A stretch of 64,000 bases of DNA from the sequence record MK962753.1; one strand, 5' to 3'. This document shows positions 1 to 64,000 of this stretch, in pieces. The stretch is from Shigella phage JK32. A program made the position numbers and the translations under genes. Every line of letters begins with the position of its first letter. Within the stretch, counting starts at the first letter, position 1. The notes under the pieces were generated by a model. That model saw only the letters and a program-made list of their open reading frames with translations. It was not told the origin of the DNA and ran no database searches.

Positions 1-169
1 ATAGAGTCAAATGCATCAAAAAGACACATGAGACTGATAATGAACATAACCGTATTTTCTACGATATCCCACGTCTTCGCATCAGTACAGATCCCCCAAA
101 CGGTAAGAAATGCAAATAGTGCAGAAGAGATCACAAGCATGATACTTGCTAAGATATAAAAAGTCATTT

Positions 170-364
170 TCATGGTTTTACCTCAATTTTTCGATATTCA
201 TCACACATCCACGCAGTAAGCAAGAATCCCAGCACATAAGCAACAAAATACGTTAATGCTTCTTCTGGTTTCGTGCTATGTATCATCAGTAAACCAGCGA
301 GAAAGGTCTTAACAATTACATTTAAAATAATTAGCCACGCAAATAATTTCATCGTTTGCCCCAT
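170..364 (-). CDS. hypothetical small membrane protein
   Basis: 64-aa ORF with hydrophobic segments; no recognisable motif. Confidence 0.35.
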   Translation of the reverse strand: MGQTMKLFAWLIILNVIVKTFLAGLLMIHSTKPEEALTYFVAYVLGFLLTAWMCDEYRKIEVKP

Positions 365-588
365 TTCGGTCGAGCCTTTTCAAACTTATACATTCCGTAA
401 CAATCTCGAATCATCCACGTAACAAGAGCACCAGTCAACACAGACAATACACAGAAGAAGTAAAACGGTCCGGTTGCATTATCAACATGAGCAAGCCATG
501 TAAAGAAAACACATGCAAGGAACGTGAAGAACATCATAAAGCACAAGAAAGCAAAATATTTTATACTACTCATAGCGCCACCATACAA
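349..588 (-). CDS. hypothetical small membrane protein
   Basis: 79-aa ORF, mostly hydrophobic (FAFLCFMMFFTFLACVFF). Confidence 0.35.
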   Translation of the reverse strand: MYGGAMSSIKYFAFLCFMMFFTFLACVFFTWLAHVDNATGPFYFFCVLSVLTGALVTWMIRDCYGMYKFEKARPKWGKR

Positions 589-676
589 CAGATCACAAGA
601 AACCCCAACGCAATAAGAATTTCATCAAATTTAGTGAACTCCGGTCCACCTATCAACATCATTCGTTCCTGTTCAT

Positions 677-919
677 TCATAGATCACAGAGCCATCTGAA
701 AGCACCACATAAAGCGAGCAGAATACTAGGTATAAACGAGACTAAAACAAGACTACAAAAATCATCTAAGGTAACGCCGGAATAGCTACCTACTGTAACA
801 ACACCGATTATCAGACACAGAAAGAAAACAAATGCAACCAGAAACAAAGTATTGCTAAACAGTTTAGTGATCATTAGACACCCCACGACGATCAATTTCA
901 AAAACTTTTTTATCATCAA
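677..919 (-). CDS. hypothetical small membrane protein
   Basis: 80-aa hydrophobic ORF; overlaps next gene by 56 nt so true start is uncertain. Confidence 0.3.
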   Translation of the reverse strand: MMIKKFLKLIVVGCLMITKLFSNTLFLVAFVFFLCLIIGVVTVGSYSGVTLDDFCSLVLVSFIPSILLALCGAFRWLCDL

Positions 920-1067
920 CGAAGCATGTCACAACTGCCTCGTTGACTTCCGCAAATTGTTGTGTTACCCACTTAAGGTCAGAGCGAAACAATGTTCTAT
1001 TAATAACAAATGTTTTACCGCTCTTATCCTTACCCATAAATTTTGCTTTAACCATATCCAATTCCAT
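864..1067 (-). CDS. hypothetical protein
   Basis: 67-aa ORF preceded by AAGGTGA Shine-Dalgarno. Confidence 0.4.
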   Translation of the reverse strand: MELDMVKAKFMGKDKSGKTFVINRTLFRSDLKWVTQQFAEVNEAVVTCFVDDKKVFEIDRRGVSNDH

Positions 1068-1076
1068 ATTATCACC

Positions 1077-1235
1077 TTATTTGCTAATCGCTAAACCCAA
1101 TCCGAAGAGAGCACCCGATGCTACAGTATACCCGAAAGTTTCAAAGGCAGTAAAGATATCTAAGCCGCCAGCTAACAGAGTTGCAGTAAACAGAGTACCA
1201 GCTACGAAAATAAAAGTTTTACCGATAAATTTCAT
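1077..1235 (-). CDS. hypothetical small membrane protein (about 52 aa, below the ORF-track cutoff)
   Basis: Read by eye on minus strand: AGGAGAATCAAA-ATG then MKFIGKTFIFVAGTLFTATLLAGGLDIF...; same RBS context as the gene starting at 1676. Confidence 0.4.
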   Translation of the reverse strand: MKFIGKTFIFVAGTLFTATLLAGGLDIFTAFETFGYTVASGALFGLGLAISK

Positions 1236-1266
1236 TTTGATTCTCCTTTCGTTTGTTTGTGGGGGT

Positions 1267-1295
1267 ATCTTACTACCCCCGTTTCATGTTGTCAA
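1267..1295 (-). promoter_or_regulatory. sigma70-like promoter candidate (TTGACA-17-TAAGAT)
   Basis: Minus strand reads TTGACA, 17-nt spacer, TAAGAT, upstream of the 52-aa gene. Confidence 0.35.
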
Positions 1296-1301
1296 CTATT
1301 T

Positions 1302-1676
1302 TTAAGAATATTTTACTTCGTCTACAATGTCTTTCATGACATTGATTTCCATTCCGGTCAGAACACGTTGGAACATGTGCTGCACATACGCTTTCAGGTA
1401 TTCATTTGATGGCTTACTATCGAAAGTCTTTTTAGTGTAGTAGTCATCACCGAAAGCTACTGTAATTACATTTTCGTCGTCGTTCCAAGCGATATAAGCA
1501 AATTTGCCGTTATCCCAGAAGCGAGCACTAATTGCTACTTTTGTTGAATCGAATCCTACTTCGCTGTGAGATTCAAGAACTACTTGTGTGCCAGTTTCTT
1601 TATGAATGTAGTAGCGGGATACTAAGTCAAAGTTACGGGTGTAGTGACATTCGAATTTATCTTTAAACATCATCAT
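1302..1676 (-). CDS. hypothetical protein (start reassigned to internal MMMF)
   Basis: ORF track gives 1302..1745, but the AGGAGA RBS lies just before the MMMFKDK start at 1676 and the upstream ATG falls inside a terminator T-run. Confidence 0.45.
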   Translation of the reverse strand: MMMFKDKFECHYTRNFDLVSRYYIHKETGTQVVLESHSEVGFDSTKVAISARFWDNGKFAYIAWNDDENVITVAFGDDYYTKKTFDSKPSNEYLKAYVQHMFQRVLTGMEINVMKDIVDEVKYS

Positions 1677-1713
1677 TTTGATTCTCCTAAGTGTGTTTCG
1701 TTTCGATATGTGC

Positions 1714-1742
1714 ATTATGCTATAGTCGTTTATGGTTGTCAA
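1714..1742 (-). promoter_or_regulatory. sigma70-like promoter (TTGACA-17-CATAAT)
   Basis: Minus strand reads GGTGTTGACAA, 17-nt spacer, CATAAT, about 35 nt upstream of the RBS of gene 1302..1676. Confidence 0.5.
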
Positions 1743-1746
1743 CACC

Positions 1747-1778
1747 TAAAAACAAAAAAACCCCGAAAAATTTTCGGG
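1747..1778 (-). terminator. rho-independent terminator
   Basis: CCCCGAAAA/TTTTCGGGG hairpin followed on minus strand by a long T-run, just past the 3' end of the 57B-like gene. Confidence 0.6.
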
Positions 1779-1786
1779 GTATAAAA

Positions 1787-2257
1787 TTACAGTTTGGTCG
1801 TCCACTCCAGGTCTAGATCTTCGACATACTCATGAGATCGGACAATCTCTAAATCGAACTCTAGGTCAGTGCCAAATTTACGCGCACCAACATCATAAGA
1901 AAGCGTGATATGCGGTACATATTCAGGATAATCCCACGTCGCACCTAAAGCAGTTCCGATATCGTGTCTGAATTGCATGTAGTCGCTTTCAAATGCCAGC
2001 ACAAGCGCATTAGTACCGGATTGAGTTTCAAACACTTTCAGATGGCATAGAGAGCCTAAAAACTTTTCACCCTCTTCTGGGATAAACGGAACATAGACAC
2101 GAGAATATAAGATAGTGCTATGCAGTTTATCACGAGGAACGGCATTAGGCAGATCGTAGAACTCCTGCAATTTTTCAATGCGGTCTAGTGTATCCTCAGT
2201 GAATTTAACAGCCGCATATGTACCTTTAACGGATTCTCGAAACGGGGTCATAATCAA
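1787..2257 (-). CDS. 57B: 2H-phosphoesterase-like protein, positional equivalent of T4 57B (Acb1-like)
   Basis: 156 aa; two H-x-[ST]-x motifs (HSTIL and HITLS) typical of 2H phosphoesterases; sits upstream of the 57A/1/3 cluster as in T4. Confidence 0.55.
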   Translation of the reverse strand: MIMTPFRESVKGTYAAVKFTEDTLDRIEKLQEFYDLPNAVPRDKLHSTILYSRVYVPFIPEEGEKFLGSLCHLKVFETQSGTNALVLAFESDYMQFRHDIGTALGATWDYPEYVPHITLSYDVGARKFGTDLEFDLEIVRSHEYVEDLDLEWTTKL

Positions 2258-2520
2258 GCCTCCGTGATCAGTTCTACTTCCTCTTTATCGTCTTCCACTG
2301 CTTCGTCTTTAGGGAGAAGTGCTTTTACTTCTTCGACAATAGCATCAAGGGAAACAGTGCCGTTTTCGTCTGGCTGAATACCCAGAATGCGTACCAGTTC
2401 CATCAATACACGCTCACGATCTTTCAGTTGGCCTTCTAAGAATGCGGCCTTTTCTTGAGTGTCAAACAGACGTACTTTCAGGACATTAATCATTTGTTCA
2501 TGCTGATTGGACATATTCAC
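2254..2520 (-). CDS. 57A: small acidic protein, positional equivalent of T4 57A (fiber-assembly chaperone)
   Basis: 88 aa, coiled-coil-like and acidic; position between 57B-like and gene 1; 4-nt start/stop overlap. Confidence 0.4.
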   Translation of the reverse strand: MNMSNQHEQMINVLKVRLFDTQEKAAFLEGQLKDRERVLMELVRILGIQPDENGTVSLDAIVEEVKALLPKDEAVEDDKEEVELITEA

Positions 2521-2546
2521 ATCTCCTACTTGTTGATAACTTTTTA

Positions 2547-3203
2547 TTAAATGTTCGCGAGAATCGCGCTTTCAAATTCTTCTAATGTACCATTATTTAT
2601 GATAATGGTTTCACCGTCAATAGGCAAAATTCCTTTTTCGGTGGAGTGAGTCGATACAATACCAGTATCACGCTGAATATGCAACACCTTAGCACCCATA
2701 GCACGCACGAGAGCAATTTCAATAGGCTGACGCACATCAACCACTACAAAATAACCTTCTTCATTTTTGCGCTTCATAAACTCATTCACGAAGAGATTAC
2801 ACCAATAAAGCGGATTGATCAAGTTAACCATTATATCAGTACCGAGAGTGGTTAACATGAGACGAATAGACCAGACGTTATTATGTTTTTCGCCGATCTC
2901 ATTAACAACCTTGTAAATCTCAGCCAGACGATCACAAGTAAAGGAACTACCGCCATACTTCGAATCTAGCATAAGCAGACACTGAATAAACCACTTATGC
3001 GCGGTATAGGTATCAATACCTAGATCGGCTTCTCTGTCACGCCCTAACCCGTCAAAGTCAAGATAAGTCAGACCTAAGTCTGGTTGACATTCGCACAATA
3101 TTTCTTTGATCGGTGCTGCCAGTTGATAACTATGTCCATCAATGATTAACGCGGCAGTGTCTTTTCCTACTCGCTTTTTACCACAAAGTGCAATCAATTT
3201 CAT
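2547..3203 (-). CDS. 1: deoxynucleoside monophosphate kinase
   Basis: 218 aa; N-terminal P-loop-like MKLIALCGKKRVGKDT resembling T4 gp1; position. Confidence 0.65.
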   Translation of the reverse strand: MKLIALCGKKRVGKDTAALIIDGHSYQLAAPIKEILCECQPDLGLTYLDFDGLGRDREADLGIDTYTAHKWFIQCLLMLDSKYGGSSFTCDRLAEIYKVVNEIGEKHNNVWSIRLMLTTLGTDIMVNLINPLYWCNLFVNEFMKRKNEEGYFVVVDVRQPIEIALVRAMGAKVLHIQRDTGIVSTHSTEKGILPIDGETIIINNGTLEEFESAILANI

Positions 3204-3218
3204 TATATAAGCCTCTTA

Positions 3219-3809
3219 TTACTTTCTAAAAGCAGGGTGCATAGCTTTAATACCTTCCACTCGCTGACGATCCGCCGCCTGAATTGCAGGGCGAGGAACG
3301 ATCAGTTGACCATCACGTTCAATGCTCATTGTTTTAAATGGAAGAATTGCAGTACATACCAGAGATTCATGCATATCATCGGTGTATGTTAACTCAAGTT
3401 CCCCCAATTGTGAACACCAACAACCATAAAAGTTAAAGGTGCATACAATATTGCGGCGTTCATTGTCCATCATGTGAACTTGAACGGCTTCCGGCATTGA
3501 ATCCTTCCACGCAGTGGAGTTACCGTTATTGTAGTCTACTATAGAAAGCATCCATGTGTAAAGGTTTAGATAGCTTTCCAAATGCTCATCAACGATAAAC
3601 CGGACTACCAACGGGTCAAACTCTACATGACTAGACGGATAATCAGCAACCGCCAAACCATATTGACCAGCAACTTGCTTAGTCGGTGGAATGGTTATAG
3701 CCGGAAGTGTAACACCTTGACAGTTTAAAGTAAAGCCTTTTGTTAGTTGACCATCTGGAATGGCAATCTGCCAGTTGCTAGGGTTAGCATAGTTAAAGAG
3801 ATTAGACAT
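3219..3809 (-). CDS. 3: tail completion / sheath stabilizer protein
   Basis: 196 aa; placed between gene 1 and gene 2 as in T4. Confidence 0.5.
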   Translation of the reverse strand: MSNLFNYANPSNWQIAIPDGQLTKGFTLNCQGVTLPAITIPPTKQVAGQYGLAVADYPSSHVEFDPLVVRFIVDEHLESYLNLYTWMLSIVDYNNGNSTAWKDSMPEAVQVHMMDNERRNIVCTFNFYGCWCSQLGELELTYTDDMHESLVCTAILPFKTMSIERDGQLIVPRPAIQAADRQRVEGIKAMHPAFRK

Positions 3810-3889
3810 TACTGATTCCTCAAATGAAAATATTTATTAACAATTGTCGCTTTGCGACGTGCCGGAGGCACTGACTACTTTTTAACCGA

Positions 3890-3943
3890 AACAAATTTTT
3901 TATTATTCTAAAGATCTTTCTTCGTTTTGGTTATGTTTTAACC
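3890..3943. repeat. intergenic repeat copy A
   Basis: Same motif family as 44481..44540 and 44631..44690, in the divergent region between gene 3 and ORF 4000. Confidence 0.6.
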
Positions 3944-3999
3944 AATAACTATATTTTTATACAGTAATAAATAAAACGGGTACTATACGAGGACTTCTT

Positions 4000-4254
4000 A
4001 TGACAGAAGACATTTTGTTAAAACTCTATGATCGTTTGGATAACGAATTAGCAACATTGCGGGGTGAAGTTCTCTATTTGTCTAAATGCAATACAGATCT
4101 GCTTAAGCAGATTGCAGAAAGGGATGATCAAATAAAATCCCTTTCTGGTGCATTACGTGATCGCGACAAGGCATTAGAGATTTTACAGCGTGTTACCAAT
4201 AAGGAAGAATTAAAAGACTTCTTACATGGTTATGCTCATGCTATCGATCTATAA
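4000..4254 (+). CDS. hypothetical coiled-coil protein (opposite strand to its neighbours)
   Basis: 84-aa ORF, heptad-like charged sequence; AT-rich upstream region with repeated motif. Confidence 0.35.
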   Translation: MTEDILLKLYDRLDNELATLRGEVLYLSKCNTDLLKQIAERDDQIKSLSGALRDRDKALEILQRVTNKEELKDFLHGYAHAIDL

Positions 4255-4262
4255 TAAAAAAG

Positions 4263-4288
4263 CCCGTCATTGACGGGCTTAATTGTAT
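4263..4288. terminator. hairpin terminator, A-run one side and T-rich the other
   Basis: AGCCCGTCATTGACGGGCT hairpin between the convergent 84-aa ORF and gene 2. Confidence 0.5.
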
Positions 4289-4293
4289 GTAGT

Positions 4294-5121
4294 TTAAAAC
4301 AGTTTCCAGACTTTTCGAGCGTCGTATTTCTTGCCTTTTGACATAAACTGATAAACGGGCATCATTATGATATTGTGCCAGTCCTTCGGGGCGATCTCGA
4401 TCATCTTGGTTTGGATGTGTCCTGGTAAGTATGCTTTAATCATGTGGTCGCTTCCACGCATACCTTTTACATCGCTCCATTTGATTTTTAAGCGCGTTTT
4501 ATTGCTTAGGGTAGGTGTAGTAGCATATTGCTTTAAAAGTGCCTCTAAGAACTGTTGACGAGCTTTAGGTGGGGCATAGTGCAAGTTCAAGCCTAGCATA
4601 ATCGTATTACCCGCTTTACTCTTCCCTTCCCCTAGACAGATAATCAAAGGAAATCGATCGTAGAAAGGCAAAGAATCCTTATATTTTGGGTCATATGCAT
4701 AGGTATAGATCCGACCTACTTGTGGTTTTACTACCTGATGGCCTTTTACTCCCGCCTTAATAGTCTTCATAAACCATTCTTGCGATTTCTCTTTAGGCCG
4801 ACTCACTTTAGCCGTTTTGGTAAGAGACGCACGAAAATCATTAATAAGCATCATTGCTCGTTGTTGCTTGTTTAATCCTTTTGGGCTTTTACCCTTTAAC
4901 CGTGCAATCTCAATTGCTTGTTTAATCTCTCCTGAATAACGAGACATACTCTTAGTGAATGTTGTATAGGGTATTCCTTTTTCTTGAGCAAAGGCTTTAG
5001 CTGTCATGCCTTTGGCTTTTGCTTTAGAGAACTCTACGCCCAGATCAATCCACTGTTTAGCCTTTCTTTGTTGTGGCGTTTGCTTAACGTCTTCTTCTGT
5101 GATTATTTCAAATACGCTCAT
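4294..5121 (-). CDS. 2: DNA end protector protein
   Basis: 275 aa (T4 gp2 is about 274 aa); basic; position between 3 and 4. Confidence 0.6.
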   Translation of the reverse strand: MSVFEIITEEDVKQTPQQRKAKQWIDLGVEFSKAKAKGMTAKAFAQEKGIPYTTFTKSMSRYSGEIKQAIEIARLKGKSPKGLNKQQRAMMLINDFRASLTKTAKVSRPKEKSQEWFMKTIKAGVKGHQVVKPQVGRIYTYAYDPKYKDSLPFYDRFPLIICLGEGKSKAGNTIMLGLNLHYAPPKARQQFLEALLKQYATTPTLSNKTRLKIKWSDVKGMRGSDHMIKAYLPGHIQTKMIEIAPKDWHNIIMMPVYQFMSKGKKYDARKVWKLF

Positions 5122-5132
5122 AATATTATCCT

Positions 5133-5609
5133 CTATTTGTTAAGCCCTTTAAAACCGAATACTTTCTTTAATGCATGTTCGGTTATGATCTTAAACTCCA
5201 TGTTATGCTTTTGGCATAAATCAACCGCAGCTTTCCATTTTTCTGTGTTCACTGTGTAGGTGTAACACTCTTGCATATATCTTTGCTTAGTCTTAGTGGT
5301 TATTCTTTTTGGCTTTTGTGGTGGTATTGTCTCTTTTGCTGGTTTTACTTCCCATAAAAACTCTTTGCCATCTACAAACTTCACCCAAAAATCCATATGA
5401 TATTTTCTGGATCGTTTATCTGCGCTAGACCAGTAAGGTATAATCACACATTCAGAGTTCCATTTAGCCACGCTAGGACTACGATCCAAAAATTTCATTA
5501 TGTGCAACTCCCAGCTTGACCGATACGTGATCTTGTGCAAGTTATTCCCTTTGTACTTCTCAGGATTTTCCGGCTTATACTTGCCCTTGTAAGTGTTAGA
5601 TCCTCCCAT
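5133..5609 (-). CDS. 4: head completion protein with PD-(D/E)XK-like nuclease motifs
   Basis: 158 aa; motifs RSSWEL ... DFWVKF ... EVKP; position next to divergent gene 53. Confidence 0.6.
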   Translation of the reverse strand: MGGSNTYKGKYKPENPEKYKGNNLHKITYRSSWELHIMKFLDRSPSVAKWNSECVIIPYWSSADKRSRKYHMDFWVKFVDGKEFLWEVKPAKETIPPQKPKRITTKTKQRYMQECYTYTVNTEKWKAAVDLCQKHNMEFKIITEHALKKVFGFKGLNK

Positions 5610-5624
5610 TTTAGCACCCTTTAT

Positions 5625-5632
5625 TATAAATA
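5625..5632 (+). promoter_or_regulatory. T4-type late promoter TATAAATA
   Basis: Exact TATAAATA about 33 nt upstream of the gene 53 start. Confidence 0.55.
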
Positions 5633-5664
5633 CATAATACTATTTATCAATTGAGGGTGCTAAA

Positions 5665-6219
5665 ATGCTCTTTTCTTTCTTCCCTGCCATTGAATACAAC
5701 GGCAAGATGATTACTGACATTGTGCGCAATTACCGCGCATATTTCAATGCAATAATTTCTGATTATAACATACAAACATATTACATTCAAGGTAGTCCAC
5801 GACCGGAACAAGTTGCATATGAAGTATACGGAAACCAACAACTTTACTGGATCTTGCTGATGCTTAATGACGTATACGATCCGTTCCATGACTGGATCAC
5901 CGATCAAGAGACAGCATATGAATCAGCCGAACAACGATATGCAAATGTAGGAGGAAATCAAGTATTATACCACGTTGATATTGACGGAAACAAGTATTGG
6001 AATCTTACCGAATATCCGAAAGGATCAAGCAATTGGTATGATAAAGGGGATATTCATCACCGTTATTTGCAGTTTCAGGGTGCATTATCGGCAGTAGACA
6101 CACTGGAAGATGCGATCCTCCGTAATGAGGAACGACGCAAGATCAAGATCATAGATCCTACACAAATTAAACAATTTATTAACGCATTCATTCGAGAAAT
6201 GGAAAAGGCTGATGTGTAA
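5665..6219 (+). CDS. 53: baseplate wedge protein
   Basis: 184 aa; immediately upstream of gene 5 as in T4. Confidence 0.6.
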   Translation: MLFSFFPAIEYNGKMITDIVRNYRAYFNAIISDYNIQTYYIQGSPRPEQVAYEVYGNQQLYWILLMLNDVYDPFHDWITDQETAYESAEQRYANVGGNQVLYHVDIDGNKYWNLTEYPKGSSNWYDKGDIHHRYLQFQGALSAVDTLEDAILRNEERRKIKIIDPTQIKQFINAFIREMEKADV

Positions 6220-6230
6220 GGTGATTAATT

Positions 6231-8030
6231 ATGCTAATGTTTAATAACTCCGTTAAATGGTTTACCGGAATTGTAGAAAACAGGGAAGACCCATTAATGC
6301 TGGGGCGCGTTCAGGTTAGGATTCATGGTATACATCCTTCGCTATCCGCACATGGTGACATTCAAGGTCTTCCAACCGAAGATCTATTATGGATCACGCC
6401 AGTACAAGATATTACAAGCGCGGCGATCTCCGGTATAGGTCAAAGCCCTACTGGTATTGTTGAAGGTTCAATGGTATTTGGTTTGGCTTTAGATGAACGT
6501 TATTTAAACTGCGTTATTCTGGGTACTATTGCCGGACAATATACAGAGAAACCACTCACTACAGAGGGTTTTTGCGACCCTTCTGGTGCATATCCTCGTT
6601 ATATTGGTAATGATGTTAATATTCTTGCTCGTGGCGGTATTAACCCAGAAACCGGACAAACAACAAAACCTGATAGTGTCTATATTCGAGATGAAAACAC
6701 TGGAGTTGCAGTAAATCCAGACGACGAGCCATTAGACCAAATTCCGGTTGATGATAATCCTGATTTTACAATAGAAAAAATGCTGCGGGGCGATGAGGGA
6801 TATCGCGAGAAATGGTATCTTGATTCAGAAGGATATCCGACAATAGGCATCGGGCATTTGATCATTTATAAGAAAACCAGTGATCTTGGTATTATCAATA
6901 ATGAACTTTCTAAGCTGGTAGGGCGTGAAGTTACAAACGGAAGACTTACCGCCGAAGAAGTTAGTAAAGTATTTGCCGACGATATAGAAAAGACTCGTCG
7001 TGATATGCGCAAACATCCACGAATTGCACCTGTCTATAATAAATGTAATGCCTCACGTCGTATGGCATTAGAAAATATGGCGTTTCAAATGGGTGTTGGT
7101 GGATTGGGTAAATTTAAGAATAGTCTTGCTGCGATGTTAGCGGAAGAATGGAAACAAGCCTATGATGGATTACGTCAATCGGTATGGGCTAACCAAACTC
7201 CAGGACGCTCCAGTCGTGTTTCTAAAATTATTTTAACTGGTAACTTAGAATCATATGGCGTAATTGCTCCAAAGAAAGAGGAATCAATTTCGGATGATCC
7301 GCGAGCACGTTTAAGAAATGCCCGTATTGCTGCCTATAAGACGCAGAGAGCAGAAGAAGACCCAGAAGCACCGTTTACCCCACAAGACACACGAATCATG
7401 TTTAAAGAGCCTAAGAGTTCGTATTCTGCGAGGTATCCTTATAACCATGTGTACGAGTCAGAGAGCGGTCATATTATCGAGATTGATGATACTCCTTCTC
7501 ATGAGCGATATCATCGTAAACATCCTTCTGGTACATTTGAAGAAACCAGACCGGACGGAACGAGGGTAGAAAAGATTGAAGGCGATGATTATCTGATCGT
7601 TAAACAAGGCCGGAAAGTAAACGTTAAAGGCAATCTGCAAGTTGTTGTTGAAGGTGACGCGCAAGTTTATTATATGGGTAATGTGATGCAAACCGTTGAT
7701 GGTAACGTCACTGAATTTATTCGTGGCAATGTTAATCAGACCGTTGAAGGTACTGCTAACATGCATGTTGTCGGTGATGTTATCGCACAGCTTGACGCTA
7801 ATTTGACGGCTAATGTCAAAGGTAATGCTGAATTAATGATCGAGGGTAACACTACAGAGACAATTAAAGGTAACTATGATTTAACCGTTGAGGGTAATTT
7901 TAATATGACCGTCAATGGCACTAAATCAGATCAGGTTAATGGTGACTGGTCCCGTAATTGTGGTGCAAGCGTTAAAGATATTGCATCTGGTACAGTTAAA
8001 ATTGATGGTAGCCGTATTGATCTTGGGTGA
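6231..8030 (+). CDS. 5: baseplate central spike with lysozyme domain
   Basis: 599 aa; T4-lysozyme-like motif EGYPTIGIGHL in the middle; C-terminal VxGxxxxx beta-helix repeats. Confidence 0.85.
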   Translation: MLMFNNSVKWFTGIVENREDPLMLGRVQVRIHGIHPSLSAHGDIQGLPTEDLLWITPVQDITSAAISGIGQSPTGIVEGSMVFGLALDERYLNCVILGTIAGQYTEKPLTTEGFCDPSGAYPRYIGNDVNILARGGINPETGQTTKPDSVYIRDENTGVAVNPDDEPLDQIPVDDNPDFTIEKMLRGDEGYREKWYLDSEGYPTIGIGHLIIYKKTSDLGIINNELSKLVGREVTNGRLTAEEVSKVFADDIEKTRRDMRKHPRIAPVYNKCNASRRMALENMAFQMGVGGLGKFKNSLAAMLAEEWKQAYDGLRQSVWANQTPGRSSRVSKIILTGNLESYGVIAPKKEESISDDPRARLRNARIAAYKTQRAEEDPEAPFTPQDTRIMFKEPKSSYSARYPYNHVYESESGHIIEIDDTPSHERYHRKHPSGTFEETRPDGTRVEKIEGDDYLIVKQGRKVNVKGNLQVVVEGDAQVYYMGNVMQTVDGNVTEFIRGNVNQTVEGTANMHVVGDVIAQLDANLTANVKGNAELMIEGNTTETIKGNYDLTVEGNFNMTVNGTKSDQVNGDWSRNCGASVKDIASGTVKIDGSRIDLG

Positions 8031-8038
8031 GGTAACTA

Positions 8039-8605
8039 ATGGTTGAAATTCTTCCGATGAGTTCAAAATTGGAGGATATCAGCGAGCGAGAAATCTTTGA
8101 GGTGGTGTTCTCTTATAAAGCAACGCCACCGGATGCAAATACCACATACACGATTAAAGAGTTTAAGATCAGCGAGTATCGCCCTAATAAGGGCGTTACC
8201 GTTGAAGAAACTAAAATATCTGGTGAGTATCTGGATAGTTTTTCGCTTGGCGCGGATTCTCTTAAATATATAACGAAAGATCGAATTAAAAAATCTGCCG
8301 GAAGTTTTGATGATTTACCAGATCCAACTACCGCAGATCTATATTATTTTAACGCTCCTACACGTCTACAGGAGGTTTATACTTATAAAGTAACCCTAAC
8401 CTATATCCAATCTGTTTCAGAGTCTTCTGGTGGTTCCGGTGAAGGAAATAGTGGTGGTTCCAATAGCCGAGAGGGTGCTGGTGAAACTAATCCGCCTCCG
8501 GTAGTAACCGAGCACACAATAGAGAAAGTTTATACTCAAACCGTTTTTGGAAATTGGGACGTGTGGGCGCAGCAACTAAGAGATTATGTACATAGGGGTG
8601 TTTAA
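8039..8605 (+). CDS. hypothetical baseplate-associated protein (gp5.1-like position)
   Basis: 188 aa with Gly/Ser-rich segment; between gene 5 and the PAAR gene. Confidence 0.35.
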
Positions 8606-8898
8606 TGGCTGGATTATCCTACGATAAAGCTAAAACTACAGGGCACGGAAACTACCAACCTACGGTAATTAATGCAACTCAATCTAAGGTATTTGTTGAG
8701 GGTATCCCTGTATTAGTCGAAGGAGACCCAATTACACCACACACAAAAACAACAAAGCCTTATGATACACACGGGGGAACTACGGTCGCCAGTACCCCGA
8801 AAGTATTTGTTACCGGAAAGAAAGCAATTCAAATGGCAGATCGTATTAGCTGTGGCGATACCGTCGCTATGGCATCACCGAAGGTATTCATAAAATGA
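8605..8898 (+). CDS. 5.4: PAAR-repeat spike tip protein
   Basis: 97 aa; beta-rich sequence of the size and position of T4 gp5.4. Confidence 0.55.
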
Positions 8899-10799
8899 CA
8901 AAGCAAAAGATTACACAAATTCCTGATATTTTTAATGCTGCTACATTCGATGAAATTAAAAGCGCATTAACAGACTGGATGAGAAACCAGGAAGAATTTA
9001 AAGATTTTGATTTTAATGGTGCTGGTATTAACGTATTGATGGACTTGCTCGCATATAATACCCTTTATATTCAGCAATTTGCCAACGCCGCGCTATATGA
9101 ATCTTTTATCAGAACGGCAATTAAGCGTAGTTCAGTTGTTCAAGCCGCGCAAGATTTAGGATATTTGCCAGCAAGTAAAACTAGTGCATCAACTACAATT
9201 ATGTTGCACGTATCACATCCGCGAAATCCGGCAAGTATTCGAATCCCACGAGGAACTAAATTTATTGCAAGTGTGGATCGTCAGACTTCTTACCCATTTG
9301 TTACTACAGAAGACGTTGTGAGCGTTTTAGGTTCAAATGGTTTATATACGCCTATGTTAAAAGTTGCACAAGGTCGTATTGTTAGAACAGAAATGTTATT
9401 TGATCCGAAGAAACAAATTCTGATCCGTGATCCTGATATTGACCGCGCTCAGGTTAAATTGTGGGTGGATGGTGCTGAATGGAAAGACTGGACGCGAGAA
9501 AGTATTGTTAATGCAACTGGCGCTAGTAATATTTTCTATATGCGTGAAACCGTAGACGGTCATACAGAAATCTTCTTTGGTGAAGGTGAATCAACTTTAT
9601 CTGCTGCTGGCGGTGCACTGGAAGCAAATTATATTGGTGGACTTAAGCCGTCAACTGGTGCTAATATCGTTATCGAATATATTAGCACTAAAGGCGCGGA
9701 AGCTAACGGATCTGTCAATTTCACATACGCGGATACCCTTGCATCTATCTCTATTGTTAAAATTATTGAGAATCCGACAAATGACCGTGATTATGTAGGT
9801 GCTGATGGTGGCGGTGATCCTGAATCAATCGAACGTATTCGTGAACTTGCTCCGGTAATGCGTGAATCTCAGCGTCGTTGTGTAACTGCTTCCGACTATG
9901 AGGCTTTTGTTTCCAGCCGATTTGGTAGTATTGTTCAGGCGGTACAATGTTTCACCGATCGAGAAAAACCAGGTTATGCTTTTGTTGCTGTTAAGCCTAA
10001 ATCTGGCTTGCGCTTGACAACTGTTCAAAAAGAAGATATGCGGGATTATCTGGCAAAATATAATCTTGCTCCTATCACGCCGAGCATCATTGACCCTAAC
10101 TATCTGTATATTAAACAGAATATTAAAGTTTCCTATTCAATCAATGACTTGTCAGAATCAGAGCAGTGGTTGCGCGGTGCGGTTATTGATCAGATTGATG
10201 CATATTATACCGACGAAGTGGAAATTTTTAACCAGACCTTTAGTAAGTCTAAAATGCTTGCGCGTATTGACAAAGCTGATGTATCTGTGATAGGTTCTAG
10301 TGCAGAAATCGAGATGGTTCGAGAGATCGACAACTTCTATAAAGCACCGATGGCGGGAATCAAGTTTTTAAACCAGTATAAGAGCGGAATCAAGTCTAGT
10401 TCATTCAACTTCGAAAAGGACGACAAGCAATATCCGATCCATTATGTAAGTACAGAAATGAACAAAGAATCCGGTTTAGCTAAATTGCTGGTTGGACCTT
10501 TCCCCGTTGGTTCTACAATCGCTTTACCGCATTATTCCGGCACTGATTTTGATAAAGAGGTTATCGACGGTGCGGACCTATACTTTGAGGTTGGAGAGGT
10601 TCAGCATTATGAAGACCTTATTTCATGGGATCTGGGTAAACTGAATATCAATAGCGATCGCTTTACTGGTTCATATATTGAGTTGACAGCTAAACCGATT
10701 GCTGATAACATCTTTACTAAAGACGGTTCTTTGATCGTGTTTGAAAACGATCTCCGTCCTCAGTACACAACTATTAGTCTGGAGGCAATTGCTCAATGA
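8895..10799 (+). CDS. 6: baseplate wedge protein
   Basis: 634 aa; synteny and size (T4 gp6 about 660 aa). Confidence 0.7.
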
Positions 10800-13700
10800 T
10801 TAAAGCGCCTAGTGTAACTAGCTTGACAATAGAAAAATTGTCTGCTAATCAGGCGTATATCACATGGGATGACGTAGGCGAAAACTTCTTTTATTTTGTG
10901 GAGTTAGCCGAAACCAGGACACGAGACGGGGAGATCATCCCCGTCGATGAGTTAAGCTGGGTAAACCTGGGATATACTGCCGATCAAAACTGGTTTGAGG
11001 ACAAAAACCTTTTTCCAGAATATTATTACAAGTTTCGTGTAGCAGTAGCCGCAGAAGGATTTGAACAAAGTAAATGGATTGAAACAGAAGAGTTTCAGAC
11101 ATTTAAAACAAACGCATATAATTTTTCTATGATGCGAGAGTTCAACCTTGCAAACGAGTTTATAAAGGAAAAATTTACATACGATAATAGAGAGTATGTA
11201 AAGTTTAATACCGACCTGATTCAAGCATCATTGATGAAGGAAGATTTTGTCTTTAGTCCTGAATATGCAAACATGACAAATATCTCAAACTACATTGTAG
11301 TTGATGAGAACTTTCATGAAATACAGGACCACATAGAAAAAGTCTGTACGGACATAAACCGCACAATGTTAGCGGAAATGAACGGTGTTTTGTACCTTTT
11401 CGAACGGTTCCAGCCGATCGTGAAAGTGTCAAATGATAAAGGTCAATCATGGAAAGCATACAAGGCTTTTAATGATCGTGTAGGCAATCCGGTTTCCCGT
11501 ACATGCGTTTATCAGTCTAAAACCACTACTTACGTTTTAGGATATGACCGAATCTTTTACGGACGACAAGCGAGCGATACTCGATGGAGCGCGGACGATG
11601 TTCGATTTAGTGATGATACGATCACTTTTGCAAAGGTCGGTGACGAAAACGATTTAGGCTTTGACGTTGAGGTCTTTGGTGTATTTTCCAGATTAACAGG
11701 TGATACCACAAAATACGCCGAAGCTATGGCGTGTAGTGATGACTATTTGTGGGTTGGTGCTAAAGATGTTATTCGCCGGATTCGTCTTAAGAATACTCCT
11801 GTTGATACCGTACAGGGTTCGCCTACGTTTGGAGAAAAAATATTCGATCCTGATGTTATCCGAGTAACAGGAAATGATAAAGCTGTCATTCAGAAAATGG
11901 ATGTGATCGACGGTAAATTGCTTGTATTTGTTACGGGTGAAGTTAAACAGCGTTATCAAGATCCAACTAAACCAGAAAACGTTGTTCCGTCAGATGATGC
12001 GGGTGTATACTTAATAGGGAGTGATGGTCTGTCTTTTCAGAGAGTATTTGGCAACACTCCGCAGGAAAGGGAATATATTCAGCATGGGTTCAGTAATATG
12101 TCAACCAATGGTGATGAGGTGTTCATAAGCCATTATAATCATCACTTCGAAAGCATTTTACCTGATCCAGAAACTGCCGAGAAATATGAATTGGGCGAAG
12201 CTGTAAAATATTCTCAGGAGCCAACTTATCTAACTGATAAGAAAATACATCAAACTACTTTCAGAGCAAGTTATGATGATTTGCGTATTTGGGAGTTAGG
12301 ACCGCAAGCGTATTATAACGAGGCTGATTATACATGGATGCGTCGAAACGGTGTCCGTGTGTGGATCACAAATGATAATCGCCCGTTGGTTGTTTATCCA
12401 GAGGTTATCTATACTCAAGAAGTTGATACGTCTGGCATTCTTGACCAAAATAGGGTCAACCGAGAAGTTTATGATAAAGGGACCGTGACCTGTTATCTTA
12501 ACAATGTTAAATTTGAAGGATTCAAACAATATGCATCCGGTGTAATGTTCCATAAAAACACGGGAGAGATCATAGGATTCTATCAATTTAATTATCGTGT
12601 TCGTGATCAGGTTGGTGTATATTGGAAACCTACAAATGTAGCATTTGTTGCCGAATTGCAAAATCAGGTTCGAGAGGTTCCCTGGGTTCCGGTTCACTAC
12701 GATCGAGAGCAAGATCCAGATTTGCGACCTTTACTGAATAAGATGACACCGGATAGCTTTTTACTTGAGAACGAAAATTTCAGAAAATTCTCTGAATATT
12801 ATCTGCAATTCTTAAGTGATGGTTCAGGAACATATTATAATAAACTAAAAAATCTGATTAAAAACAAATATCCACGCGAGCAAGATGCATATGAGTATCT
12901 TTGGTCAGAGATGAACAAACGAAACATCTATGCAGATAAAAACAAGCGAGATGCGGTAGTAAGATTCTTTGAATCCCGCAAATCAGATTTTTATTCCACT
13001 AAGGGCGTGGAGGCTTCTTATAAGTTCTTGTTTAAGTTACTTTATAATGAAGATGTGGAAATTGAGGTTGAATCACAAGCCGGACTAGAGTATGATATTG
13101 TTGTTAGTTCAACGAACATTGACGAGGATATCGTAGGTCGCACGATTTATACTCCAACCGGACGGGCTAACGTGACGTATCTTGAAAGGGAATATGAAGG
13201 TGGTCGCCTACGCTGGCGAGTAACCATTCATAACCTGATCGGGCGGTTCGAAGAAGGTCAAGTGATCAAATCAGAGAAAACAGCGTTTGAAGGGATGATC
13301 CTTGTTGGTGTACGTGGTAAAGAGTTGTTGAGTAGTTCAATCGACTATATCAACCGCTCACGAAGCCAATACACCATGAAGATTAAAAGTGCATTGCCAG
13401 TTTCGCGCTATGCAAATGATGTAATGCGATTTGTTCATCCTGTCGGCTTTGGGTTTATCGGTGTTACCCTGCTTACGATGTTCATTAACAGCGGGTTAAG
13501 CATGAAACACACAGAGACGATAATTCAATCTCTGAAAAATTATAAGTTTGACAGCGGATTGCCTAGCGTGTATCCTGATCGGGTGGCAGACCTTGACGTT
13601 GACGGAAACATTAAGAAAGACCCGCTTACCGGAAAAGCATTATATTTGACTTCACCTTTAATTGGTGATGAATTTCCGGTTCCTCCTGAATATGATCAGG

Positions 13701-13882
13701 AGAACAGCGAATTGTTCCACGGACTTAAAGCAAGCGAACGAAGATTTGCAATGAGTCCACTGTTTGACCAGTCGGCGGTAACATTCTCTATGTTCCGTGA
13801 ACTTGTAGATAAACGGTTGAAGGATAATATAGGGAATCCACGCGATCCGAAGAATCCTACACAGAGGAAAATTAATGGCTAA
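10796..13882 (+). CDS. 7: baseplate wedge protein
   Basis: 1028 aa (T4 gp7 about 1032 aa); synteny. Confidence 0.75.
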   Translation: MIKAPSVTSLTIEKLSANQAYITWDDVGENFFYFVELAETRTRDGEIIPVDELSWVNLGYTADQNWFEDKNLFPEYYYKFRVAVAAEGFEQSKWIETEEFQTFKTNAYNFSMMREFNLANEFIKEKFTYDNREYVKFNTDLIQASLMKEDFVFSPEYANMTNISNYIVVDENFHEIQDHIEKVCTDINRTMLAEMNGVLYLFERFQPIVKVSNDKGQSWKAYKAFNDRVGNPVSRTCVYQSKTTTYVLGYDRIFYGRQASDTRWSADDVRFSDDTITFAKVGDENDLGFDVEVFGVFSRLTGDTTKYAEAMACSDDYLWVGAKDVIRRIRLKNTPVDTVQGSPTFGEKIFDPDVIRVTGNDKAVIQKMDVIDGKLLVFVTGEVKQRYQDPTKPENVVPSDDAGVYLIGSDGLSFQRVFGNTPQEREYIQHGFSNMSTNGDEVFISHYNHHFESILPDPETAEKYELGEAVKYSQEPTYLTDKKIHQTTFRASYDDLRIWELGPQAYYNEADYTWMRRNGVRVWITNDNRPLVVYPEVIYTQEVDTSGILDQNRVNREVYDKGTVTCYLNNVKFEGFKQYASGVMFHKNTGEIIGFYQFNYRVRDQVGVYWKPTNVAFVAELQNQVREVPWVPVHYDREQDPDLRPLLNKMTPDSFLLENENFRKFSEYYLQFLSDGSGTYYNKLKNLIKNKYPREQDAYEYLWSEMNKRNIYADKNKRDAVVRFFESRKSDFYSTKGVEASYKFLFKLLYNEDVEIEVESQAGLEYDIVVSSTNIDEDIVGRTIYTPTGRANVTYLEREYEGGRLRWRVTIHNLIGRFEEGQVIKSEKTAFEGMILVGVRGKELLSSSIDYINRSRSQYTMKIKSALPVSRYANDVMRFVHPVGFGFIGVTLLTMFINSGLSMKHTETIIQSLKNYKFDSGLPSVYPDRVADLDVDGNIKKDPLTGKALYLTSPLIGDEFPVPPEYDQENSELFHGLKASERRFAMSPLFDQSAVTFSMFRELVDKRLKDNIGNPRDPKNPTQRKING

Positions 13883-14870
13883 TGAAAATAGTGTGATCTA
13901 TCGCTCAATCATTACTAGTAAATTCAGAACGGAAAAACTTCTGAATTTCTATAATTCTGTAGGCGATGGGGCAAATCAAATTACAATTTATGGAACGTTT
14001 GGACGTTCGGAGCCGTGGTCAGAAAACGAAAAAGAGGTGGGCTTTGCCCCACCTTATCCGACCGATTCAACGGCTGGCGTTGTTGATATGTGGACCCATA
14101 TGATGGGGGCGGTTAAGATTAATAAATCACTTCTTGATGCGGTTATCCCCCGTAAAGATTGGGGTGATACCGGACAGGATAACCCGCGCACATTCTTTAT
14201 CAATGACATTGTTGTTGTAAACTCAGCACCATATAACAGAACTGATGTTGGTAGTGGTTGGATGGTGTATCGAGTGACAGATGTTCCCGATCGCGGTTAT
14301 TGTTCTATTTCAAGCATTGACGCTAAAGTAGAGTGTTTGAAATTGGGTGGAAAATGGACACCTACGCATGAATCAATCGCGCCACCAGTAGGGAAAGGCG
14401 ATTCTATTGATATGGGTGACGGATATCGTTGGGAATATTTGTACACAATTCCGCCTGATGCGGCGATCAACCGTTGCACCAACGAGCATATTGTTGTGCC
14501 GTTCCCTGATGAACTGCGACAAGATCCGGCGCGTTGGGGCTATGACAATGTGATCACCTGGTATAATGACTATAATCTGCTTTATCGGCTGAAAGTAGTA
14601 ACTTTGCGTTTTCAGGCTTATATGGATTCCGCACAATTCCCAACGTCAGCGTTAGTGGGTAATACTGGCTTCCGTCAGTTAAGCATTATCCTTAACCCAT
14701 TGGAAAAGAAAGCACGCCCTAGCGATCCAGACGTTAAAGCGGTTAAAGATAAGTACCGTCCGCAAGACTTAGAGCCGCACTCAGGCGAAATGATCTACAT
14801 GGAAAACCGACAACCTATCGTTCGGTCATTAGATCAAACAGAACTTGTTTCTGTATTGTTTGAGTTCTAA
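13875..14870 (+). CDS. 8: baseplate wedge protein
   Basis: 331 aa (T4 gp8 about 334 aa); synteny. Confidence 0.7.
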   Translation: MANENSVIYRSIITSKFRTEKLLNFYNSVGDGANQITIYGTFGRSEPWSENEKEVGFAPPYPTDSTAGVVDMWTHMMGAVKINKSLLDAVIPRKDWGDTGQDNPRTFFINDIVVVNSAPYNRTDVGSGWMVYRVTDVPDRGYCSISSIDAKVECLKLGGKWTPTHESIAPPVGKGDSIDMGDGYRWEYLYTIPPDAAINRCTNEHIVVPFPDELRQDPARWGYDNVITWYNDYNLLYRLKVVTLRFQAYMDSAQFPTSALVGNTGFRQLSIILNPLEKKARPSDPDVKAVKDKYRPQDLEPHSGEMIYMENRQPIVRSLDQTELVSVLFEF

Positions 14871-14881
14871 GTGTATGATTT

Positions 14882-14917
14882 AAAAGCCAATTCGAGAGAG
14901 TTGGCTTTTTCTATTTT
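14882..14917 (+). terminator. rho-independent terminator after gene 8
   Basis: AAAAGCCAA...TTGGCTTTT hairpin followed by TTTTTCTATTTTG. Confidence 0.6.
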
Positions 14918-14922
14918 GGGTG

Positions 14923-14950
14923 TTGACAATCTCATTTGGTAAGGTATAAT
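14923..14950 (+). promoter_or_regulatory. sigma70 consensus promoter (TTGACA-16-TATAAT)
   Basis: Perfect -35 and -10 hexamers with 16-nt spacer, about 30 nt upstream of the ORF at 14980. Confidence 0.6.
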
Positions 14951-14979
14951 ACACACATCTAAACAACGGAGGATAAATT

Positions 14980-15237
14980 ATGGCACGTCGTAAATTTACA
15001 GATAATTGTGAAGCAATTCAGGTATCCCCTTGCGGCTGGGATGTTATCGCAAACGGTGAGAAGATCGGGGAACTCATCGATCATACTCATTCATCACTAG
15101 CCGATTACACCGATGAACTATGGGAGGGTATTAATTGCGCTAACGTAACTAAACGATTCAAGACTATTGATGAGGCTATACATTTTGTGTATAATCCAAC
15201 TTTCGGTATGTGGAGTGATAGAAAATGGCACGCGTAA
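14980..15237 (+). CDS. hypothetical protein (cassette gene 1)
   Basis: 85-aa ORF with GGAGG RBS, directly downstream of the sigma70 promoter. Confidence 0.45.
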   Translation: MARRKFTDNCEAIQVSPCGWDVIANGEKIGELIDHTHSSLADYTDELWEGINCANVTKRFKTIDEAIHFVYNPTFGMWSDRKWHA

Positions 15238-15557
15238 ATATTAAACTGCATTACACAATGAATAAAGCTAAGTTTCCAATGCAAAAGCATTACTATGGTC
15301 TACGTGCACAAGATCCTAAACTCTATGGTACTCATTGGTTTTGTAAACATGATAACCAATGGCACACATACGAAGAAATGCACGAGATGATGAAACAGGG
15401 TATTGAATTTAGTTATTCTAATTATGACCATCGTATAACTTGCATTCGAAAATTGAAGCGATGGATTCGTAAGAATCCGCAATTTAAAAACTTTGTGTTC
15501 TTTATGTCTCATGTTTATTTGGGTCATAGCGTTACCGTAACAGCAAAGGTTAAATAA
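15225..15557 (+). CDS. hypothetical protein (cassette gene 2)
   Basis: 110-aa ORF, overlaps upstream and downstream genes by a few nt. Confidence 0.4.
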   Translation: MARVNIKLHYTMNKAKFPMQKHYYGLRAQDPKLYGTHWFCKHDNQWHTYEEMHEMMKQGIEFSYSNYDHRITCIRKLKRWIRKNPQFKNFVFFMSHVYLGHSVTVTAKVK

Positions 15558-16396
15558 TGGCACGACTTTCCAAACAAGAACAAAAATTACACGACCGGGC
15601 AATGGAGCTAATCAATTCAGATCGTCCATTGACATATGAAGAAAAAGATTTTTGCTATAATAACTATCAGGGAGATGGTCTAGGTGGTTCTGGTGCATTC
15701 TTTACCCCAGAAGGGCTTGCATGGGATTTTACCATTGATGCACATTGTACCGGAAAAGTATTAGACCTGTGTGCTGGGATCGGTCGTTTATCTTTCTGTA
15801 TGTTGCATCGTTGTAAGCCAGAAAAGATCGTATGTGTCGAACTCAATCCAGAATTTGCGCGGATCGGTAAACGACTATTGCCGGAAGCAGAATGGATCAC
15901 CAGCGATGTATTCGAATTTGAATCAAACGAAAAATTTGATGTTGTAATTAGCAATCCACCTTTCGGGAAAATCAATACTACCGACACAAAGGATGTATTT
16001 GAGTACACTGGCGGCGAATTTGAATTTAAGGTTATGACATTAGGCCAGAAGTTTGCCGATGTTGGTTATTTTATTGTTCCTTCCGGTTCCGCTGGTTTTT
16101 CCTATTCCGGTAGACCTTATTATGACGGGACCATGAAGTCTAATAAATATCTAAAATGGAGCAAACAAACTGGTTTGGTGACTTATGCCGGATGTGGGAT
16201 CGATACATCAATCTATCGCGATGAATGGCATAGTACCAACGTTTTAACAGAAGTGGTTGAGGTTCGGTATTACGAGAAAGAAGCCGTAGAATCTCCTAAA
16301 TCGCGTCCTAACGAACAAATAGAAGAAAGTAAGGAGATTACCTTACCAAAACAGGAAAGCGAGTCTGGGACGCTCTCAGATTTGTTTGACATTTAA
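15557..16396 (+). CDS. class I SAM-dependent amino-methyltransferase, probably N6-adenine DNA methyltransferase-like
   Basis: 279 aa; FFTP motif, SAM-binding VLDLCAGIGRL, and catalytic NPPF motif. Confidence 0.55.
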   Translation: MARLSKQEQKLHDRAMELINSDRPLTYEEKDFCYNNYQGDGLGGSGAFFTPEGLAWDFTIDAHCTGKVLDLCAGIGRLSFCMLHRCKPEKIVCVELNPEFARIGKRLLPEAEWITSDVFEFESNEKFDVVISNPPFGKINTTDTKDVFEYTGGEFEFKVMTLGQKFADVGYFIVPSGSAGFSYSGRPYYDGTMKSNKYLKWSKQTGLVTYAGCGIDTSIYRDEWHSTNVLTEVVEVRYYEKEAVESPKSRPNEQIEESKEITLPKQESESGTLSDLFDI

Positions 16397-16400
16397 TTAT

Positions 16401-16430
16401 AAGCCGTCCTTGTGGGCGGCTTTTTTGTAT
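16401..16430 (+). terminator. rho-independent terminator after methyltransferase gene
   Basis: AAGCCGTCCTTGTGGGCGGCTT hairpin followed by TTTTTTGT. Confidence 0.6.
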
Positions 16431-16436
16431 GTATTT

Positions 16437-16444
16437 TATAAATA
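16437..16444 (+). promoter_or_regulatory. T4-type late promoter TATAAATA
   Basis: Exact octamer about 28 nt upstream of gene 9. Confidence 0.55.
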
Positions 16445-16471
16445 ATACATCATAACATGAGGAATTAAACA

Positions 16472-17326
16472 ATGGCACAAGTTCCAAAGAAAAGAATAGA
16501 CACGGGTACTGTCGGCAATCCATCGACTGGCGATATCTTATATGATGGCGGTAATAAAATTAACGATAACTTTGATTCAATATATGACGCATTTGCTGAT
16601 CAGCGGTTTAAAGACGTAGACCACGGTGTAGGAAGAATGGTTATTCATGCAACCGGATACTATCAGAAGCATCCACGTCAAAGCTACGCTGGTTCCGCTG
16701 TTGAGATTGGGAGTCTACACGATATCGATACAACTCAAGGCGCACTTATTGCTATTCTACCTAAAGCAAAGGTTGGCGAGGGTGTTGTATTCATAAATAG
16801 TAACGGTAGCCTTTCAACGACGACACCGCTCAATATTCGAACTCAAGCAGGTGATTCTATTAGCGGGTATTCCGGTGATGCTACAATAACACAACCATTT
16901 TCAAAAGTCACTGTTTGGTGTACTGCCGTTGAAGGTAGTCGCGTAACATGGCGATTGGGTATCGAAAGTATGTTTACCGATACAACAACGCCATTAGATA
17001 AAACAGTTAACGTAACTGGAGTAGCAACAAACGTTGCTATTGCCGCAAAAACAGAATACGTTTCCATCAAATTATTAACTACCGCTAGCAATACATCCGG
17101 TTCAAAAATGCGTTCAAGTGAAACGCTACTGATGATTGATTCTAAAGCCGGAAAAGTTTATGCGACGGAATATGCAGTTTTGCAGAAGACAGAAGATGAA
17201 CTATACACGGTTCGTTATTTCATCGGTTCCGGCGATAAAGTATATGCAGAGTATAAGGCTACTGGCGAAAATATTCGTTTGGCAGTTAAAGCCGTAGACA
17301 CTATTAAAATCGGGGTTGCTACATGA
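16472..17326 (+). CDS. 9: baseplate wedge / long tail fiber socket protein
   Basis: 284 aa; N-terminus TGTVGNPSTGDILYDGGNKINDNFDSIYDAF closely resembles T4 gp9. Confidence 0.8.
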   Translation: MAQVPKKRIDTGTVGNPSTGDILYDGGNKINDNFDSIYDAFADQRFKDVDHGVGRMVIHATGYYQKHPRQSYAGSAVEIGSLHDIDTTQGALIAILPKAKVGEGVVFINSNGSLSTTTPLNIRTQAGDSISGYSGDATITQPFSKVTVWCTAVEGSRVTWRLGIESMFTDTTTPLDKTVNVTGVATNVAIAAKTEYVSIKLLTTASNTSGSKMRSSETLLMIDSKAGKVYATEYAVLQKTEDELYTVRYFIGSGDKVYAEYKATGENIRLAVKAVDTIKIGVAT

Positions 17327-19125
17327 AACAATTAATTAATATCGGTAACGTTGTTGATGACGGTACAGGTGATTATCTAAGAAAAGGTGGTCAAAAGATT
17401 AATGACAACTTTTCTGAACTTTACACTAAGCTGGGGGATGGTGATATCCCTCATGCATCCGGCGCGTGGAAAACTCACACACAACCAGTATTAAAACCAA
17501 ATTTTGGTGATGCATGGGCGATTAATACAACGAACAACGCTGTTTCTGTTGAATTGCCTAAAGGAAGCGCGAGTGATTACAATAAAACAATTAAACTTCG
17601 TGATGTTTGGCGCTCATGGGCTGCACATAACGTAACATTGAAGCCAGCACAAGGTGATACCATTAAGGGATCTCCAATCGACCGTGAGTTGTATAAAGAT
17701 TTCATGGATGTTGAATTGGTTTATTGTGCGCCTGGACGTTGGGAATATGTCGAAAATAAACGAGTAGATACTATCACCACTTCCGATTTAAGCACAGTCG
17801 CTAAGGAAGTTTATATTGCAACCGAAGGACAAACAGACTTCCCCAATGTGTTTGGTTCCAATACTTACAATATTCGAAATGTTGAAGTGTATTATCGCGG
17901 TAACTTGCTTTATTATGGCAAGGATTTAACCGATGATTCTAACTATGGTTCAATCGGTGAAAACGGTGATATTGTTCCGCTGGACGGTAAAAGCATTAAA
18001 TTACGCTTCCCTTGTTCGGCTGGTGATACCATTCAAATCATCACTTATATGGACGGTATCGCATCCTTCCGGTCAAGCTATATTACTCATACAATCCGCG
18101 TTTATGAAACAGGAATGACCACTTTGGAATCCATCCCCGGTGAAGTTTGGGTTGGTGAACTAGCTAATAAGAAAGAATTTACTAATGCTGAATTAGGCGT
18201 AAGTAAGCGAGATCTTATTAATCCAAATTCATTTGAATTGCTGATCAACGGCACACAAATGATTAAAGCGGGTGATGCGGATTTACCTTCCTTTATTTGT
18301 GAAGGTGCTGACGGCGAAACAGAAGAAACTTGTGTACTTGCTGGCGGTCAATGGGTGGAATCTGGGGAAGATTATTCATTGATGTTCGACGAAAACAGCG
18401 TGGTGACTGGTATTAAATTATCTAAAGCACTAGATAACCGAGATACTATCACAATTCGCTGGTTTAATAATGATATCGGAACATTAATGGAATGGGACGG
18501 TGTAGGCGGTATTAAAGAAAAAGCAGATAAAATCTATCTTAATAACGAAGATGAAGTTACTCTGACAAATCGAATTGAATATACCGATTTCCAGAATCCA
18601 AGCCAAGCGACTAAACGCCCAATGGAAGATTATACAGGTCGTGTGATGGATATCTATTCCATATTCGATATTTTCTATCCTATAGGCACAATTTATGAAA
18701 ATGCGCATAACCCAGCTAACCCAGCGACCTATATGGGAGTTGGTACATGGGTACGTTATGCAGAAAAAGAATTTTTAGTTGGTTGGTCTTCTGACGCAAG
18801 CGATCAAAACTTCGCACTAAACAACAACGATCTTGATACACATGGTCAACCTACACACACCGCAGGTGGTAACGGTGGTGATGTTGCATACCAGATCAAG
18901 AAAAATATGATTCCTGAATTACAGAGCGACGATCGAGTTCTTGTAAAAGATGATAACGGAAATATTATTATTGGTGGTTGTCAGGTAGACCCTGATGCAG
19001 TAGGTCCAGCGTTTACCAAATATCGCGAAGATAATGTTAAAGTTAATCAGGGAAATACCGATCCATCAATGATTGGTATTCTTCCTCCATACAGAACTGT
19101 CTATCGTTGGCTAAGGGTAGGTTAA
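17323..19125 (+). CDS. 10: baseplate wedge / tail pin protein
   Basis: 600 aa (T4 gp10 about 602 aa); N-terminus resembles the gp9 N-terminus as in T4. Confidence 0.75.
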   Translation: MKQLINIGNVVDDGTGDYLRKGGQKINDNFSELYTKLGDGDIPHASGAWKTHTQPVLKPNFGDAWAINTTNNAVSVELPKGSASDYNKTIKLRDVWRSWAAHNVTLKPAQGDTIKGSPIDRELYKDFMDVELVYCAPGRWEYVENKRVDTITTSDLSTVAKEVYIATEGQTDFPNVFGSNTYNIRNVEVYYRGNLLYYGKDLTDDSNYGSIGENGDIVPLDGKSIKLRFPCSAGDTIQIITYMDGIASFRSSYITHTIRVYETGMTTLESIPGEVWVGELANKKEFTNAELGVSKRDLINPNSFELLINGTQMIKAGDADLPSFICEGADGETEETCVLAGGQWVESGEDYSLMFDENSVVTGIKLSKALDNRDTITIRWFNNDIGTLMEWDGVGGIKEKADKIYLNNEDEVTLTNRIEYTDFQNPSQATKRPMEDYTGRVMDIYSIFDIFYPIGTIYENAHNPANPATYMGVGTWVRYAEKEFLVGWSSDASDQNFALNNNDLDTHGQPTHTAGGNGGDVAYQIKKNMIPELQSDDRVLVKDDNGNIIIGGCQVDPDAVGPAFTKYREDNVKVNQGNTDPSMIGILPPYRTVYRWLRVG

Positions 19126-19126
19126 T

Positions 19127-19771
19127 ATGATTTCGAAAACACGTTCAAAAGCTAGTGTATTTTCCAGCGATGCGGCGTTTATTTCATACGATCCAGGATC
19201 GAAAGATCCTGTTATCGGTGGTTCTCGTCCTATTGGTGGTGTTAATGTCGATCAATCAAGAAAAGGTTCCTATGTAAACAACGTTCAATCTGCAATTGAT
19301 GACCTTTATTCATTGTCAATGATCCGAATTGGTGACGTTTTAGTAACAACAAATTCAACTGCACCACAATCGGCAGGGCAAATTGAAACATTAACATTTG
19401 CAGGAAGTGTTAATAATCAACATAACCCAGAAGCAAAGAAAGTATTAATTGATGTTTTGGGTTATCCATTTATTGTTGATGTTGGGTCTTCCGGCGTTTC
19501 TTTATGTGAGAAAGTAACGGAAAAATTTACCGAACTAATGAATAAAAACATTATGTTCAAAGAAGTAAAAAGAAAAGGAAGTAGCAACGATCAATTAGAA
19601 ATTCATTATATCGATTCTCTTGAACATCCACCAACCGATATTAACAAGTACGGAATTACAATCACAGGAAATGTTGATTCCCCTGCTCGTGTTGGTTATG
19701 GTTCATGGTCTCGCATGGGTACAGAAGAGAAATTTGGAACTACCCTATATTATTTCAAACGTATTGCATAA
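19127..19771 (+). CDS. 11: baseplate wedge / short tail fiber attachment protein
   Basis: 214 aa; synteny. Confidence 0.65.
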   Translation: MISKTRSKASVFSSDAAFISYDPGSKDPVIGGSRPIGGVNVDQSRKGSYVNNVQSAIDDLYSLSMIRIGDVLVTTNSTAPQSAGQIETLTFAGSVNNQHNPEAKKVLIDVLGYPFIVDVGSSGVSLCEKVTEKFTELMNKNIMFKEVKRKGSSNDQLEIHYIDSLEHPPTDINKYGITITGNVDSPARVGYGSWSRMGTEEKFGTTLYYFKRIA

Positions 19772-19782
19772 GGTGATGTATA

Positions 19783-21183
19783 ATGGCAAACAATACTATT
19801 AACCATGTAAAAGACGATGCTCAATACGTCAAGTTTAACCCTGTAAATGATTGGCCTCAAAGCATTACCAACGTACAAGCGGCTTTAGCCGCTATTAACG
19901 GCTTTGCCGTAAATGGATTACCGGACGCTACGGAAGATACAGCCGGGATCGCTGCAATCGCAACTCAGGAAGAAGTAAACGACGGTACAGTAGACAATAA
20001 GATCGTGACTCCAAAAACACTGGCGGTTAAAAAGTCACGTCCAGATGCCACAAAAGAAGTAAAGGGTATCACCCGATTTGCCACGATGGAAGAATCGCTG
20101 CAAGAGAGCAACGAGAACATGGCAATTGGTCCAGACACACTAAACCATTACTTCACCACTAAAAAGGCGTCAGAGAGCGTTCAGGGGACTATTAAGATAT
20201 GTTCTCTTGAGGCAGCAAAGATTGGCAGTGATGACACAATGGCAGTAACACCGAAAAAGATGCACACTGCCATTGCACAGATTGTACCCGGATTAATTCC
20301 AGATCAAAACACAGCAACCGAAAGCGCACAGGGTTTAGTTCAGTTAGCAACCAATGCGCAAGTTTTACAAGGCCAGATTCGAGAAGGTTTTGCAATTAGC
20401 CCTTATGCATTTGCAAATGCTCGCGCCAATGAGAATCAGGCGGGTACTGTTAAGATCGCCAGCCAGTCACAGATGAATGCTGGTTCAGATGATACTGTAG
20501 TTGTTTCTGCTAAGAAGTTTGCAAGCACTAAGGCAACAACGTCTCAATACGGTATTGTTAAACTACGAGACACCGTAGGAAGTGAGGCTAACGCTGCACT
20601 ATCAGCAAATGCTAAGGTTCTTCCTAGCACTGGCGGTACGGTAAGCGGAAACGTCTATAAAGGTTCTAACTCAGACGGCAACCAGTTTGTTACTAAAAAT
20701 GAATTAGCGAGTCACGCAATGCCAATTGGTGGTATTATCCTTTCTGGATTCAATGCTGATCGCGGTGACTTTCTGATCTGTAATGGTCGTTCACTGAATA
20801 AAAATCAATATCCGCAATTATTTTCTGCGATTGGTTATACCTTTGGTGGTTCAGGTAACAATTTTAACCTTCCTGATATGCGCGGTTTAGTTGCTCGTGG
20901 TTGCGATCATGGAAGAAACTTTGATCCATGCCGTCGATTTGGTTCTTATCAAGAAGACGCAATGCAGAGAATTACTGGTAAATTCCCTGTAGCTGACCGC
21001 TGGCGCGGTTGGTATGGTGGCGCATTTACTGCACAGCGCGGTCAATGGAGCACGAACTATAAAAACGGTGGGGGTGATGATTGGGGTTCTACTGTTAACT
21101 TTGACTCAGGAAGATCCGTAAGAACGGCTAACGAGACTCGCGTCAAGAGTCTGGCATTAAACTACATCATAAGGGTGCGCTAA
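19783..21183 (+). CDS. 12: short tail fiber protein
   Basis: 466 aa; repetitive Ala/Thr/Val-rich N-terminal half; synteny. Confidence 0.7.
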   Translation: MANNTINHVKDDAQYVKFNPVNDWPQSITNVQAALAAINGFAVNGLPDATEDTAGIAAIATQEEVNDGTVDNKIVTPKTLAVKKSRPDATKEVKGITRFATMEESLQESNENMAIGPDTLNHYFTTKKASESVQGTIKICSLEAAKIGSDDTMAVTPKKMHTAIAQIVPGLIPDQNTATESAQGLVQLATNAQVLQGQIREGFAISPYAFANARANENQAGTVKIASQSQMNAGSDDTVVVSAKKFASTKATTSQYGIVKLRDTVGSEANAALSANAKVLPSTGGTVSGNVYKGSNSDGNQFVTKNELASHAMPIGGIILSGFNADRGDFLICNGRSLNKNQYPQLFSAIGYTFGGSGNNFNLPDMRGLVARGCDHGRNFDPCRRFGSYQEDAMQRITGKFPVADRWRGWYGGAFTAQRGQWSTNYKNGGGDDWGSTVNFDSGRSVRTANETRVKSLALNYIIRVR

Positions 21184-22952
21184 TGATTGAACAATTAAAC
21201 ATTCGTAACATTCCTAACGTTGATGGTGTACCGGGCGAAGGCCAACACTCAATCATGTGGATGAAAAATGGTGAATGTTTAAGCGCAGCAACTACCCAGA
21301 CTGGTCATGACGGTACGCTTAACCGCGTACCTTATGCTATTCAGGAAAACGTTGTTCGCTTAGACGAAAACGCTAAAACAACTAAGACAAAAATTAATGA
21401 GATCGTAACTGCCGTTAATGACATTAAAACGACTTTAGGTGCAATCGGTGACGGTAGCGTTATTGATATTGTAAACCAAACAATCGAACATGTCAATGCA
21501 GTCGAGGAAAACTTAGGAGAAACCGCAAGAACTCTCCAGACTGCCGTAACTGGTCTGGAAGGTGTTCAAATCAAGATCGGTGTTCGTCCAGCAGCAGATC
21601 CGAGCACACGAACGATCTATGATGATATTTCCTTCATTAAACAGGAGATGGGTGCATATCCGGGATTTAACATCAACGGACAGCCGGAAGCAGATAACTC
21701 CGGTTCTGGTATGAAATATCGTTTAATGCAGAATACAGCAGCATTAAACAACCACGGTCAACGAATCTCCCAATTAGAAAGCGATTGGCAAGATTCTGAT
21801 GTGGGCGATCTGACCGAGAAGGTAAACAAATTTCGTAGCGAACTAGGCGACACTTCCCTAGCCACACAGGATAATGTTTATCTTCGCTTGCGTACCAATA
21901 CCCGCAATATTGCTAACTTATCAAATGAAGTCTTAGAAGTCAAGAAAGCAATTTTATTCGATGCGGTTCCTGATATCGGGACGAAAGTAACAAACCTTAC
22001 TGCAAACTTTGACCGTTTAGACAGTGAAGTCAACGGCGTAGATTCTGGTATTCGTCCGCGACTGACGGCAATCGAAAATAAAATTGGCAATCCTCAAGCC
22101 GCAGGAAGTCTTGATTATCGTTTAACTAATCAGGAACGAGAATTTAATGACCTGAAAGTTACAGTTGGTGTTAGTGGCGCAGATGGCCTACGCGGTGAAG
22201 TTGCACGGTTGACTAACCAGATCGGGACCGACGTTGATCGTCATACTATCGCCGGACGAATCAAGATTATCGAAAACACACAAGGCCGTTTAGAAGCAAG
22301 TGTCCAGGACATTGAGCAAATGGTAGGCAATGCGCAATCCGGTATTGTCGCTGGTGTGATGAAACTGTCAACTGATATGTATGGTGATCCACAAGGCGCT
22401 GATCAGTTTACTCAAGATGGTATTGTGAAAACTGTCAAGGCGATCCAAAAATCTGATGCTGGTAAAGTCTCCGATGTTCCTGATGATGGGTATCATTATC
22501 TGCGTAAACACGGTGAATGGGTACAAGTGGCATATGCGGCGGGGGCATTCAAAAACACTACCGATATTACACTAGAACTTGATGCACAAGACACATACAA
22601 GGGTATTCCTTTGACGGACATGACCGCAGAAGTTCCGGTACGTCAGATGGTTAAAAGCGATTCGCTGGTTACTGTACAGGATAAAGGTTTATTCCGTTGT
22701 GTATTCCGCACATCGATTCACGCACAGCATAATGCTACCTTCGTGGTCGGTATTTTCAAAAACGGGCAAATTGTGCACGAGGTAAGAAATGGTCATTATG
22801 GAACTGATGAATTAATTAGCTATTCTACCAGTGCTTTCCTAAATATTGAAAAGGGCGACCGGATCGATATTCGTATTAAGGGTGTATCCGAAGAAGCATT
22901 AGCGCAACCGCTACAAATTAAAGAGTTCCTCTTTGGAATTTCTCCGGTATAA
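21183..22952 (+). CDS. wac: fibritin (whisker) with foldon-like motif and extra C-terminal domain
   Basis: 589 aa; long coiled-coil region; foldon-like GYHYLRKHGEWVQV followed by about 130 further residues. Confidence 0.65.
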   Translation: MIEQLNIRNIPNVDGVPGEGQHSIMWMKNGECLSAATTQTGHDGTLNRVPYAIQENVVRLDENAKTTKTKINEIVTAVNDIKTTLGAIGDGSVIDIVNQTIEHVNAVEENLGETARTLQTAVTGLEGVQIKIGVRPAADPSTRTIYDDISFIKQEMGAYPGFNINGQPEADNSGSGMKYRLMQNTAALNNHGQRISQLESDWQDSDVGDLTEKVNKFRSELGDTSLATQDNVYLRLRTNTRNIANLSNEVLEVKKAILFDAVPDIGTKVTNLTANFDRLDSEVNGVDSGIRPRLTAIENKIGNPQAAGSLDYRLTNQEREFNDLKVTVGVSGADGLRGEVARLTNQIGTDVDRHTIAGRIKIIENTQGRLEASVQDIEQMVGNAQSGIVAGVMKLSTDMYGDPQGADQFTQDGIVKTVKAIQKSDAGKVSDVPDDGYHYLRKHGEWVQVAYAAGAFKNTTDITLELDAQDTYKGIPLTDMTAEVPVRQMVKSDSLVTVQDKGLFRCVFRTSIHAQHNATFVVGIFKNGQIVHEVRNGHYGTDELISYSTSAFLNIEKGDRIDIRIKGVSEEALAQPLQIKEFLFGISPV

Positions 22953-22958
22953 GAAATT

Positions 22959-22980
22959 AAAGGGGCGTTAAGCCCCTTTT
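22959..22980 (+). terminator. rho-independent terminator after wac
   Basis: AAAGGGGC-GTTAA-GCCCCTTTT hairpin with T-run. Confidence 0.6.
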
Positions 22981-22998
22981 CCGTTTATAGGTGATATT

Positions 22999-23931
22999 AT
23001 GTCAGGATATGTAACCAATAACCCAAGAGAATTAAAAGACGCTATTCTGCGTCGTTTAGGCGCACCAGTAATTAACGTAGAAGTCACAGAAGACCAGATT
23101 TACGATTGTATTCAGAGAGCACTAGAACTCTATGGGGAATATCATTTCGATGGTGTGAATAAAGGATATAAAGTATTTCGTGTTAGTGCAGAGCAAGCGC
23201 AACACGGGGTATTTGATTTAAGCGACTCTGGGGTATTCGCAGTAACTAAAATTATTCGAACAAACGTAGGTAGCGCGGCTACGATGGATGGTACTGCCGT
23301 TTATCCGTGGTTTACTGACTTTCTGTTGGGTTTAGCGGGTGTAAATGGCGGTTTAGGATCTGGCTGTAGTAAATTTTATGGTCCAAATGCAATGGGCGGT
23401 GATCTGGGATATTTCGAACAGCTTATGAGCTATCGCGCAACTATGCAAAACATGCTTAATCCTCTTCCCGATTACTGGTATAACAGCGCAAACGGACAAC
23501 TTAAGATCACTGGTAATTTTCGAGAAGGTGATCTCATTGTAGTTGAATTGTATGTTAAAAGCTATGTAGACGTTCCTGATATGATAGGAGCGGTCGCTGG
23601 CTATGCTCATGCTGGAGGATGCTCTACCGCTGGCGGAATTAGTGCTGTTTATGATAACCCAACCGCAGGATTGAGCGGGATTTCGGCAGGAATGGGACCA
23701 ATTAGAGAAAACAAACAGGGTGCATATAATAACCGTTGGGTGAAAGATATGGCTACCGCCTTCACTAAGGAGGTTTGGGGGTCAATCATGGCTAAACATC
23801 AAGGTCTGCAATTACCCGGCGGTGTCACTGTTGATGGTATACGAATCATTGAAGAAGCACGCGCCGACATTGAGAAATTGCGACAAGAATTAGAATTATT
23901 AGATCCTCCGTTCGGCATCCTCATGATTTGA
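22999..23931 (+). CDS. 13: neck protein
   Basis: 310 aa (T4 gp13 about 309 aa); synteny. Confidence 0.7.
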
Positions 23932-23967
23932 TTTATTGGGGGAGTATTCCCCCATTTGGAGTAACAT

Positions 23968-24708
23968 ATGTTTAACAACACTCTTTTTGCTCGCCTTGAA
24001 TCGCAAAAGGATTATGAGAATACACGACAAACAGAGATTCTTAATCCTTATGTGAACTTTCACAAATATACAAATACTCAGACGTTAGCCGACGTTATGG
24101 TCGCCGAAGCTATTCAGATGCGAGGTGTAGAATTATATTACATCCCTCGTGAATTTGTCAAACCAGATATGATATTTGGCGAGGATGTTCAAAGCAAATT
24201 TACTAAAGCATGGAAATTTGCGGCTTATATTAACTCATTTGATGGGTATGAAGGAGCGGGTAACTTCTTCTCTAGTTTCGGTTATCAAGCCAATGATGAA
24301 CTAACTTTTACGGTTAACCCCAACCTATTCAAGCATCAAGTAGATGATCAAGAGCCAAAATCAGGTGACTTGATTTATATTCCAATGAGTAATGATCTCT
24401 TTGAAATCAATTACGTCGAGCCATATCAGCCGTTTTTTCAGGCTGGCAAAAATGCCATGCGTAAAATTATTGCAGAGAAATTCGTGTATAGCGGTGAGGA
24501 ATTGCGACCAGAATTACAACGCAATGAGGGAATTAATGTTGATGAGTTTGCGGATCTGGATCTTGCACCGATCACTAATCTGGATGGGTTAACGGATATC
24601 AACTTAGATCAGTACAAAGAAGATAAGCAATTCAGAAGCGAAGGACAAGATTTTATTGACCCATTTGATCCTATTAATGGCAAGGGTTCACCTTTCGCCG
24701 ATTTTTGA
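23968..24708 (+). CDS. 14: neck protein
   Basis: 246 aa; synteny. Confidence 0.65.
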
Positions 24709-25568
24709 TAAATACTCATAAACAAGGGGGTCAAATGTTCGGTTGGCACTATAATTCGTCAATTAGACGGTATATTGTATTGCTGGGTAATTTATTCTCC
24801 GGCGTACAAATTAAAAGGGTGCGCAGTGACGGTGAGCGTTTTATTAAAGTTCCTATCACCTACGCAAAGAAAGAAAAATTCATGATGAGTCTGGACAAAT
24901 ATAACAATATCTCAAGTGAGGAAGACGTAGCAAAGGTAGAAACTATTTTACCTCGTATGTGTCTTTCTTTGATTGATATGACATACGCCCAGAACTTTAA
25001 AACCAATATTGCAAATAAGACAGTACCAAAATATACAGCGGATGGAATCAGGAGCGTAACACAATATAATCCTGTACCATATAAGTTTACTTTCGAGTTG
25101 GGGATTTATACGCGTAACGAAGATGATATGTTTCAGATAATTGAACAGATTCTTCCTTACTTCCAGCCTCATTTTAACTGTAAGATTAAAGAACTACACG
25201 GTAATGATGTATGGATTGATCGAGATATTCAGGTCACAATTAGTTCTATTACTCCAGATGAACAGGTAGGCGAAGATAAGTTTTCTCGTCGTCGTCTTGA
25301 GTGGACCATTATGTTTGAGTTCATCGGGTTTATCTATCCTCCAGCTACCGACGTTAAGGGGGAAATCAGAACGATTTATCTTGATTTTCATGCTAATTCT
25401 CGTGAATTAAATCCTAGCGGTAATTTTGAATCTGTGGATCACGAGGTCGTTAAACGTGATGTTGAGCAAGAAGATTGGGACGGAACTATCAAAGAATCAT
25501 ATTCTAGTGATATTCCAATACCAGTTGCACCAACTCCACCGGGTCCACGTATTGTAAGAGAATTTTAA
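24705..25568 (+). CDS. 15: tail sheath stabilizer / tail terminator protein
   Basis: 287 aa; synteny. Confidence 0.65.
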
Positions 25569-25581
25569 GAGGTAAATTATT

Positions 25582-29190
<3,609 letters not shown>

Positions 29191-29221
29191 CGATAATGCA
29201 TAAAAAGATGAGGAAATTCTA

Positions 29222-31219
29222 ATGACTCTATTATCACCGGGTTTCGAAACGAAAGAAACTACTCTCTCCACTACCATTGTGCAATCTGCGACTGGTCGCG
29301 CGGCACTGGTGGGTAAATTCCAATGGGGTCCAGCTTTCCAGATTGTTCAAGTAACTAATGAAGTTGAATTAGTTAATAAATTTGGTCAGCCGGATAATAA
29401 CACCGCAGACTATTTCATGAGCGGGGCTAACTTCCTCCAGTATGGCAATGATCTGCGTGTTGTTCGTGTATTGAATACAGAAAAAGCGAAAAACTCCACC
29501 ACTCTCGCGGGTAACGTTGCATTTGAAATTACCAACGAAGGTTCCAACTATAAAGTTGGTGACGTAATTAAAGTAAAATATAAAAACTCAGAAATTGAAA
29601 CAGGCGGTAAAGTTACTAAAGTAAGCACCGAAGGTAAAGTTAAGGGAATCTTTATTCCGACTGGTAAGCTGATCGCACACGCTAAAGCTGTTGGTACTTA
29701 CCCAGAAGTAAACGGATATACCGTAGAAATCACTTCCGGTACGGGTAACTCTTCGGCATCTATTACTATTTCCAGCATTGTGACAGATTCCGGCTTGCTG
29801 TTAACCGACCTAGAAACTTCTCGCTCTAATATCACTAATCAGACTTTCTTGACCAAGCTGAAAAAATATGATATGCCAGCGGTGAGCGCAATCTATGCAG
29901 GTGAGATCGGAAACTCTCTGGAAGTTGAAATCCTTTCCCGTAGTGCATTTACTGGAACTGCTCCGAATCTGACCATGTATCCTTACGGTGGCGAACGTAC
30001 CGCTGCACGCAATCTGGTGGCATACGGTCCGCAGAATGATAACCAGTACGCATTTATTGTACGTCGTGATGGCGTTATGGTAGAATCCTTTGTACTATCC
30101 ACCGTAAAAGGTGATAAGGATGTTTACGGCAATTCCATTTATATGGATGATTTCTTTGCTCGTGGCGCAAGTCAGTACATCTACGCAACCGCTCAAGGCT
30201 GGGTGGATGGGTTTAGTGGCATCATCTCTCTTGCGGGTGGTCTGTCTGCTAATGAAGCATCCACCAACGACCATCAAAATGACCCGTTTATCGGTGCGAT
30301 GATGCAAGGTTGGGATTTGTTCGCTGAACGTGAAACTATCCACGTAAACCTGCTTATTGCGGGTGCTTGCGCTGGTGAAGGTGATAACTTCTCTACCGTA
30401 CAGAAATATGCTGTTTCCATCGGTGATGAGCGTCAGGATTGCTTAGTGATGGTTTCTCCGCCACGTAGCACCGTTGTTAATATTCCGGTCACTACCGCAA
30501 TTGATAACCTGATCCACTGGCGCGAAGGTAGCAACAACTACTCAGACAACAACATGAACATTAATACCACTTACGCGGTTATTGATGGTAACTACAAATA
30601 TCAGTATGACAAATATAACGATGTAAACCGTTGGGTTCCGTTGGCTGCTGATATTGCTGGCTTGTGTGCTCGTACTGATGCTGTATCCCAGCCGTGGATG
30701 AGTCCGGCAGGTTATAACCGTGGTCAGATCATGAACGTGGTTAAACTGGCAATTGAGCCTCGCAAGGCGCACCGTGACCGTCTGTATCAGGCCGCAATTA
30801 ACCCGGTAATCGGTGCTGGTGGTGAAGGTTTTATCCTGATGGGTGATAAAACCGCTACGACTGTTCCTAGCCCGTTTGACCGAATTAACGTTCGTCGTCT
30901 GTTTAACATGCTGAAAAAGAATATCGGTGATTCAAGCAAATACAAACTGTTTGAAAACAATGATAACTTTACTCGCGCTTCCTTCCGTATGGAGGTTTCG
31001 CAATATCTCAGCACGATTCGCTCTCTGGGTGGCATTTATGACTTCCGAGTACAATGCGACACCACAAATAACACGCCAGATGTAATTGATCGTAACGAAT
31101 TTGTTGCTAGCATGTTCATCAAACCAGCAAAATCGATCAACTATATCATGCTCAATTTCACTGCTGTTGCAACTGGTGCTGATTTTGACGAAATTATCGG
31201 TCCGGCTAACCAGGCATAA
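29222..31219 (+). CDS. 18: tail sheath protein
   Basis: 665 aa (T4 gp18 about 659 aa); synteny. Confidence 0.85.
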   Translation: MTLLSPGFETKETTLSTTIVQSATGRAALVGKFQWGPAFQIVQVTNEVELVNKFGQPDNNTADYFMSGANFLQYGNDLRVVRVLNTEKAKNSTTLAGNVAFEITNEGSNYKVGDVIKVKYKNSEIETGGKVTKVSTEGKVKGIFIPTGKLIAHAKAVGTYPEVNGYTVEITSGTGNSSASITISSIVTDSGLLLTDLETSRSNITNQTFLTKLKKYDMPAVSAIYAGEIGNSLEVEILSRSAFTGTAPNLTMYPYGGERTAARNLVAYGPQNDNQYAFIVRRDGVMVESFVLSTVKGDKDVYGNSIYMDDFFARGASQYIYATAQGWVDGFSGIISLAGGLSANEASTNDHQNDPFIGAMMQGWDLFAERETIHVNLLIAGACAGEGDNFSTVQKYAVSIGDERQDCLVMVSPPRSTVVNIPVTTAIDNLIHWREGSNNYSDNNMNINTTYAVIDGNYKYQYDKYNDVNRWVPLAADIAGLCARTDAVSQPWMSPAGYNRGQIMNVVKLAIEPRKAHRDRLYQAAINPVIGAGGEGFILMGDKTATTVPSPFDRINVRRLFNMLKKNIGDSSKYKLFENNDNFTRASFRMEVSQYLSTIRSLGGIYDFRVQCDTTNNTPDVIDRNEFVASMFIKPAKSINYIMLNFTAVATGADFDEIIGPANQA

Positions 31220-31292
31220 TCAGTAAATTAGCATAGATTAAAAGTTAAATCAAGCGGGGAGAAGTTCCCCGCTCTATTAAGGAATATCAATT

Positions 31293-31787
31293 ATGGCACT
31301 CGATTTGAATGATATTACACGCGGTTTCGAGTCTGGCGATTTTGCTCGTCCTAACCTGTTTGAAGTTGAGATCCCATATCTGGGGCAAAACTTTAAGCTG
31401 ATGTGTAAGGCTGCTACTGTCCCGGCTGCTACCGTAGAAAAAATCGCTGTAGGTTATCAAAACCGTAAAATTAACATCGCTGGCGACCGTGTATACGACG
31501 ACTGGACCATCACTGTATTCAACGATGACGCACACAAGATCCGTGATGCTATCGTTGCATGGAGCGATCAGACACATGGCACTGGTTCGGCGATCACGGG
31601 TGCAACTCCGGCACAATATAAGAAACAAGCTATTGTTCGTCAACTTAACCGTAACACCGAAGCATCAAGCGAAAAAACATTGTACGGTATTTTCCCGCTT
31701 AATGTCGGTGAAGTTACTCTCGATTGGGATCAAAACAACGAAGTTGAAACCTTCGAGGTTACTTTCGCTATCGATTGGGTAGAATAA
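31293..31787 (+). CDS. 19: tail tube protein
   Basis: 164 aa (T4 gp19 about 163 aa); synteny. Confidence 0.85.
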   Translation: MALDLNDITRGFESGDFARPNLFEVEIPYLGQNFKLMCKAATVPAATVEKIAVGYQNRKINIAGDRVYDDWTITVFNDDAHKIRDAIVAWSDQTHGTGSAITGATPAQYKKQAIVRQLNRNTEASSEKTLYGIFPLNVGEVTLDWDQNNEVETFEVTFAIDWVE

Positions 31788-31843
31788 ATATATTATCACG
31801 CGGGGATTATTCCCCGCTTAATATCTCCCAATCGAGGTGAATA

Positions 31844-33409
31844 ATGTTTAATAGATTAAAGATGCTTGCGCGTTGGGCGGATTTCGACAACGACAAATAC
31901 GAAGAACAAATTAAAGCAAAAGCGGAATCTATCGCTGCACCAAATAACAGTGATGGTGCTACGGAAGTAGAAATAAACGATAATACCCCCGCTAGTGCAT
32001 GGAACTCTCTAACACAACAATTTTACAGCACCGACCAGAAGATTAGCAATACTAAACAGCTAATTAACACCTACCGTGGATTAATGAATAACCATGAAGT
32101 AGAAAACGCCGTTCAGAATATTGTTAATGATGCGATTGTATTCGAGGAAGGGCACGATGTTGTATCTCTGAATCTGGATTCTACCGGATTTAGTGAATCG
32201 GTTAAAGAGCGTATTCACGAAGAATTTAAAGATCTCTTAAACACTATCCAGTTTGATAAACGCGGTCAGGATATGTTCCGGCGCTGGTATGTTGATTCCC
32301 GCATTTTCTTCCATAAAATCATCGGAAAGAATCCGAAAGATGGAATTGTGGAATTACGACAACTCGATCCGCGTAATCTGGAATATGTTCGCGAGATTAT
32401 CACAGAAGATACACCGGAAGGTAAAATTTATAAAGCAACGAAAGAATATTTCATTTACAAGGTAGGAAGTGGTTCTTATTGCGCGGGTGGTCAAGTATTC
32501 TCTCCGAATAGTCGCGTTAAAATCCCACGTAGCGCCATCACATATGCGCATAGCGGCTTGATGGATTGCGACGATAAATATATCATTGGTTATTTGCATC
32601 GGGCGGTTAAACCTGCTAACCAGCTTAAATTGCTGGAAGATGCTATGGTCGTTTTCCGTATTACCCGCGCACCTGAACGTAGGGTATTTTTTATCGATAC
32701 CGGAAACATGAACAACCGCAAGGCTGCGCAGCACATGAACTCAGTGGCACAGTCTTTTAAAAACCGCGTTGTTTATGATGCGTCTACGGGTAAATTGAAG
32801 AATCAGCAAGCCAATATTTCTATGACCGAGGATTATTGGTTACAGCGTCGTGATGGTAAGGCTATTACCGATGTAACTACATTACCAGGCGCATCCGGTA
32901 TGAGTGATATCGATGATGTTCGCTACTTTAATCGCAAACTTTATGAAGCATTGCGCGTGCCATTGTCACGTAGTAATCTCTCAGAAGCAAATATGGTTAT
33001 TGGCGGTGACGGTAATGAAATTACCCGCGATGAGCTAGAATTTTCTAAATTCATTCGTACTCTACAGACTCAATTTTCGGAAGTCCTGCGCGATCCTCTT
33101 AAATACAATCTGATTCTCAAAAATGTTATAACAGAAGACGATTGGGATCGTGAAATAAATAATATCAAGGTTGTTTTCCATCGGGACTCTTATTATACAG
33201 AAGTTAAAGACGCGGAAATTTTAGAACGTCGAATCAACCTGATCGAGCGTATCGCCCCTTACATTGGTAAGTATTTCTCTAACCAGACAGTAATGCGCGA
33301 TATTCTGAAATATACCGATGACCAGATGGACACCGAGAAGAAACAGATCGAAGAAGAAGCGAACGATCCGCGCTTTAAACAAACTCCCGATGAAATAGAG
33401 GATTTTTAA
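31844..33409 (+). CDS. 20: portal vertex protein
   Basis: 521 aa (T4 gp20 about 524 aa); synteny. Confidence 0.85.
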   Translation: MFNRLKMLARWADFDNDKYEEQIKAKAESIAAPNNSDGATEVEINDNTPASAWNSLTQQFYSTDQKISNTKQLINTYRGLMNNHEVENAVQNIVNDAIVFEEGHDVVSLNLDSTGFSESVKERIHEEFKDLLNTIQFDKRGQDMFRRWYVDSRIFFHKIIGKNPKDGIVELRQLDPRNLEYVREIITEDTPEGKIYKATKEYFIYKVGSGSYCAGGQVFSPNSRVKIPRSAITYAHSGLMDCDDKYIIGYLHRAVKPANQLKLLEDAMVVFRITRAPERRVFFIDTGNMNNRKAAQHMNSVAQSFKNRVVYDASTGKLKNQQANISMTEDYWLQRRDGKAITDVTTLPGASGMSDIDDVRYFNRKLYEALRVPLSRSNLSEANMVIGGDGNEITRDELEFSKFIRTLQTQFSEVLRDPLKYNLILKNVITEDDWDREINNIKVVFHRDSYYTEVKDAEILERRINLIERIAPYIGKYFSNQTVMRDILKYTDDQMDTEKKQIEEEANDPRFKQTPDEIEDF

Positions 33410-33628
33410 ATGGAAAAATTTATCGAAGCAATTAAAACCCGCGATCTAACGCTGATCGAAAAAGAATTTGATAAGATCATGGAGGCTAAAAAAGCCCAGA
33501 TCATCGAATCCCAGCGTGTAGAAATCGCTTCCAGCGTCATGATCGAAGGTGAAGAAGAAAAAGATCATGACGATGATGAAGCCGAGGAAGAAGATCACGA
33601 AGACGACGAAAAAGACGAAGAAGAATAA
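33410..33628 (+). CDS. 67: prohead core protein
   Basis: 72 aa with very acidic C-terminus; position after gene 20. Confidence 0.5.
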   Translation: MEKFIEAIKTRDLTLIEKEFDKIMEAKKAQIIESQRVEIASSVMIEGEEEKDHDDDEAEEEDHEDDEKDEEE

Positions 33629-33640
33629 CAGGAAGCCAAC

Positions 33641-34048
33641 ATGATTAAAGATTTTACTCCTAAAGCCGAATTAGAAACATTTCTACCGGAAGCACGGGAA
33701 AAGCTCGACATGTTGGCTATGTTTGAGTCAGAAGAACTGTTGAAAATCGTTGAGGGTATTTCCGCAGATGAGCCAGAATTAGCGGTTGCAATGCTGTCTA
33801 TTATCGACGGAATTACTGTAAACGAGGCAATGGTAAAACATGTTAATGCCCGTGGTGAAGTCGCCCGTAAAAAAGACCGTAAAACCCGCGAGCGTAATGC
33901 ATACATGACTACTGGCTTAAGCAAGGCTAAACGCCGTCAGATTGCCCGTCGCGCGGCTAAAACAAAACGCGCTAATCCATCTATCGAACGTCACGCAGAA
34001 CGCAAGCGCAAAAAAGCAATGCGTAAGCGTAAGGCGCTAGGATTATAA
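33641..34048 (+). CDS. 68: prohead core protein
   Basis: 135 aa, basic C-terminus; position. Confidence 0.55.
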   Translation: MIKDFTPKAELETFLPEAREKLDMLAMFESEELLKIVEGISADEPELAVAMLSIIDGITVNEAMVKHVNARGEVARKKDRKTRERNAYMTTGLSKAKRRQIARRAAKTKRANPSIERHAERKRKKAMRKRKALGL

Positions 34049-34059
34049 CAGGAAACAAC

Positions 34060-34755
34060 ATGGAAAAGAACGAATTACTGATCGAACAATGGGGCGCTCC
34101 TTGTGCTCGCGGTAGTTCGTCATTGCTTGAATCATTTGATGATAAGGCTACAGGAAATCTCTATATTCAAGGGATTTTCCTACAAGCCGAAACAGTAAAC
34201 CGTAATAAACGCTGGTATCCACGCGCGGTACTGGAAAAAGCGGTTACTAAATACATTCATGAACAAGTTGAGACACATCAAGCTCTGGGCGAACTGAATC
34301 ATCCAGCAAGGGCAACACCAGATCCATCTAATGCTTGCATCATAATTGAAAAATTGTGGTGGGAAGGTAATAACGTTATGGGTAAAGCTCGCGTTATTGA
34401 AGGTGATAAAGGGGTCGGTGATAAACTCGCTGCATTGATTCGCGCTGGCTGGATTCCTGGCGTTTCCTCCCGTGGATTGGGTCGTTTGAAAGATTCTGGA
34501 CGCGGTTACAATATTGTACAGGAAGGTTTTGTGTTAACGGTTGGTGTCGATGTTGTTTGGGGTCCAAGTGCTCCTGATGCGTGGGTCAAACCAGTGGTTG
34601 AATCAGAAGATATTGATTCTAGCGTCTCAGACGCACCAGAAATCGATAAATTCGAAAAAACGATTAACCCTACACCCTCACAAGAAAACATCGTAGAATC
34701 GAATAATAACGCGTTTATGGCGTTGGCAGAGGCGCTATCTAAACGATATAAATAA
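34060..34755 (+). CDS. 21: prohead core protease
   Basis: 231 aa; position upstream of scaffold gene 22. Confidence 0.75.
   Translation: MEKNELLIEQWGAPCARGSSSLLESFDDKATGNLYIQGIFLQAETVNRNKRWYPRAVLEKAVTKYIHEQVETHQALGELNHPARATPDPSNACIIIEKLWWEGNNVMGKARVIEGDKGVGDKLAALIRAGWIPGVSSRGLGRLKDSGRGYNIVQEGFVLTVGVDVVWGPSAPDAWVKPVVESEDIDSSVSDAPEIDKFEKTINPTPSQENIVESNNNAFMALAEALSKRYK
34747..34754 (+). promoter_or_regulatory. T4-type late promoter TATAAATA
   Basis: Exact octamer about 30 nt upstream of gene 22. Confidence 0.5.
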
Positions 34756-34785
34756 TATTACGTTATCAACAAGAAGGTTATAACC

Positions 34786-35580
34786 ATGCTTAAAGAAATG
34801 CTGCTCGAAGAAGCAAAACAGATCACCGTCGATGTTGCTCTCGATGATCTGTTTGAATCCGTCGAACTGTCGCCGGAAGTAAAAGAAAACTTTGGTACTA
34901 TCTACGCTCAAGCGGTAAAAGCTAATGCAGTTGCACTGGCAGAAAGCCACATTGAAAAAATTGCCGCTAAAGCCGATGAACTGGTAGAATCAAAGGTAGA
35001 AGAAGCTCGCACCGAAATCGAAGCTAAACTCTACGAAGATGCAGATAAATTCCTGAATCATCTGGGCGCTAAATGGCTGGCTGAAAATAAAGAAGCTGTT
35101 ACCCGTAATATTAAAGCGGATCTGTGCGAATCCCTGATTGGTTCCCTGAAAGATGTTTTCGTTACTCACAATGTTGTAGTACCGGAAGAATCTGTAGACG
35201 TTGTTGCGGAACTGGACGAAGCACTGAAAGAAGAAAAAGAGAAAACCGCTGAACTCTTTGACGCTAAACTGACTCTGGAAAGCGAAATTCGCGGCATGAA
35301 GCGTGAGCAAGCTATTACTGAAAGCACTCGTGATCTGTCCGATACCCAGAAAGAAAAAGTTACCGCGCTGATCGAAGGTCTGGAATATAGCGAAACCTTT
35401 GATAAGAAATTGACTGCAATTGTTGAGATGGTTGCCAAGAAAGAAGAAAAACCAACTCACATTGAAGAATCACTAAATACTGATGCCGACAAGCTGAATG
35501 TTATTGTTGAAGCTGTCGAAGAATCAGAGAAAAAAGCAACTGTAGATACTGGCGTTTCTCGCTACCTGAATTATCTCTAA
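34786..35580 (+). CDS. 22: prohead core scaffold protein
   Basis: 264 aa, highly acidic alpha-helical (E/K-rich); synteny. Confidence 0.75.
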   Translation: MLKEMLLEEAKQITVDVALDDLFESVELSPEVKENFGTIYAQAVKANAVALAESHIEKIAAKADELVESKVEEARTEIEAKLYEDADKFLNHLGAKWLAENKEAVTRNIKADLCESLIGSLKDVFVTHNVVVPEESVDVVAELDEALKEEKEKTAELFDAKLTLESEIRGMKREQAITESTRDLSDTQKEKVTALIEGLEYSETFDKKLTAIVEMVAKKEEKPTHIEESLNTDADKLNVIVEAVEESEKKATVDTGVSRYLNYL

Positions 35581-35597
35581 TATAATTCGATCTACTT

Positions 35598-35605
35598 TAT
35601 AAATA
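35598..35605 (+). promoter_or_regulatory. T4-type late promoter TATAAATA
   Basis: Exact octamer about 32 nt upstream of gene 23. Confidence 0.6.
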
Positions 35606-35637
35606 CTTTAGGTTAACAACAAACAAGGTTTAAAAAC

Positions 35638-37224
35638 ATGAAAACTACCAAAGAACTGATGGAAAAATGGTCTCCGCTGCTGGAAAACGAAAAACTGCCG
35701 GAGATTGCAACCGCATCTAAACAGAAACTGGTTGCTAAAATTCTGGAATCTCAGGAAGCAGATTTTGCAGTAGATCCGATTTATAAAGATGAGAAAGTAG
35801 TAGAAGCGTTTGGTGGCTTTATCACCGAAGCAGAAGTTGCTGGCGACCACGGTTACGATGCTTCCAAAATTGCCGCAGGTCAGACTACTGGCGCAATCAC
35901 CAACGTAGGTCCGGCTGTTATCGGTATGGTTCGTCGTGCTATCCCTAACCTGATCGCATTTGACATTTGCGGCGTTCAGCCGATGAGCACCCCGACTAGC
36001 CAGATCTTTGCAATCCGTTCCGTATATGGTGGCGATCCGCTGAAAGAGGGTGCTAAAGAAGCATTCCATCCGATGTATTCCCCGGATGCGTTCCATAGCT
36101 CTCTAGCTGCTAAAGATGCAACCGCTGCTAACCCGGTAGGTACTGCATTCGCTAAACTGACTATGAATACTGCAATCAATGGAGGTGATATTGTTCATCA
36201 CACCTTTGCAGAAACTGGTATTGCATATCTGCAAAACGTAAGCAGTCAGGCTGTTACCCCGTCTAAACAGGGTCAGGAATCCGACGATGAAGCAGTAATG
36301 AAACTGATCGAAGAAGGCAAACTGGCTGAAATCGCACACGGTATGGCTACTTCCATCGCGGAACTGCAAGAAGGCTTTAACGGTTCCCAGAATAACCCGT
36401 GGAACGAAATGTCAATGCGTATTGACAAACAGGTTGTTGAAGCGAAATCTCGTCAACTGAAAGCCCGTTATTCTATCGAAGTTGCTCAGGATCTGCGTGC
36501 TGTACACGGTATGGACGCTGACGCCGAATTGAATGCTATCCTGGCTAACGAAGTTCTGCTGGAAATCAACCGTGAAATCGTTGACGTAATCAACTTTACC
36601 GCTCAGGTTGGTAAGACTGGCATGACTCAGACCGTTGGTTCTAAAGCTGGTGTATTCGATCTGCAAGATCCGATTGATACCCGTGGTGCTCGTTGGGCTG
36701 GTGAATCCTTCAAATCTCTGATCTACCAGATTGACAAAGAAGCTGCTGAAATCGCTCGTCAGACTGGTCGCGGTGCTGGTAACTTCATTATCGCTTCCCG
36801 TAACGTTGTAAACATTCTGGCTTCTGCTGATCAGGGTATTAGCGTAGCAATGCAGGGCGCTGCTCGTGGTCTGAATACCGACACCACTAAAGCTGTTTTC
36901 GCTGGTGTTCTGGCTGGTAAGTATAAAGTATTCATCGACCAGTATGCTCGTCAGGACTACTTCACCGTAGGTTACAAAGGCGACAACGAAATGGATGCTG
37001 GTATCTACTACGCACCGTATGTTGCTCTGACTCCGCTGCGTGCAACTGATCCGCAGTCTTTCCACCCGGTTCTGGGCTTCAAGACTCGTTACGGTATCGG
37101 TATTAACCCGTTTGCTGATAGCAAGTCTCAGTATCCGAGTGCTCGTATCACTTCCGGTATGTTGAGCAAAGAAAGCGTAGGTAAAAACGCTTACTTCCGC
37201 CGCGTATGGGTGAAAGGTTGCTAA
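35638..37224 (+). CDS. 23: major capsid protein
   Basis: 528 aa; long stretches near-identical to T4 gp23 (e.g. RRAIPNLIAFDICGVQPM, GMATSIAELQEGFNGS, GIYYAPYVALTPLR); T4-biased codon usage. Confidence 0.95.
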   Translation: MKTTKELMEKWSPLLENEKLPEIATASKQKLVAKILESQEADFAVDPIYKDEKVVEAFGGFITEAEVAGDHGYDASKIAAGQTTGAITNVGPAVIGMVRRAIPNLIAFDICGVQPMSTPTSQIFAIRSVYGGDPLKEGAKEAFHPMYSPDAFHSSLAAKDATAANPVGTAFAKLTMNTAINGGDIVHHTFAETGIAYLQNVSSQAVTPSKQGQESDDEAVMKLIEEGKLAEIAHGMATSIAELQEGFNGSQNNPWNEMSMRIDKQVVEAKSRQLKARYSIEVAQDLRAVHGMDADAELNAILANEVLLEINREIVDVINFTAQVGKTGMTQTVGSKAGVFDLQDPIDTRGARWAGESFKSLIYQIDKEAAEIARQTGRGAGNFIIASRNVVNILASADQGISVAMQGAARGLNTDTTKAVFAGVLAGKYKVFIDQYARQDYFTVGYKGDNEMDAGIYYAPYVALTPLRATDPQSFHPVLGFKTRYGIGINPFADSKSQYPSARITSGMLSKESVGKNAYFRRVWVKGC

Positions 37225-37305
37225 TCCACTTTAATTAATCCGGTCGGGTGCAATGCCCGACTTATATGTAAACTTGATAGTGTAGTTACTAAAAGTTTTC
37301 TTTAA

Positions 37306-37336
37306 GGGAGATCCGAAAGGGTCTCCCTTTTCTTTT
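37306..37336 (+). terminator. rho-independent terminator after gene 23
   Basis: GGGAGATCCGAAAGGGTCTCCC hairpin followed by TTTTCTTTTG. Confidence 0.6.
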
Positions 37337-37351
37337 GTCTAAAAAACACAT

Positions 37352-37359
37352 TATAAATA
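37352..37359 (+). promoter_or_regulatory. T4-type late promoter TATAAATA
   Basis: Exact octamer about 38 nt upstream of ORF 37397. Confidence 0.55.
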
Positions 37360-37396
37360 AGATTGCAAGCCTATATTCTAAGGGGAGCGAAAATAG

Positions 37397-37705
37397 ATGC
37401 ACACACTTATAAAGACCAAAACTCCCGCCGTGTCTGCACCAATTAGCTGCATTCATAGTACCCATATGACGGTACAAATGACAGTTGAAAGTGCTGTACA
37501 AGGGCAAAAAGTTGTCGCAGAGGCTGTTTTAGAAGGTTCTCTCGATGGCAAAGGTTGGTTCACTATTTCAGAATTGAAAGCTGATGGTAATGAATATGCA
37601 ACTGATGGTGGAGCGTTTGAAACATTATGGTCATTTATTCGGGCTAAGGTAAAATCATTATCCAATGGTTCTACCGTAAATGTGTATCTTGCGAAACGGG
37701 GGTAA
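37397..37705 (+). CDS. hypothetical small beta-rich protein (insert gene 1)
   Basis: 102 aa; AAGGGGAG RBS; downstream of the late promoter. Confidence 0.4.
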   Translation: MHTLIKTKTPAVSAPISCIHSTHMTVQMTVESAVQGQKVVAEAVLEGSLDGKGWFTISELKADGNEYATDGGAFETLWSFIRAKVKSLSNGSTVNVYLAKRG

Positions 37706-37708
37706 TGC

Positions 37709-39427
37709 ATGAAGCTAAATCCAGATGCGGTTATTAATGCTGGTTCTGTTGGCGGTGGTACTGGTTCCGGCGGTGGTGGTATTCAGGTCGGAACTAATGT
37801 ACCATGCGGAATTAAAAATACTCATCGTTTCGAAAATGAAGCTGAACGAGACGCATATTTTACCACTAAATTTGCGGAATTGGATCGCCTAAAAACAATT
37901 ATTGTTTGCGGTGGTAAACTTCAATTGTGGACAGGTGCGACTGCCGCATCACCTTATGATAATACCAAATGGGTCGATATGACCTGGGTAATTCAAGGAG
38001 AACAGGGTACTACTGGTGAAAAAGGCGAGAATGGACGAGGTATTGCCAGAATTGAAGCGCAAATCTCTGATGATGATCGCGAATGGAAACTAGAAATTAC
38101 CTACTCAGATTCTACCACAGAAACATTAACTTTCCCTGTACCTGATGTGTTAGCTAATGTTGCGCAACGTCTTACTGCATTAGAGGTAAGATGGACAGCA
38201 ACTGGTCAGCCAGTTAATAACCTTGATGCGACTGTAGATCAGGGTCGTTATCCGGTTGGAGATAACACATACGGTAAGCCACCAATGATGGCAAATAAGG
38301 GGTCTGCTGATGTATATGTCATTGAGGGTAGCATTATTCAAGTGGTTCGTTCTATTGACGGTGGCGTGTACTCTCGTATCCGACACAACGGTCATTGGAG
38401 CGAGTGGGTCTCGCAAAGTGGCGGTGGAAATGGTAGCGGTGGAGGCTTGACGGGTGATCAAGAAGCTATGTTAACTAGCTTAGTTAATCGTCTACCGGAA
38501 ATTTCACCAAATACACGCGATCTTAACACTCTACAGAAGCAAGGTCGTTTCTGTTATGATGAACGTACTACAAACCGCCCTAATGGTACTCAGGTACACG
38601 GGTCGGTAGATGTTCATGCTTGCAAAGATCATGTATTACAAATCGCAACCAGTCTCGATGGTGTCATGTCACATCGCGCACTGGACAAAGCAAACGGTAC
38701 ATGGTCTGAATGGTTGCAGATAAGCGATCATACTGGTGGGGCTACGATTTACGCGTTTCCTAGAGTTTCTAGTGTATTCACCACTTCGCAAAACTTGATT
38801 GAAGTCACAAAACCGGGCGCTGGATTCTTTTATATTCCGTGGAAATATGTTATTCATGATAACTATGGATGCACTCCACAGATCCAACACCCAGACCGTC
38901 AACAAGATGCGGATCATTGGTGGGTATGCCCGAAATCCGGTAGCTATGACATGGAATTATTGCTTGATATGAGTTTTATCAAGACACAAGCAACTATTCC
39001 GGTTCTTGCTGCTGTAACGGCATGGCACAGGAAAGCAGACGGAAGCGAGACAGAAGCCGCACGTTATCAAATCCCGTTTGATGTTACCCAGAAAAACCAG
39101 AAAACAAGATCCGCTAAACTCCGCATTAATAATTTGCCATCCGGCGAGATGATCCGCTGGCAGGTAAAACTCAGTGGTTATAGCTGGAGCGAAACTGATA
39201 ACCCAGACGTAGCATTTGCACCCTTCCGCACTATGCTGATGGTCGATGAAGCAGAATACGACACAGCAAAACGAATTGGTGCTCTTGCGTTCAATACATG
39301 GGCTAACTTCCATGCGAAAAAAGGTTTTGCTGCCGCTGTAAGTGAGGACGAAAATCAGAAAGCACGTCTTAACGCCGTTAAATGGGGTGCTGTCATTGAA
39401 TCCGTCCAAGCTCAGTCACAACCATAA
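37709..39427 (+). CDS. putative fiber-like protein with Gly-rich linkers and a short collagen-like motif
   Basis: 572 aa; GGGTGSGGGGI and GGGNGSGGGL linkers; five G-X-Y triplets (GEQGTTGEKGENGRG). Confidence 0.4.
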   Translation: MKLNPDAVINAGSVGGGTGSGGGGIQVGTNVPCGIKNTHRFENEAERDAYFTTKFAELDRLKTIIVCGGKLQLWTGATAASPYDNTKWVDMTWVIQGEQGTTGEKGENGRGIARIEAQISDDDREWKLEITYSDSTTETLTFPVPDVLANVAQRLTALEVRWTATGQPVNNLDATVDQGRYPVGDNTYGKPPMMANKGSADVYVIEGSIIQVVRSIDGGVYSRIRHNGHWSEWVSQSGGGNGSGGGLTGDQEAMLTSLVNRLPEISPNTRDLNTLQKQGRFCYDERTTNRPNGTQVHGSVDVHACKDHVLQIATSLDGVMSHRALDKANGTWSEWLQISDHTGGATIYAFPRVSSVFTTSQNLIEVTKPGAGFFYIPWKYVIHDNYGCTPQIQHPDRQQDADHWWVCPKSGSYDMELLLDMSFIKTQATIPVLAAVTAWHRKADGSETEAARYQIPFDVTQKNQKTRSAKLRINNLPSGEMIRWQVKLSGYSWSETDNPDVAFAPFRTMLMVDEAEYDTAKRIGALAFNTWANFHAKKGFAAAVSEDENQKARLNAVKWGAVIESVQAQSQP

Positions 39428-39439
39428 TGGGGGTGTATA

Positions 39440-40363
39440 GTGGAACATACAGGAAAAAGGTTGCTAGATCTTAGAAATGGTTTTAATCAGGGTGAAATCA
39501 CAGAAATCACTGGTATGCCAGCTAGTGCTCTCATGGAGGCAGACGTAGGCCGCATATCTAATCAAATCAACACCGAACTAATTGATCCGGTGATTGATTT
39601 TATTATTGCTTGCGATGAAGTTATCGCAAATGCAGCCGAGGATGCTTTAAACAAAGCCGAGAGCGCCGAGAGTATGGCAGAAGTCGCAGACCGAACGGCA
39701 GGTCAATCTATGAGCAAGGCAACCGATGCTCTAGACAAAGCGACGACCGCAGAATCGGAAGCAGGGCGAGCGCATGATCGCTTAGACAAGTTGAACATTC
39801 CACAAATCCCGAACTTAGACGGGCACACATGGAATTGGCTACCACGTTCTTTCGATAGCGTGTCTATTCAGTTGGGAAGCGGTATCACATTAGTTGATCC
39901 AGTGAACGGCAAGCCTCACATTACATGGACACCAATTAGACAGAACTACGAGACAGGAAGATATTACATCGAGGGTCGTTTTGAAGCCAGATTTAAAGTA
40001 ATGTTAATGGACTGGATTCAACAATCATCCGGTGGTCATATTTTCTATCTAGGTGGTGGTCAAAGTCTGGCATCATTTAACGGACGCGTGTCACTGGTGA
40101 ATATCTCGAATGATATAATGAAGCCGACTAATATACAAGTCAACGCATACACTGCCAAAGATACTCAGGTTATTTTCGGTGCGTGTGCTGATGCGGCAAT
40201 TTCAACATCAAGGGAAGTTAAACTAGCTTTCATGGTTGATACTGGAACAGATAAATTTGACCGATATAATGATCCTGTATATGTTGATTTGGTAATGACA
40301 TTCCAACGCGACGGGGAAGGAAATTTCGGATTCGGAAATCTTTTCCCAAGCCTAAATCCTTGA
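39440..40363 (+). CDS. putative fiber/decoration protein (N-terminal domain shared with the 614-aa ORF)
   Basis: 307 aa; N-terminal 90 aa alignable with ORF 40421 (LIDPVIDFIIACDEV vs LITPVIDFINECDNI). Confidence 0.4.
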   Translation: MEHTGKRLLDLRNGFNQGEITEITGMPASALMEADVGRISNQINTELIDPVIDFIIACDEVIANAAEDALNKAESAESMAEVADRTAGQSMSKATDALDKATTAESEAGRAHDRLDKLNIPQIPNLDGHTWNWLPRSFDSVSIQLGSGITLVDPVNGKPHITWTPIRQNYETGRYYIEGRFEARFKVMLMDWIQQSSGGHIFYLGGGQSLASFNGRVSLVNISNDIMKPTNIQVNAYTAKDTQVIFGACADAAISTSREVKLAFMVDTGTDKFDRYNDPVYVDLVMTFQRDGEGNFGFGNLFPSLNP

Positions 40364-40368
40364 TCCTA

Positions 40369-40400
40369 TTGTCGGGGAGAAATCCCCGACAACGTTTTCT
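40369..40400 (+). terminator. rho-independent terminator / attenuator
   Basis: TTGTCGGGGAGAAATCCCCGACAA hairpin followed by CGTTTTCT. Confidence 0.5.
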
Positions 40401-40420
40401 AATATCAACGAGGATATGAT

Positions 40421-42265
40421 ATGTTAAGAAACCGTGCAATCAAGTCAACCCCTAATTTCATTCAAGGGGATATGGGAAATATTACCTCAAGAGATAATCA
40501 TGCATTAATGGAGCATGATATTCCAACAATCTCTGACACAATTAACAGGGATCTAATTACACCAGTAATTGATTTTATCAACGAATGCGATAATATTCTA
40601 CTCGATGGAATCGGGACGGTCGCAGATACTGTTGATATTATCGAACGGAAAGCTGATAATGCAACCGAAATTTCTAATTACGCCAGTGAAAAAGCTATCG
40701 AGGCATTGGCAAAATCAAAAGAAAGTTTGACGAAAGCGGAAGAAGCAAACACGGTAGCAAATAGTGTTGCTGGTGATGCGCAAACAGCATTAACTAAAGC
40801 TAATGAGGCTAAAACGCTAGCAGAAAGTCTTAAAACAAAAGTTGATGGTTATGACACCAGAATCACAGAAATTGATTCTAAGGCAACTACAGCTCAATCT
40901 GACGCGTCTTTAGCAAAAGATAAAGCTGATGCACTGGAAACAACGGTCAATAGCGAGAAAACTAAACTGACAGCATTGACTACTAAGGTCGATACTCTAG
41001 AAGGTGATATTATCGATGCTGTGGATCTGGCTGAACAAGCAAAGAATAAAGCCGATTCAGTAGAAACACAAGCCATTAATAACACCACAGAGATTACCGC
41101 TTTAAAAGGCCGTGTATCAACTGTAGAGACACAATCAGCAGAAGCCAATAGACTGGCTACCCAAGCCGATAAAAATGCGTCTACGGCGCTCTCAGACGTT
41201 TCTACGTTATCTTCAAAGGTTGATGATGTTAAGGCTACAGCCGACGCAGCAAGCGCAAGCGTGGCGGGATTAACTCAGGATATCGGAGAAGTGCGGACAC
41301 TGGCAGAAACAGCCACGACAAACATCACAACTCTTTCCGGTAAAGTTGATACCATAAAGACAACCGCAGATACAAACAAGACCAATATTGAAGCATTAAC
41401 CACTCAGGTTAATGAACACACAACTAAGATCGGAGAGTTGGAAACTGGTGTATCTAACGTTAATGGTGAACTTACCACGGTTCAGGAAACCGCAGCTAAT
41501 GCACTTCAAAAGGCCACCAGCGCAGAAACAAAGGCAGGTAATGTAGAGACACTAATTAATAGTCTTACACCGCGTGTGGACGCGTTAGAAGGCGATTTAG
41601 GTACATTAGAGAGCACTGTTGCTGATTTATCTCCTAAAGTGACAGCAGCAACCGAAAAAGCGACTATGGCATTCAACAAAGCAACTGCCTTAGAGCAAAA
41701 AACGGAATCGATGGAAACAGAAATCGAAGATGTTCGCCTCGATGCTGGGACCGCGATGGCAGAAGCGACACAAGCTAATAGTGAGATCGCCACGTTAAAA
41801 ACTAAAGTCGGTGAACTGGAAAGCGATGTTGACACAGCCGATACAATCGCAAATGAAGCATTAGCAGTTGCACAAAGGGCGGATACTAATGCAAATACAG
41901 CCAATACAAATCTTGCAACGATAACACCAATCGTGGAAAGATTGAATGGTGCATTTGTCGGTATGATTCGAATCAGATACAAGGAAACTCGAACTATAAC
42001 GAAAGCTGGCGGCAACACTCGTCGTAAGTTGATAATCCCACAAGTTCGAAAAGGTGATATGGCATTTGCGGCATTTTTAAACGTACCAGATAAACGAGAT
42101 AGTATTCTGTTTAACTGTATGATTCCTGTCGACGGCGAAGTTCACATGGCAATAAAAAATCTGCATACCGCTGCATTAGATTTTAACGATTGGGTTCAAA
42201 TATTGGTATTCCAGACAAGTACGGGTAATCCTATTGTTGACCCAGAAACAAGCCTAACAAACTAA
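40421..42265 (+). CDS. putative coiled-coil fiber protein with tandem repeats and distinct C-terminal domain
   Basis: 614 aa; about 400 aa of repetitive Ala/Thr/Glu-rich heptad sequence; N-terminus paralogous to ORF 39440. Confidence 0.45.
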   Translation: MLRNRAIKSTPNFIQGDMGNITSRDNHALMEHDIPTISDTINRDLITPVIDFINECDNILLDGIGTVADTVDIIERKADNATEISNYASEKAIEALAKSKESLTKAEEANTVANSVAGDAQTALTKANEAKTLAESLKTKVDGYDTRITEIDSKATTAQSDASLAKDKADALETTVNSEKTKLTALTTKVDTLEGDIIDAVDLAEQAKNKADSVETQAINNTTEITALKGRVSTVETQSAEANRLATQADKNASTALSDVSTLSSKVDDVKATADAASASVAGLTQDIGEVRTLAETATTNITTLSGKVDTIKTTADTNKTNIEALTTQVNEHTTKIGELETGVSNVNGELTTVQETAANALQKATSAETKAGNVETLINSLTPRVDALEGDLGTLESTVADLSPKVTAATEKATMAFNKATALEQKTESMETEIEDVRLDAGTAMAEATQANSEIATLKTKVGELESDVDTADTIANEALAVAQRADTNANTANTNLATITPIVERLNGAFVGMIRIRYKETRTITKAGGNTRRKLIIPQVRKGDMAFAAFLNVPDKRDSILFNCMIPVDGEVHMAIKNLHTAALDFNDWVQILVFQTSTGNPIVDPETSLTN

Positions 42266-42294
42266 TTAATTTCATCAACTATAGGGGAATTAAC

Positions 42295-42447
42295 ATGAGC
42301 AAGAAAAAAGATAGCTATGTTCAAATTACCAAGAAACAGTATGATGAATTAATGTTAGCGGTGGCCTATGCCATAATGCGATCTGATTTGGCGATCCAGC
42401 AAATCGAAAAGACAAATAAAAGTCTTGAGAATGTAGCAGCAAATTAA
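42295..42447 (+). CDS. hypothetical small protein (50 aa, below the ORF-track cutoff)
   Basis: Read by eye: AGGGGA RBS, ATG at 42295, MSKKKDSYVQITKKQYDELMLAVAYAIM..., stop at 42445; followed by terminator. Confidence 0.3.
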   Translation: MSKKKDSYVQITKKQYDELMLAVAYAIMRSDLAIQQIEKTNKSLENVAAN

Positions 42448-42453
42448 TTTTTT

Positions 42454-42485
42454 GGGGAATCCTTAACTGGATTCCCCTTTCTTTT
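42454..42485 (+). terminator. rho-independent terminator
   Basis: GGGGAATCCTTAACTGGATTCCCC hairpin followed by TTTCTTTT. Confidence 0.6.
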
Positions 42486-42492
42486 ATAAATA
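42485..42492 (+). promoter_or_regulatory. T4-type late promoter TATAAATA
   Basis: Exact octamer about 38 nt upstream of gene 24. Confidence 0.55.
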
Positions 42493-42530
42493 CAACCATA
42501 TCCATCAATAAAAATACAGGATTCATAAAC

Positions 42531-43772
42531 ATGGCACAGATTTTCAATGAACTGTTAAAGGAATCGACTTCCTCAGTAGCAAACCAGACAGCAAGACCAC
42601 AATTATTGGCACTTACCCGCGCGGTTAACAACCTGATTTTCTCCGATCTGGTGGCAATTCAGCCAACAAATCAGCCTATTTGTGCATTATTCGGACTTCG
42701 TTATGTTAACCGTGATGGTCAAATGACTTATCGTACCGCAGGAACGTATGGTGGTGCGGCTGGTAATCGTGATGTTTTTGAAGATTTTCAGAAAGATAAA
42801 GAATATCAGGTCGGTGATCATTTCAAATTTGATAATGTTGTATATGAAGTGATTACAGAAGGTGCAGTAGGACAGGATATTTCTACCGAAGAAGAAGCGA
42901 TCTTTAAGGGAGTAGTGTCAAATAAAATTCGTTTCTTTAGTGATTATGCACCGACTGAATATTTCGAAGATGCAAACACTGAAATTTCTACTACCGATTT
43001 TGATTTTGAAAAATGGCAAGTTAATGTCGGATCTCGTAAACTGAAAACAGAATTTACTACCGAATTGATGCAAGACCTGGAAGCAAACCAGATGAACTCT
43101 GAAAATACCGTTTTGGATCTTCTTGCTACCGTTGCATCCGAAGAAATCAATAAAGATATTATCCAGAAACTGATTACGGTATCAACTCGTTATAAAGTTA
43201 AGAGCATTACACCTGATGGCGTTCTTTCACTGGTTAACGTTCAGGACGCACCAGCACAAGCGCGTGAACTTTATCGCTATGCATGTGAAATGAGTAATCA
43301 AATGCTTCGCACTTCGTCTTTCGGTGGTACTTATGTTCTTGCATCTTCTCGTGTTGTTGGCCTCCTGCAAGCTAGTGGCTGGATGGAAGAAACTGACAAT
43401 GCACTAAGTGAAGGTCGTTTACGTTGTGGTTTAGAAGTTTATGCGGACACTGTAACCCCGTTTGATTATATGATCGTTGGTTGTAAGCATATGGTTGGTG
43501 ATATGGAGAGCGTAGGTTCTCTGTTCTACTCCCCATATACAGAATCAGACGGAGCGGGTGCATATAAGAGCATCATCGATCCTAATAGCTTCAACCATAA
43601 AGTAGCGATTATGAATAGATATGCTCTTTCTGTCAACCCATACACAACCAAAGCTGATCAAGAAAACAACCAAGTAATCAAGGGTGACGAGTGGGGCAAA
43701 CTTGCCGGACGTTCAGAAATGTCCTACATGCTGGGTATAGAACTGCCACCGCTTGAGATTGACAACGCTTAA
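42531..43772 (+). CDS. 24: head vertex protein
   Basis: 413 aa; N-terminus MAQIFNELLKESTSS...LLALTRAV closely resembles T4 gp24; paralog of gp23. Confidence 0.9.
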   Translation: MAQIFNELLKESTSSVANQTARPQLLALTRAVNNLIFSDLVAIQPTNQPICALFGLRYVNRDGQMTYRTAGTYGGAAGNRDVFEDFQKDKEYQVGDHFKFDNVVYEVITEGAVGQDISTEEEAIFKGVVSNKIRFFSDYAPTEYFEDANTEISTTDFDFEKWQVNVGSRKLKTEFTTELMQDLEANQMNSENTVLDLLATVASEEINKDIIQKLITVSTRYKVKSITPDGVLSLVNVQDAPAQARELYRYACEMSNQMLRTSSFGGTYVLASSRVVGLLQASGWMEETDNALSEGRLRCGLEVYADTVTPFDYMIVGCKHMVGDMESVGSLFYSPYTESDGAGAYKSIIDPNSFNHKVAIMNRYALSVNPYTTKADQENNQVIKGDEWGKLAGRSEMSYMLGIELPPLEIDNA

Positions 43773-44360
43773 CTAAATATCTAACCAAGACAAATCAGAT
43801 CCGCCCAAGATTTTTTCAACGGCGGATCTATTTTCTTGATGATACAAGTTAAAGCATGGTATCCCATGTCTACGAGCAACATAAACAGCAATTCGAGTCC
43901 CGCCAGAAACAATCCCATTAACTTCTTTCGCCCAAAATAACACACAATCTACAGGATCATCAAGTGTCTCACCTAAGACTTGAGCAACATTTCTAGAAAA
44001 CAGATTTTGCATGTATAACGGTATAGAACGAGGATTATCATAAACGTGTTCTAATTCATCCATCGCCAGATTTTTTTGTTCTAAGGTTTGCCATGCAATC
44101 ACATCATGACCGTTATGCTTGTGGTCATAAAACTTCCAATTTGGAATGAAAATTTTTCTATAATCTGGATCGTAATACTTCATGAAAGCATTGTCCATAC
44201 CGTAAGCCCCTCCAGAATGCGCTACAACGCGATTTTCTGACAATACCCTCCCAATGGTACTAGCCATTATCAAAATGTCGCTAGGCGCTTTTCTAGAGCC
44301 GATTAAAGCACATCTACGAAGCGGTTTTACTCCAACTAGATCTTGTAACTGGTCAAACAT
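43773..44360 (-). CDS. DprA/Smf-like (SLOG-type Rossmann) protein
   Basis: 195 aa; motifs ALIGSRKAP and HSGGAYGMDNA resemble the DprA Rossmann-domain GSR and SGxAxGxD motifs. Confidence 0.45.
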   Translation of the reverse strand: MFDQLQDLVGVKPLRRCALIGSRKAPSDILIMASTIGRVLSENRVVAHSGGAYGMDNAFMKYYDPDYRKIFIPNWKFYDHKHNGHDVIAWQTLEQKNLAMDELEHVYDNPRSIPLYMQNLFSRNVAQVLGETLDDPVDCVLFWAKEVNGIVSGGTRIAVYVARRHGIPCFNLYHQENRSAVEKILGGSDLSWLDI

Positions 44361-44383
44361 AATATTTCCTCCATAGAAAGCAA

Positions 44384-44412
44384 TATCATACTACAAGTTA
44401 ATAACAAATACA
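44384..44412 (-). promoter_or_regulatory. sigma70-like promoter candidate (TTGTAT-17-TATGAT)
   Basis: Minus strand, about 25 nt upstream of the DprA-like gene RBS. Confidence 0.4.
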
Positions 44413-44480
44413 AGTATCCGCGTAGCGGAAGCGAGCACAGCGAGCAATAAAACACTTCCAGTAATTGATTAATAAATGTT

Positions 44481-44540
44481 CGAAACAAATTTTTATTATT
44501 CTATAAGATAAGTCTTCGTTTTGATCATAATTTAATCATA
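44481..44540. repeat. intergenic repeat copy B
   Basis: Shares AAACAAATTTTTATTATTCTA with 3890..3910 and TCTTCGTTTTGATCATAATTTAATCA with 44663..44688. Confidence 0.6.
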
Positions 44541-44609
44541 CATGTAAAAACTACACAAAAGGATATCGCTTCGCGAACTCCTACGGAGTATAACATTTGT
44601 GTTACAATA

Positions 44610-44628
44610 TGTATTGATTAATAATTAA
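44610..44628. promoter_or_regulatory. perfect 19-bp palindrome TTGATTAAT-A-ATTAATCAA (possible dimeric protein-binding site)
   Basis: Exact inverted repeat; a further half-site TTGATTAAT at 44464..44472. Confidence 0.4.
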
Positions 44629-44630
44629 TC

Positions 44631-44690
44631 AAAGATACATTTTCTATGTTCTAAAGATCTTTCTTCGTTTTGATCATAATTTAATCAAAC
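44631..44690. repeat. intergenic repeat copy C
   Basis: 24-nt identity TTCTAAAGATCTTTCTTCGTTTTG with 3906..3929 and 26-nt identity with copy B. Confidence 0.6.
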
Positions 44691-44735
44691 AGTATTAATA
44701 TTGTGCACATGTAAACTAAAATTATGTTAATAACA

Positions 44736-44761
44736 GATACAAAAAAGCCGCCCCGAAGGAC
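44736..44761 (-). terminator. rho-independent terminator
   Basis: AGCCGCCCCGAAGGACGGCT hairpin with T-run on minus strand; member of a three-copy terminator family. Confidence 0.5.
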
Positions 44762-44773
44762 GGCTAATGTTAA

Positions 44774-45211
44774 TTATTTGTTGATAACGATCTGATTTCG
44801 GCGAATGGTAACATTACTCTTAGAGATGATCAGATCATCCGGCACTACGTTAGTTTTGTATGGCTGGAAGCGAACAAGCATCTGATTGCGTTTAGACCCT
44901 TCCTTAATCTTGATTTCCATCTGGATATTGTTGCCTACGTGAGCAACCGCAATTTCACCTTTATTCTCATAGACCCACTTGCTGGTAACGTCTCCAGCAA
45001 AAGCCTTAATAACTTGCAATGCTTCGTCGTATGCGGTAGAGCTGTGAACTTTCAGAAGGCCAGCCGTCGCCAGACGTGAGCAAGTGATCGCCGGAGACTG
45101 CCAAACATCAACATTAATTTGCTCAATCAGAGTAACACCGCCCTGATCAACTGCTTTGAATGCTTCGAACATTGCTTTTTTCATTGCTACGTGGTTTTTA
45201 CGGAATTTCAT
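44774..45211 (-). CDS. hypothetical protein
   Basis: 145-aa ORF downstream of a consensus sigma70 promoter. Confidence 0.4.
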   Translation of the reverse strand: MKFRKNHVAMKKAMFEAFKAVDQGGVTLIEQINVDVWQSPAITCSRLATAGLLKVHSSTAYDEALQVIKAFAGDVTSKWVYENKGEIAVAHVGNNIQMEIKIKEGSKRNQMLVRFQPYKTNVVPDDLIISKSNVTIRRNQIVINK

Positions 45212-45257
45212 AATTAGTCACCTCTATTGATTAGTTATTCAGAATATTAATTACAAA

Positions 45258-45641
45258 TTAGGACATTGCCCGTTTGAATGCGTCCATTATAACAGTGTTA
45301 TTTGGCTTGTCAACACGTTTTTGAACTTTATTTTTAAATTTTTTGTTGATGTGGTGTTTACGATAAACAACCTTTTCACGGTTGGCGTAAGCCTCTCGTG
45401 CATCTTTTACCATCAACCATGCCTTAGCCGCATCTTGTCCGCTGATCCCGCCAATCTTTTTAGCAATATCAACAAAATTAAGACCGTGGTCTTCGCGTAG
45501 CATGTAAACCATTAACGCTGTTTTCTTGTCCATCACTTCGCCCCATTGACGATTAACAGGATAGTGATCAGTACCGGAAACTGGATCATGACAGTACCAA
45601 TAAACCGGATAAACGCATTTTCTGACTTCCACACATGACAT
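45258..45641 (-). CDS. hypothetical protein with possible helix-turn-helix
   Basis: 127-aa ORF; segment LNFVDIAKKIGGISGQDAAKAW is HTH-like; true start may be an internal Met. Confidence 0.35.
   Translation of the reverse strand: MSCVEVRKCVYPVYWYCHDPVSGTDHYPVNRQWGEVMDKKTALMVYMLREDHGLNFVDIAKKIGGISGQDAAKAWLMVKDAREAYANREKVVYRKHHINKKFKNKVQKRVDKPNNTVIMDAFKRAMS
45286..45313 (-). promoter_or_regulatory. sigma70 consensus promoter (TTGACA-16-TATAAT)
   Basis: Perfect hexamers on minus strand, inside the 3' end of ORF 45258..45641. Confidence 0.55.
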
Positions 45642-45730
45642 GCGACTAGCTGATAGACCATTGTTGCAACCAAAGCCAGAAAATACATCTCGATTGGTGC
45701 TTCTTTGATCAATCGTACAATCTCATTCAT
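45533..45730 (-). CDS. hypothetical small membrane protein
   Basis: 65-aa hydrophobic ORF overlapping the previous ORF in another frame; only one of the two may be real over the overlap. Confidence 0.3.
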   Translation of the reverse strand: MNEIVRLIKEAPIEMYFLALVATMVYQLVACHVWKSENAFIRFIGTVMIQFPVLITILLIVNGAK

Positions 45731-45850
45731 ACTTCACCTCATACATTCATAAACACAACAACGAATAGGACAGTAACAGTTATTAAAGCCATTTTCAACC
45801 CCATATTCATAATATTTTCCTCATAAGGTAACGCCCTGTTGATGTGTGCC

Positions 45851-45878
45851 ATTATAAGCCACTAAATCACACTGTCAA
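45851..45878 (-). promoter_or_regulatory. sigma70 consensus promoter (TTGACA-16-TATAAT)
   Basis: Perfect hexamers on minus strand immediately downstream of the terminator hairpin. Confidence 0.55.
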
Positions 45879-45884
45879 GCACTA

Positions 45885-45914
45885 AAAACAAAAAAGCCAC
45901 CCCGAAGGATGGCT
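45885..45914 (-). terminator. rho-independent terminator after hoc paralog
   Basis: AGCCACCCCGAAGGATGGCT hairpin with long T-run on minus strand. Confidence 0.55.
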
Positions 45915-45925
45915 GATAGATTTCA

Positions 45926-47167
45926 TTAAGCAGGAGGCGTTTCACGAATGCGTAGAACTCGCTCTAACGTCTCTCGGTCCAGTTTATGGAAATCTTTGGA
46001 CTGATACATGAAACCATTGCGAGATTCCATGCAAGTGCAATCACTATATTTTTCTTCCGCTGCTGCGATCGTCTCCAGATCTTTGGCGTACTTGCTGGTT
46101 GAATAAACTTCTCGGTGACGCCACTCTAAACCAGCCTCATTGAATTTAACAATCTCGTCAAATACCCACCATCCAATATAGATGAATGAAGTTTTGCGCC
46201 ACGGGATCGGGTGCACGTAACGGAACATTTTATGAAGAGATTCAACAACTTCCATTGAACACTTTCTGCTTGTATGTGCTGCAACTTCTACTGTTGCGCT
46301 TTCGATCTGTTGGTATAATTTAGCAACACACCAGAATTTGGCTGTGTCATCGTAAGTAGCACGCTCTTTGAACAGATGACCGTCTGGCATGATAGAAAAT
46401 CCTTCCAGTGCTTCGCCGACCTCACTACCGATCAGAGTCGGTGACGGCTGTCCTTCACGTTGCAAATACCAGTTATGTTTGATAGTCAATTTAGGCATAC
46501 CGCTAGAATCGCCTACAATGTCCTCTGATACAACATAATTAAGTAAGATTTCCTTACCTAGTGCTACGGTCTTTGATTCCACCACATCCTGATCTACGCT
46601 CATTGTAGCCAGCATGATTTTAGTCGATGCACTATCGGCTGAATCTTCCGATTCGCCCCATACTTTGACAGTATACACACCGTTGTTATCTGCTGTAAAT
46701 TCTTGGATCGTGATATCCTGTGTTGTGTCTATAACTTCTTCGCCCTTACTCCAACTATAATGTAGTTCATAGTTGTCTGTTGGAGTCTTCCCGCCAGAGA
46801 ATTTGACGGTTGCGTGTAATTCTACGTCTGTGTGAGTAGGAACATAGAATTGCGGCGGTTCGGTGATCTTAACGATTAATTCAGCTTCTTCCATACGGAA
46901 AACGTCAGATTCTACAGATTCCCCGCTGTCGGTATCTTGTACGGTGACTTTATAGTTACCCGCATTTTCACTTGTTGCACCTGCTACAGTTAGCGTAGCG
47001 GTGTTATTTTCATGCGGTTTGTTGTCTTTTGTCCATGTATAGGACAAATTGCTGGGTAATGGTTCGTCACCTGCTACAGTCGCTGTTAATGTGAAACCAT
47101 CTCCAGCAAGAAAACATCTTTTGTTCGATTTAATTGATACTGTGAAAGCCATATAAAGCCACTCCAT
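45926..47167 (-). CDS. hoc: Hoc-like outer capsid decoration protein (paralog 1)
   Basis: 413 aa; Ig-like repeats; C-terminal YVHPIPWRKTSFIYIGWWVFDEI...ESRNGF matches the T4 Hoc capsid-binding C-terminus. Confidence 0.7.
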   Translation of the reverse strand: MEWLYMAFTVSIKSNKRCFLAGDGFTLTATVAGDEPLPSNLSYTWTKDNKPHENNTATLTVAGATSENAGNYKVTVQDTDSGESVESDVFRMEEAELIVKITEPPQFYVPTHTDVELHATVKFSGGKTPTDNYELHYSWSKGEEVIDTTQDITIQEFTADNNGVYTVKVWGESEDSADSASTKIMLATMSVDQDVVESKTVALGKEILLNYVVSEDIVGDSSGMPKLTIKHNWYLQREGQPSPTLIGSEVGEALEGFSIMPDGHLFKERATYDDTAKFWCVAKLYQQIESATVEVAAHTSRKCSMEVVESLHKMFRYVHPIPWRKTSFIYIGWWVFDEIVKFNEAGLEWRHREVYSTSKYAKDLETIAAAEEKYSDCTCMESRNGFMYQSKDFHKLDRETLERVLRIRETPPA

Positions 47168-47191
47168 ATAAAAGCCGACCCGAAGGTCGGC
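47168..47191 (-). terminator. rho-independent terminator between hoc paralogs
   Basis: GCCGACCCGAAGGTCGGC hairpin with T-run on minus strand. Confidence 0.5.
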
Positions 47192-47201
47192 GTTTAATTA
47201 A

Positions 47202-49742
47202 TTAAAATAGTTGAGTACCATCAACCAGATAACCATTACGAGATTCCAATACATGAGTATTAGAATAGTGATGCAACGAGGCTGCAATAGTCTCGATCTC
47301 GTCCGGGTATTTGGTGTGTTCAAAGTCTTCTAACCAGTTAAGCCCTTCGCGGTTGCAACGGTCAATTTCATCAAGTACCCAATAGCCTTGATACTGGAAC
47401 GAAGTACGACGCCACGGAATCGGGTGTACATAGCGTTTTAATTTCGCGGTAGTAAACACTACACGAACTTTTTCACTATGTTTAACATGTCCTTCGTCGT
47501 CAGTAACTTCTGCATAATAGGTTGCTTGATGTGTCTCCTTGCTAATTTGTTCTTTAGGAATAGTATACACCTTACTATTCGCGCCAGGAATAACAGTATC
47601 TTTACCGCCCTGAATTTTATGCCACTTCCATTGAACTTCTTTTTCATCATCAACGTGTTCGGCATGAGCTTCTAAGGTAATATCCTGTTTCTGTCCTTCT
47701 TTAGCAACCACATCCACCGGATGTTTCAGAATATTGATATTTGAATGATGAGTCATTGTCACTAATGCAGGATTAGATTCAATGGTATTCTCACCAGCCG
47801 TAATTACCGCTGTGTAGCTGCCTACGTCAGACGGTTTTGCGTGATCAATAATCAACACATCTGAATTTGCACCAGGAATAATTTCACCGTCTTTTTTCCA
47901 TTGATATGATGGTTTAATACCAATAGATGTTTGTGCGGCAGCGTGTAACATAATTTTTTCATTATATTTCACATGCGCATCTTGTGGGTGAGTTGTTATT
48001 GCTAGGTCATTTGGAACAACCGTTACATCGTCGGAGATCAACACCCTAACCGCTTCTGACATTTTAGAAACTCGATGTTCACCGAATCCAGCCGATACAC
48101 GGCATGTATAAACGCCAGTAGATGTTAATTGTGCATGATCTTCGCCATATACATTTCGTTGTTCAATTCCTGCTGGGAAAAGATCCTCACCATCTTTAAA
48201 CCAACGGTAACGAACTGGCAAAGCATCATTAGACGTTGCCTTGATGGTAAGCGCCCATTGTCCACCGGAGCGAACTTTAACTGCTTTCGGTTGTACAGTG
48301 ATCTCTAACGTTGCCTTTGAGTTATCAACTGTCACCTGAACTGCATTAGACTCAGCCGAAATTCTGTGATTCTGGATACCCATAGAAACTTTACATTTAT
48401 ATTGACCTTCGTCTGCTTTAGTGATTGAGGAAAAATGCAAAGTTTTAGATGTTTTTCCAGGAATCAACTCATCATTTTTATACCACTGATAATCAAGTTT
48501 ATAATGTTCGTAGTCTGTCTCTGCTTCACAAATAAGAGTTTGTGAGGAACTAACTCGAACATTGGTTAACTGCTGTGGTTGTTGAGTGATTCGAATTGTT
48601 GGCGCAGCACCGACAAGAAGATCCGCTTCTTGTGATTCTGAAACCATATTATCACCGTAAGTCACTTTTGCTTTATATTTCGCCTGATTTAATTCCGCAG
48701 TTGCTGGTGCAATGTGGAGATCTTTATTAGTTGCGCCAACAATTGGTTTAAATTCATCTTCACCATTTTTCTTGATGTACCATTGAACTTTTACTGGTTC
48801 ATAGTTTGTTGCATAATCAACACTGAACAAACCTAAAGCACCAGCACCCACATTTATTGTGAGTGGTTGTTTAGTGAATCGAAAGAACGATCGACCTTCG
48901 ACTGTAACGTGACAATCTTTTGAATAGATCGTTGTTTCTGCTTGACGAACTTCAAGACGCCATACACCCTCGTCTTTTTTCGTGACGTGGGTTATAGTTA
49001 ATGCAGTGCCGTCTTGATCCAACACCATCCTATCGTTGTGAATCCACACATATGATAAAGGACGAGTTTTGTCATCGGTTGTCACCTGTGCTTGTAGTTC
49101 AAGTCTTCCATCTTCTGGAACTGTAACCGCTGATGGGTAATGTTCCTGAATATGAACTTTAGGAGCATCTTTATTTTGTTCCACTACTACAGGACTGATC
49201 CAATAGTGAGAACGTGCATCATCGGTAACAAATACCTTACAAGTATAGTTGCCAAAATCCTCATAACCAACTCGATCTACATGCACGTTTTTTTGACGGA
49301 TTTTATCTGGATTTAACTGAATGTGGTTTTTATACCAAATAGTATCAAATTGCTTGTTATCTTCGATGAACGGAGTAACAAAAATATCCAATTCTTCGCC
49401 TAAACGCTTATAAATGTAGGTCGGAGATTGATCCTGTGGTGCAAGGAAGGTGCGACGTTCAACAAGAATAGGCTTAATATCAACCGATTCAAGCGGATTA
49501 TCTTTCAGCTTAACTTTCGCTGTATACGTGCCGAATTGATCTTGAGTCATTTCAGCAATATACAGAGATTGATCTGGTTCTGCAACCTGATCTGATGGTA
49601 CGCTTTGACCGTTTAGCTTCCATTCTACGATATAGTCTTTAAAATCTGCGGTACTTACTACGAGCTTAAGAACAAGTTCATGTCCTACAGACGCGTAGAC
49701 CGGACCCATAGTTTGATGTAAAATATTGATTTTATCAGACAT
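47202..49742 (-). CDS. hoc: Hoc-like outer capsid decoration protein, expanded (paralog 2)
   Basis: 846 aa; multiple tandem Ig-like segments; C-terminal LKRYVHPIPWRRTSFQYQGYWVLDEI...ESRNGY Hoc-type domain. Confidence 0.7.
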   Translation of the reverse strand: MSDKINILHQTMGPVYASVGHELVLKLVVSTADFKDYIVEWKLNGQSVPSDQVAEPDQSLYIAEMTQDQFGTYTAKVKLKDNPLESVDIKPILVERRTFLAPQDQSPTYIYKRLGEELDIFVTPFIEDNKQFDTIWYKNHIQLNPDKIRQKNVHVDRVGYEDFGNYTCKVFVTDDARSHYWISPVVVEQNKDAPKVHIQEHYPSAVTVPEDGRLELQAQVTTDDKTRPLSYVWIHNDRMVLDQDGTALTITHVTKKDEGVWRLEVRQAETTIYSKDCHVTVEGRSFFRFTKQPLTINVGAGALGLFSVDYATNYEPVKVQWYIKKNGEDEFKPIVGATNKDLHIAPATAELNQAKYKAKVTYGDNMVSESQEADLLVGAAPTIRITQQPQQLTNVRVSSSQTLICEAETDYEHYKLDYQWYKNDELIPGKTSKTLHFSSITKADEGQYKCKVSMGIQNHRISAESNAVQVTVDNSKATLEITVQPKAVKVRSGGQWALTIKATSNDALPVRYRWFKDGEDLFPAGIEQRNVYGEDHAQLTSTGVYTCRVSAGFGEHRVSKMSEAVRVLISDDVTVVPNDLAITTHPQDAHVKYNEKIMLHAAAQTSIGIKPSYQWKKDGEIIPGANSDVLIIDHAKPSDVGSYTAVITAGENTIESNPALVTMTHHSNINILKHPVDVVAKEGQKQDITLEAHAEHVDDEKEVQWKWHKIQGGKDTVIPGANSKVYTIPKEQISKETHQATYYAEVTDDEGHVKHSEKVRVVFTTAKLKRYVHPIPWRRTSFQYQGYWVLDEIDRCNREGLNWLEDFEHTKYPDEIETIAASLHHYSNTHVLESRNGYLVDGTQLF

Positions 49743-49820
49743 GTAATATCCTCTTTTTTAATTGCATAACGGAACTACAATTAAAAACATAACAAATATT
49801 TCACAACTTTTACACTCTTA

Positions 49821-50546
49821 TTATTTAAGCGTGTGGAATTGGCTGTGTTTAGTCTCTCGCACCTTGACAGACCCATCGCGTTTGATATAATAGATCAGTG
49901 ACTTGAGGGTGTCGTGTACATACGCGTGCGGGAAACGTTCTGGATACTTCTTCCAATCTGGAGTATTAACGATCCAGTCGAAAATCCACCACGGGCAGGA
50001 GTAGTAACCACGACCGCCACCGATCAAGCAAATGGTCGGACGGAAACCAGTAAGATCGCAAAATGAGTCAGTGTCATGTGCTGGGGAACGATGCTCTGCT
50101 TCGTCAGAGAAAATGTTTGCTACCGGAGATTCCGCTTTAACTTCCGATGCTTCTTCAAAATCTAACTTAACTTCTTCGACCACTGGTTCAACTGCTGGAG
50201 ATTCTTCTTTTGTTTCTTCAATGACGATCTCAGGTTCTTTCATTGCTTCAACCAGAGACGGATCAACTTCGTCGAATACCACTTTATCATCTGCGGTGTC
50301 TGCTGCCAGAATAAGATCGTTAATACTGGTTCCCTCTTCTGGGGTTTCTTCTTCCATTTCGGACGCCAGTTTAGTTAATTCGGTTTCTACGAACTCGATC
50401 ATATTCTCTAGCGAGAGCGTCTTTTTGACCTTGATATCAAATTGTTTTGCGTAGTCCGCTAATTCTGTTTTAGCGGTTTTCTGTGCTTCTTTGTCGTCGG
50501 ACGCCGCAATAGCGCGGAGTTCTTCGAAATATTCTTTATCAAACAT
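49821..50546 (-). CDS. acidic protein with Hoc-like C-terminal domain; positional equivalent of T4 inh
   Basis: 241 aa; acidic N-terminal half; C-terminal YSCPWWIFDWI resembles Hoc C-terminal WCGWWVMDEI. Confidence 0.4.
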   Translation of the reverse strand: MFDKEYFEELRAIAASDDKEAQKTAKTELADYAKQFDIKVKKTLSLENMIEFVETELTKLASEMEEETPEEGTSINDLILAADTADDKVVFDEVDPSLVEAMKEPEIVIEETKEESPAVEPVVEEVKLDFEEASEVKAESPVANIFSDEAEHRSPAHDTDSFCDLTGFRPTICLIGGGRGYYSCPWWIFDWIVNTPDWKKYPERFPHAYVHDTLKSLIYYIKRDGSVKVRETKHSQFHTLK

Positions 50547-50572
50547 GTTATTCTCCTGATTGGGGGTGTTTG

Positions 50573-50580
50573 TATAAATA
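50573..50580 (+). promoter_or_regulatory. T4-type late promoter TATAAATA
   Basis: Exact octamer about 22 nt upstream of uvsW. Confidence 0.5.
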
Positions 50581-50601
50581 TTTGTATACTGTATTTATTG
50601 A

Positions 50602-52119
50602 GTGAGGCTATTCGCTATGCAAGATATTAAAATTCACTTTCTGAACTACTCTCATGTTCAAATTGAATGTAGCGATTCAATTTTATTAGAAATGCGAGAT
50701 TATTTTAGTTTTGAAGTCGAGGGAGCGCGGTTTCAAAAAAGATTTAAGTATGGTGGATGGGATGGGCGTATTCGTCTTTTAGATTACAATGGAAAGCTGC
50801 CAATCGGCCTAACTAAAACCGTGGGAATCTTCGCTAAAAATATGGGCTATAGCGTATGGGTAGACCCTCGCTTATTCGAAAAAGAACAAGTTACAGAAGA
50901 AGAAATTACAAAATGGTGTAATGATCTGGAATTATATTCCGGTGCTAACAGGATCACCCCGCATTGGTATCAATCAAAGGCTGTCTTTGAAGGTATTCAT
51001 CATAAACGCCGTATGTTAGTTTTGCCTACGTCCGCTGGTAAATCTGCGATTGCTTGTATGTTGTCTCGCTGGTACTTAGAGAACTACGAAGGGAAAGTGC
51101 TGATCATCGTTCCTACCACGTCGCTAGTGCTGCAAATGCGTGATGATTTTGTTGATTATCGCCAGTTTCCTTATGAAGCAATTCATACTATCATGAGCGG
51201 TACTAGTAAACACGTAGGTGATCGCCTGATCGTTGTTAGTACATGGCAATCTGCATGTAAACAGCCTCGTGAGTGGTTCCAACAATTTGGGATGGTAATT
51301 GTTGATGAATGTCACAAGGCCACTGCTAAAAACCTGCTAAACATCGTTACTGATATGGATCATTGCCAATTTAAGATCGGCATGACTGGTTCCCCTCGTG
51401 ACGGGAAAGCTAACATGATGCAGTATGTCGGGCTTTTCGGTGATATTTCTAAGATCGTGAGTATTGACCGCCTGATGGAAGAAGGTCAAGTGACAAAACT
51501 GAAAATTAACTGTCTTTTCCTTCGTTATACCGATGAGGAATGTAGCGCGGTTAAGGGGAGAGAATATGCGGAAGAGATCAAGTATATTACATCTAACCCA
51601 CGACGAAATAAGTTTGCTTGCAATTTGGCGCTAAAACTCGCTAAGAAGGGCGAAAACGTATTCCTTATGTTCCGCAATACTAAGCACGGAAAACTTATGT
51701 ATGACGCGTTACAGAAGGTACACGACAAGGTTTATTATATTGACGGTGGAGTTAAGACAGAAGAACGTGATGAATTTAAGAAAATGGCGGAGGGTGACAC
51801 CGGGATCATTTGTGTTGCGTCTTATGGTGTGTTCTCTACTGGTGTTTCCATCAAGAACTTGCACCATGTTATTTTCGGGCATCCAGTTAAAGAATCAACC
51901 ATTGTTAGACAGAGTATCGGTCGTGCATTGCGTAAACATGGTTCTAAGGATATTGCTACCGTTTGGGATCTTATCGATCATTTGGCGGTTAAGACAAAGA
52001 GCAAGAATGCTAAGAAACAGTTTAGCCACCTTAATTATGCTCTTAAACATGCGCTTTTGAGGATACAGCTTTACAATACCGATAAATTTGAGTATGCTAC
52101 CAAGACTATAGAAATCTAA
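50602..52119 (+). CDS. uvsW: UvsW DNA/RNA helicase
   Basis: 505 aa; collinear with T4 UvsW (PTSAGKS Walker A, DECH box, HFLNYSHVQIECS N-terminus). Confidence 0.9.
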   Translation: MRLFAMQDIKIHFLNYSHVQIECSDSILLEMRDYFSFEVEGARFQKRFKYGGWDGRIRLLDYNGKLPIGLTKTVGIFAKNMGYSVWVDPRLFEKEQVTEEEITKWCNDLELYSGANRITPHWYQSKAVFEGIHHKRRMLVLPTSAGKSAIACMLSRWYLENYEGKVLIIVPTTSLVLQMRDDFVDYRQFPYEAIHTIMSGTSKHVGDRLIVVSTWQSACKQPREWFQQFGMVIVDECHKATAKNLLNIVTDMDHCQFKIGMTGSPRDGKANMMQYVGLFGDISKIVSIDRLMEEGQVTKLKINCLFLRYTDEECSAVKGREYAEEIKYITSNPRRNKFACNLALKLAKKGENVFLMFRNTKHGKLMYDALQKVHDKVYYIDGGVKTEERDEFKKMAEGDTGIICVASYGVFSTGVSIKNLHHVIFGHPVKESTIVRQSIGRALRKHGSKDIATVWDLIDHLAVKTKSKNAKKQFSHLNYALKHALLRIQLYNTDKFEYATKTIEI

Positions 52120-52130
52120 TGATACAAAAA

Positions 52131-52150
52131 TACCCCGCGCTATGCGGGGT
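52131..52150 (+). other. GC-rich hairpin without T-run
   Basis: ACCCCGCGCTATGCGGGGT between uvsW and the following ORF. Confidence 0.4.
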
Positions 52151-52167
52151 ATGGAGGAAAGAAAATC

Positions 52168-53253
52168 ATGGAACTTGTATTTGCTAAAGATATAGAATTT
52201 GTAAAGAAAACAAACAATAAGTCCCCTCAATATTATGAAGACCTTATTATCAAACGCTGTGCTGATCTGAAACTTAACTTTGATGGATTTATTCTTCCGT
52301 GGACTGGTGCTAAGACTAAATTAATTATATCAAATCCAGAAAACGGTTTGACACAGACAATAAATGTTAACAGAATGATAACTTCTACAAATCCAGGTGA
52401 CAAACTAAAACGAGCAAATGAATTGCACTACAAGTCAGAAGCAACAAAATATCTGTTAAACGCTGGTCTTGAATTTATTGGTTGGAATGGGGAATATAAT
52501 AAAAGTAATTCTCTGTCTACATGGTGCGACGCTAAATGTTTGATTCATGGAACTACTCATCGATATTTATTGCGAACTATAGTTCAGCATAAAGATATGG
52601 TAAAGACAAAATGTGTTGAATGTTATCGGATCAATGAATTGACGGAAAAATACGGTAGTGTTGATGCAGCAATAGAAGACCAAGAAAAGCGAGTTTTCGA
52701 TATTGTTTCTAAGTTGGGGTATGAAATAAAACATTTCACTGGAGACCGATTGAGAGACAGCGAAACTGATGTAGTTCTATATTGCCCTAAACATGATGTT
52801 GAGTTTAGTCGAAATGTTTGCGACCTGGTTTATAAGAAATTTGTATACTGTCCTACATGCATTTCTGTTAATAAAGGAATGAGAAGTGGAATAATCCATT
52901 CCTCCAATATAGGGGCATCTAAACCGACTTCAATCTATTTGCAAAATTTGAGCGATAAGTTTTGTAAGTTTGGCGTTAGCGTTCGCCCAAAAGTTAGGAT
53001 GTATGAGCAACAAAAAGTTTCTCAATATAACCACTCTCTTGTGTATGTTCACACTTTCGAAAAAGGCTGGATGGCTGCCGATGTGGAATATGGGATAAAA
53101 CTTAACTTTAAAGGGCGTGGTGCTAGCCCTACAGCCGTTCCTGATGGGTATACGGAAACGAGAGATATTAGTATGCTCGATAGTATAAAACAGTTTATAG
53201 AAAACTATATAAGAGAGAATCCAGAAAATCCTCTATACCTAACAGAAATTTAA
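52168..53253 (+). CDS. Cys-rich protein with possible degenerate GIY-YIG/T5orf172-like motif (candidate free-standing endonuclease)
   Basis: 361 aa; several Cys pairs; C-terminal SIYLQNLSDKFCKFGVSVRPKVR resembles a GIY-x(10)-YIG pattern; flanked by hairpins. Confidence 0.3.
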   Translation: MELVFAKDIEFVKKTNNKSPQYYEDLIIKRCADLKLNFDGFILPWTGAKTKLIISNPENGLTQTINVNRMITSTNPGDKLKRANELHYKSEATKYLLNAGLEFIGWNGEYNKSNSLSTWCDAKCLIHGTTHRYLLRTIVQHKDMVKTKCVECYRINELTEKYGSVDAAIEDQEKRVFDIVSKLGYEIKHFTGDRLRDSETDVVLYCPKHDVEFSRNVCDLVYKKFVYCPTCISVNKGMRSGIIHSSNIGASKPTSIYLQNLSDKFCKFGVSVRPKVRMYEQQKVSQYNHSLVYVHTFEKGWMAADVEYGIKLNFKGRGASPTAVPDGYTETRDISMLDSIKQFIENYIRENPENPLYLTEI

Positions 53254-53258
53254 TAAAT

Positions 53259-53284
53259 AGGGGCATATAGCCCCTATATTTTTA
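53259..53284 (+). terminator. rho-independent terminator
   Basis: AGGGGCATATAGCCCCT hairpin followed by ATATTTTTAC. Confidence 0.55.
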
Positions 53285-53298
53285 CGGAGATTAAAATA

Positions 53299-53538
53299 AT
53301 GAGTATTAGCTTTAAAAGATTCCTTGTAGAAGCGGTTATTGATGGTTTCATGAATAAAATCTATTCTTGTAATACTATGGAAGGTTTGGACGAGCTTGAA
53401 AAATATTATGAAAAGCGCAAGAAAGAGACCGATCTCAAACCGTCAGATGATATCTCTATTCGTGATGCAATAGCAGGTCGGAGAAAACAGTTAGAGAGTG
53501 AAAACGAGCCGGAGGAGGAGCCGGAAGAGGATTTTTAA
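53299..53538 (+). CDS. hypothetical small acidic protein
   Basis: 79 aa with acidic tail EPEEEPEEDF. Confidence 0.35.
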   Translation: MSISFKRFLVEAVIDGFMNKIYSCNTMEGLDELEKYYEKRKKETDLKPSDDISIRDAIAGRRKQLESENEPEEEPEEDF

Positions 53539-53553
53539 TAAATCATCGGATAC

Positions 53554-53580
53554 AAAAAAAAGCCCCATCAATGATGGGGC
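53554..53580 (-). terminator. rho-independent terminator for the uvsY-side operon
   Basis: GCCCCATCAATGATGGGGC hairpin with T-run on minus strand. Confidence 0.55.
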
Positions 53581-53618
53581 AAACAAAACCAATTAAAATC
53601 GGTTATCAACAAATTCCT

Positions 53619-53810
53619 TTAGAGAATCAAAGTAGTTTCTACCAGTTGTTCTTGTTCTTCTGCACTTGATTCGCTCAAATGATTCCGGTTTGCAAATTCT
53701 TCGCAATATCCCGGATGAACAACATGATTTTCGATTTTAACAGCCAACGCCATTTCGACTGGCTGTTTACATACAGCACAAATACAAGTCATAAATCCTT
53801 CCTCCTGCAT
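53619..53810 (-). CDS. hypothetical small Cys-containing protein
   Basis: 63-aa ORF with CxxC and HxxxC; downstream of uvsY as are the small uvsY.-1/-2 ORFs in T4. Confidence 0.35.
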   Translation of the reverse strand: MQEEGFMTCICAVCKQPVEMALAVKIENHVVHPGYCEEFANRNHLSESSAEEQEQLVETTLIL

Positions 53811-53822
53811 ATATTTAGTGTC

Positions 53823-54245
53823 TTACTTTCCAGACTCAAGCATACGCAACTCTATAGCATTCTTGATCGCGAATCCTCGCGATTTGATTATATCAAGAGC
53901 CTTGCCAGCAAAATCCATAACCATTTGATAATAAGCAATTTTTGTGTCCAATGGTAGGATATCATCATCTGCCGCCATCACAACTTTCAATTCTGATGTG
54001 GCGTACTCAACTCTACACCATTCATCACTACGATTAGTGTAAAAGTCAAGTTTATTTTTTGTGGCTTTCTTTTTCTTTGCTTCCAGCGCAATGATCTCGC
54101 GCTTTGCTTCACTATACACACGAAGCCATTTAGAGTAAACTACAGGGTTATTAAGTGCTTCCCATTGTAGCTTTGTTGCGTCGATCTTGACGTCAGCGTC
54201 AAGCTGGTCTTTGAGTTCATTCAGGTCCATAGTAAAACACCTCAA
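53823..54245 (-). CDS. uvsY: UvsY recombination mediator
   Basis: 140 aa; C-terminus DIIKSRGFAIKNAIELRMLESGK closely matches T4 UvsY. Confidence 0.85.
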   Translation of the reverse strand: MRCFTMDLNELKDQLDADVKIDATKLQWEALNNPVVYSKWLRVYSEAKREIIALEAKKKKATKNKLDFYTNRSDEWCRVEYATSELKVVMAADDDILPLDTKIAYYQMVMDFAGKALDIIKSRGFAIKNAIELRMLESGK

Positions 54246-54632
54246 TCATTTAGACAATCTAACTCTAAGTTGTTCTAACTCATCTGGATTGTCTATAACA
54301 GAAAAATAAACCGTTACGATAATCGAGTTCTCATCATACTGCGGAGTTACGTCTACGTCAAGCCTTTTTACTCGTGGTTCGTAGTTTCTTATCGATTCTG
54401 TGATATTCTTAGACAAGGTATCCACAGTCAATGGGTTGATGTTTTCGAATAGTGCGCGGTTTAGATCACATCCAAAGTTAGGATCAAACGGGCGAGATCC
54501 CTTAGCCGTGGTTATGATCAGCAATATGGAATCTTTAACCGCTTTAATCCCTGTGTTCTTTTTAATATCGTTGTTCCATGCTCGCTTAAACTCTAGATTT
54601 AAGTCAGTGTACATCTGGTTAACTGTTGTCAT
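54246..54632 (-). CDS. 25: baseplate wedge protein
   Basis: 128 aa (T4 gp25 about 132 aa); synteny. Confidence 0.75.
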   Translation of the reverse strand: MTTVNQMYTDLNLEFKRAWNNDIKKNTGIKAVKDSILLIITTAKGSRPFDPNFGCDLNRALFENINPLTVDTLSKNITESIRNYEPRVKRLDVDVTPQYDENSIIVTVYFSVIDNPDELEQLRVRLSK

Positions 54633-54639
54633 AACTACC

Positions 54640-55278
54640 TCAAAGGATCGTCAGAAATTCATTAAGACCCCTGATCGAATGAATACCGGACTCCCCGCAC
54701 TCACACTTGATCGGCACTGCCAGTGTGATTTGTGGTCCTGTCAACTCATCGATGATAGTCTCTACATGTTCTGTTGTCAACATGCTTAGTATGGTGTCGA
54801 AGTCTTGCTCGTTTAGGTCATTAATATCAAATTCCTGATTATCTATGACAATATAATCAATACAAGCAATTACCATCTGCATGATATCGTCATCTTCTGT
54901 AAAACGCGGAGGACGGAATTTAATTTTAACCCCTCCTAAATCTAACAGATATGGTTCTGTGTCTGGGATCTGTGTCCGTTCAACGTTAAGATTGTATTCT
55001 TTCTCTTTGTTACATACTCCACACACCCACGTAGATTTGAAATTTTCTTTTGCTAGGCTATGACACCATAGCATAAGGAATAGATATTCAGCCTCGCACT
55101 TCTCTAGCTCTAATGCGTTAATTCCTGTACATTCATTGATAATGTCTAATACCGCTTCCTTAAGACGTCCAGTGCTCTTATATTCTACTAATTTTTGAAA
55201 TTCTTCATAGGTGAATGCTCTAGCGGTGATCGTCTTATCACCTAACTTGATCTTGAAAATATGTTGCATAGTATACAC
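54640..55278 (-). CDS. 26: baseplate hub protein
   Basis: 212 aa; divergent from gene 51 as in T4. Confidence 0.6.
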   Translation of the reverse strand: MYTMQHIFKIKLGDKTITARAFTYEEFQKLVEYKSTGRLKEAVLDIINECTGINALELEKCEAEYLFLMLWCHSLAKENFKSTWVCGVCNKEKEYNLNVERTQIPDTEPYLLDLGGVKIKFRPPRFTEDDDIMQMVIACIDYIVIDNQEFDINDLNEQDFDTILSMLTTEHVETIIDELTGPQITLAVPIKCECGESGIHSIRGLNEFLTIL

Positions 55279-55311
55279 CTCTTATGATACATAGAAATTA
55301 TTTAGTATTTT

Positions 55312-55319
55312 ATAAATAC
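55312..55319 (+). promoter_or_regulatory. T4-type late promoter TATAAATA
   Basis: Exact octamer about 19 nt upstream of gene 51. Confidence 0.5.
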
Positions 55320-55338
55320 CCGAAAGGGGGATTGTATT

Positions 55339-56112
55339 ATGAATGTTATACGAATTAAAATGCCAGATGGCGGGGCTAAACGTTTTAAGCCATTCACTGT
55401 AAAAGATTATCGTGATTTTCTTTTAGTTTCGGCTGATATGAAAGGCAATCCATCGGAGGAACAACTGATTCTGGATGAATTGCTGGAGGAATTATACCCT
55501 GATGTGGACCCGATATTCCGAGAATATATTTTCCTGAACGTTTTTACTAGCTCAATAGGCAAAACAAAATTACCACTTTCTTTTAAGTGTCCAACCTGTG
55601 GTAAGGAAAAACGAATACTGTTAAACCTTGCTGTTCCGGCACTGCAACCAATCGTCCTAGAAACGGCTGGGCTTAAAATTAAGTTTAAGTATGTGAAACC
55701 ATCAAGCGACTACGCAAAAACGTTTCTAGAAGCTATTGAGAGCGTTTCTGACGGTGATCATGAGTATGTATGGACCGAATTGCCGGAGGAAGTGCGCGAT
55801 CAGGTTATAGATTCGATATCCTTCGCAGAATTTGAAACCATAGTAAAGAAAATGCACACCATTTTGATTGAGCAGAAGATCAAATGTTGTGATACACACG
55901 AATTAAGATATACTGATTTGTTGGGGTTATATAAACTAATCCTTAATCCAGATGAGCTTTTTACTTTTTATAGGATTAATCATTTGCTTGTAAAAAGTAG
56001 TTATACGTTTGGTGATCTAATGGATATGTTGCCAGTAGAAAGAAATATCGCCCTAACATTAGTAGAAAAAGACGTTAAAGAGGCAAATAATGCAAAGACC
56101 CGGATTTCCTAA
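55339..56112 (+). CDS. 51: baseplate hub assembly protein
   Basis: 257 aa; synteny. Confidence 0.6.
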   Translation: MNVIRIKMPDGGAKRFKPFTVKDYRDFLLVSADMKGNPSEEQLILDELLEELYPDVDPIFREYIFLNVFTSSIGKTKLPLSFKCPTCGKEKRILLNLAVPALQPIVLETAGLKIKFKYVKPSSDYAKTFLEAIESVSDGDHEYVWTELPEEVRDQVIDSISFAEFETIVKKMHTILIEQKIKCCDTHELRYTDLLGLYKLILNPDELFTFYRINHLLVKSSYTFGDLMDMLPVERNIALTLVEKDVKEANNAKTRIS

Positions 56113-57199
56113 CGTCTCTATAAAGCTATATCAGGACTATGAAGCATTTTTGGAAAATAGATTTGTTGAATTGGGAGCAACCTTCATTACAATGACATTA
56201 CGAGATTCTCTTCGTGGTGTCAATGAAGGTCTACTACAGATCTATGATTCTAAGGCGCTTCATACGAAATTAGCAGGAACAGAGATTATACAAATTTCAT
56301 TATCAACGGCTAATACTGAACAAGTATTCAACCGGATATATGGTATCGCGCATAGTAATGTGACCGTTGACTCTAAGGCCGATAATATAATAACCTTCCA
56401 GTTAAAGAGCTACCATGAAACGCTGAATCTAAAGTTTTCTCGCGCTACCGACACTAACGCGATGAATAACATCACCAGTATGATAGACGCGATCTATAAG
56501 AATGTTCCCTTGTGGAAACCTACCATTACAGGAGTAAACGTATTCATTCCTAAGTGTCCGTGGGTTAGTACCGTCAATGACTATTTTGAATATGTGAGAA
56601 CACATGGTCAGAGTGTAGACAACGAATCGTTCGTTTACTGTTGGGAAGACTTTGACGGGATCAAGATCACCGATCATAAACTACTAATGCAGGGTGATCC
56701 AATTCCTGCTATCGTCACCGAGCCTACCCTAACAGGACAATTCATGGATATGAGCGAATATTTGATGGTGTTTAACTTTGAGTGGGATACTAAGAGTAAT
56801 GCGGTAACAAAAAACTCATTCGCTAATGTCACTTACACAACAATTGATTTCATCACGAAGCAGTATAACAAGATTGTAGTGGGTAATGGTGATAACATAG
56901 CTCATTTTGCACATGGTGGTGCCTATGGTAATTTGACATATAAAAACGCGTATCTTGAAGGTTCTAAACTGGCAACTTTTGGACAATTTGATTCCTATGC
57001 CAGCGCGGTGTGTCATGGTAATTTCTCTCTACGTCCGGCACAAAAGCTAAGATTCTTTGATGCTAAACAGCAAATTCGCACCGACTTTATTGTCGATGAA
57101 GTTGTTCATGAAATTTGTCGAGAACAATCATTAACACATATTCACATGTTTAGTCATAGTGAGATTTTGAAAGATGTACAATTTGAAGGTAAAATGTGA
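56090..57199 (+). CDS. 27: baseplate hub protein
   Basis: 369 aa; synteny. Confidence 0.65.
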   Translation: MQRPGFPNVSIKLYQDYEAFLENRFVELGATFITMTLRDSLRGVNEGLLQIYDSKALHTKLAGTEIIQISLSTANTEQVFNRIYGIAHSNVTVDSKADNIITFQLKSYHETLNLKFSRATDTNAMNNITSMIDAIYKNVPLWKPTITGVNVFIPKCPWVSTVNDYFEYVRTHGQSVDNESFVYCWEDFDGIKITDHKLLMQGDPIPAIVTEPTLTGQFMDMSEYLMVFNFEWDTKSNAVTKNSFANVTYTTIDFITKQYNKIVVGNGDNIAHFAHGGAYGNLTYKNAYLEGSKLATFGQFDSYASAVCHGNFSLRPAQKLRFFDAKQQIRTDFIVDEVVHEICREQSLTHIHMFSHSEILKDVQFEGKM

Positions 57200-57717
57200 T
57201 GACTGATACTAAACCATCTCTAAAATTTGTTGTTCCTGTTAAAAATATTACCGTTAACGGGAAACATATCAAGATCCCTAAAATGGGGATCAAACAGCAC
57301 AGATTATTAAAAGATGTTCGTAGCTGTGAAGAGACTTTAAAAATTCTACTTGATTCCATTCACCCAGGACTAAATGCAGCCGAAGCAGAATATGTTATGC
57401 TTCACTTATGCTCTTTTAATGGCAAATGCCTAGAAGAAAAAGATGGTTTGCGATTGGATGATGTTTATATCTGTACAGAATCGGAGTTTGAATTTAATGG
57501 CGAGAAATTCAAGTTCACGCCTCCTATGCTCTCTTCTGAATATACACATGATGATGCAAATTTCCTAAGCAATCACTATCACGATCCTAGTGTAGACTTT
57601 CATAAATTCCCAGCGTTTATTATGAATTGGGCTACAGGATTAAGAAAAACCGTTGCCTTAGATACTCCAGAAGGTACTATCTATGGTGGCATTAACATAT
57701 TGGATCGCCTATCATGA
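57196..57717 (+). CDS. 28: baseplate hub distal protein
   Basis: 173 aa; synteny. Confidence 0.6.
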   Translation: MMTDTKPSLKFVVPVKNITVNGKHIKIPKMGIKQHRLLKDVRSCEETLKILLDSIHPGLNAAEAEYVMLHLCSFNGKCLEEKDGLRLDDVYICTESEFEFNGEKFKFTPPMLSSEYTHDDANFLSNHYHDPSVDFHKFPAFIMNWATGLRKTVALDTPEGTIYGGINILDRLS

Positions 57718-59393
57718 ATGACACATTAACATCATTTCGCGGAATGCGTAAAGACGCAGAAAATGATCCGCTTGATAAATTAGAAAAATTGGACAAACTA
57801 GATTCTATTGATAATCTTCAAGCTGCAAGCGAATTGGTAGCAGAGACAGTAGAACAAAAATCTAATGAAGTTATTGGAGCGGTGGAGGATAACACCGCCG
57901 CCAACGAATTAACGGCAGAAAACACACAATCAACTGCTGGTAATACTCAAAAAACCTATGAAGAATTGCAGAAGTTGAACAGCTTTTCTTCTCAGATGAA
58001 TGAGAAATTACGCGGTTTTGGTGTTATGATGGAACGTAGATTCAGCGTAGTTTCTAAGATCACCAGTGGTCTTGATGCAATTGAAAAGGCCATCAAGGAT
58101 GAGAAACAGCCGGAACAAACTATGCCATCACCGCAACCAGTTTTGCCGAGTGTACCGGAACAACAAAATAACGATAACTACCCTACGTTACCTAAGAAGC
58201 CTAAAGACGATAAGAAAAAGAAAGATAAGAACAGCGACCGTGACAATAATATGCAAATGCTAATAAAAGCGGTTCGCGGTGGATTTAAAGAGACTGTTGG
58301 TGTATCCAACAAGATATTCTCTATGCTGTTTAAAATGACCGTAACTGCATTGCTGGAAGTTGCCAAATGGGGAGCTATTCTTCTGGGGATCGTTGTTGCT
58401 ATTGATACTCTTATGATTCATTTTAGATACTGGAGCACGCAGTTTAACGAGAACTTTGGCGGGTTTATGAAGAAGGCCGGAGGATGGGGTACATCACTAA
58501 CAAGTATTTTAGCTAGTGTTGACGCGATTAAAGATTTTTGGGCTAAAAAACAATATGGTGATCTAGTTTGGGAAATTGTTAAAGGCATCGGTAAATCATT
58601 AAAAGATGCATTCTTCCAGTTAGATAAAATTGTCACTCAAGGCGTAGCGTCTGTATTGCGAACTATTCCTATGATGGGTGATGTTGCTGATACTATGGAA
58701 TATAACGCGCTAAAACAAGCTAAAGAGCATGGTGGATATAAACTTACACCAGAAGAAAATAAACTTTATCTTCGTAAGAAAAAAGAAGAAGATATGGAAA
58801 AAGGTAAACTTGCTAAAGCTAAATTAGCCGTTGAGAAATATAATCAGCCTTTGGGGATGCAAACAGAAATTTTGTTGTCGCCCGAAGAACAAAATGCTGT
58901 AGATAGATATGAAGAATTGAAGTCTGTGAGTGAGGAAAAATATTTGCGTAGTGGTGCTATTACTAGCGATGCAGAATCTGACTTAAAAAGAAATATTTCT
59001 ATGTTGGATTCGCTTAAGCCAAACTTACATGACAAACAGATTGCCGAACTTGATGCTAATGTAAATGAATATCGATCTTTGGTTAATGATGACTCATTGC
59101 TTTCTACTGATCGCAGAATGATTCAGGATCTGCTTAATCGTTATGACAAACTTCGTGCGGATAAAAACGCTAAGGTAACAGTAACCGCGCCTCCACCGGA
59201 TGAAACCGATACAGCAAAACAAGCAACGGCAATAGAACAGGGGCAATTACAGAATATCAGGAATGATAATTCTATTTCTAATACAGCCAACGTTGCAAAC
59301 ACGCAGATCTATAACAATAATAGAACGGTGCAGATAACACGGCCTCAAACTAGTACGCCTTCTCCCGGCCTATTACAGAAAGGAATAGTTTAA
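57714..59393 (+). CDS. 29: tail tape measure / baseplate hub protein
   Basis: 559 aa, helical, low-complexity; synteny. Confidence 0.65.
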   Translation: MNDTLTSFRGMRKDAENDPLDKLEKLDKLDSIDNLQAASELVAETVEQKSNEVIGAVEDNTAANELTAENTQSTAGNTQKTYEELQKLNSFSSQMNEKLRGFGVMMERRFSVVSKITSGLDAIEKAIKDEKQPEQTMPSPQPVLPSVPEQQNNDNYPTLPKKPKDDKKKKDKNSDRDNNMQMLIKAVRGGFKETVGVSNKIFSMLFKMTVTALLEVAKWGAILLGIVVAIDTLMIHFRYWSTQFNENFGGFMKKAGGWGTSLTSILASVDAIKDFWAKKQYGDLVWEIVKGIGKSLKDAFFQLDKIVTQGVASVLRTIPMMGDVADTMEYNALKQAKEHGGYKLTPEENKLYLRKKKEEDMEKGKLAKAKLAVEKYNQPLGMQTEILLSPEEQNAVDRYEELKSVSEEKYLRSGAITSDAESDLKRNISMLDSLKPNLHDKQIAELDANVNEYRSLVNDDSLLSTDRRMIQDLLNRYDKLRADKNAKVTVTAPPPDETDTAKQATAIEQGQLQNIRNDNSISNTANVANTQIYNNNRTVQITRPQTSTPSPGLLQKGIV

Positions 59394-59394
59394 T

Positions 59395-60441
59395 ATGAAA
59401 ATTAAAATTTTGGATGATGCTAATGACGCCTTAAAAAAAGGCGTCAAAGCGTCTGCTGGGTTTACTCAAAAACAAGACAAGTCAACTTTAACCGCTCAAT
59501 TTCCATCTGAACGAGCTAGCGGTAATGATTCGTCTGGTATATACATAAATGACCTTTATAGTAATGGCTTGTTGTTTACTGCCTATGATTATAGAGAACG
59601 TGTTACTAGTTCTCTTCGTGATTTTAGAAATGAGCACAGTACATTACGTGGATTTGGTGCGAATGGGAAAATAGGGTCAAAAGATTTTTATAAAACATCG
59701 TTTGACCGTGATGCTGTTGCTAATATCCTGCTTCCTCGTAGTCAATCAGATGTTGATGCGGTAAGTCACAAGTTTAATGATGTTGGTGAATCTCTCGTTA
59801 CTCGTGGTGGTGGTACTATTTCTGGTGCATTATCTGCTATGGCATCGACCGCAGTATTTGGTGGTTTGGAAAGTTTGACAGGTGGTTATCTTGCGGATAA
59901 AAACGAGCAGATCTATAATACCGCTCGTAGTATGTATGCTGGGGCAGATCCTAGAACTAAAAACTACGTCTGGCACTTAACCCCACGTAGTATTGAAGAC
60001 CTGCGAAATATCCTGATTATCTATGAAACGTTTGTAGAATTGTCTTATGGATCTAGTGGTATTTCCAGTACCGCAAAACAATTAAAAGCGGAAGTTGATG
60101 CATGGTATAAAAAGACAATTCTTTCTAAAACGGTTCCAGAAGGTGCTGATACAACGGGTACTGTATTTGAGGGAATAACTGACTTTTTGACAAACGTAAC
60201 CACTGTGTCGAATCCTACTATATGGATGGTCTCAAATTTCGGTAAGAGATCTGCTTATGAGGGACGTAATGACTCTTTCGGACCAGCGCAGATCACTAAC
60301 GTAAGACTTGATAAATCACCAGATGGTAAATTTGGTGGCCTGGCAATATCTCCTAACTTACCGAGTACCTTTGTTTTGGAAGTATCGTTTAGGGAGATTC
60401 TTACTCTTTCCCGTGGTACTGTATTTGGGAGTCAATTATAA
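59395..60441 (+). CDS. 48: baseplate-tail tube junction protein
   Basis: 348 aa; synteny. Confidence 0.65.
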   Translation: MKIKILDDANDALKKGVKASAGFTQKQDKSTLTAQFPSERASGNDSSGIYINDLYSNGLLFTAYDYRERVTSSLRDFRNEHSTLRGFGANGKIGSKDFYKTSFDRDAVANILLPRSQSDVDAVSHKFNDVGESLVTRGGGTISGALSAMASTAVFGGLESLTGGYLADKNEQIYNTARSMYAGADPRTKNYVWHLTPRSIEDLRNILIIYETFVELSYGSSGISSTAKQLKAEVDAWYKKTILSKTVPEGADTTGTVFEGITDFLTNVTTVSNPTIWMVSNFGKRSAYEGRNDSFGPAQITNVRLDKSPDGKFGGLAISPNLPSTFVLEVSFREILTLSRGTVFGSQL

Positions 60442-61370
60442 TGTTTGATTTAAATGATTTCAACGAACAAGCCGCTAATCTAGACTTTCAGCGATCTAAT
60501 CTATTTTCGGTGGCGTTTGCCACCGTTCCTAGTAGCAAGACACAGCAAATTCTAGAAAATTTTGGTGGTGCTATTCATGATATTATACCTGGTAAATTAA
60601 ATGATTATTTTGGTATTACAGAGGGTGATTATACCGATGCCGTAACAAATTTGGCTATACATGGAGTGCGTAGAGCCGTTACATCGTCCGGTGTCAAAAA
60701 GTATCTTTTAGGTGCAATGTCATCCCGCGTAGTTCAATCTCTTCTGGGGCAATTTGAAGTTGGTACATATGTCATGGATTGGTTCAATATGGCATATAAG
60801 ACAAGCGGTTTGATGGTATATGCTGTTAAAGTTCCAGAAAACCGATTGAGTTATGAAATGGACAGAAACCACAATGCGCCTAACATTAGAATTACTGGAC
60901 GTGATTATGACCCGTTGATTCTTAGCTTTAGAATGGACGCTAGCGCGTCTAATTACAGGGCGATGCAGGATTGGGTTAACTCAGTAGAAGACCCCGTTAC
61001 AGGGCTTCGTGCGCTTCCTGTTGACGTTGAAGCAGATATTCAGGTCAACTTACATAACCGAATGGGAGTTCCTCACACGATCATGATGTTTAATGGTTGT
61101 GTTCCTGTTGGTGTGAGTTCCCCTGAATTAAGCTATGAAAATAACAACGAAATCACAACATTCGATGTTACTTTTGCGTATAGGACTATGCAAACTGGTG
61201 CTGTAGGAGAGCAAGCCGCGCGAGAATGGATTGAGGATAAGGCAATAAACCTGATTCAAAATACTATTGGTGATGGTACATCTGGATCGTTGACCGCTGC
61301 TGGTAGTGCGTTATCTCGCCTACAGGGTGTTGGTGGTAGGATAGTTAATTCTATTACTAGGTTGTTTTAA
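60441..61370 (+). CDS. 54: baseplate-tail tube initiator protein
   Basis: 309 aa; synteny. Confidence 0.65.
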   Translation: MFDLNDFNEQAANLDFQRSNLFSVAFATVPSSKTQQILENFGGAIHDIIPGKLNDYFGITEGDYTDAVTNLAIHGVRRAVTSSGVKKYLLGAMSSRVVQSLLGQFEVGTYVMDWFNMAYKTSGLMVYAVKVPENRLSYEMDRNHNAPNIRITGRDYDPLILSFRMDASASNYRAMQDWVNSVEDPVTGLRALPVDVEADIQVNLHNRMGVPHTIMMFNGCVPVGVSSPELSYENNNEITTFDVTFAYRTMQTGAVGEQAAREWIEDKAINLIQNTIGDGTSGSLTAAGSALSRLQGVGGRIVNSITRLF

Positions 61371-61374
61371 TGTT

Positions 61375-61397
61375 AAAAGGGGCATTGCGCCCCTTTT
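61375..61397. terminator. bidirectional rho-independent terminator
   Basis: AAAAGGGG-CATTGCG-CCCCTTTT hairpin between convergent gene 54 and the lipoprotein gene. Confidence 0.6.
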
Positions 61398-61399
61398 AA

Positions 61400-61912
61400 T
61401 TAATTTAGTATATCTTCACACTGTTTACGCAGTTTATACCGGTATTCTTTAGAACTCAGCAATTGAACTTTTTCATAATCTCCAGACTCATATGCACTTG
61501 ACAGGTCGTCTTGATATGCTGCCTCTACCCCGATTCGACAAATGTCATATTTTCGTGCTTTCTTCAAGTCCAATTGTTCTCGCTCAAACTCTTTTCTTCT
61601 TTTCTCTAAATCTTCCTGATAGCTCTTATTTCTGCGATCTATCTTATCTTGAATCTCTGCGATTCTTTGTTGTGCTTCTTGTGGTAGTCCTATACGCGCT
61701 GCTGCCTCATCTTTTTTCTGTAGCATATCAATCACGCAATGTTCAGGGTCTTGATATACAAATTGCTTGACTTGCGAATGATTGTACCATTGAACACAAT
61801 ATTCTTCAACTTGCTGTATTGATGCTGTTGCGACTCGATAATCTTTTAACCCAGCGCACCCATTAAGCATAGCCACTAAAGCCGCAAGACCAATCAGTTT
61901 AATAATTTTCAT
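61400..61912 (-). CDS. putative lipoprotein
   Basis: 170 aa; signal peptide with lipobox LNGC; start overlaps the stop of the upstream ADP-ribosyltransferase gene. Confidence 0.5.
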   Translation of the reverse strand: MKIIKLIGLAALVAMLNGCAGLKDYRVATASIQQVEEYCVQWYNHSQVKQFVYQDPEHCVIDMLQKKDEAAARIGLPQEAQQRIAEIQDKIDRRNKSYQEDLEKRRKEFEREQLDLKKARKYDICRIGVEAAYQDDLSSAYESGDYEKVQLLSSKEYRYKLRKQCEDILN

Positions 61913-62742
61913 TTAGTCACCTCACCGAAAATTGTAAATTGTCTACGATTCTCATCGCCGAAGGATTCTACTACGTCGTTTACCTTTATGCAAGTCCCGC
62001 GCGGTAAAATTACTTCACATTCGCAAGGATTCCACGCAATCGACCCAACAACAAAACCTTTATGATCTTTTACATCAATTACCCATGATACATTACAAGA
62101 ATGTTGCATCTTTCCGGTCATCGATTCATATCGATTCTCACAATAAAGGCTAGTGCTGTTTGAAAGCCATCCTCCAAAAATGATCGGTGTCATGCTGGTC
62201 GACACAAAGTTTTTAAAGGTAAATTCCTTATCTTCAATAATACGCTCTATTGTTTGAATGTCAAGATGTTGACCACGATAAAGAGTACCGTTTAACTTTT
62301 CGGTTTTATCCATGACACAATCCATCAAATCGACAATCTCTGATATCTCGTCGGTCATGTCTTCCTCGCCTAAGAGAGCACCATTTACCCATTCGTATTG
62401 TTCAGACACATAATCACAGATTGCATTATATTCTGCTGGGGTTATGTTGTTATGTTTGTAATATTTGAATACATTATCTCCAAAATCTTCGGAGTGTACT
62501 TCATACATCACATTAATGATTTTCTTGACAAATCCATAATCTTGTGTCTCTCGCTCAAGGAAGCGGATAATCTTCACATAATCATCAAAGTTAATCTGAT
62601 CGCTGATCATCTCAGTGATCATGTAACCATTAATCCCCTCAATGCCATATGTTTCGATGTAATTATCCATACGTTCCATCATTGATTCGCGTGAATCTTC
62701 TGAAAGACGAAAATCCTGTAATTGTTTGAACATTTTGAACAT
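61909..62742 (-). CDS. mono-ADP-ribosyltransferase (R-S-E type, Alt/Mod-like), paralog 1
   Basis: 277 aa; motifs LYRGQ, FVSTSM, ECEVILPRG. Confidence 0.6.
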   Translation of the reverse strand: MFKMFKQLQDFRLSEDSRESMMERMDNYIETYGIEGINGYMITEMISDQINFDDYVKIIRFLERETQDYGFVKKIINVMYEVHSEDFGDNVFKYYKHNNITPAEYNAICDYVSEQYEWVNGALLGEEDMTDEISEIVDLMDCVMDKTEKLNGTLYRGQHLDIQTIERIIEDKEFTFKNFVSTSMTPIIFGGWLSNSTSLYCENRYESMTGKMQHSCNVSWVIDVKDHKGFVVGSIAWNPCECEVILPRGTCIKVNDVVESFGDENRRQFTIFGEVTK

Positions 62743-62755
62743 TTTAAACCTCCCA

Positions 62756-62794
62756 TATAACAGAAAACGGGGCTAGTATAAAACTAGTCCCCGT
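62756..62794 (-). terminator. hairpin terminator / attenuator
   Basis: AACGGGGCTAG...CTAGTCCCCGTT hairpin with moderate T-run on minus strand. Confidence 0.4.
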
Positions 62795-62820
62795 TTGAGT
62801 CAACCATTATTTCTTAAAAA

Positions 62821-63939
62821 TTACATTTTAAATTTATCTGGCATTGCGTCTACAGATACCAGATCAGCGATAAGCTGACGTAGAGTTGCCTTATCTGCTT
62901 TCTTACGTTCGGTTTTAGCTTCGGTAATAAAGCTGGAGAAAGACAGGTCAGAAGCAGGTTTAACAACACCTTCACGGATGAATGCATCACCGTCCGCGAT
63001 CATCTCGCCAGATTCTTGTAATGCTGCCAGTTCATTTTTGTTCATAATATGTGCCTCAATGTAATAAGTTTCTTGTGAATCCGTCGATGCCGTAGCACGA
63101 GTTACCGTATCAAAGGATAACACAACACCGCGAGGAAGTAAAATCTCGCATTCTTTGTAAGCAAATGCTTTGTTACCTACTGGCAATACGGGGATGTTTT
63201 CCGCGCCAGCAATGGAGAAAGCAACATTAGCGCCACCTTCACCGCGAGATCCAGCCATAGAATCTACACCAGCAACGGCACTAGCCACGTTTGCATTCCA
63301 GCCGCCAAAAATGTTAGGTGCAAGGGAAGTGCTCACATAGTTTTTAAAGTAAAACGCTTTTTGCTTACGTGCAGTTTCCCACATTTGCGACCGGAAGTCC
63401 ATACCACGATACAGAATAGTACCAGGATCAAGTTTAACGCCATAGTTGGAGAAGGCATTATCCAGTGCATCGCACATCTTGACCAATTCTTCTGGATCTG
63501 CGATGCCTTCAAACTCTTCCAGCTTACGGTCGGTTAGGAAGTTGTTCATATTGATGTATGCTGCATCGGCATATTCGCTCAACACAAAACCTTCCGCGCC
63601 CGGCAGATCAAGATCAATATCTGCCATCATTTCACCCATGTTGCTAGCAATTGCTTCAAACATACCGGAAGCAACATTACGTAGGGCATCGGTTTTAATC
63701 TGTGTGATGTGACTACGCAGCATTTCAGCTTTTACATCTGCTGGCATAGACTGGTCTACTCGATCCATTGCCAGGGCGGTGATCTTGTTTTCGAATACTT
63801 CCTCGCTCATGATTTCTTTTAAGCGTTTGATTGATGCTGCGATAACTTCCGCAGACAACGGATCATATTGATCCTGAACTTTTACCAGTTCGCTTACTGC
63901 ATATTTTGCATCGGCTTCGCTTTCAAAAATAGTACGCAT
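62821..63939 (-). CDS. mono-ADP-ribosyltransferase (R-S-E type, Alt/Mod-like), paralog 2
   Basis: 372 aa; motifs LYRGMDF, YVSTSLAP, KECEILLPRG; C-terminal domain alignable with paralog 1. Confidence 0.6.
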   Translation of the reverse strand: MRTIFESEADAKYAVSELVKVQDQYDPLSAEVIAASIKRLKEIMSEEVFENKITALAMDRVDQSMPADVKAEMLRSHITQIKTDALRNVASGMFEAIASNMGEMMADIDLDLPGAEGFVLSEYADAAYINMNNFLTDRKLEEFEGIADPEELVKMCDALDNAFSNYGVKLDPGTILYRGMDFRSQMWETARKQKAFYFKNYVSTSLAPNIFGGWNANVASAVAGVDSMAGSRGEGGANVAFSIAGAENIPVLPVGNKAFAYKECEILLPRGVVLSFDTVTRATASTDSQETYYIEAHIMNKNELAALQESGEMIADGDAFIREGVVKPASDLSFSSFITEAKTERKKADKATLRQLIADLVSVDAMPDKFKM

Positions 63940-64000
63940 GAAACCATAGCGAGTGATAATATCACTTGTCCAGTCATTCAGAGAACGAGCGGTTGAACGT

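Follow-up and report, generated by a model that had tools for sequence, protein, structure and literature searches.

A repeated non-coding cassette under selection in Krischviruses, apparently undescribed to date, with a homologue in an Escherichia coli prophage

The question raised by this locus is why two neighboring genes of Shigella phage JK32, both read from the same strand, are separated by a 413-bp spacer devoid of any sizable open reading frame, and why parts of that spacer recur in a distant intergenic region of the same genome. The stretch analyzed, hereafter the window, comprises 64,000 nucleotides of sequence record MK962753.1 and belongs to a Krischvirus, that is, to the RB49/Phi1/JSE/GEC-3S group of T4-type coliphages. 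When the region and its flanks were compared with phage records, all 58 matching records were Krischviruses (95-99% identity), the best-matching of them reaching 97.7-98.1%, and the locus was ~98% identical to those of Phi1, ECD7 and GEC-3S. The spacer (44361-44773, corresponding to 98765-99177 in Phi1) extends from ORF165 to ORF164, both on the minus strand, and this ORF164/165 locus was intact in 58/58 Krischvirus genomes. It contains the ORF165 terminator, two tandem cassettes designated c and b, a promoter-like site and a ribosome-binding site for ORF164, and a variable stretch of 44 nt (Table 1).

An earlier note on this DNA, made from the letters alone, had claimed that the region holds no reading frame of 60 aa or more, and this was corroborated by the ORF scan of 44361-44773, in which the longest frame was a 50-aa TTG frame overlapping the ORF164 start, accompanied by two 23-aa frames. 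The repeated motif is indeed non-coding, considering the length of that frame and the fact that the records of the relatives place no CDS there: neither GEC-3S nor Phi1 has one in the spacer, and the only feature annotated among these records is the ORF165 terminator, in that of GEC-3S. A hidden small gene was also rejected, since no frame exceeds 50 aa and the hairpin-loop indels of the prophage homologue described below are not multiples of three. The note had recognized no tRNA-like structure, in agreement with the tRNA search of the region, which was empty; searches for tRNA, tmRNA and known non-coding RNAs found none.

Table 1. Features of the ORF165-ORF164 spacer and of the four cassettes. 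Positions refer to the window unless Phi1 is named.
Feature	Position	Strand	Description
ORF165	44774-45211	minus
ORF165 intrinsic terminator	44740-44765	minus	8 pairs, 6 of them GC; tail TTTTTTGT; hairpin AGCCGTCC-TTCG-GGGCGGCT at 44746-44765, then T-run at 44740-44745
ORF164	43773-44360	minus	DprA-like; adjoins the end of gene 24
ORF164 proximal upstream region	44361-44416	minus	promoter-like TTGTAT (44413-44408), 17 nt, TATGAT (44390-44385); SD GGAGG (44372-44368); ATG (44360)
Late promoter of gene 3	3839-3832	minus	AATAAATA
Late promoter of ORF130	3966-3973	plus	AATAAATA
Cassette a	3846-3947	plus	between gene 3 (minus) and ORF130 (plus)
Cassette a, hp1	3846-3858		GTCGC-TTT-GCGAC
Cassette a, hp2	3859-3871		GTGCC-GGA-GGCAC
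Cassette a, AT-rich core	3872-3947		perfect 7-bp hairpin TTGGTTA-TGTTT-TAACCAA at 3927-3945
Cassette b	44417-44541	plus	starts 149 bp from the start of cassette c
Cassette b, hairpin	44417-44429		TCCGC-GTA-GCGGA
Cassette b, GC-rich direct repeat	44430-44446		AGCGAGCA, two copies
Cassette b, half palindrome	44465-44483
Cassette b, AT-rich core	44496-44541		right hairpin TTGATCA-TAATT-TAATCAT at 44521-44539
Cassette b, candidate weak sigma-70 promoter	44498-44527	minus	gene-sense: TGATCA (44527-44522), 18 nt, TAGAAT (44503-44498)
Cassette c	44566-44690	plus	"forward" strand is an arbitrary choice
Cassette c, hp1	44566-44576		TCGC-TTC-GCGA
Cassette c, hp2	44577-44589		ACTCC-TAC-GGAGT
Cassette c, left 7-5-7 palindrome	44614-44632
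Cassette c, AT-rich core	44645-44690		includes AAAGATCTTT at 44653-44662
Cassette c, right 7-5-7 hairpin	44670-44688		TTGATCA-TAATT-TAATCAA
Cassette d	Phi1 149914-150035 (outside the window)	inverted	between genes 35 and 36

At its two ends, the spacer carries signals that belong to the flanking genes. The ORF165 terminator has similar counterparts at 45888-45917 and 47166-47195, all of one repeat family. The 56 nt immediately upstream of ORF164 are variable at 1/56 sites among eight genomes, and the TTGTAT-17-TATGAT pair found there, which matches at 3/6 and 5/6 positions, may represent the ORF164 promoter; promoter scans returned no consensus early or late promoter for ORF164 itself.

Between these signals, the repeat search recovered a single 81-nt family at 3872-3952, 44466-44546 and 44615-44695, in the same orientation throughout. 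The exact matches reported by the earlier note do exist and are not due to chance, with TTCTAAAGATCTTTCTTCGTTTTG at 3906-3929 and 44649-44672 and TCTTCGTTTTGATCATAATTTAATCA at 44513-44538 and 44662-44687 (0 expected for each in 100 shuffles); however, the 26-mer is common to the two local copies only and is absent from the copy at 3.9 kb. The alignment of the copies with their flanks, and then of 37 distinct sequences, demonstrated that the true unit is larger than had been described, comprising ~100-125 bp and including two GC hairpins. On the window plus strand, the order is two short GC hairpins, a spacer of 10-45 nt and an 80-bp core, the repeat length being 81-110 nt and the GC content of the cores 0.20-0.21 in a genome of ~40%. 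The core terminus is a near-invariant TTCTA-AAGAT-NNN-TCTTCGTTTTG, which is followed by the 7-5-7 hairpin TTGRTYA-N5-TAAYCAA. The perfect palindrome on which emphasis had been laid, TTGATTAATAATTAATCAA, is real but displaced by 4 nt (44614-44632, not 44610-44628), and the extra half-site is present at 44465-44473 and not at 44464-44472. Since this palindrome is perfect only in the window and in one IMG/VR contig, GTGATTAATAATTAACCAA being found in Phi1, ECD7, LF73P4 and others, it is the least constrained and least conserved part of the element.

Across the whole Phi1 genome, a search for the motif counted exactly four copies, all between genes, with cassettes d and a sharing 92% identity over ~105-110 bp, both hairpins included. 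The repeat was matched in 58/58 Krischvirus records, at 231 places or ~4 per record; one record, kvi, has three listed places, an assembly gap covering its copy a. The kvi, Skers and pEJ01 records have a common start, at the equivalent of window 3963/3964, which is a candidate physical end. With ~4 copies per record, exactly four in Phi1 and the ORF164/165 locus intact in 58 genomes, a mobile, MITE-like spread is unlikely. All four copies are located within virion-gene modules or at their margins; copies a and d adjoin the late promoters of gene 3, ORF130 and gene 36, and an ORFan is faced by copy a only, namely ORF130, whose own late promoter intervenes. Pattern scans of IMG/VR and metagenomes recovered just Krischviruses, a prophage family and chance matches, scans of GTDB genomes for distant relatives yielded none or one chance match, and a broad literature search returned nothing relevant to the cassette. 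This cis-element family has apparently not been described before; it is real and clearly under selection.

Among six full-length genomes, the pairwise diversity of the spacer was 0.010, with 10/413 variable sites, and first and second codon positions gave 0.005 and 0.001. Third codon positions reached 0.037 in ORF164 (17/195 sites variable) and 0.046 in ORF165 (16/145). The spacer is therefore ~4 times less variable than the adjacent synonymous sites, a test that rests on few substitutions because the compared genomes are close (~98% identical), and this deficit of variation demonstrates purifying selection on the cassette as read from the sequences. Additionally, hp2 is GTGCC/GGCAC in a and d versus ACTCC/GGAGT in c, which amounts to two compensatory pair changes by double substitution, while its loop varies by genome (GGA, GTA or TAC) and one G·T pair is found in TB34. 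Across the 37 distinct sequences, the fourth pair of the 7-5-7 hairpin is GC 12 times, AT 20 times and GT 5 times, with loops that are free to vary. Judging from these alignments, the hairpins are kept as structures, not as sequences.

Paired short GC-rich intergenic hairpins kept as structures are also characteristic of the bacterial REP/BIME elements, which have been implicated in mRNA stabilization, weak termination, protein binding and rearrangements. However, REPs occur in hundreds of copies per bacterial chromosome and lack an 80-bp AT-rich core, and no sequence similarity to the cassette was found. The cassette likewise resembles bidirectional intrinsic terminators in its GC hairpins, with an A-rich run on one side of the hairpin pair and a T-rich run on the other, but differs from them in its 4-5-bp stems and weak T-tracts. 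In fact, a loose terminator scan flagged hp1 of a, the hairpin of b and hp1/hp2 of d, on opposite strands, with minimal stems (4-5 bp) and interrupted tails, compared with 8-9 bp and T6 tails in the genuine terminators of this genome; that of ORF165 is much the stronger structure. Single-sequence folds were unremarkable (z from +0.5 to -3.4), and the covariance-model scan that the earlier note had proposed matched no family, the Rfam 15 search returning only sub-threshold, terminator-driven matches (Ysr49, 23.9 bits versus a gathering score of 95).

A homologue of the core was detected in 53/5426 complete E. coli genomes and in ~25 IMG/VR prophage contigs, at about 80-82% identity over 75-76 bp, and the E. 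coli matches always fell in unannotated DNA. The site is an ORF-free stretch of 1.3 kb that separates divergent operons of an uncharacterized prophage integrated at hicB, which encodes a Rha regulator and a gpA-type terminase; the neighboring prophage proteins had no informative family matches, and an Rfam scan of this non-coding hub found nothing. Two tandem GC hairpins of unrelated sequence, ATCCC-TTC-GGGAT and GCAACC-TTC-GGTTGC, are followed 12 nt later by the core, after which come a third hairpin with variable loops and, ~150 nt downstream, the first rightward gene. In two prophage variants, still different hairpins occupy the position of the tandem pair. The stretch additionally contains GATTAATAATTAATCAA, equivalent to the window palindrome minus its ends, ~950 bp from the core homologue, and an iteron-like array in which CCTACACTA is repeated at least five times. 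When the prophage stretch was compared with the isolated-phage collection, matches were obtained in Krischviruses only, via the 76-bp core. A joint transfer of the cassette with its downstream gene was rejected, considering that ORF130 is unrelated to the 155-aa protein of the prophage. The suggestion of a shared functional element made in the earlier note is supported by fixed copy number, low diversity, compensatory hairpin changes and a prophage homologue.

The same note had also proposed a promoter family, which was not supported as stated, since no sigma-70-consensus or TATAAATA late promoter is found inside any core in either orientation. On the gene-sense strand, a -10-like TAGAAT is located 17-18 nt from a poor -35 (TnAnCA) and is followed by an AU-rich stretch, two hairpins and a T-rich tail. 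In this alignment column, the prophage and copies a, b and d have TAGAAT, one variant of the prophage has TATAAT, and c has TAGAAC (44653-44648); such a register may correspond to a weak sigma-70 promoter below the threshold of consensus scans. Consensus sigma-70 scans of the cassettes returned nothing at the conserved register, the best candidates by eye being TTGGTT-17-TATATT in a and TnAnCA-17/18-TAGAAT; on the other strand, -10 candidate hexamers are present, but the -35s are worse. Two forward promoters were discarded, TTGRTN-16/18 nt-"-10" due to a -10 that differs among copies and to indels of 0-3 nt between the boxes in the prophage family, and TTCTAA-17-GATCAT due to a key A at -11 that is G in a, d and some prophage variants. 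A late promoter in the core was also rejected, as no WATAAATA occurs there and the late promoters lie just outside a and d, and the long-range dyad CGAAACAAA/TTCGTTTTG was dismissed as a conserved stem since it is not kept in the prophage.

The closest known system is found in the same phages. The promoter-early stem-loop cassettes (PeSLs) of RB49 and Phi1 number ~50 and combine strong sigma-70 promoters with polyG/polyC stem-loops, which terminate, initiate and recombine (Arbiol et al. 2010, PMC2839356; Comeau et al. 2014, PMC4122927). A scan of Phi1 for sigma-70 matches of at least 11/12 found 70 sites, many of them with the PeSL signature, whose form in Phi1 is aaaaagttgTTGACA-ggggatc..gatcccc-TATAAT-acacacATCGAAACGA, and none in a cassette; two ordinary PeSLs lie just upstream of the locus, at Phi1 100289 and 99717. 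The possibility of a canonical PeSL or early promoter was rejected, considering that real Phi1 PeSLs are obvious, unlike the cassette, and PMC2839356 makes no mention of the cassette loci. Both are nevertheless ~100-bp repeated intergenic composites of an AT-rich tract and stem-loops, with proposed roles in termination and initiation and as sites of homologous exchange, and the PeSL leader box CATCAAAACGAA is present on the cassette reverse strand. On the other hand, the cassette lacks the TTGACA/TATAAT consensus and the polyG/polyC stem, its hairpins have 4-5 bp and stand 10-45 nt from the core, it occurs in 4 copies and not ~50, it resides in virion-gene regions whereas PeSLs mostly occupy hyperplastic regions directly upstream of ORFans that have an SD and a start codon, and it has a homologue in a temperate prophage.

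The explanation that we tentatively favor, with a probability of roughly 0.35, is that the cassette is a PeSL-like element for transcription punctuation and weak promotion that also recombines; we infer that it acts as a terminator or insulator and as a promoter, and that it takes part in recombination. A composite cis-element specific to Krischviruses occupies the spacer twice in tandem, c and b being located after the ORF165 terminator and before ORF164. On the strand from which ORF164, gene 3 and gene 36 are read, each copy consists of a ~80-bp core of ~20% GC that opens with the 7-5-7 hairpin, followed by the -10-like TAGAAT with its poor -35, a short AU-rich stretch and the two 4-5-bp GC hairpins. 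The logic would be that of the PeSL promoter/stem-loop cassettes in a different sequence family. The back-to-back hairpins may damp read-through in both directions between adjacent early and late transcription units, the AT-rich core may allow weak initiation by the host polymerase, and this could possibly be the only promoter of ORF164 downstream of the strong ORF165 terminator. Since the copies are ~100 bp long and similar, they could also serve in homologous exchange. Nevertheless, a convincing promoter is missing from every copy: the best candidate on the gene-sense strand matches at 3/6 and 5/6 positions, and the TAGAAC of copy c is devoid of the key final T. The most conserved block, TTCTTCGTTTTG, would oddly be a mere promoter spacer, and efficient termination is doubtful with hairpins of 4-5 bp and T-tracts that are weak or stand apart from them. 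Furthermore, the genes on either side of copy a diverge, so that a terminator there seems needless, and the orientation fits either way, with the plus reading facing a gene in a and the prophage and the opposite reading in a, b and d.

Among the other explanations, small-RNA genes, sense or antisense, are possible but doubtful. In one version, gene-sense transcription would start after TAGAAT and yield an RNA of 60-100 nt whose AU-rich 5' part is followed by two GC hairpins and a U-rich tail; in the other, a forward-strand RNA would carry CUUUCUUCGUUUUG(A/G)U and the 7-5-7 hairpin. The first of these segments is exactly antisense to CAUCAAAACGAA, a box that many early mRNAs driven by PeSLs carry close to their 5' end, and an RNA of this kind could pair with these messages and help to shut off or tune early genes. 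The second version would have the most conserved block transcribed, and the maintenance of hairpin structure under sequence change agrees with an RNA. As regards the strand, when the forward strand is read as RNA, three independent changes, in the 7-5-7 hairpin (prophage variants and copy c of LF73P4) and in hp2 of TB34, yield G·U and not A·C, thus favoring a plus-oriented RNA, but two counter-examples favor the opposite strand, namely the hp1 outer pair of copy d and the left palindrome of copy c. Predicted duplexes between the forward strand and 38 early leaders averaged -12 to -13.8 kcal/mol; shuffled modules gave -7.9 to -9.4 and the reverse strand -5.7 to -7.3 kcal/mol. However, pairing with late leaders is also fairly good for the pyrimidine-rich strand (-9.5 to -11.5). 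The resemblance of the reverse strand to PeSL early leaders (CATCAAAACGAA...CTTT...AGAATC) makes the forward strand naturally antisense to these leaders; the duplex result could reflect ancestry, function or both. Rfam gave nothing beyond terminator-driven noise, the folds are unremarkable, the long-range dyad is lost in the prophage, and no credible promoter and no clean intrinsic terminator is present on either strand. It is quite unlikely that plus-strand short RNAs, by means of an invariant 5' CUUUCUUCGUUUUGRU antisense to CAUCAAAACGAA, constitute a trans-acting switch for the early class in these MotA-less phages. An improbable account is that the element is a functionless repeat, such as a decayed early leader or PeSL fragment, that arose by duplication and horizontal transfer and persists only through the recent divergence of these phages. 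Such decay would agree with a reverse strand that is PeSL-leader-like yet without SD and ATG, with the TAGAAC and decaying palindrome of copy c, and with the close relatedness of all compared genomes. It is disfavored by the ~4-fold deficit of variation relative to synonymous sites, by the four copies per genome kept across the genus, by hairpins maintained through compensation and, in the prophage, through replacement with different hairpins, and by a core 82% conserved between unrelated phages.

A DNA-level role was also considered. It is unlikely that a dimeric DNA-binding protein, of host or phage, uses the invariant block and the 7-5-7 palindromes (TTGRTYA-N5-TAAYCAA, two per cassette ~56 bp apart) as operators in order to regulate adjacent genes or organize DNA. 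Exact or near-exact sites do occur at 3927, 44521, 44614 and 44670, with a weaker one at 44465, and GATTAATAATTAATCAA appears again in the prophage hub; the sharing of the element by unrelated phages of the same host would suggest a host factor, and the conserved promoter "spacer" would make sense if protein-bound. However, the left palindromes are degenerate in most genomes, the arms covary in a manner that fits base pairing better than a fixed protein half-site, no match to the IHF, FNR, Fur, DnaA or CRP consensus was seen by eye, and the pattern at up to 2 mismatches is only modestly enriched across the window (15 found versus 6.2 expected). The alternative reading of the cassettes as sequence-defined, T4-type replication origins of the genus is rather unlikely. 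A promoter would fire into the AT-rich DNA-unwinding element, an R-loop would prime the leading strand and the GC hairpins would bound the unwound zone, with candidate positions at 62.5, 99 and 150 kb in Phi1 coordinates. Minimal T4 oriF and oriG consist of a promoter and an AT-rich DUE, and T4 origins coincide with recombination hotspots, three of them near strand-switch regions (PMC3016281). The cassette shares with them the ~100-bp unit, the very AT-rich segment (~20% GC in a ~40%-GC genome), the presence of several copies per genome, a location near regions syntenic with T4 origins, and the association with recombination, and its origins would, as in T4, double as hotspots. Three loci are ~1-6 kb from the counterparts of the marker genes of T4 oriE (gene 5/repEA), oriF (uvsY) and oriG (gene 34), a loose nearness with a rough chance probability of 0.01-0.03; against the reading, copy d is 5 kb from the strand switch. 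The prophage homologue, moreover, shares its ORF-free stretch with the iteron array, and the LF73P4 junctions lie at the repeat. Conversely, the T4 origins need a MotA middle promoter and have no common motif, the origin activity of the cassette being hypothetical, and no credible promoter points into the core, the only weak candidate, TAGAAT, pointing into part of it. In favor of the reading, Krischviruses are devoid of MotA (PMC1524935), and their origins must therefore be built differently from those of T4.

Regarding recombination, the hotspot suggested by the earlier note has circumstantial support only, from hybrid junctions at the repeat in LF73P4 and from homing-endonuclease genes beside copy a. 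In the LF73P4 assembly (OZ035795), the repeat connects the gene-3-side hairpins with the terminator of gene 35, and the reciprocal junction is present as well, so that both a/d hybrid junctions fall exactly within the repeat. Whole-genome comparison located four breakpoints, two at a and d and two at PeSLs near Phi1 42.6 and 123.7 kb, which fit either two successive inversions between inverted repeats or a wrong assembly path through collapsed repeats; likewise, the junction copies are identical over ~80 nt, as expected of inversion and assembly error alike. Homing-endonuclease genes are inserted on either side of copy a and vary by genome: Phi1, Skers and pEJ01 have a GIY-YIG gene after ORF130, and one IMG/VR contig has, between gene 3 and the hairpins, an ORF that reads as HNH-AP2-like from its sequence. 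For the PeSL cassettes, recombination is experimentally known (PMC2839356).

Should an inversion of 87 kb really be driven by the inverted copies a and d, as LF73P4 implies, the cassette would bear on genome stability and on the quality control of assemblies in this group. RB49-like phages, which are used in therapy cocktails, do not have the T4 middle-mode apparatus, and both their expression timing and the start of their replication are poorly understood. A selected non-coding cassette of fixed copy number, located by late promoters and common to an E. coli prophage, represents a concrete and cheap target for the study of these processes.

In the assembly of the Krischvirus LF73P4 (OZ035795.1), cassettes a and d, the copies of the intergenic repeat lying between gene 3 and ORF130 and, inverted, between genes 35 and 36, are joined as reciprocal hybrids. 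Two further breakpoints fall at promoter-early stem-loop cassettes (PeSLs), at ~42.6 and ~123.7 kb of the Phi1 genome, and the breakpoints together equal two nested inversions relative to Phi1. This arrangement represents either a genuine rearrangement or a misassembly caused by the repeats.

Record boundaries are also found beside cassette a. The GenBank records of kvi (MN850615), Skers (MW748999) and pEJ01 (OP114734), which come from three different countries, are linearised at the identical nucleotide, corresponding to window 3963/3964, which lies 11–16 nt past cassette a and is followed 36 nt further on by the ORF130 ATG; the kvi record additionally lacks ~800 bp comprising gene 3 and cassette a. 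This common start could mark a physical terminus or nick in the DNA, could stem from a break made by the assembler, or could have been copied as a convention. In the pEJ01 paper, PhageTerm was applied and a terminus was not reported.

Homing-endonuclease genes have a hotspot at the gene 3–ORF130–gene 2 locus. A GIY-YIG gene follows ORF130 in Phi1, ECD7, Skers and pEJ01, whereas no homing-endonuclease gene is present at this locus in the window (4284-4303, versus 62925-63956 in Phi1). One IMG/VR contig carries a 177-aa ORF of HNH/AP2-like appearance (L008 2148-2681), which has its own TTGACA promoter and directly abuts the cassette hairpins.

Coordinates of features discussed in this part
Feature	Location	Strand	Remarks
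LF73P4 hybrid junction	L013/L042, OZ035795.1 ~56.8 kb		counterpart of window 3846-3947
LF73P4 hybrid junction	L014/L043, OZ035795.1 ~141.4 kb		counterpart of window 3846-3947
17-nt direct repeat GTTAATAACA(A/G)ATACAA	window 44397-44413 and 44726-44742	- (TTGTATNTGTTATTAAC)	
ORFs of 102, 572, 307 and 614 aa	window 37405-42456	+	
846-aa protein, several immunoglobulin-like domains	window 47202-49742	-	adjoins hoc (45926-47167)
1.3-kb ORF-free hub, uncharacterised prophage at hicB	L059 18926-20192		E. coli H2 chromosome NZ_CP028733.1; equivalent region in L057

In the ORF165/ORF164 spacer, one copy of the 17-nt repeat follows the ORF165 terminator and the other the cassette b hairpin, with a -10-like box after the proximal copy only. 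Gene 24 (+) and ORF164 (-) converge at window 43772/43773 with neither spacer nor terminator separating them, so that late gene 23–24 transcripts would cross ORF164 antisense up to the cassette b hairpins. The gene 23/gene 24 interval itself holds ~5 kb in place of 457 bp in Phi1; its 614-aa ORF is a long coiled-coil with tropomyosin-like and alanine-zipper matches, and its other three ORFs had no Pfam match. The 846-aa immunoglobulin-like protein, at whose place Phi1 has just ~60 bp, is possibly an additional Hoc-like protein decorating the capsid, larger than Hoc itself.

A cassette homologue is also found in the prophage hub, together with a CCTACACTA repeat array and repeated GAAAGGNATT boxes, every one of which has GC hairpins after it. 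The product of the first downstream gene, 155 aa long and strongly acidic in its tail, is possibly an early protein of the anti-defence type, and the hub may contain the origin or immunity region of that phage.

Follow-up and report, generated by a model that had tools for sequence, protein, structure and literature searches.

A probable T5orf172-class homing endonuclease gene at the uvsW/uvsW.1 junction in a Krischvirus

The 64,000-nucleotide stretch of Shigella phage JK32 analyzed here (the window; MK962753.1), which derives from a Krischvirus (RB49-like phage), carries a 361-aa ORF directly 3' of uvsW. We read this ORF, which lies between uvsW and uvsW.1, as a free-standing gene for a homing endonuclease of the T5orf172 class, which is one branch of the GIY-YIG superfamily, and consider this assignment probable. 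The ORF is probably a selfish, mobile nuclease gene; we infer its mobility from one insertion and from mosaicism, the carriers all sharing one locus. It belongs to the known T5orf172/CapR-zinc-finger class and is a clear but fairly ordinary, expected element. The first-pass annotation had tentatively proposed a mobile nuclease gene at a position where free-standing homing endonucleases (seg/mob) are common in T4-like phages; this proposal is essentially upheld, but the class is T5orf172 and not that of T4 seg/mob. The locus comprises the following features.

52110..52120, plus strand: left copy of the direct repeat, AGAAATCTAAT, containing the uvsW stop codon (52117-52119), aligned with the empty sites
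52130..52152, plus strand: left GC hairpin, borne by the insert, with a 9 bp stem and a 5-nt loop, missing from the empty sites
52153..52157, plus strand: Shine-Dalgarno sequence GGAGG, spaced 10 nt from the ATG of the ORF
52168..53253, plus strand: 361-aa ORF, predicted T5orf172-class nuclease of the GIY-YIG superfamily with three CapR-type modules
53244..53254, plus strand: right copy of the direct repeat, AGAAATTTAAT, aligned with the empty sites
53257..53284, plus strand: right hairpin from the terminator scan, the ancestral uvsW terminator and outside the insert, in the same place in RB49, G37-3, PTE-Eco09 and AV108
53299..53538, plus strand: uvsW.1 (Pfam UvsW-1, E 5.8e-22), shifted from uvsW by the 1134 bp of the insert

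The position of the ORF right behind uvsW, as first annotated, is confirmed: it begins with ATG on the plus strand downstream of GGAGG, and the start annotated in phage Whisky is identical. Both flanking hairpins that had been described are real, but only one of them belongs to the insert. The left hairpin (52130-52152, ATACCCCGC-GCTAT-GCGGGGTAT, 9 base pairs) has, in a 66-nt context, a folding energy of -18.3 kcal/mol (z = -3.6), and none of 200 shuffled sequences was equally stable. According to the terminator scan, it has no T-run 3' on the plus strand; the T-run is on the minus strand, where the hairpin is terminator-like. The right hairpin (53257-53277, ATAGGGGC-ATATA-GCCCCTAT, followed by ATTTTT) is terminator-like on the plus strand (z = -2.55) and is found at the empty site of all relatives examined. 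It is the ancestral uvsW terminator, and the left hairpin alone arrived with the insert. Rfam yielded nothing above noise around both hairpins. No T4-type late promoter was detected directly 5' of the ORF, so read-through is preferred over independent late transcription. A search of the 64-kb window for paralogues of the ORF found none.

A comparison of the uvsW/uvsW.1 junction among relatives, suggested in the first-pass annotation, shows that the ORF is not universal there. Of the 58 records of related phages, only that of Whisky (99% aa identity) has it, and one metagenomic contig (Logan, Whisky-like) shows the same arrangement, so that all carriers have it at one and the same locus; the remaining 57 records align in two pieces that skip the ORF. 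The empty sites consist of the uvsW stop, the terminator and uvsW.1, an architecture common to both allele classes, between which identity is ~72%, and in T4 uvsW and uvsW.1 are adjacent with nothing between them. The ORF thus displays the presence/absence polymorphism between conserved genes, with precise empty sites, that is looked for in homing endonuclease genes. The insert is 1134 bp long, GC-poor (0.36 versus 0.407 for the window; GC3 is 0.28 for the ORF and 0.40 for uvsW) and has an 11-bp imperfect direct repeat at its ends. The right copy of this repeat, which provides the ORF with its last two codons and stop, is identical to the uvsW end of empty PTE-type sites and has one mismatch to that of RB49. 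Codon differences between the window and Whisky comprise 16 synonymous and 3 non-synonymous ones, by which measure the ORF is under purifying selection. Two further observations at this junction were discounted. As an island of conservation between the two allele types, the empty junction (82-90% versus 58-90% in the flanks) was too modest, and the target-site argument built on it was dropped; the extra 186 bp in uvsW of G37-3 are a tandem duplication of uvsW sequence and not a remnant of an insert.

The AlphaFold model of the ORF protein (pLDDT 90.4) comprises three modules and a C-terminal domain.

52225..52392, plus strand: module 1 (aa 20-75), CapR-like with an alpha-beta-beta-beta-alpha fold, Cys/His ligands lost (alignment A6; pLDDT 85-98 in the model)
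52420..52632, plus strand: module 2 (aa 85-155), zinc-finger module with predicted ligands C124, H127, C149 and C152 (model)
52660..52872, plus strand: module 3 (aa 165-235), zinc-finger module with predicted ligands C206, H209, C228 and C231 (model)
52924..53217, plus strand: predicted C-terminal nuclease domain (aa 253-350), topology beta-beta-alpha-beta-alpha-beta-alpha, with Y257, K267, G269, R277, H289, E307, G327, E330 and T331

The three tandem modules are of the CapR/DUF723/DUF4379 type, as seen from the Pfam match together with the repeated Cys-x2-His ... Cys-x2-Cys pattern, the ligands of which are retained in two of the three. The Cys pairs that had suggested zinc binding at first pass fall in these zinc-finger modules, at the positions listed above. 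In family alignments A5 and A6, C124, C149 and C152 of module 2 are nearly invariant; in module 3, the family alignments show C206 to be invariant and C228 and C231 nearly so. Module 1 gave the sole Pfam match in a direct scan, to CapR (E 1.2e-4, 22.6 bits, below the 24.2 cut-off), and its degenerate form is common to a whole subfamily of full-length proteins. The ORF protein does not have the ~40-aa acidic tail of its closest homologues and could, from its sequence, be a truncated form; the tail is also missing from most family members.

The C-terminal domain of ~100 aa has GIY-YIG topology and includes the beta-beta-alpha-beta-alpha core fold of that superfamily. All family-invariant residues (Y257, K267, G269, R277, E307, G327, E330 and T331) are kept in the ORF protein; Y257, K267-F-G269, R277 and E330 are invariant or nearly so across the family. 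The stretch SIYLQNLSDKFCKFGVSVRPKVR, which had been singled out as resembling GIY-YIG or T5orf172, indeed holds the invariant Y257, K267, G269 and R277. In the GIY-YIG pattern, strand 1 carries a conserved Tyr and strand 2 the motif x-[IF]-Gly; an Arg follows 8 residues past this Gly, and a Glu that binds metal precedes the last helix. By their spacing, Y257, K267/G269, R277 and E330 may be the counterparts of I-TevI Y6, Y17/G19, R27 and E75. Structural neighbours of the model in BFVD are named CapR-homology, GIY-YIG or T5 Orf172 proteins. A Foldseek search of the whole model against PDB returned only tandem dsRBD proteins, with weak scores (E 9e-4, prob 0.41, TM about 0.1), which likely reflect a likeness in topology of the repeated alpha-beta-beta-beta-alpha modules and not homology.

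Profile and homology searches place the protein in a large family. It matches PHROG 681, 'endonuclease', with E 1.6e-36, and an exhaustive protein search found 8,738 representative proteins at E <= 1e-3; the family size is that of the exhaustive search, a word-indexed search having returned only 4 matches. Pfam CapR was found in 76 of 81 family members, MUG113 in 23 and T5orf172 in 15, and the isolated C-terminal domains of 29 colinear homologues matched MUG113 in 22 cases and T5orf172 in 13. A colinear homologue that is 39% identical to the ORF protein (P0008) scores over both cut-offs at aa 255-318 (MUG113, 25.4 bits; T5orf172, 21.8 bits), so that T5orf172/MUG113 membership comes through homologues passing the thresholds over the same residues. 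The ORF protein itself does not reach the Pfam gathering thresholds for these two families (PF10544/PF13455, GIY-YIG clan): at full length it has neither match at E <= 10, and its isolated C-terminal domain scores 13.6-13.9 bits with MUG113 (E about 0.1), below the 22.3 cut-off. The profile check proposed at first pass succeeded for the homologues but not for the ORF's own nuclease matches; neither of the two refuting outcomes named there, absence of a nuclease-family match and universal presence at this locus, applies. Comparison of the ORF protein with NCBIfam gave noise only, and PDB sequence searches with the protein, a full-family profile and a C-terminal-domain profile gave nothing relevant. 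Pfam has no match in it to an N-terminal GIY-YIG domain (PF01541 or SegE_GIY-YIG) or HNH, nor do any PADLOC defence models match. A partial homologue (P0002) adjoins a serine recombinase, a context that is uninformative.

The type of the surrounding sequence switches at the ORF, as expected of a mosaic boundary with flanking co-conversion. Two features describe this switch.

52053..52109, plus strand: 3'-terminal 19 codons of uvsW, forming a divergent patch associated with the insert, the same in the window and Whisky and unlike RB49
53245..61360, no strand: ~8 kb allele block of PTE-Eco09/AV108 type with uvsW.1, uvsY and genes 25, 26, 51, 27, 28, 29, 48 and 54, its left edge being the ORF

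While uvsW is 97-99% RB49-type, the ~8 kb downstream are 95-100% PTE-Eco09/AV108-type and 65-80% RB49-type; these are the identities to PTE-Eco09 and AV108 and to RB49, respectively, at 53395-58450. RB49-like sequence resumes at 61854. At 52053-52107 the window equals Whisky, with 18 positions that differ from RB49 and mostly from PTE-Eco09 too, and the 50 bp 5' of this patch are RB49-type. Over the last 350 bp of uvsW there are donor-type patches (52053-52107 and 51784-51822) and strain-specific ones (51849-51990). The divergent end of uvsW is a candidate for a patch of immunity or co-conversion and may belong to the target region. Identity between the window and Whisky peaks in the ORF-bearing block (97.3% versus 89-95% elsewhere). 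The allele switch and the patches are suggestive of homing as their cause, although mosaic breakpoints in T4-like phages can form without any nuclease.

In the mechanism that we propose, transcripts that start at the uvsW late promoter (TATAAATA, 50573-50580) probably read through the 5' hairpin, which has no U-tract, into the gene. Upon co-infection with a gene-less phage, the zinc-finger modules would recognize a long asymmetric site located in or close to the segment of uvsW stop, terminator and uvsW.1 start, and the GIY-YIG-type domain would cleave the bound site, Tyr257, Arg277 and the metal-binding Glu330 being its likely catalytic residues. Recombination-dependent phage repair would then use the carrier genome as a template, transferring the gene together with flanking DNA into the cut genome. 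The carrier would be protected because the insert splits the target site, to which the rewritten last 57 bp of uvsW possibly add. After repeated rounds of homing, the flanks would be patchy and the allele type would switch, as observed here.

It is unlikely that the ORF is instead a relative of such nucleases that the phage has domesticated or re-purposed as a sequence-specific DNA-binding nuclease or repressor, directed for instance against competing phage, satellite or host DNA, and that does not copy itself. CapR-type and T5orf172 domains have both been co-opted in this way, as in Odn and CapR of ICP1/PLE (PMC10448857, PMC8096241), the known copies are all at one locus, and purifying selection fits a useful function as well as an active homing gene. 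However, rarity in close relatives, a site between conserved linked genes, a rewritten flank and an allele breakpoint are signatures of selfish insertion, PADLOC has no matching defence model, and the nuclease residues are intact, whereas CapR has no nuclease domain.

Retention of all family-invariant residues, the 16:3 ratio of synonymous to non-synonymous differences and the confidently modelled fold (pLDDT 90) make an inactive passenger quite improbable. This would be a decaying homing endonuclease remnant or foreign gene that entered by illegitimate recombination at the 11-bp microhomology, with no present nuclease activity and a coincidental breakpoint. The microhomology at both insert ends, the sub-threshold matches of the ORF's own domains and the end codons copied from uvsW would agree with it, as would the degenerate zinc module 1 and the missing tail of the closest homologues, but the full-length subfamily has the same degenerate module and most family members are without the tail. 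We regard as extremely improbable an ancestral Krischvirus gene deleted in most lineages. The direct repeats could mediate a precise deletion, yet the same one would be needed in 57 of 58 records and across two allele classes ~72% identical; uvsW and uvsW.1 are adjacent in T4 too, the GC3 of 0.28 versus 0.40 marks the ORF as foreign, and its nearest relatives, with at most 39% identity, are outside the sequenced Krischviruses.

Read as a T5orf172-class homing endonuclease gene, the ORF replaces the 'hypothetical protein' label in Whisky with a specific nuclease prediction. Phages carry many genes of this class, which are presumed to home, and for none of them has homing been demonstrated by experiment (PMC10448857). 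The locus offers a convenient test of such homing and of the exchange of a large block of structural genes, as it combines well-studied, tractable coliphages with a clean insertion site, empty-site partners on either side and an abrupt change of allele type at the gene. The natural gene-less partners are RB49 (left flank) and PTE-Eco09 or AV108 (right flank), and the block is a recombination and baseplate-hub module. If the T5orf172 gene drove this block into an RB49-type background, the locus would provide the first tractable E. coli system for T5orf172 homing and for co-conversion of a 'HEG island' over a long range.

T5orf172 homing endonuclease genes with CapR/DUF723/DUF4397 zinc-finger repeats, among them ICP1 gp165 and gp174, have been described in ICP1 and in T5-like, Plateaulakevirus and VpaJT-like phages (Barth, Dunham & Seed 2023, PMC10448857). 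Like the ORF, they encode N-terminal CapR-type zinc repeats and a C-terminal T5orf172/MUG113 domain, are patchily distributed among close relatives and are located beside essential or conserved genes at exchange boundaries. The ORF differs from them in that its module 1 has no zinc ligands, its own Pfam scores are sub-threshold and its host is one of the T4-like Straboviridae; T4 itself has no genes of this class (PMC10448857). Apart from that of Whisky, sequenced phage proteins are at most about 33% identical to the ORF protein. RB49p240/'RB49ORF238c-like', T5p137 (which has CapR and DUF4379 matches) and the RefSeq 'endonuclease' of Phi1, ECD7 and GEC-3S belong to its family (tblastn, E 1e-9 to 1e-24 over 75-96% of the length). 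These paralogues are 23-28% identical to the ORF, and none is at the uvsW/uvsW.1 junction; Krischvirus genomes have them at about 64 kb and 139 kb, and T5 in its tail gene cluster.

Odn, the origin-directed nuclease of ICP1, shares the T5orf172 nuclease domain, of which the conserved Glu is required (PMC10448857, PMC8096241), but has a RepA_N DNA-binding domain and a satellite origin as its target. CapR of PLE has a zinc-finger DNA-binding domain like that of the ORF but is a repressor without a nuclease domain (PMC10448857, PMC8096241). The GIY-YIG (URI) domain of SLX1/At-HIGLE (PDB 7wme, 6seh, 7cq2) is 11-15% identical, a likeness at the level of fold only, and these eukaryotic structure-specific nucleases carry a RING domain and lack CapR modules.

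The homing endonuclease gene beside uvsW in T4 is segE (PMC2988022, Table 1) and not segD, as the first-pass annotation had it. SegE is a free-standing GIY-YIG homing endonuclease encoded between inh and uvsW that cleaves uvsW (Kadyrov et al. 1997, tabulated in PMC2988022). Both segE and the ORF are free-standing genes of the GIY-YIG superfamily that flank uvsW, a region exchanged non-reciprocally, but they lie on opposite sides of it, and SegE has a canonical N-terminal GIY-YIG domain and a C-terminal DNA-binding region where the ORF has its domains the other way round, with zinc-finger repeats; the two have no detectable sequence similarity. PTE-Eco09 and AV108 carry a SegE-type gene at the position of T4 segE, where their divergent block starts (in PTE-Eco09, Pfam SegE_GIY-YIG E 2.5e-8 and GIY-YIG E 8.8e-6 for the gene 5' of uvsW). 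Tentatively, uvsW may be bracketed in different Krischvirus lineages by two unrelated selfish nuclease genes, of SegE type 5' (PTE-Eco09, AV108) and of T5orf172 type 3' (the window, Whisky), each forming the left edge of the same ~8-10 kb alternative allele that extends from uvsW.1 to gene 54.

The 361-aa ORF directly downstream of uvsW very likely encodes a nuclease of the T5orf172 class that has zinc-finger modules for DNA binding. As the first-pass annotation had proposed, the reading frame is real, with an ATG start, a GGAGG sequence and neighbours recognized by Pfam:

50602..52119, uvsW, the 5' neighbour of the ORF (Pfam UvsW_N, ResIII and Helicase_C)
52130-52152, upstream hairpin, ATACCCCGC-GCTAT-GCGGGGTAT
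52153-52157, + strand, the sequence GGAGG 5' of the ORF
52168..53253, + strand, the ORF, 361 aa, ATG start
53257-53277, + strand, terminator-like site, consisting of the downstream hairpin and trailing ATTTTT
53299..53538, uvsW.1, the 3' neighbour of the ORF (Pfam UvsW-1, E 5.8e-22)

The hairpins noted earlier on both sides of the ORF were confirmed by folding and a terminator scan, and both are stronger than chance; in its 66-nt context, the upstream one folds at -18.3 kcal/mol (z = -3.6, with none of 200 shuffles as stable). It is followed by no T-run on the + strand, and the consensus scan scored it as a terminator on the - strand only. Between the window and the ORF-bearing phage Whisky (MZ504878), the loops differ in both hairpins (CTATG vs CATAG at 52139-52143, ATATA vs TATAT at 53265-53269); both differences amount to inversion of the loop centre, with the stems unchanged. 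Between uvsW.1 and uvsY.-2 lies a further hairpin, GCCCCATCA-A-TGATGGGGC at 53562-53580, kept in all relatives examined; an A-run and a T-run flank it on opposite sides (- strand reading), so that it resembles a bidirectional terminator.

Pfam recognized only CapR homology (PF21817) in the ORF protein, with an E value of 1.2e-4 and a score of 22.6 bits, short of the 24.2-bit cut-off; the NCBIfam scan yielded only noise, and a PDB sequence search gave no match. PHROG 681 ("endonuclease") matched aa 14-353 with E 1.6e-36, and when 1.84 billion representative proteins were searched exhaustively with a profile, 8,738 relatives were retrieved at E <= 1e-3, including 120 at E <= 1e-30. Pfam domains in family members were CapR (76/81), DUF723 (27/81), DUF4379 (25/81; labelled "probable treble-clef zinc finger" in Pfam), MUG113 (23/81) and T5orf172 (15/81). 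The closest distinct homologue, P0008, is colinear and 39% identical, and its aa 255-318 (aligned to residues 253-317 of the window protein) exceed the cut-offs of both MUG113 (25.4 bits) and T5orf172 (21.8 bits). Among isolated C-terminal domains of 29 colinear homologues, 22 matched MUG113 (best E 2.5e-6), 13 T5orf172 and two GIY-YIG; that of the window ORF reached MUG113 with E 0.08 at best. The suggested nuclease identity is thus supported by profile searches through the homologues (MUG113/T5orf172) but not by the ORF's own Pfam scores, which are below threshold, and the protein is assigned to the T5orf172 family by homology.

Conserved columns were taken from two alignments, one colinear and one of the C-terminal domain. 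K267, G269, R277, E307, G327, E330 and T331 are invariant in both, and S285, H289 and G300 nearly so; Y257 is invariant in the domain alignment and nearly invariant in the colinear one, and for D326 near-invariance is confined to the colinear alignment. Among the zinc ligands, C206 is invariant and C124, C149, C152, C228 and C231 are nearly invariant. All these residues are kept in the window protein. This conservation identifies SIY257LQNLSDKFCK267FG269VSVRPKVR277 as the family core motif, so that the C-terminal stretch originally read as a degenerate GIY-YIG or T5orf172-type motif contains invariant residues of the family. Its spacings, Tyr-x10-[F]-x-Gly and Gly-x7-Arg, presumably correspond to GIY-x10-YIG and R27 of I-TevI. 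The Cys pairs suspected of binding zinc belong to CapR-type modules 2 and 3, in which the colinear alignment shows the ligand pattern retained; in module 1 the Cys/His ligands are gone, with ...IISNPENG... in the window and the closest subfamily vs ...C..HG...C..C elsewhere. The window and Whisky ORFs differ in 19 codons, 16 of them synonymously, and the sequences indicate purifying selection on the ORF.

AlphaFold2 with a 30-sequence alignment gave a model with pLDDT 90.4, in which three alpha-beta-beta-beta-alpha modules (aa 20-75, 85-155 and 165-235) are followed by a disordered linker and a C-terminal domain (aa 253-350) of beta-beta-alpha-beta-alpha-(loop)-beta-alpha topology. Foldseek found 201 matches at E <= 1e-3 among viral models, the named ones being "CapR homology domain-containing", "GIY-YIG", "T5 Orf172" or "zinc-ribbon". 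The whole model, whose aa 20-235 (52225-52872) are the CapR-type modules, also weakly matches the tandem dsRBD proteins R2D2, TARBP2 and NF90 (best match E 9e-4, TM about 0.1), a likeness that may be merely topological.

The region comes from a Krischvirus (RB49-like, Straboviridae). Megablast of 50602-54300 returned 58 phage records, of which only Whisky covered the full query, at 97.4%; the remainder aligned in two pieces with 67-68% coverage, skipping the ORF. Accordingly, comparison of the uvsW downstream junction places the ORF in Whisky only among these 58 records. In tblastn, the Whisky protein is 99% identical and all others are below 60%; a 1.44-kb contig of ERR2184201 shows the same gene arrangement, its protein again 99% identical. 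The aligned empty sites of RB49, G37-3, PTE-Eco09 and AV108 read ...GA(G/A)ATT-TAA-TAAATAGGGGC...GCCCC...TACGGAGATTAAAAATG, that is, uvsW stop, terminator, and uvsW.1 ribosome site and start. Since gene-less phages have a terminator between the uvsW stop and uvsW.1, the right hairpin is ancestral, and the insert brought in the left hairpin only. The insert comprises 1134 bp bounded by AGAAATCTAAT (52110-52120) and AGAAATTTAAT (53244-53254), and the end of the ORF, ...GAA ATT TAA (last two codons and stop), is a copy of the uvsW end. The closest full-length homologues continue for ~40 residues beyond the shared PLYL motif, so the right joint probably falls within a once-longer reading frame. 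In the colinear alignment, these residues form an acidic tail, absent from the window protein and present in P0002, P0008, P0009, P0012, P0013, P0026, P0027 and P0029, that ends ...DLSPLEAL in several of the closest homologues. The insert is foreign in composition, with GC of 0.36 vs 0.407 for the window and GC3 of 0.28 vs 0.40 in uvsW. Adjoining it, the uvsW.1 start of the window (53296-53330) has an extra codon (MSISFKRFLVEA vs MISFKRFLAEA) and a substitution cluster, neither of them found in Whisky, PTE-Eco09 or AV108. In T4, uvsW and uvsW.1 are adjacent and the gene near uvsW is segE, between inh and uvsW, not segD as first stated, which lies between genes 23 and 24 (Table 1, PMC2988022). 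A T4 Seg or Mob gene was rejected as the identity of the ORF.

The ORF also coincides with a change in nucleotide identity:

50612-51700 (uvsW), RB49 94-99%, PTE-Eco09/AV108 60-86%
53395-58450, RB49 59-86%, PTE-Eco09/AV108 90-100%
from 61854, RB49 96.7%

This switch makes the ORF the left edge of an ~8-kb allelic block containing uvsW.1, uvsY.-2, uvsY and genes 25, 26, 51, 27, 28, 29, 48 and 54. This allele type reaches left through uvsW in PTE-Eco09 and AV108, where it starts at a different selfish gene, that of a SegE-type GIY-YIG endonuclease (243 aa; 2217-2948 of either locus, between inh and uvsW), which occupies the position of T4 segE and forms the left edge of the divergent uvsW-to-gene-54 block. 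A patch at 52053-52107, common to the window and Whisky, has 18 differences from RB49, mostly from PTE-Eco09 too, and changes five amino acids in the last 19 codons of UvsW; a second shared patch at 51784-51822 has nine differences, and at 51849-51990 the window alone departs from Whisky and RB49. Just right of the insert, Whisky is nearly identical to the empty PTE-type site and changes cluster locally in the window. Identity between the window and Whisky is 97.3% over 49711-64000 and 89-95% elsewhere, so the ORF-bearing block is the closest-shared part of two otherwise different phages.

Several other loci were noted. In G37-3 (MK327941), uvsW contains 186 extra bases (2396-2581 of the extracted locus), which repeat uvsW sequence in tandem and, through a 2-bp deletion, introduce a stop codon; this is a pseudogene or assembly artefact unrelated to the ORF. 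The large terminase gene of the window is fractured (26076-29187, +), Whisky lacks 1285 bp at 26841-28126, and the locus resembles a "fractured gene" of the split-intein kind in which an endonuclease is nested. In the interval from the major capsid gene to gene 24, ~4.9 kb (37405-42294) have no counterpart in RB49 or Whisky. A Hoc-like ORF (47202-49742, -) encodes 846 aa vs 404 aa in RB49, and blastn of 47320-49711 found no match in RB49 and Whisky.

26076..27827, + strand, TerL N-part (Terminase_6N positions 5-106, ending ...IYIDE), then an intein-N-like start (CVSGLTKV...), a stretch rich in Cys, and a TnsA-like / PD-(D/E)XK endonuclease (PF08722, E 3e-8)
27808..29187, + strand, overlapping ORF, ~105 aa ending ...VESHN|C, then TerL from Terminase_6N 107, and Terminase_6C
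37709..39427, ORF with no Pfam match
39440..40363, ORF
40421..42265, ORF rich in Ala/Thr/Glu repeats, with a fibre-like or coiled-coil look

The ORF is probably a homing endonuclease gene that is active or was so until recently. This reading draws on its domain composition and intact motifs, the anatomy and foreign composition of the insert, its sporadic distribution, purifying selection on the gene and the coincidence with the breakpoint. The sole nearby T4-type late promoter motif, TATAAATA at 50573-50580, lies upstream of uvsW, and the insert hairpin has no + strand U-tract, so transcription from uvsW probably reads through; the ORF would then be expressed from the uvsW late promoter. In the minimum-energy fold the uvsW stop region pairs with the ORF AUG, which could couple or restrain its translation. 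When a carrier and a gene-less phage infect together, the zinc-finger modules would recognize a long target on the genome that lacks the gene, putatively in or close to the 3' end of uvsW and the 5' end of uvsW.1, where conservation of the empty junction is only modestly higher than that of its flanks. After cleavage of this target by the GIY-YIG-type domain, the gene and its flanks would be copied in by recombination-dependent repair. Carriers would be immune through splitting of the site by the insert, perhaps with further protection from the rewritten final 57 bp of uvsW.

The CapR-type modules also bring to mind a re-purposed nuclease or repressor, like Odn or CapR, which we regard as unlikely beside the insertion anatomy and the breakpoint. 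An inactive passenger or decaying remnant, to which the altered module 1 and missing tail might be ascribed, appears somewhat less likely still, given the retained core residues and the largely synonymous divergence. That the gene is ancestral and was lost in other lineages is very improbable in view of its sporadic distribution and foreign composition.

Homing has never been demonstrated experimentally for the T5orf172 class (PMC10448857), which makes the uvsW/uvsW.1 locus a convenient test case for a homing endonuclease gene of this kind. T5orf172 homing endonuclease genes with CapR/DUF723/DUF4397 repeats occur in ICP1, T5-like and other phages (PMC10448857); the architecture of the ORF is exactly theirs, and by analogy it would work as those genes do. 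Its surroundings fit the nuclease genes described at "boundaries of genetic exchange" and in "HEG islands" (PMC10448857), as well as the co-conversion known for T4 free-standing endonucleases (PMC2988022). Distant paralogues (23-28% identity) in Krischviruses and T5 occupy other loci, and the annotation "endonuclease" exists for them already. Specific to this ORF are the uvsW/uvsW.1 site, the unusually clean breakpoint, and the fact that phages with the alternative allele have a second, unrelated endonuclease gene at the opposite flank of uvsW.

Follow-up and report, generated by a model that had tools for sequence, protein, structure and literature searches.

The window, by which we mean the whole 64,000-nucleotide stretch analyzed, comes from a Krischvirus-type phage: database comparison gave 97% DNA identity to phage Whisky and matches to 58 Krischvirus records. 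The ORF listing places three open reading frames on the minus strand, at 61400-61912, 61909-62742 and 62821-63939+, and the convergent gene 54 next door fixes the locus as the '54 / alt' junction of T4. Very probably, then, the region is the already-annotated alt locus of an RB49-like (Krischvirus, T4-type) coliphage, organized as two transcription units, one consisting of alt and the other of a short ADP-ribosyltransferase (ART) gene plus a lipoprotein gene. The features are as follows.

60441..61370, plus strand: gene 54 (baseplate-tail tube junction), from Pfam PF06841, PHROG 45 and synteny with RB49 and T4
61376..61397, no strand assigned: AAAAGGGGCGCAATGCCCCTTTT, a bidirectional intrinsic terminator that separates the lipoprotein gene from convergent gene 54
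61400..61912, minus strand: predicted 170-aa lipoprotein precursor, from alignments and PHROG 16112 (no function assigned)
61856-61858, minus strand: predicted lipobox Cys19 of the lipoprotein, with Ala at +2
61859-61912, minus strand: predicted signal peptide MKIIKLIGLAALVAMLNG of the lipoprotein
61909..62742, minus strand: predicted short Alt-derived ART, 277 aa, from PF03496, PHROG 15144, alignment, fold and the RB49 annotation
62014-62022, minus strand: catalytic motif E241-C-E243 of the short ART
62194-62202, minus strand: catalytic motif S181-T182-S183 of the short ART
62275-62277, minus strand: catalytic residue R156 of the short ART
62749-62754: Shine-Dalgarno sequence GGGAGG of the short ART
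62765..62796, minus strand: terminator-like hairpin AAACGGGGACUAG / CUAGCCCCGUUU 3' of alt, with a UUUUCUGUU run after it (about 62764-62756)
62775..62803, minus strand: candidate sigma-70 / T4-early-type promoter TTGACT-17 nt-TATACT, matching the consensus at 10 of 12 positions
62821..64000, minus strand: alt, 3' 57% (393 codons plus stop), from the open frame, collinearity with Whisky and RB49, PF03496 and PHROG 802

The original prediction saw two paralogous ARTs here, each with ordered Arg, S-T-S and E-x-E motifs, and this much is borne out. The motifs read LYRGQ, FVSTSM and ECEVILPRG in the short ART and LYRGMDF, YVSTSLAP and KECEILLPRG in the alt ORF, and the profile search against ART families that had been suggested as a check placed both far beyond chance, with PF03496 matches above the gathering score (short ART, E 5.2e-16, 59.0 bits against a cut-off of 23.4; alt ORF, E 3.5e-9). 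Both also match Alt-like PHROG families, the short ART PHROG 15144 (E 4.5e-195) and the alt ORF PHROG 802 (E 5.9e-90, profile positions 319-674 of 674). Judged from their sequences the two are paralogues, with 37% identity over a 109-aa catalytic core (E 1e-16). Loss of the motifs on careful alignment had been named as a possible refutation; in an eight-sequence alignment reaching down to 25% identity, R156, S181-T182-S183 and E241-x-E243 of the short ART are invariant.

Are these, however, two separate short enzymes of 372 and 277 aa that stand in for the single 682-aa alt of T4 and share one transcript with the lipoprotein gene? The 372-aa ORF does begin at an ATG, at 63939, and both ORFs have R-S-E motifs. 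Against this, when 62821-63999 is translated, the frame runs open past the Met at 63939 and on to base 63999, and that ATG lacks a preceding Shine-Dalgarno sequence. In Whisky and RB49, whose alt has 683 aa, the ORF corresponds collinearly to residues ~291-683; by inspection, it differs from Whisky alt at two of the ~393 aligned residues, only the 3' part of the gene being in the window. In AV108 and Skers, as in RB49 and Whisky, the annotated alt is 2052 nt long. Furthermore, a stable hairpin and T-run lie between alt and the short gene. We regard the arrangement of two short enzymes as barely credible. Judged from the 683-aa genes of its closest relatives, alt would be full-length and the '372-aa' ORF an artefact produced by the end of the window, with some 870 nt of the gene predicted to lie beyond position 64000. 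T4 does have one 682-aa alt, but a full-length alt is probably present here too and would not have been replaced by two short genes.

The alt ORF is orthologous to T4 Alt, sharing the same R / S-T-S / E-x-E core and a C-terminal tail that ends (M/L)P-x-KF; across the full length, Whisky Alt and T4 Alt are 27% identical (E 1e-60). As in T4, alt adjoins gene 54, on the opposite strand and with the putative short ART-lipoprotein operon in between; unlike the T4 case, the DNA ligase gene (gene 30) is not the immediate upstream neighbor in Krischvirus. Whisky alt is preceded by a terminator of its own and by the late-promoter-like CATAAATA (7/8 match). In T4, the prohead core contains gpAlt, from which gp21 removes a small N-terminal peptide (PMC9958956). 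By homology, the canonical alt product would be an arginine-specific mono-ADP-ribosyltransferase and a head-core protein that the prohead protease shortens at the N-terminus and that is injected along with the DNA.

Co-transcription of all three genes had also been proposed. The hairpin 3' of alt has a minimum free energy of -20.6 kcal/mol (z = -4.25 on folding) and recurs in three distant relatives (L008, L010 and L006) with compensatory changes. It was found by folding, having been missed by the consensus terminator scan because of a bulged base. The -10 box of the candidate promoter lies inside the loop and 3' arm of this same hairpin, and there is an AT-rich stretch upstream. The promoter motifs are identical to those of hypothetical early promoters annotated in RB49, and TTGAC(A/T) occurs at the equivalent place in four relatives (L006, L008, L009 and L010); the early-type promoter is a candidate, by consensus match only. 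No TATAAATA late promoter was found on the minus strand in the whole window. Since alt and the short gene are separated by a hairpin and T-run with an embedded promoter, only the short ART and lipoprotein genes look co-transcribed. At best, therefore, the co-transcription claim may hold for these two genes and not for alt, although readthrough from alt is possible. The second transcription unit would be the two genes downstream of the terminator, expressed from the sigma-70 early-type promoter embedded in it.

The short ART gene opens with a 9-nt tandem duplication (ATGTTCAAA x2) that yields MFKMFK. On the Alt profile the protein covers positions 332-602 of 674, and on T4 Alt itself residues 413-593; it has neither the first ~320 aa of Alt nor Alt's C-terminal tail, and there is no signal peptide. 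The original prediction had taken divergent N-terminal regions to suggest different targets; that was inference only, and the short protein corresponds to Alt residues ~330-600. A word-indexed homologue search with it recovered six proteins. Searched by sequence against the PDB, it gave only weak matches to Tre1, SpvB and Vis (E 0.06-0.7), and a fold search was required for a clear assignment. An AF2 model (pLDDT 78) matched 134 PDB chains at E<=0.001 in Foldseek, among them Vis, C3bot, Certhrax, iota Ia and CDTa (E 1e-9 to 1e-8, probability 1.00). Fold and active-site motifs are thus shared with the C2/C3-like toxins (Vis, C3bot, Certhrax, iota Ia, CDTa, VIP2, SpvB, Tre1), but identity to these is 12-20%, and the short ART is an intracellular phage enzyme with no translocation domain. 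Sequence and model together point to a predicted enzyme of the R-S-E (C2/C3-like, PF03496) family and of the Alt lineage, which would keep a helical pre-domain and a complete R / S-T-S / E-x-E core. In the C2/C3-like clade an E-x-E ARTT motif goes with arginine specificity, and the short ART would ADP-ribosylate host proteins on arginine.

The ART part of the locus is already known, as an annotated alt and a published short paralogue. The direct orthologue of the 277-aa ORF is RB49p183 (RB49ORF183c), which is 97% identical, occupies the same position with the same downstream overlap, and is annotated 'ADP-ribosyltransferase, similar to C-terminal part of T4 Alt protein'. Its 274 aa differ in length from the 277 aa here by the 9-nt tandem duplication. 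Nolan et al. 2006 (PMC1524935) described this extra short gene of RB49 as an alt duplication, and theirs was the only report that turned up when functional data, transcriptomes or virion proteomes covering RB49p182/p183 were looked for; the literature searched contained no expression, packaging or activity data and no virion proteome for Krischvirus genes at the alt locus. T4-like phages often carry tandem copies or remnants of alt. Duplications of alt lie directly downstream of it, between alt and gene 54, in T4 (alt.-1/alt.-2), in 44RR (ORF187c/188c), in WG01 (three copies) and in some Tequatrovirus (two). T4 alt.-1/alt.-2, however, derive from the first part of alt and are degenerate remnants, whereas the catalytic part is present here, and the tandem copies of WG01 and other phages are full-length whereas the short ART has the catalytic part only, with intact catalytic residues and its own candidate promoter.

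Is the short ART then a second Alt, packaged and injected with the virion, or an enzyme made after infection? T4 prohead protease cleaves at L/I-x-E sites. The N-terminus of the short ART has an L-S-E at residues 13-15 that resembles such a site, and readthrough of late alt transcripts could reach the gene. On the other side, an L-x-E tripeptide within the first 20 residues is frequent by chance, the entire N-terminal ~320-aa part of Alt is missing, and the gene has no late promoter of its own but sits behind a terminator and an early-type promoter. We consider a packaged short ART distinctly unlikely. It would more simply be an unpackaged protein made in the cytoplasm early in infection, with a timing like that of T4 ModA/ModB despite its Alt ancestry. 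ModA and ModB are small, early and not packaged, and the short ART would work in a like manner, as a small (200-280 aa) R-S-E ART that apparently has early expression from a sigma-70-type promoter and would be produced after infection. That said, the short ART is not a Mod member but Alt-derived (PHROG 802, 15144), and T4 ModA/ModB and the RB49 Mod homologue all fall short of PF03496. The idea that it substitutes for missing ModA/ModB was rejected as stated: Krischvirus carries a separate Mod-type ART (RB49p014), so that the short ART is not simply a replacement for a lost Mod enzyme.

The gene downstream of the short ART overlaps its stop codon through an ATGA at 61909-61912, as first described, and translation of the lipoprotein would start at this overlap. 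The LNGC lipobox of the original prediction is also in the sequence, at the end of a predicted signal peptide, the lipobox Cys being invariant in the family. A classical lipobox reads [LVI][ASTVI][GAS]C and falls in the first ~25 residues, after a positively charged n-region and a hydrophobic h-region. Here the n-region, h-region, Gly at -1 and Cys all fit, but the Asn at -2 (L-N-G-C) does not; most family members have L-T-G-C. Across 12 aligned sequences, with identities as low as 19%, G18 and C19 never vary and neither do four more cysteines (C39, C59, C125 and C165). The homologue in phage W115 is annotated 'putative lipoprotein', LipoP being among the annotation tools of the W115 study, and that in KFS-EC is labelled 'Lipoprotein' in UniProt. 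The ORF at 61400-61912 is best read as a probable bacterial-type lipoprotein with predicted lipidation and a predicted membrane site. The protein would be exported, lipidated on Cys19 and, given the Ala at +2, probably sorted to the outer membrane; two disulfides would probably staple it.

Its AF2 model (pLDDT 84) is all helical, the mature part of 150 aa being coiled-coil-like and including a helix of 63 residues. The best PDB match to this fold had E 1.9, and BFVD returned only the protein's own family. Pfam, NCBIfam and PHROG assigned no function, giving only sub-threshold matches to DUF4337, to Lpp/OprI and, in the signal-peptide region, to AlgK. The family is tiny and phage-only (10 representatives among 1.84 billion, in about ten 50%-identity clusters). 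A word-indexed homologue search recovered nine proteins, and an exhaustive profile search added about eight real, more distant relatives plus one spurious repeat protein (P0023).

Four other divergent lineages, represented by five contigs, share the gene order alt, short ART, lipoprotein and convergent gp54, and the lipoprotein was always found behind a short ART. In those lineages the stop codon of the ART overlaps the start of the lipoprotein by 4 or 8 nt or lies 1 nt from it; in the L010/L011 lineage the gap is 11 nt as called, and becomes a 1-nt overlap only with an inferred upstream ATG start. Conservation of order goes together with strong variation in sequence. Lipoprotein alleles fall into classes of 96%, ~48% and ~29% identity, and the lipoproteins can be 29-49% identical between phages in which the flanking ARTs are 96-97% identical; ART and alt are 96-100% identical across phages with this hypervariable cassette. 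DNA identity drops from ~97% to 30-50% from about position 61880 downwards. LNGC and LTGC signal-peptide variants were each found with all three mature-domain types, and the mature domain would be a recombining, hypervariable cassette.

Does the cassette follow the adhesin? Co-variation of the lipoprotein allele with the gp38 adhesin allele was examined and rejected: among Krischvirus genomes, type-2 and type-3 lipoproteins each occur with the ~97% and the ~82% gp38 classes, and the classes assort independently. The gp29 tape-measure allele is tracked only in part, AV108 and PTE-Eco09 having a 75% gp29 allele and the other four type-2-lipoprotein phages the RB49-type 53% allele; physical linkage would explain the co-variation that remains.

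What, then, does the lipoprotein do? The original prediction offered two possibilities, superinfection exclusion and protection against the ART. The second would make the pair a toxin and its antidote, as in Tre1-Tri1, and indeed the two genes are adjacent, overlapping or close in every lineage examined, and among the nearest solved sequence relatives of the short ART is Tre1, a T6SS effector that comes with an immunity partner. Toxin and immunity partners, however, share a compartment and co-evolve. Here the short ART has no export signal whereas the lipoprotein has one, together with an invariant lipobox Cys and four further invariant cysteines typical of an oxidized periplasmic protein; the two would thus be in different compartments, which makes an antidote role unlikely. 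An ART that is 96-97% identical where lipoproteins are 29-49% identical is the opposite of what co-evolving partners would show, and other T4-like phages have two or three alt copies and no such lipoprotein. Taken together, we consider an immunity function exceedingly improbable. A lysis or envelope-structure component, o-spanin-like or Lpp-like, appears very unlikely as well. The long helix would suit it, and the NCBIfam Lpp/OprI alanine-zipper model is matched over all 90 profile positions (E 2.5e-4), but the 21.5 bits are below the cut-off of 43 and are due in part to the signal peptide. Typical o-spanins are small and proline-rich, and the lipoprotein is neither. The spanin reading was rejected: the lipoprotein gene neither adjoins nor is embedded in an i-spanin gene, its neighbors being the ART gene and gene 54, and the canonical place for spanins is occupied in Krischvirus by a pair of its own, pseT.2/pseT.3. 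An early-type promoter is, moreover, ill-suited to a lysis gene. Rz/Rz1 have been reported as core genes (PMC10194099).

An envelope role, for example in superinfection exclusion, is plausible. Its most specific version, a receptor-masking factor of the T5 Llp or T1/phi80 Cor kind that blocks the receptor of the phage's own adhesin, seems unlikely. A probable outer-membrane lipoprotein behind an early-type promoter would be in keeping with it, as would hypervariability and recombination, which are expected at a phage-host or phage-phage interface; in addition, tblastn detected no homologue of T4 Imm or Sp in a composite of the RB49 genome and the window. On the other hand, the lipoprotein allele does not track gp38, an indirect test of receptor matching, and this speaks against the phage simply masking its own receptor. 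Llp and Cor also appear smaller than the 150-aa helical mature protein, and profile, PDB and BFVD searches showed no sequence or fold likeness to anything characterized. The likeness to the lipoproteins Llp and Cor, and to T4 Sp and Imm, is a possible functional analogy only, that of an early, exported envelope protein; no sequence or structural resemblance was found, the lipoprotein being helical with two putative disulfides. The most likely role for the lipoprotein would be that of an early-expressed exclusion or envelope-protection factor, acting in the envelope independently of ART chemistry, and the two genes would be neighbors through a shared early promoter rather than through mutual neutralization. 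A bolder proposal is that the short ART and lipoprotein form an early two-gene module conserved in one clade of T4-like phages, in which the hypervariable, disulfide-stapled outer-membrane lipoprotein would be a new kind of envelope exclusion or anti-defence factor that replaces T4 Imm/Sp, apparently missing from these phages, and has its mature domain swapped between phages by recombination at the conserved signal-peptide/lipobox junction. We put this forward tentatively, as rather improbable in its full form.

For the ARTs, these results change nothing beyond correcting a misreading at the window edge. Their modest value is in the lipoprotein, a phage-only family that is coupled to a short ART, lies behind an early-type promoter and undergoes cassette exchange between near-identical phages. 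Genes with such a signature are often exclusion or counter-defence factors. If that is true here, the lipoprotein would be a cheap candidate for such a factor in Krischvirus phages, which are members of phage-therapy collections, where exclusion within cocktails is relevant.

A search with the window's final 3 kb matched 58 phage records, every one from an RB49-like phage (genus Krischvirus, Straboviridae). Phage Whisky came first, with 97% identity at 100% query coverage. Immediately upstream, on the plus strand, are genes for T4-type gp29 (tape measure/hub), gp48 and gp54 (Pfam, PHROG), so the locus corresponds to the classical '54 / alt' junction seen in T4-type genomes, in agreement with the T4 and RB49 maps. 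Three minus-strand ORFs are present, as first described. Their coordinates (from the ORF listing), with two associated features, are:

61376-61397, predicted bidirectional terminator, closing the short ART/lipoprotein unit against convergent gene 54
61400-61912, minus strand, lipoprotein ORF
61856-61912, minus strand, signal peptide and lipobox (compared with L001 from RB49, L002 from Whisky, L004 and L005)
61909-62742, minus strand, short Alt-derived ADP-ribosyltransferase (short ART) ORF
62821-63939, minus strand, ORF from an internal ATG within the alt frame

Is the last of these a separate gene for a 372-aa ART paralogue, as had been proposed? It is not. The frame (62821-63999) stays open through the window's last codon, reading RSTARSLNDWTSDIITRYGF-M-RTIF... 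in translation; inspection of the sequence upstream of the Met at 63939 revealed no ribosome-binding site; and the translation of 62821-63999 lines up throughout with the Whisky alt protein (683 aa) over residues ~291-683. The annotated length of alt is 2052 nt in RB49, Whisky, AV108 and Skers. The Whisky protein is 27% identical to T4 Alt from residue 31 to 681 (E 1e-60), and by this alignment the 683-aa product of these relatives is orthologous to T4 Alt over its full length. The open frame and the collinearity indicate that the phage has the usual alt, with about 57% of it lying inside the window, and in addition a single short ART. Edge ORFs in such listings can be truncated genes, the 372-aa ORF at 62821-63939 (-) being an example. 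In Whisky, the region upstream of alt, which is beyond our window, contains a terminator hairpin, GGGGCGTTAAGCCCC, with a T-run (L002, 8880-8935), and a CATAAATA element matching 7/8 of the late-promoter consensus; these elements would fit separate, late control of alt.

The catalytic Arg, S-T-S and E-x-E motifs originally quoted for both upstream ORFs are present, and Pfam, PHROG, alignment and fold all argue against chance. Pfam family ADPrib_exo_Tox (PF03496) scored above gathering for both (short ART, E 5.2e-16; alt ORF, E 3.5e-9), and the PHROG Alt-like families matched both (E 4.5e-195 and 5.9e-90, respectively). In a short ART alignment reaching down to 25% identity, R156, S181-T182-S183 and E241-x-E243 are invariant, as are Y111 and N120, which lie upstream of the catalytic motifs in a segment that could be aligned to the N-terminal helices of Tre1 and Vis. 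A fold search with the AlphaFold model of the short ART (pLDDT 78) gave 134 PDB chains with E<=0.001; Vis, C3bot, Certhrax, iota Ia, CDTa and VIP2 matched at E 1e-9 to 1e-8. By BLAST the catalytic core alone aligns with alt (37% over 109 aa). The short ART corresponds to positions 332-602 of the 674 in the PHROG Alt profile and aligns to T4 Alt residues 413-593, which places it as an Alt without the N-terminal ~320 residues and the C-terminal ~75-residue tail. A 9-nt tandem duplication, ATGTTCAAA ATGTTCAAA, opens the gene (62725-62742, minus strand), giving MFKMFK; RB49, Whisky, AV108 and Skers have a single ATGTTCAAA copy and hence 274 aa.

By homology the short ART is RB49p183, already described and annotated as 'similar to C-terminal part of T4 Alt protein'. 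RB49ORF183c, 44RRORF188c and T4 alt.-1/alt.-2 have been listed as paralogous duplications of alt (Nolan et al. 2006, PMC1524935), and in the T4 record alt.-1/alt.-2 are said to stem from an old duplication of alt's first part. Tandem alt copies are common in other phages (three full-length copies in WG01, two copies in a Tequatrovirus), and many phage records gave 2-3 matches each to the short ART query. Since RB49 has in addition a Mod-type ART (RB49p014, located after srd), Krischvirus has three ARTs, as does T4. The ART pair is thus already known and ordinary for T4-like phages.

Sequence features make co-transcription, originally proposed for all three ORFs, plausible for the short ART/lipoprotein pair only; a hairpin and T-run separate that pair from alt. 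The alt/short ART intergenic region includes AAACGGGGACUAG-UUUUAUA-CUAGCCCCGUUU, then UUUUCUGUU (MFE -20.6 kcal/mol, z = -4.25). A predicted sigma-70-type promoter, TTGACT-17-TATACT (62803-62775, 10/12 consensus matches), spans this hairpin, its -10 box falling in the loop and 3' arm; it matches RB49's annotated hypothetical early promoters (TTGACA/TTGACT ... TATAAT/TATACT). The alt intrinsic terminator and the next operon's putative promoter occupy the same 40 nt, 62765-62803 (-). Distant relatives keep the layout, TTGAC(A/T) followed by a hairpin holding the -10 box, and their stem sequences differ with pairing kept (compensatory changes). Initiation at the embedded promoter would yield a transcript without the hairpin 5' arm, which would for that reason escape termination, and transcripts arriving from alt would terminate. 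Under this model initiation would fall ~7 nt past TATACT, at about 62768, in the first minutes of infection; late alt transcripts would stop at the T-run (~62756-62764) and a bicistronic short ART/lipoprotein mRNA at 61376-61397. The short ART stop overlaps the next start as ATGA (61909-61912), and a GAGG Shine-Dalgarno sequence sits within the short ART 3' end. Scanning the window for the T4-type late promoter gave nine exact TATAAATA matches, every one on the plus strand and none on the minus, which fits a window of mostly late structural genes transcribed rightwards.

The lipoprotein gene is a real ORF with a predicted lipobox, as first noted. The 170-aa precursor starts MKIIKLIGLAALVAMLNG-C-A. 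It was restricted to 58 Krischvirus genomes among 50,697 phage records searched, and 1.84 billion cluster representatives gave ten matches, one of them spurious. All genuine members have a lipobox, mostly L-T-G-C with some L-N-G-C or L-F-G-C. Only ten columns are invariant in a 12-sequence alignment down to 19% identity, and half of these are Cys (C19, C39, C59, C125, C165), a pattern compatible with one lipidated Cys and two disulfide bonds in the periplasm, for which C39-C59 and C125-C165 are the candidate pairs. Under the established +2 rule for lipoproteins, the Ala at +2 suggests sorting to the outer membrane. The AF2 model (pLDDT 84) is all-helical with a central helix of 63 residues; a PDB fold search with it found no match (best E 1.9), BFVD returned its own family alone, and the NCBIfam matches to Lpp/OprI and AlgK lipoproteins were all sub-threshold. 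A spanin was considered and rejected, as pseT.2/pseT.3 sit elsewhere in the genome; Rz/Rz1 are reported as core genes (PMC10194099).

The order alt, short ART (264-282 aa), lipoprotein, convergent gp54 is kept in four further, divergent lineages (five contigs, L006-L011), whose lipoproteins are 22-33% identical to that of the window. In three of them the short ART and lipoprotein genes overlap by 4 nt, overlap by 8 nt and lie 1 nt apart, respectively. In the fourth (L010/L011) the genes as called are 11 nt apart, but we infer a lipoprotein start at an upstream ATG, because a better signal peptide results, and this would give a 1-nt overlap. The pairing is conserved across lineages. Within Krischvirus the lipoprotein gene behaves as a hypervariable cassette. 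Compared with RB49, AV108 and Skers, the window's DNA is 94-100% identical over alt and the short ART, and identity falls to 30-60% from ~61880, just past the signal-peptide codons, through the lipoprotein gene into the 3' end of gene 54. The corresponding protein identities are 97%, 97% and 96% for the short ART and 29%, 49% and 32% for the lipoprotein. Both signal-peptide variants (…ALVAMLNGC and …AAFMLTGC) are found with each of three mature-domain types; the occurrence of all six combinations (window, Whisky, AV108, the homologous protein P0005, Skers and RB49) points to repeated recombination at the lipobox junction. Relative to Whisky the window's gene is chimeric: its signal peptide is of the AV108/Skers type, its mature part of the Whisky type.

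Neighboring genes are mosaic as well. JK32 and Whisky share a rare gp29 allele (57714-59393, plus strand) : the two copies are 98% identical, identity drops to 74-75% against AV108 and PTE-Eco09, and all remaining Krischvirus phages carry the RB49 type, at only ~53%. The nearby alt and short ART, by contrast, keep 96-100% identity. The Whisky gp29 (L002, 1716-3394) is annotated as two ORFs, 1716-2828 and 2858-3394, and was covered by tblastn in two pieces; that of the window is intact (559 aa), and the split is probably a frameshift or sequencing error. The mosaic gp48 and gp54 are 75% and 87% identical to RB49. A gene 48 patch (59600-59720, plus strand) has DNA identity of 0.43-0.48 to RB49, AV108 and Skers (flanks 0.7-0.97) and 0.98-0.99 to Whisky, and looks like a small hypervariable segment.

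What might the lipoprotein do? A role as antidote for the short ART is unlikely: the two are predicted to occupy separate compartments, their sequences do not co-evolve, and the lipoprotein is missing from other phages that carry several alt copies. Receptor masking matched to the phage's own adhesin is unsupported, as the allele classes of the lipoprotein and of gp38 combine independently of each other. With gp29, which varies just as much, co-variation is partial and could be linkage. A tblastn search with T4 Imm and Sp of a composite Krischvirus genome (RB49 pieces L013, L001 and L017 plus the window) found no homolog, a weak negative given that these proteins are small; the best Sp match (E 0.05) fell within gene 41 coordinates. 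With low confidence, we propose that the lipoprotein is an early-made envelope factor that would exclude, or protect against, incoming phage or envelope-acting defence; that such cassettes represent a novel class of lipoproteins for envelope exclusion or anti-defence is improbable. The original prediction is thus partly confirmed as observation (the ARTs and lipoprotein stand, the 372-aa gene does not) and partly supported as interpretation. The lipoprotein is real and evolutionarily interesting, its functional tie to the short ART being unsupported, and the two may be joined by a common early promoter, not by a biochemical pathway.
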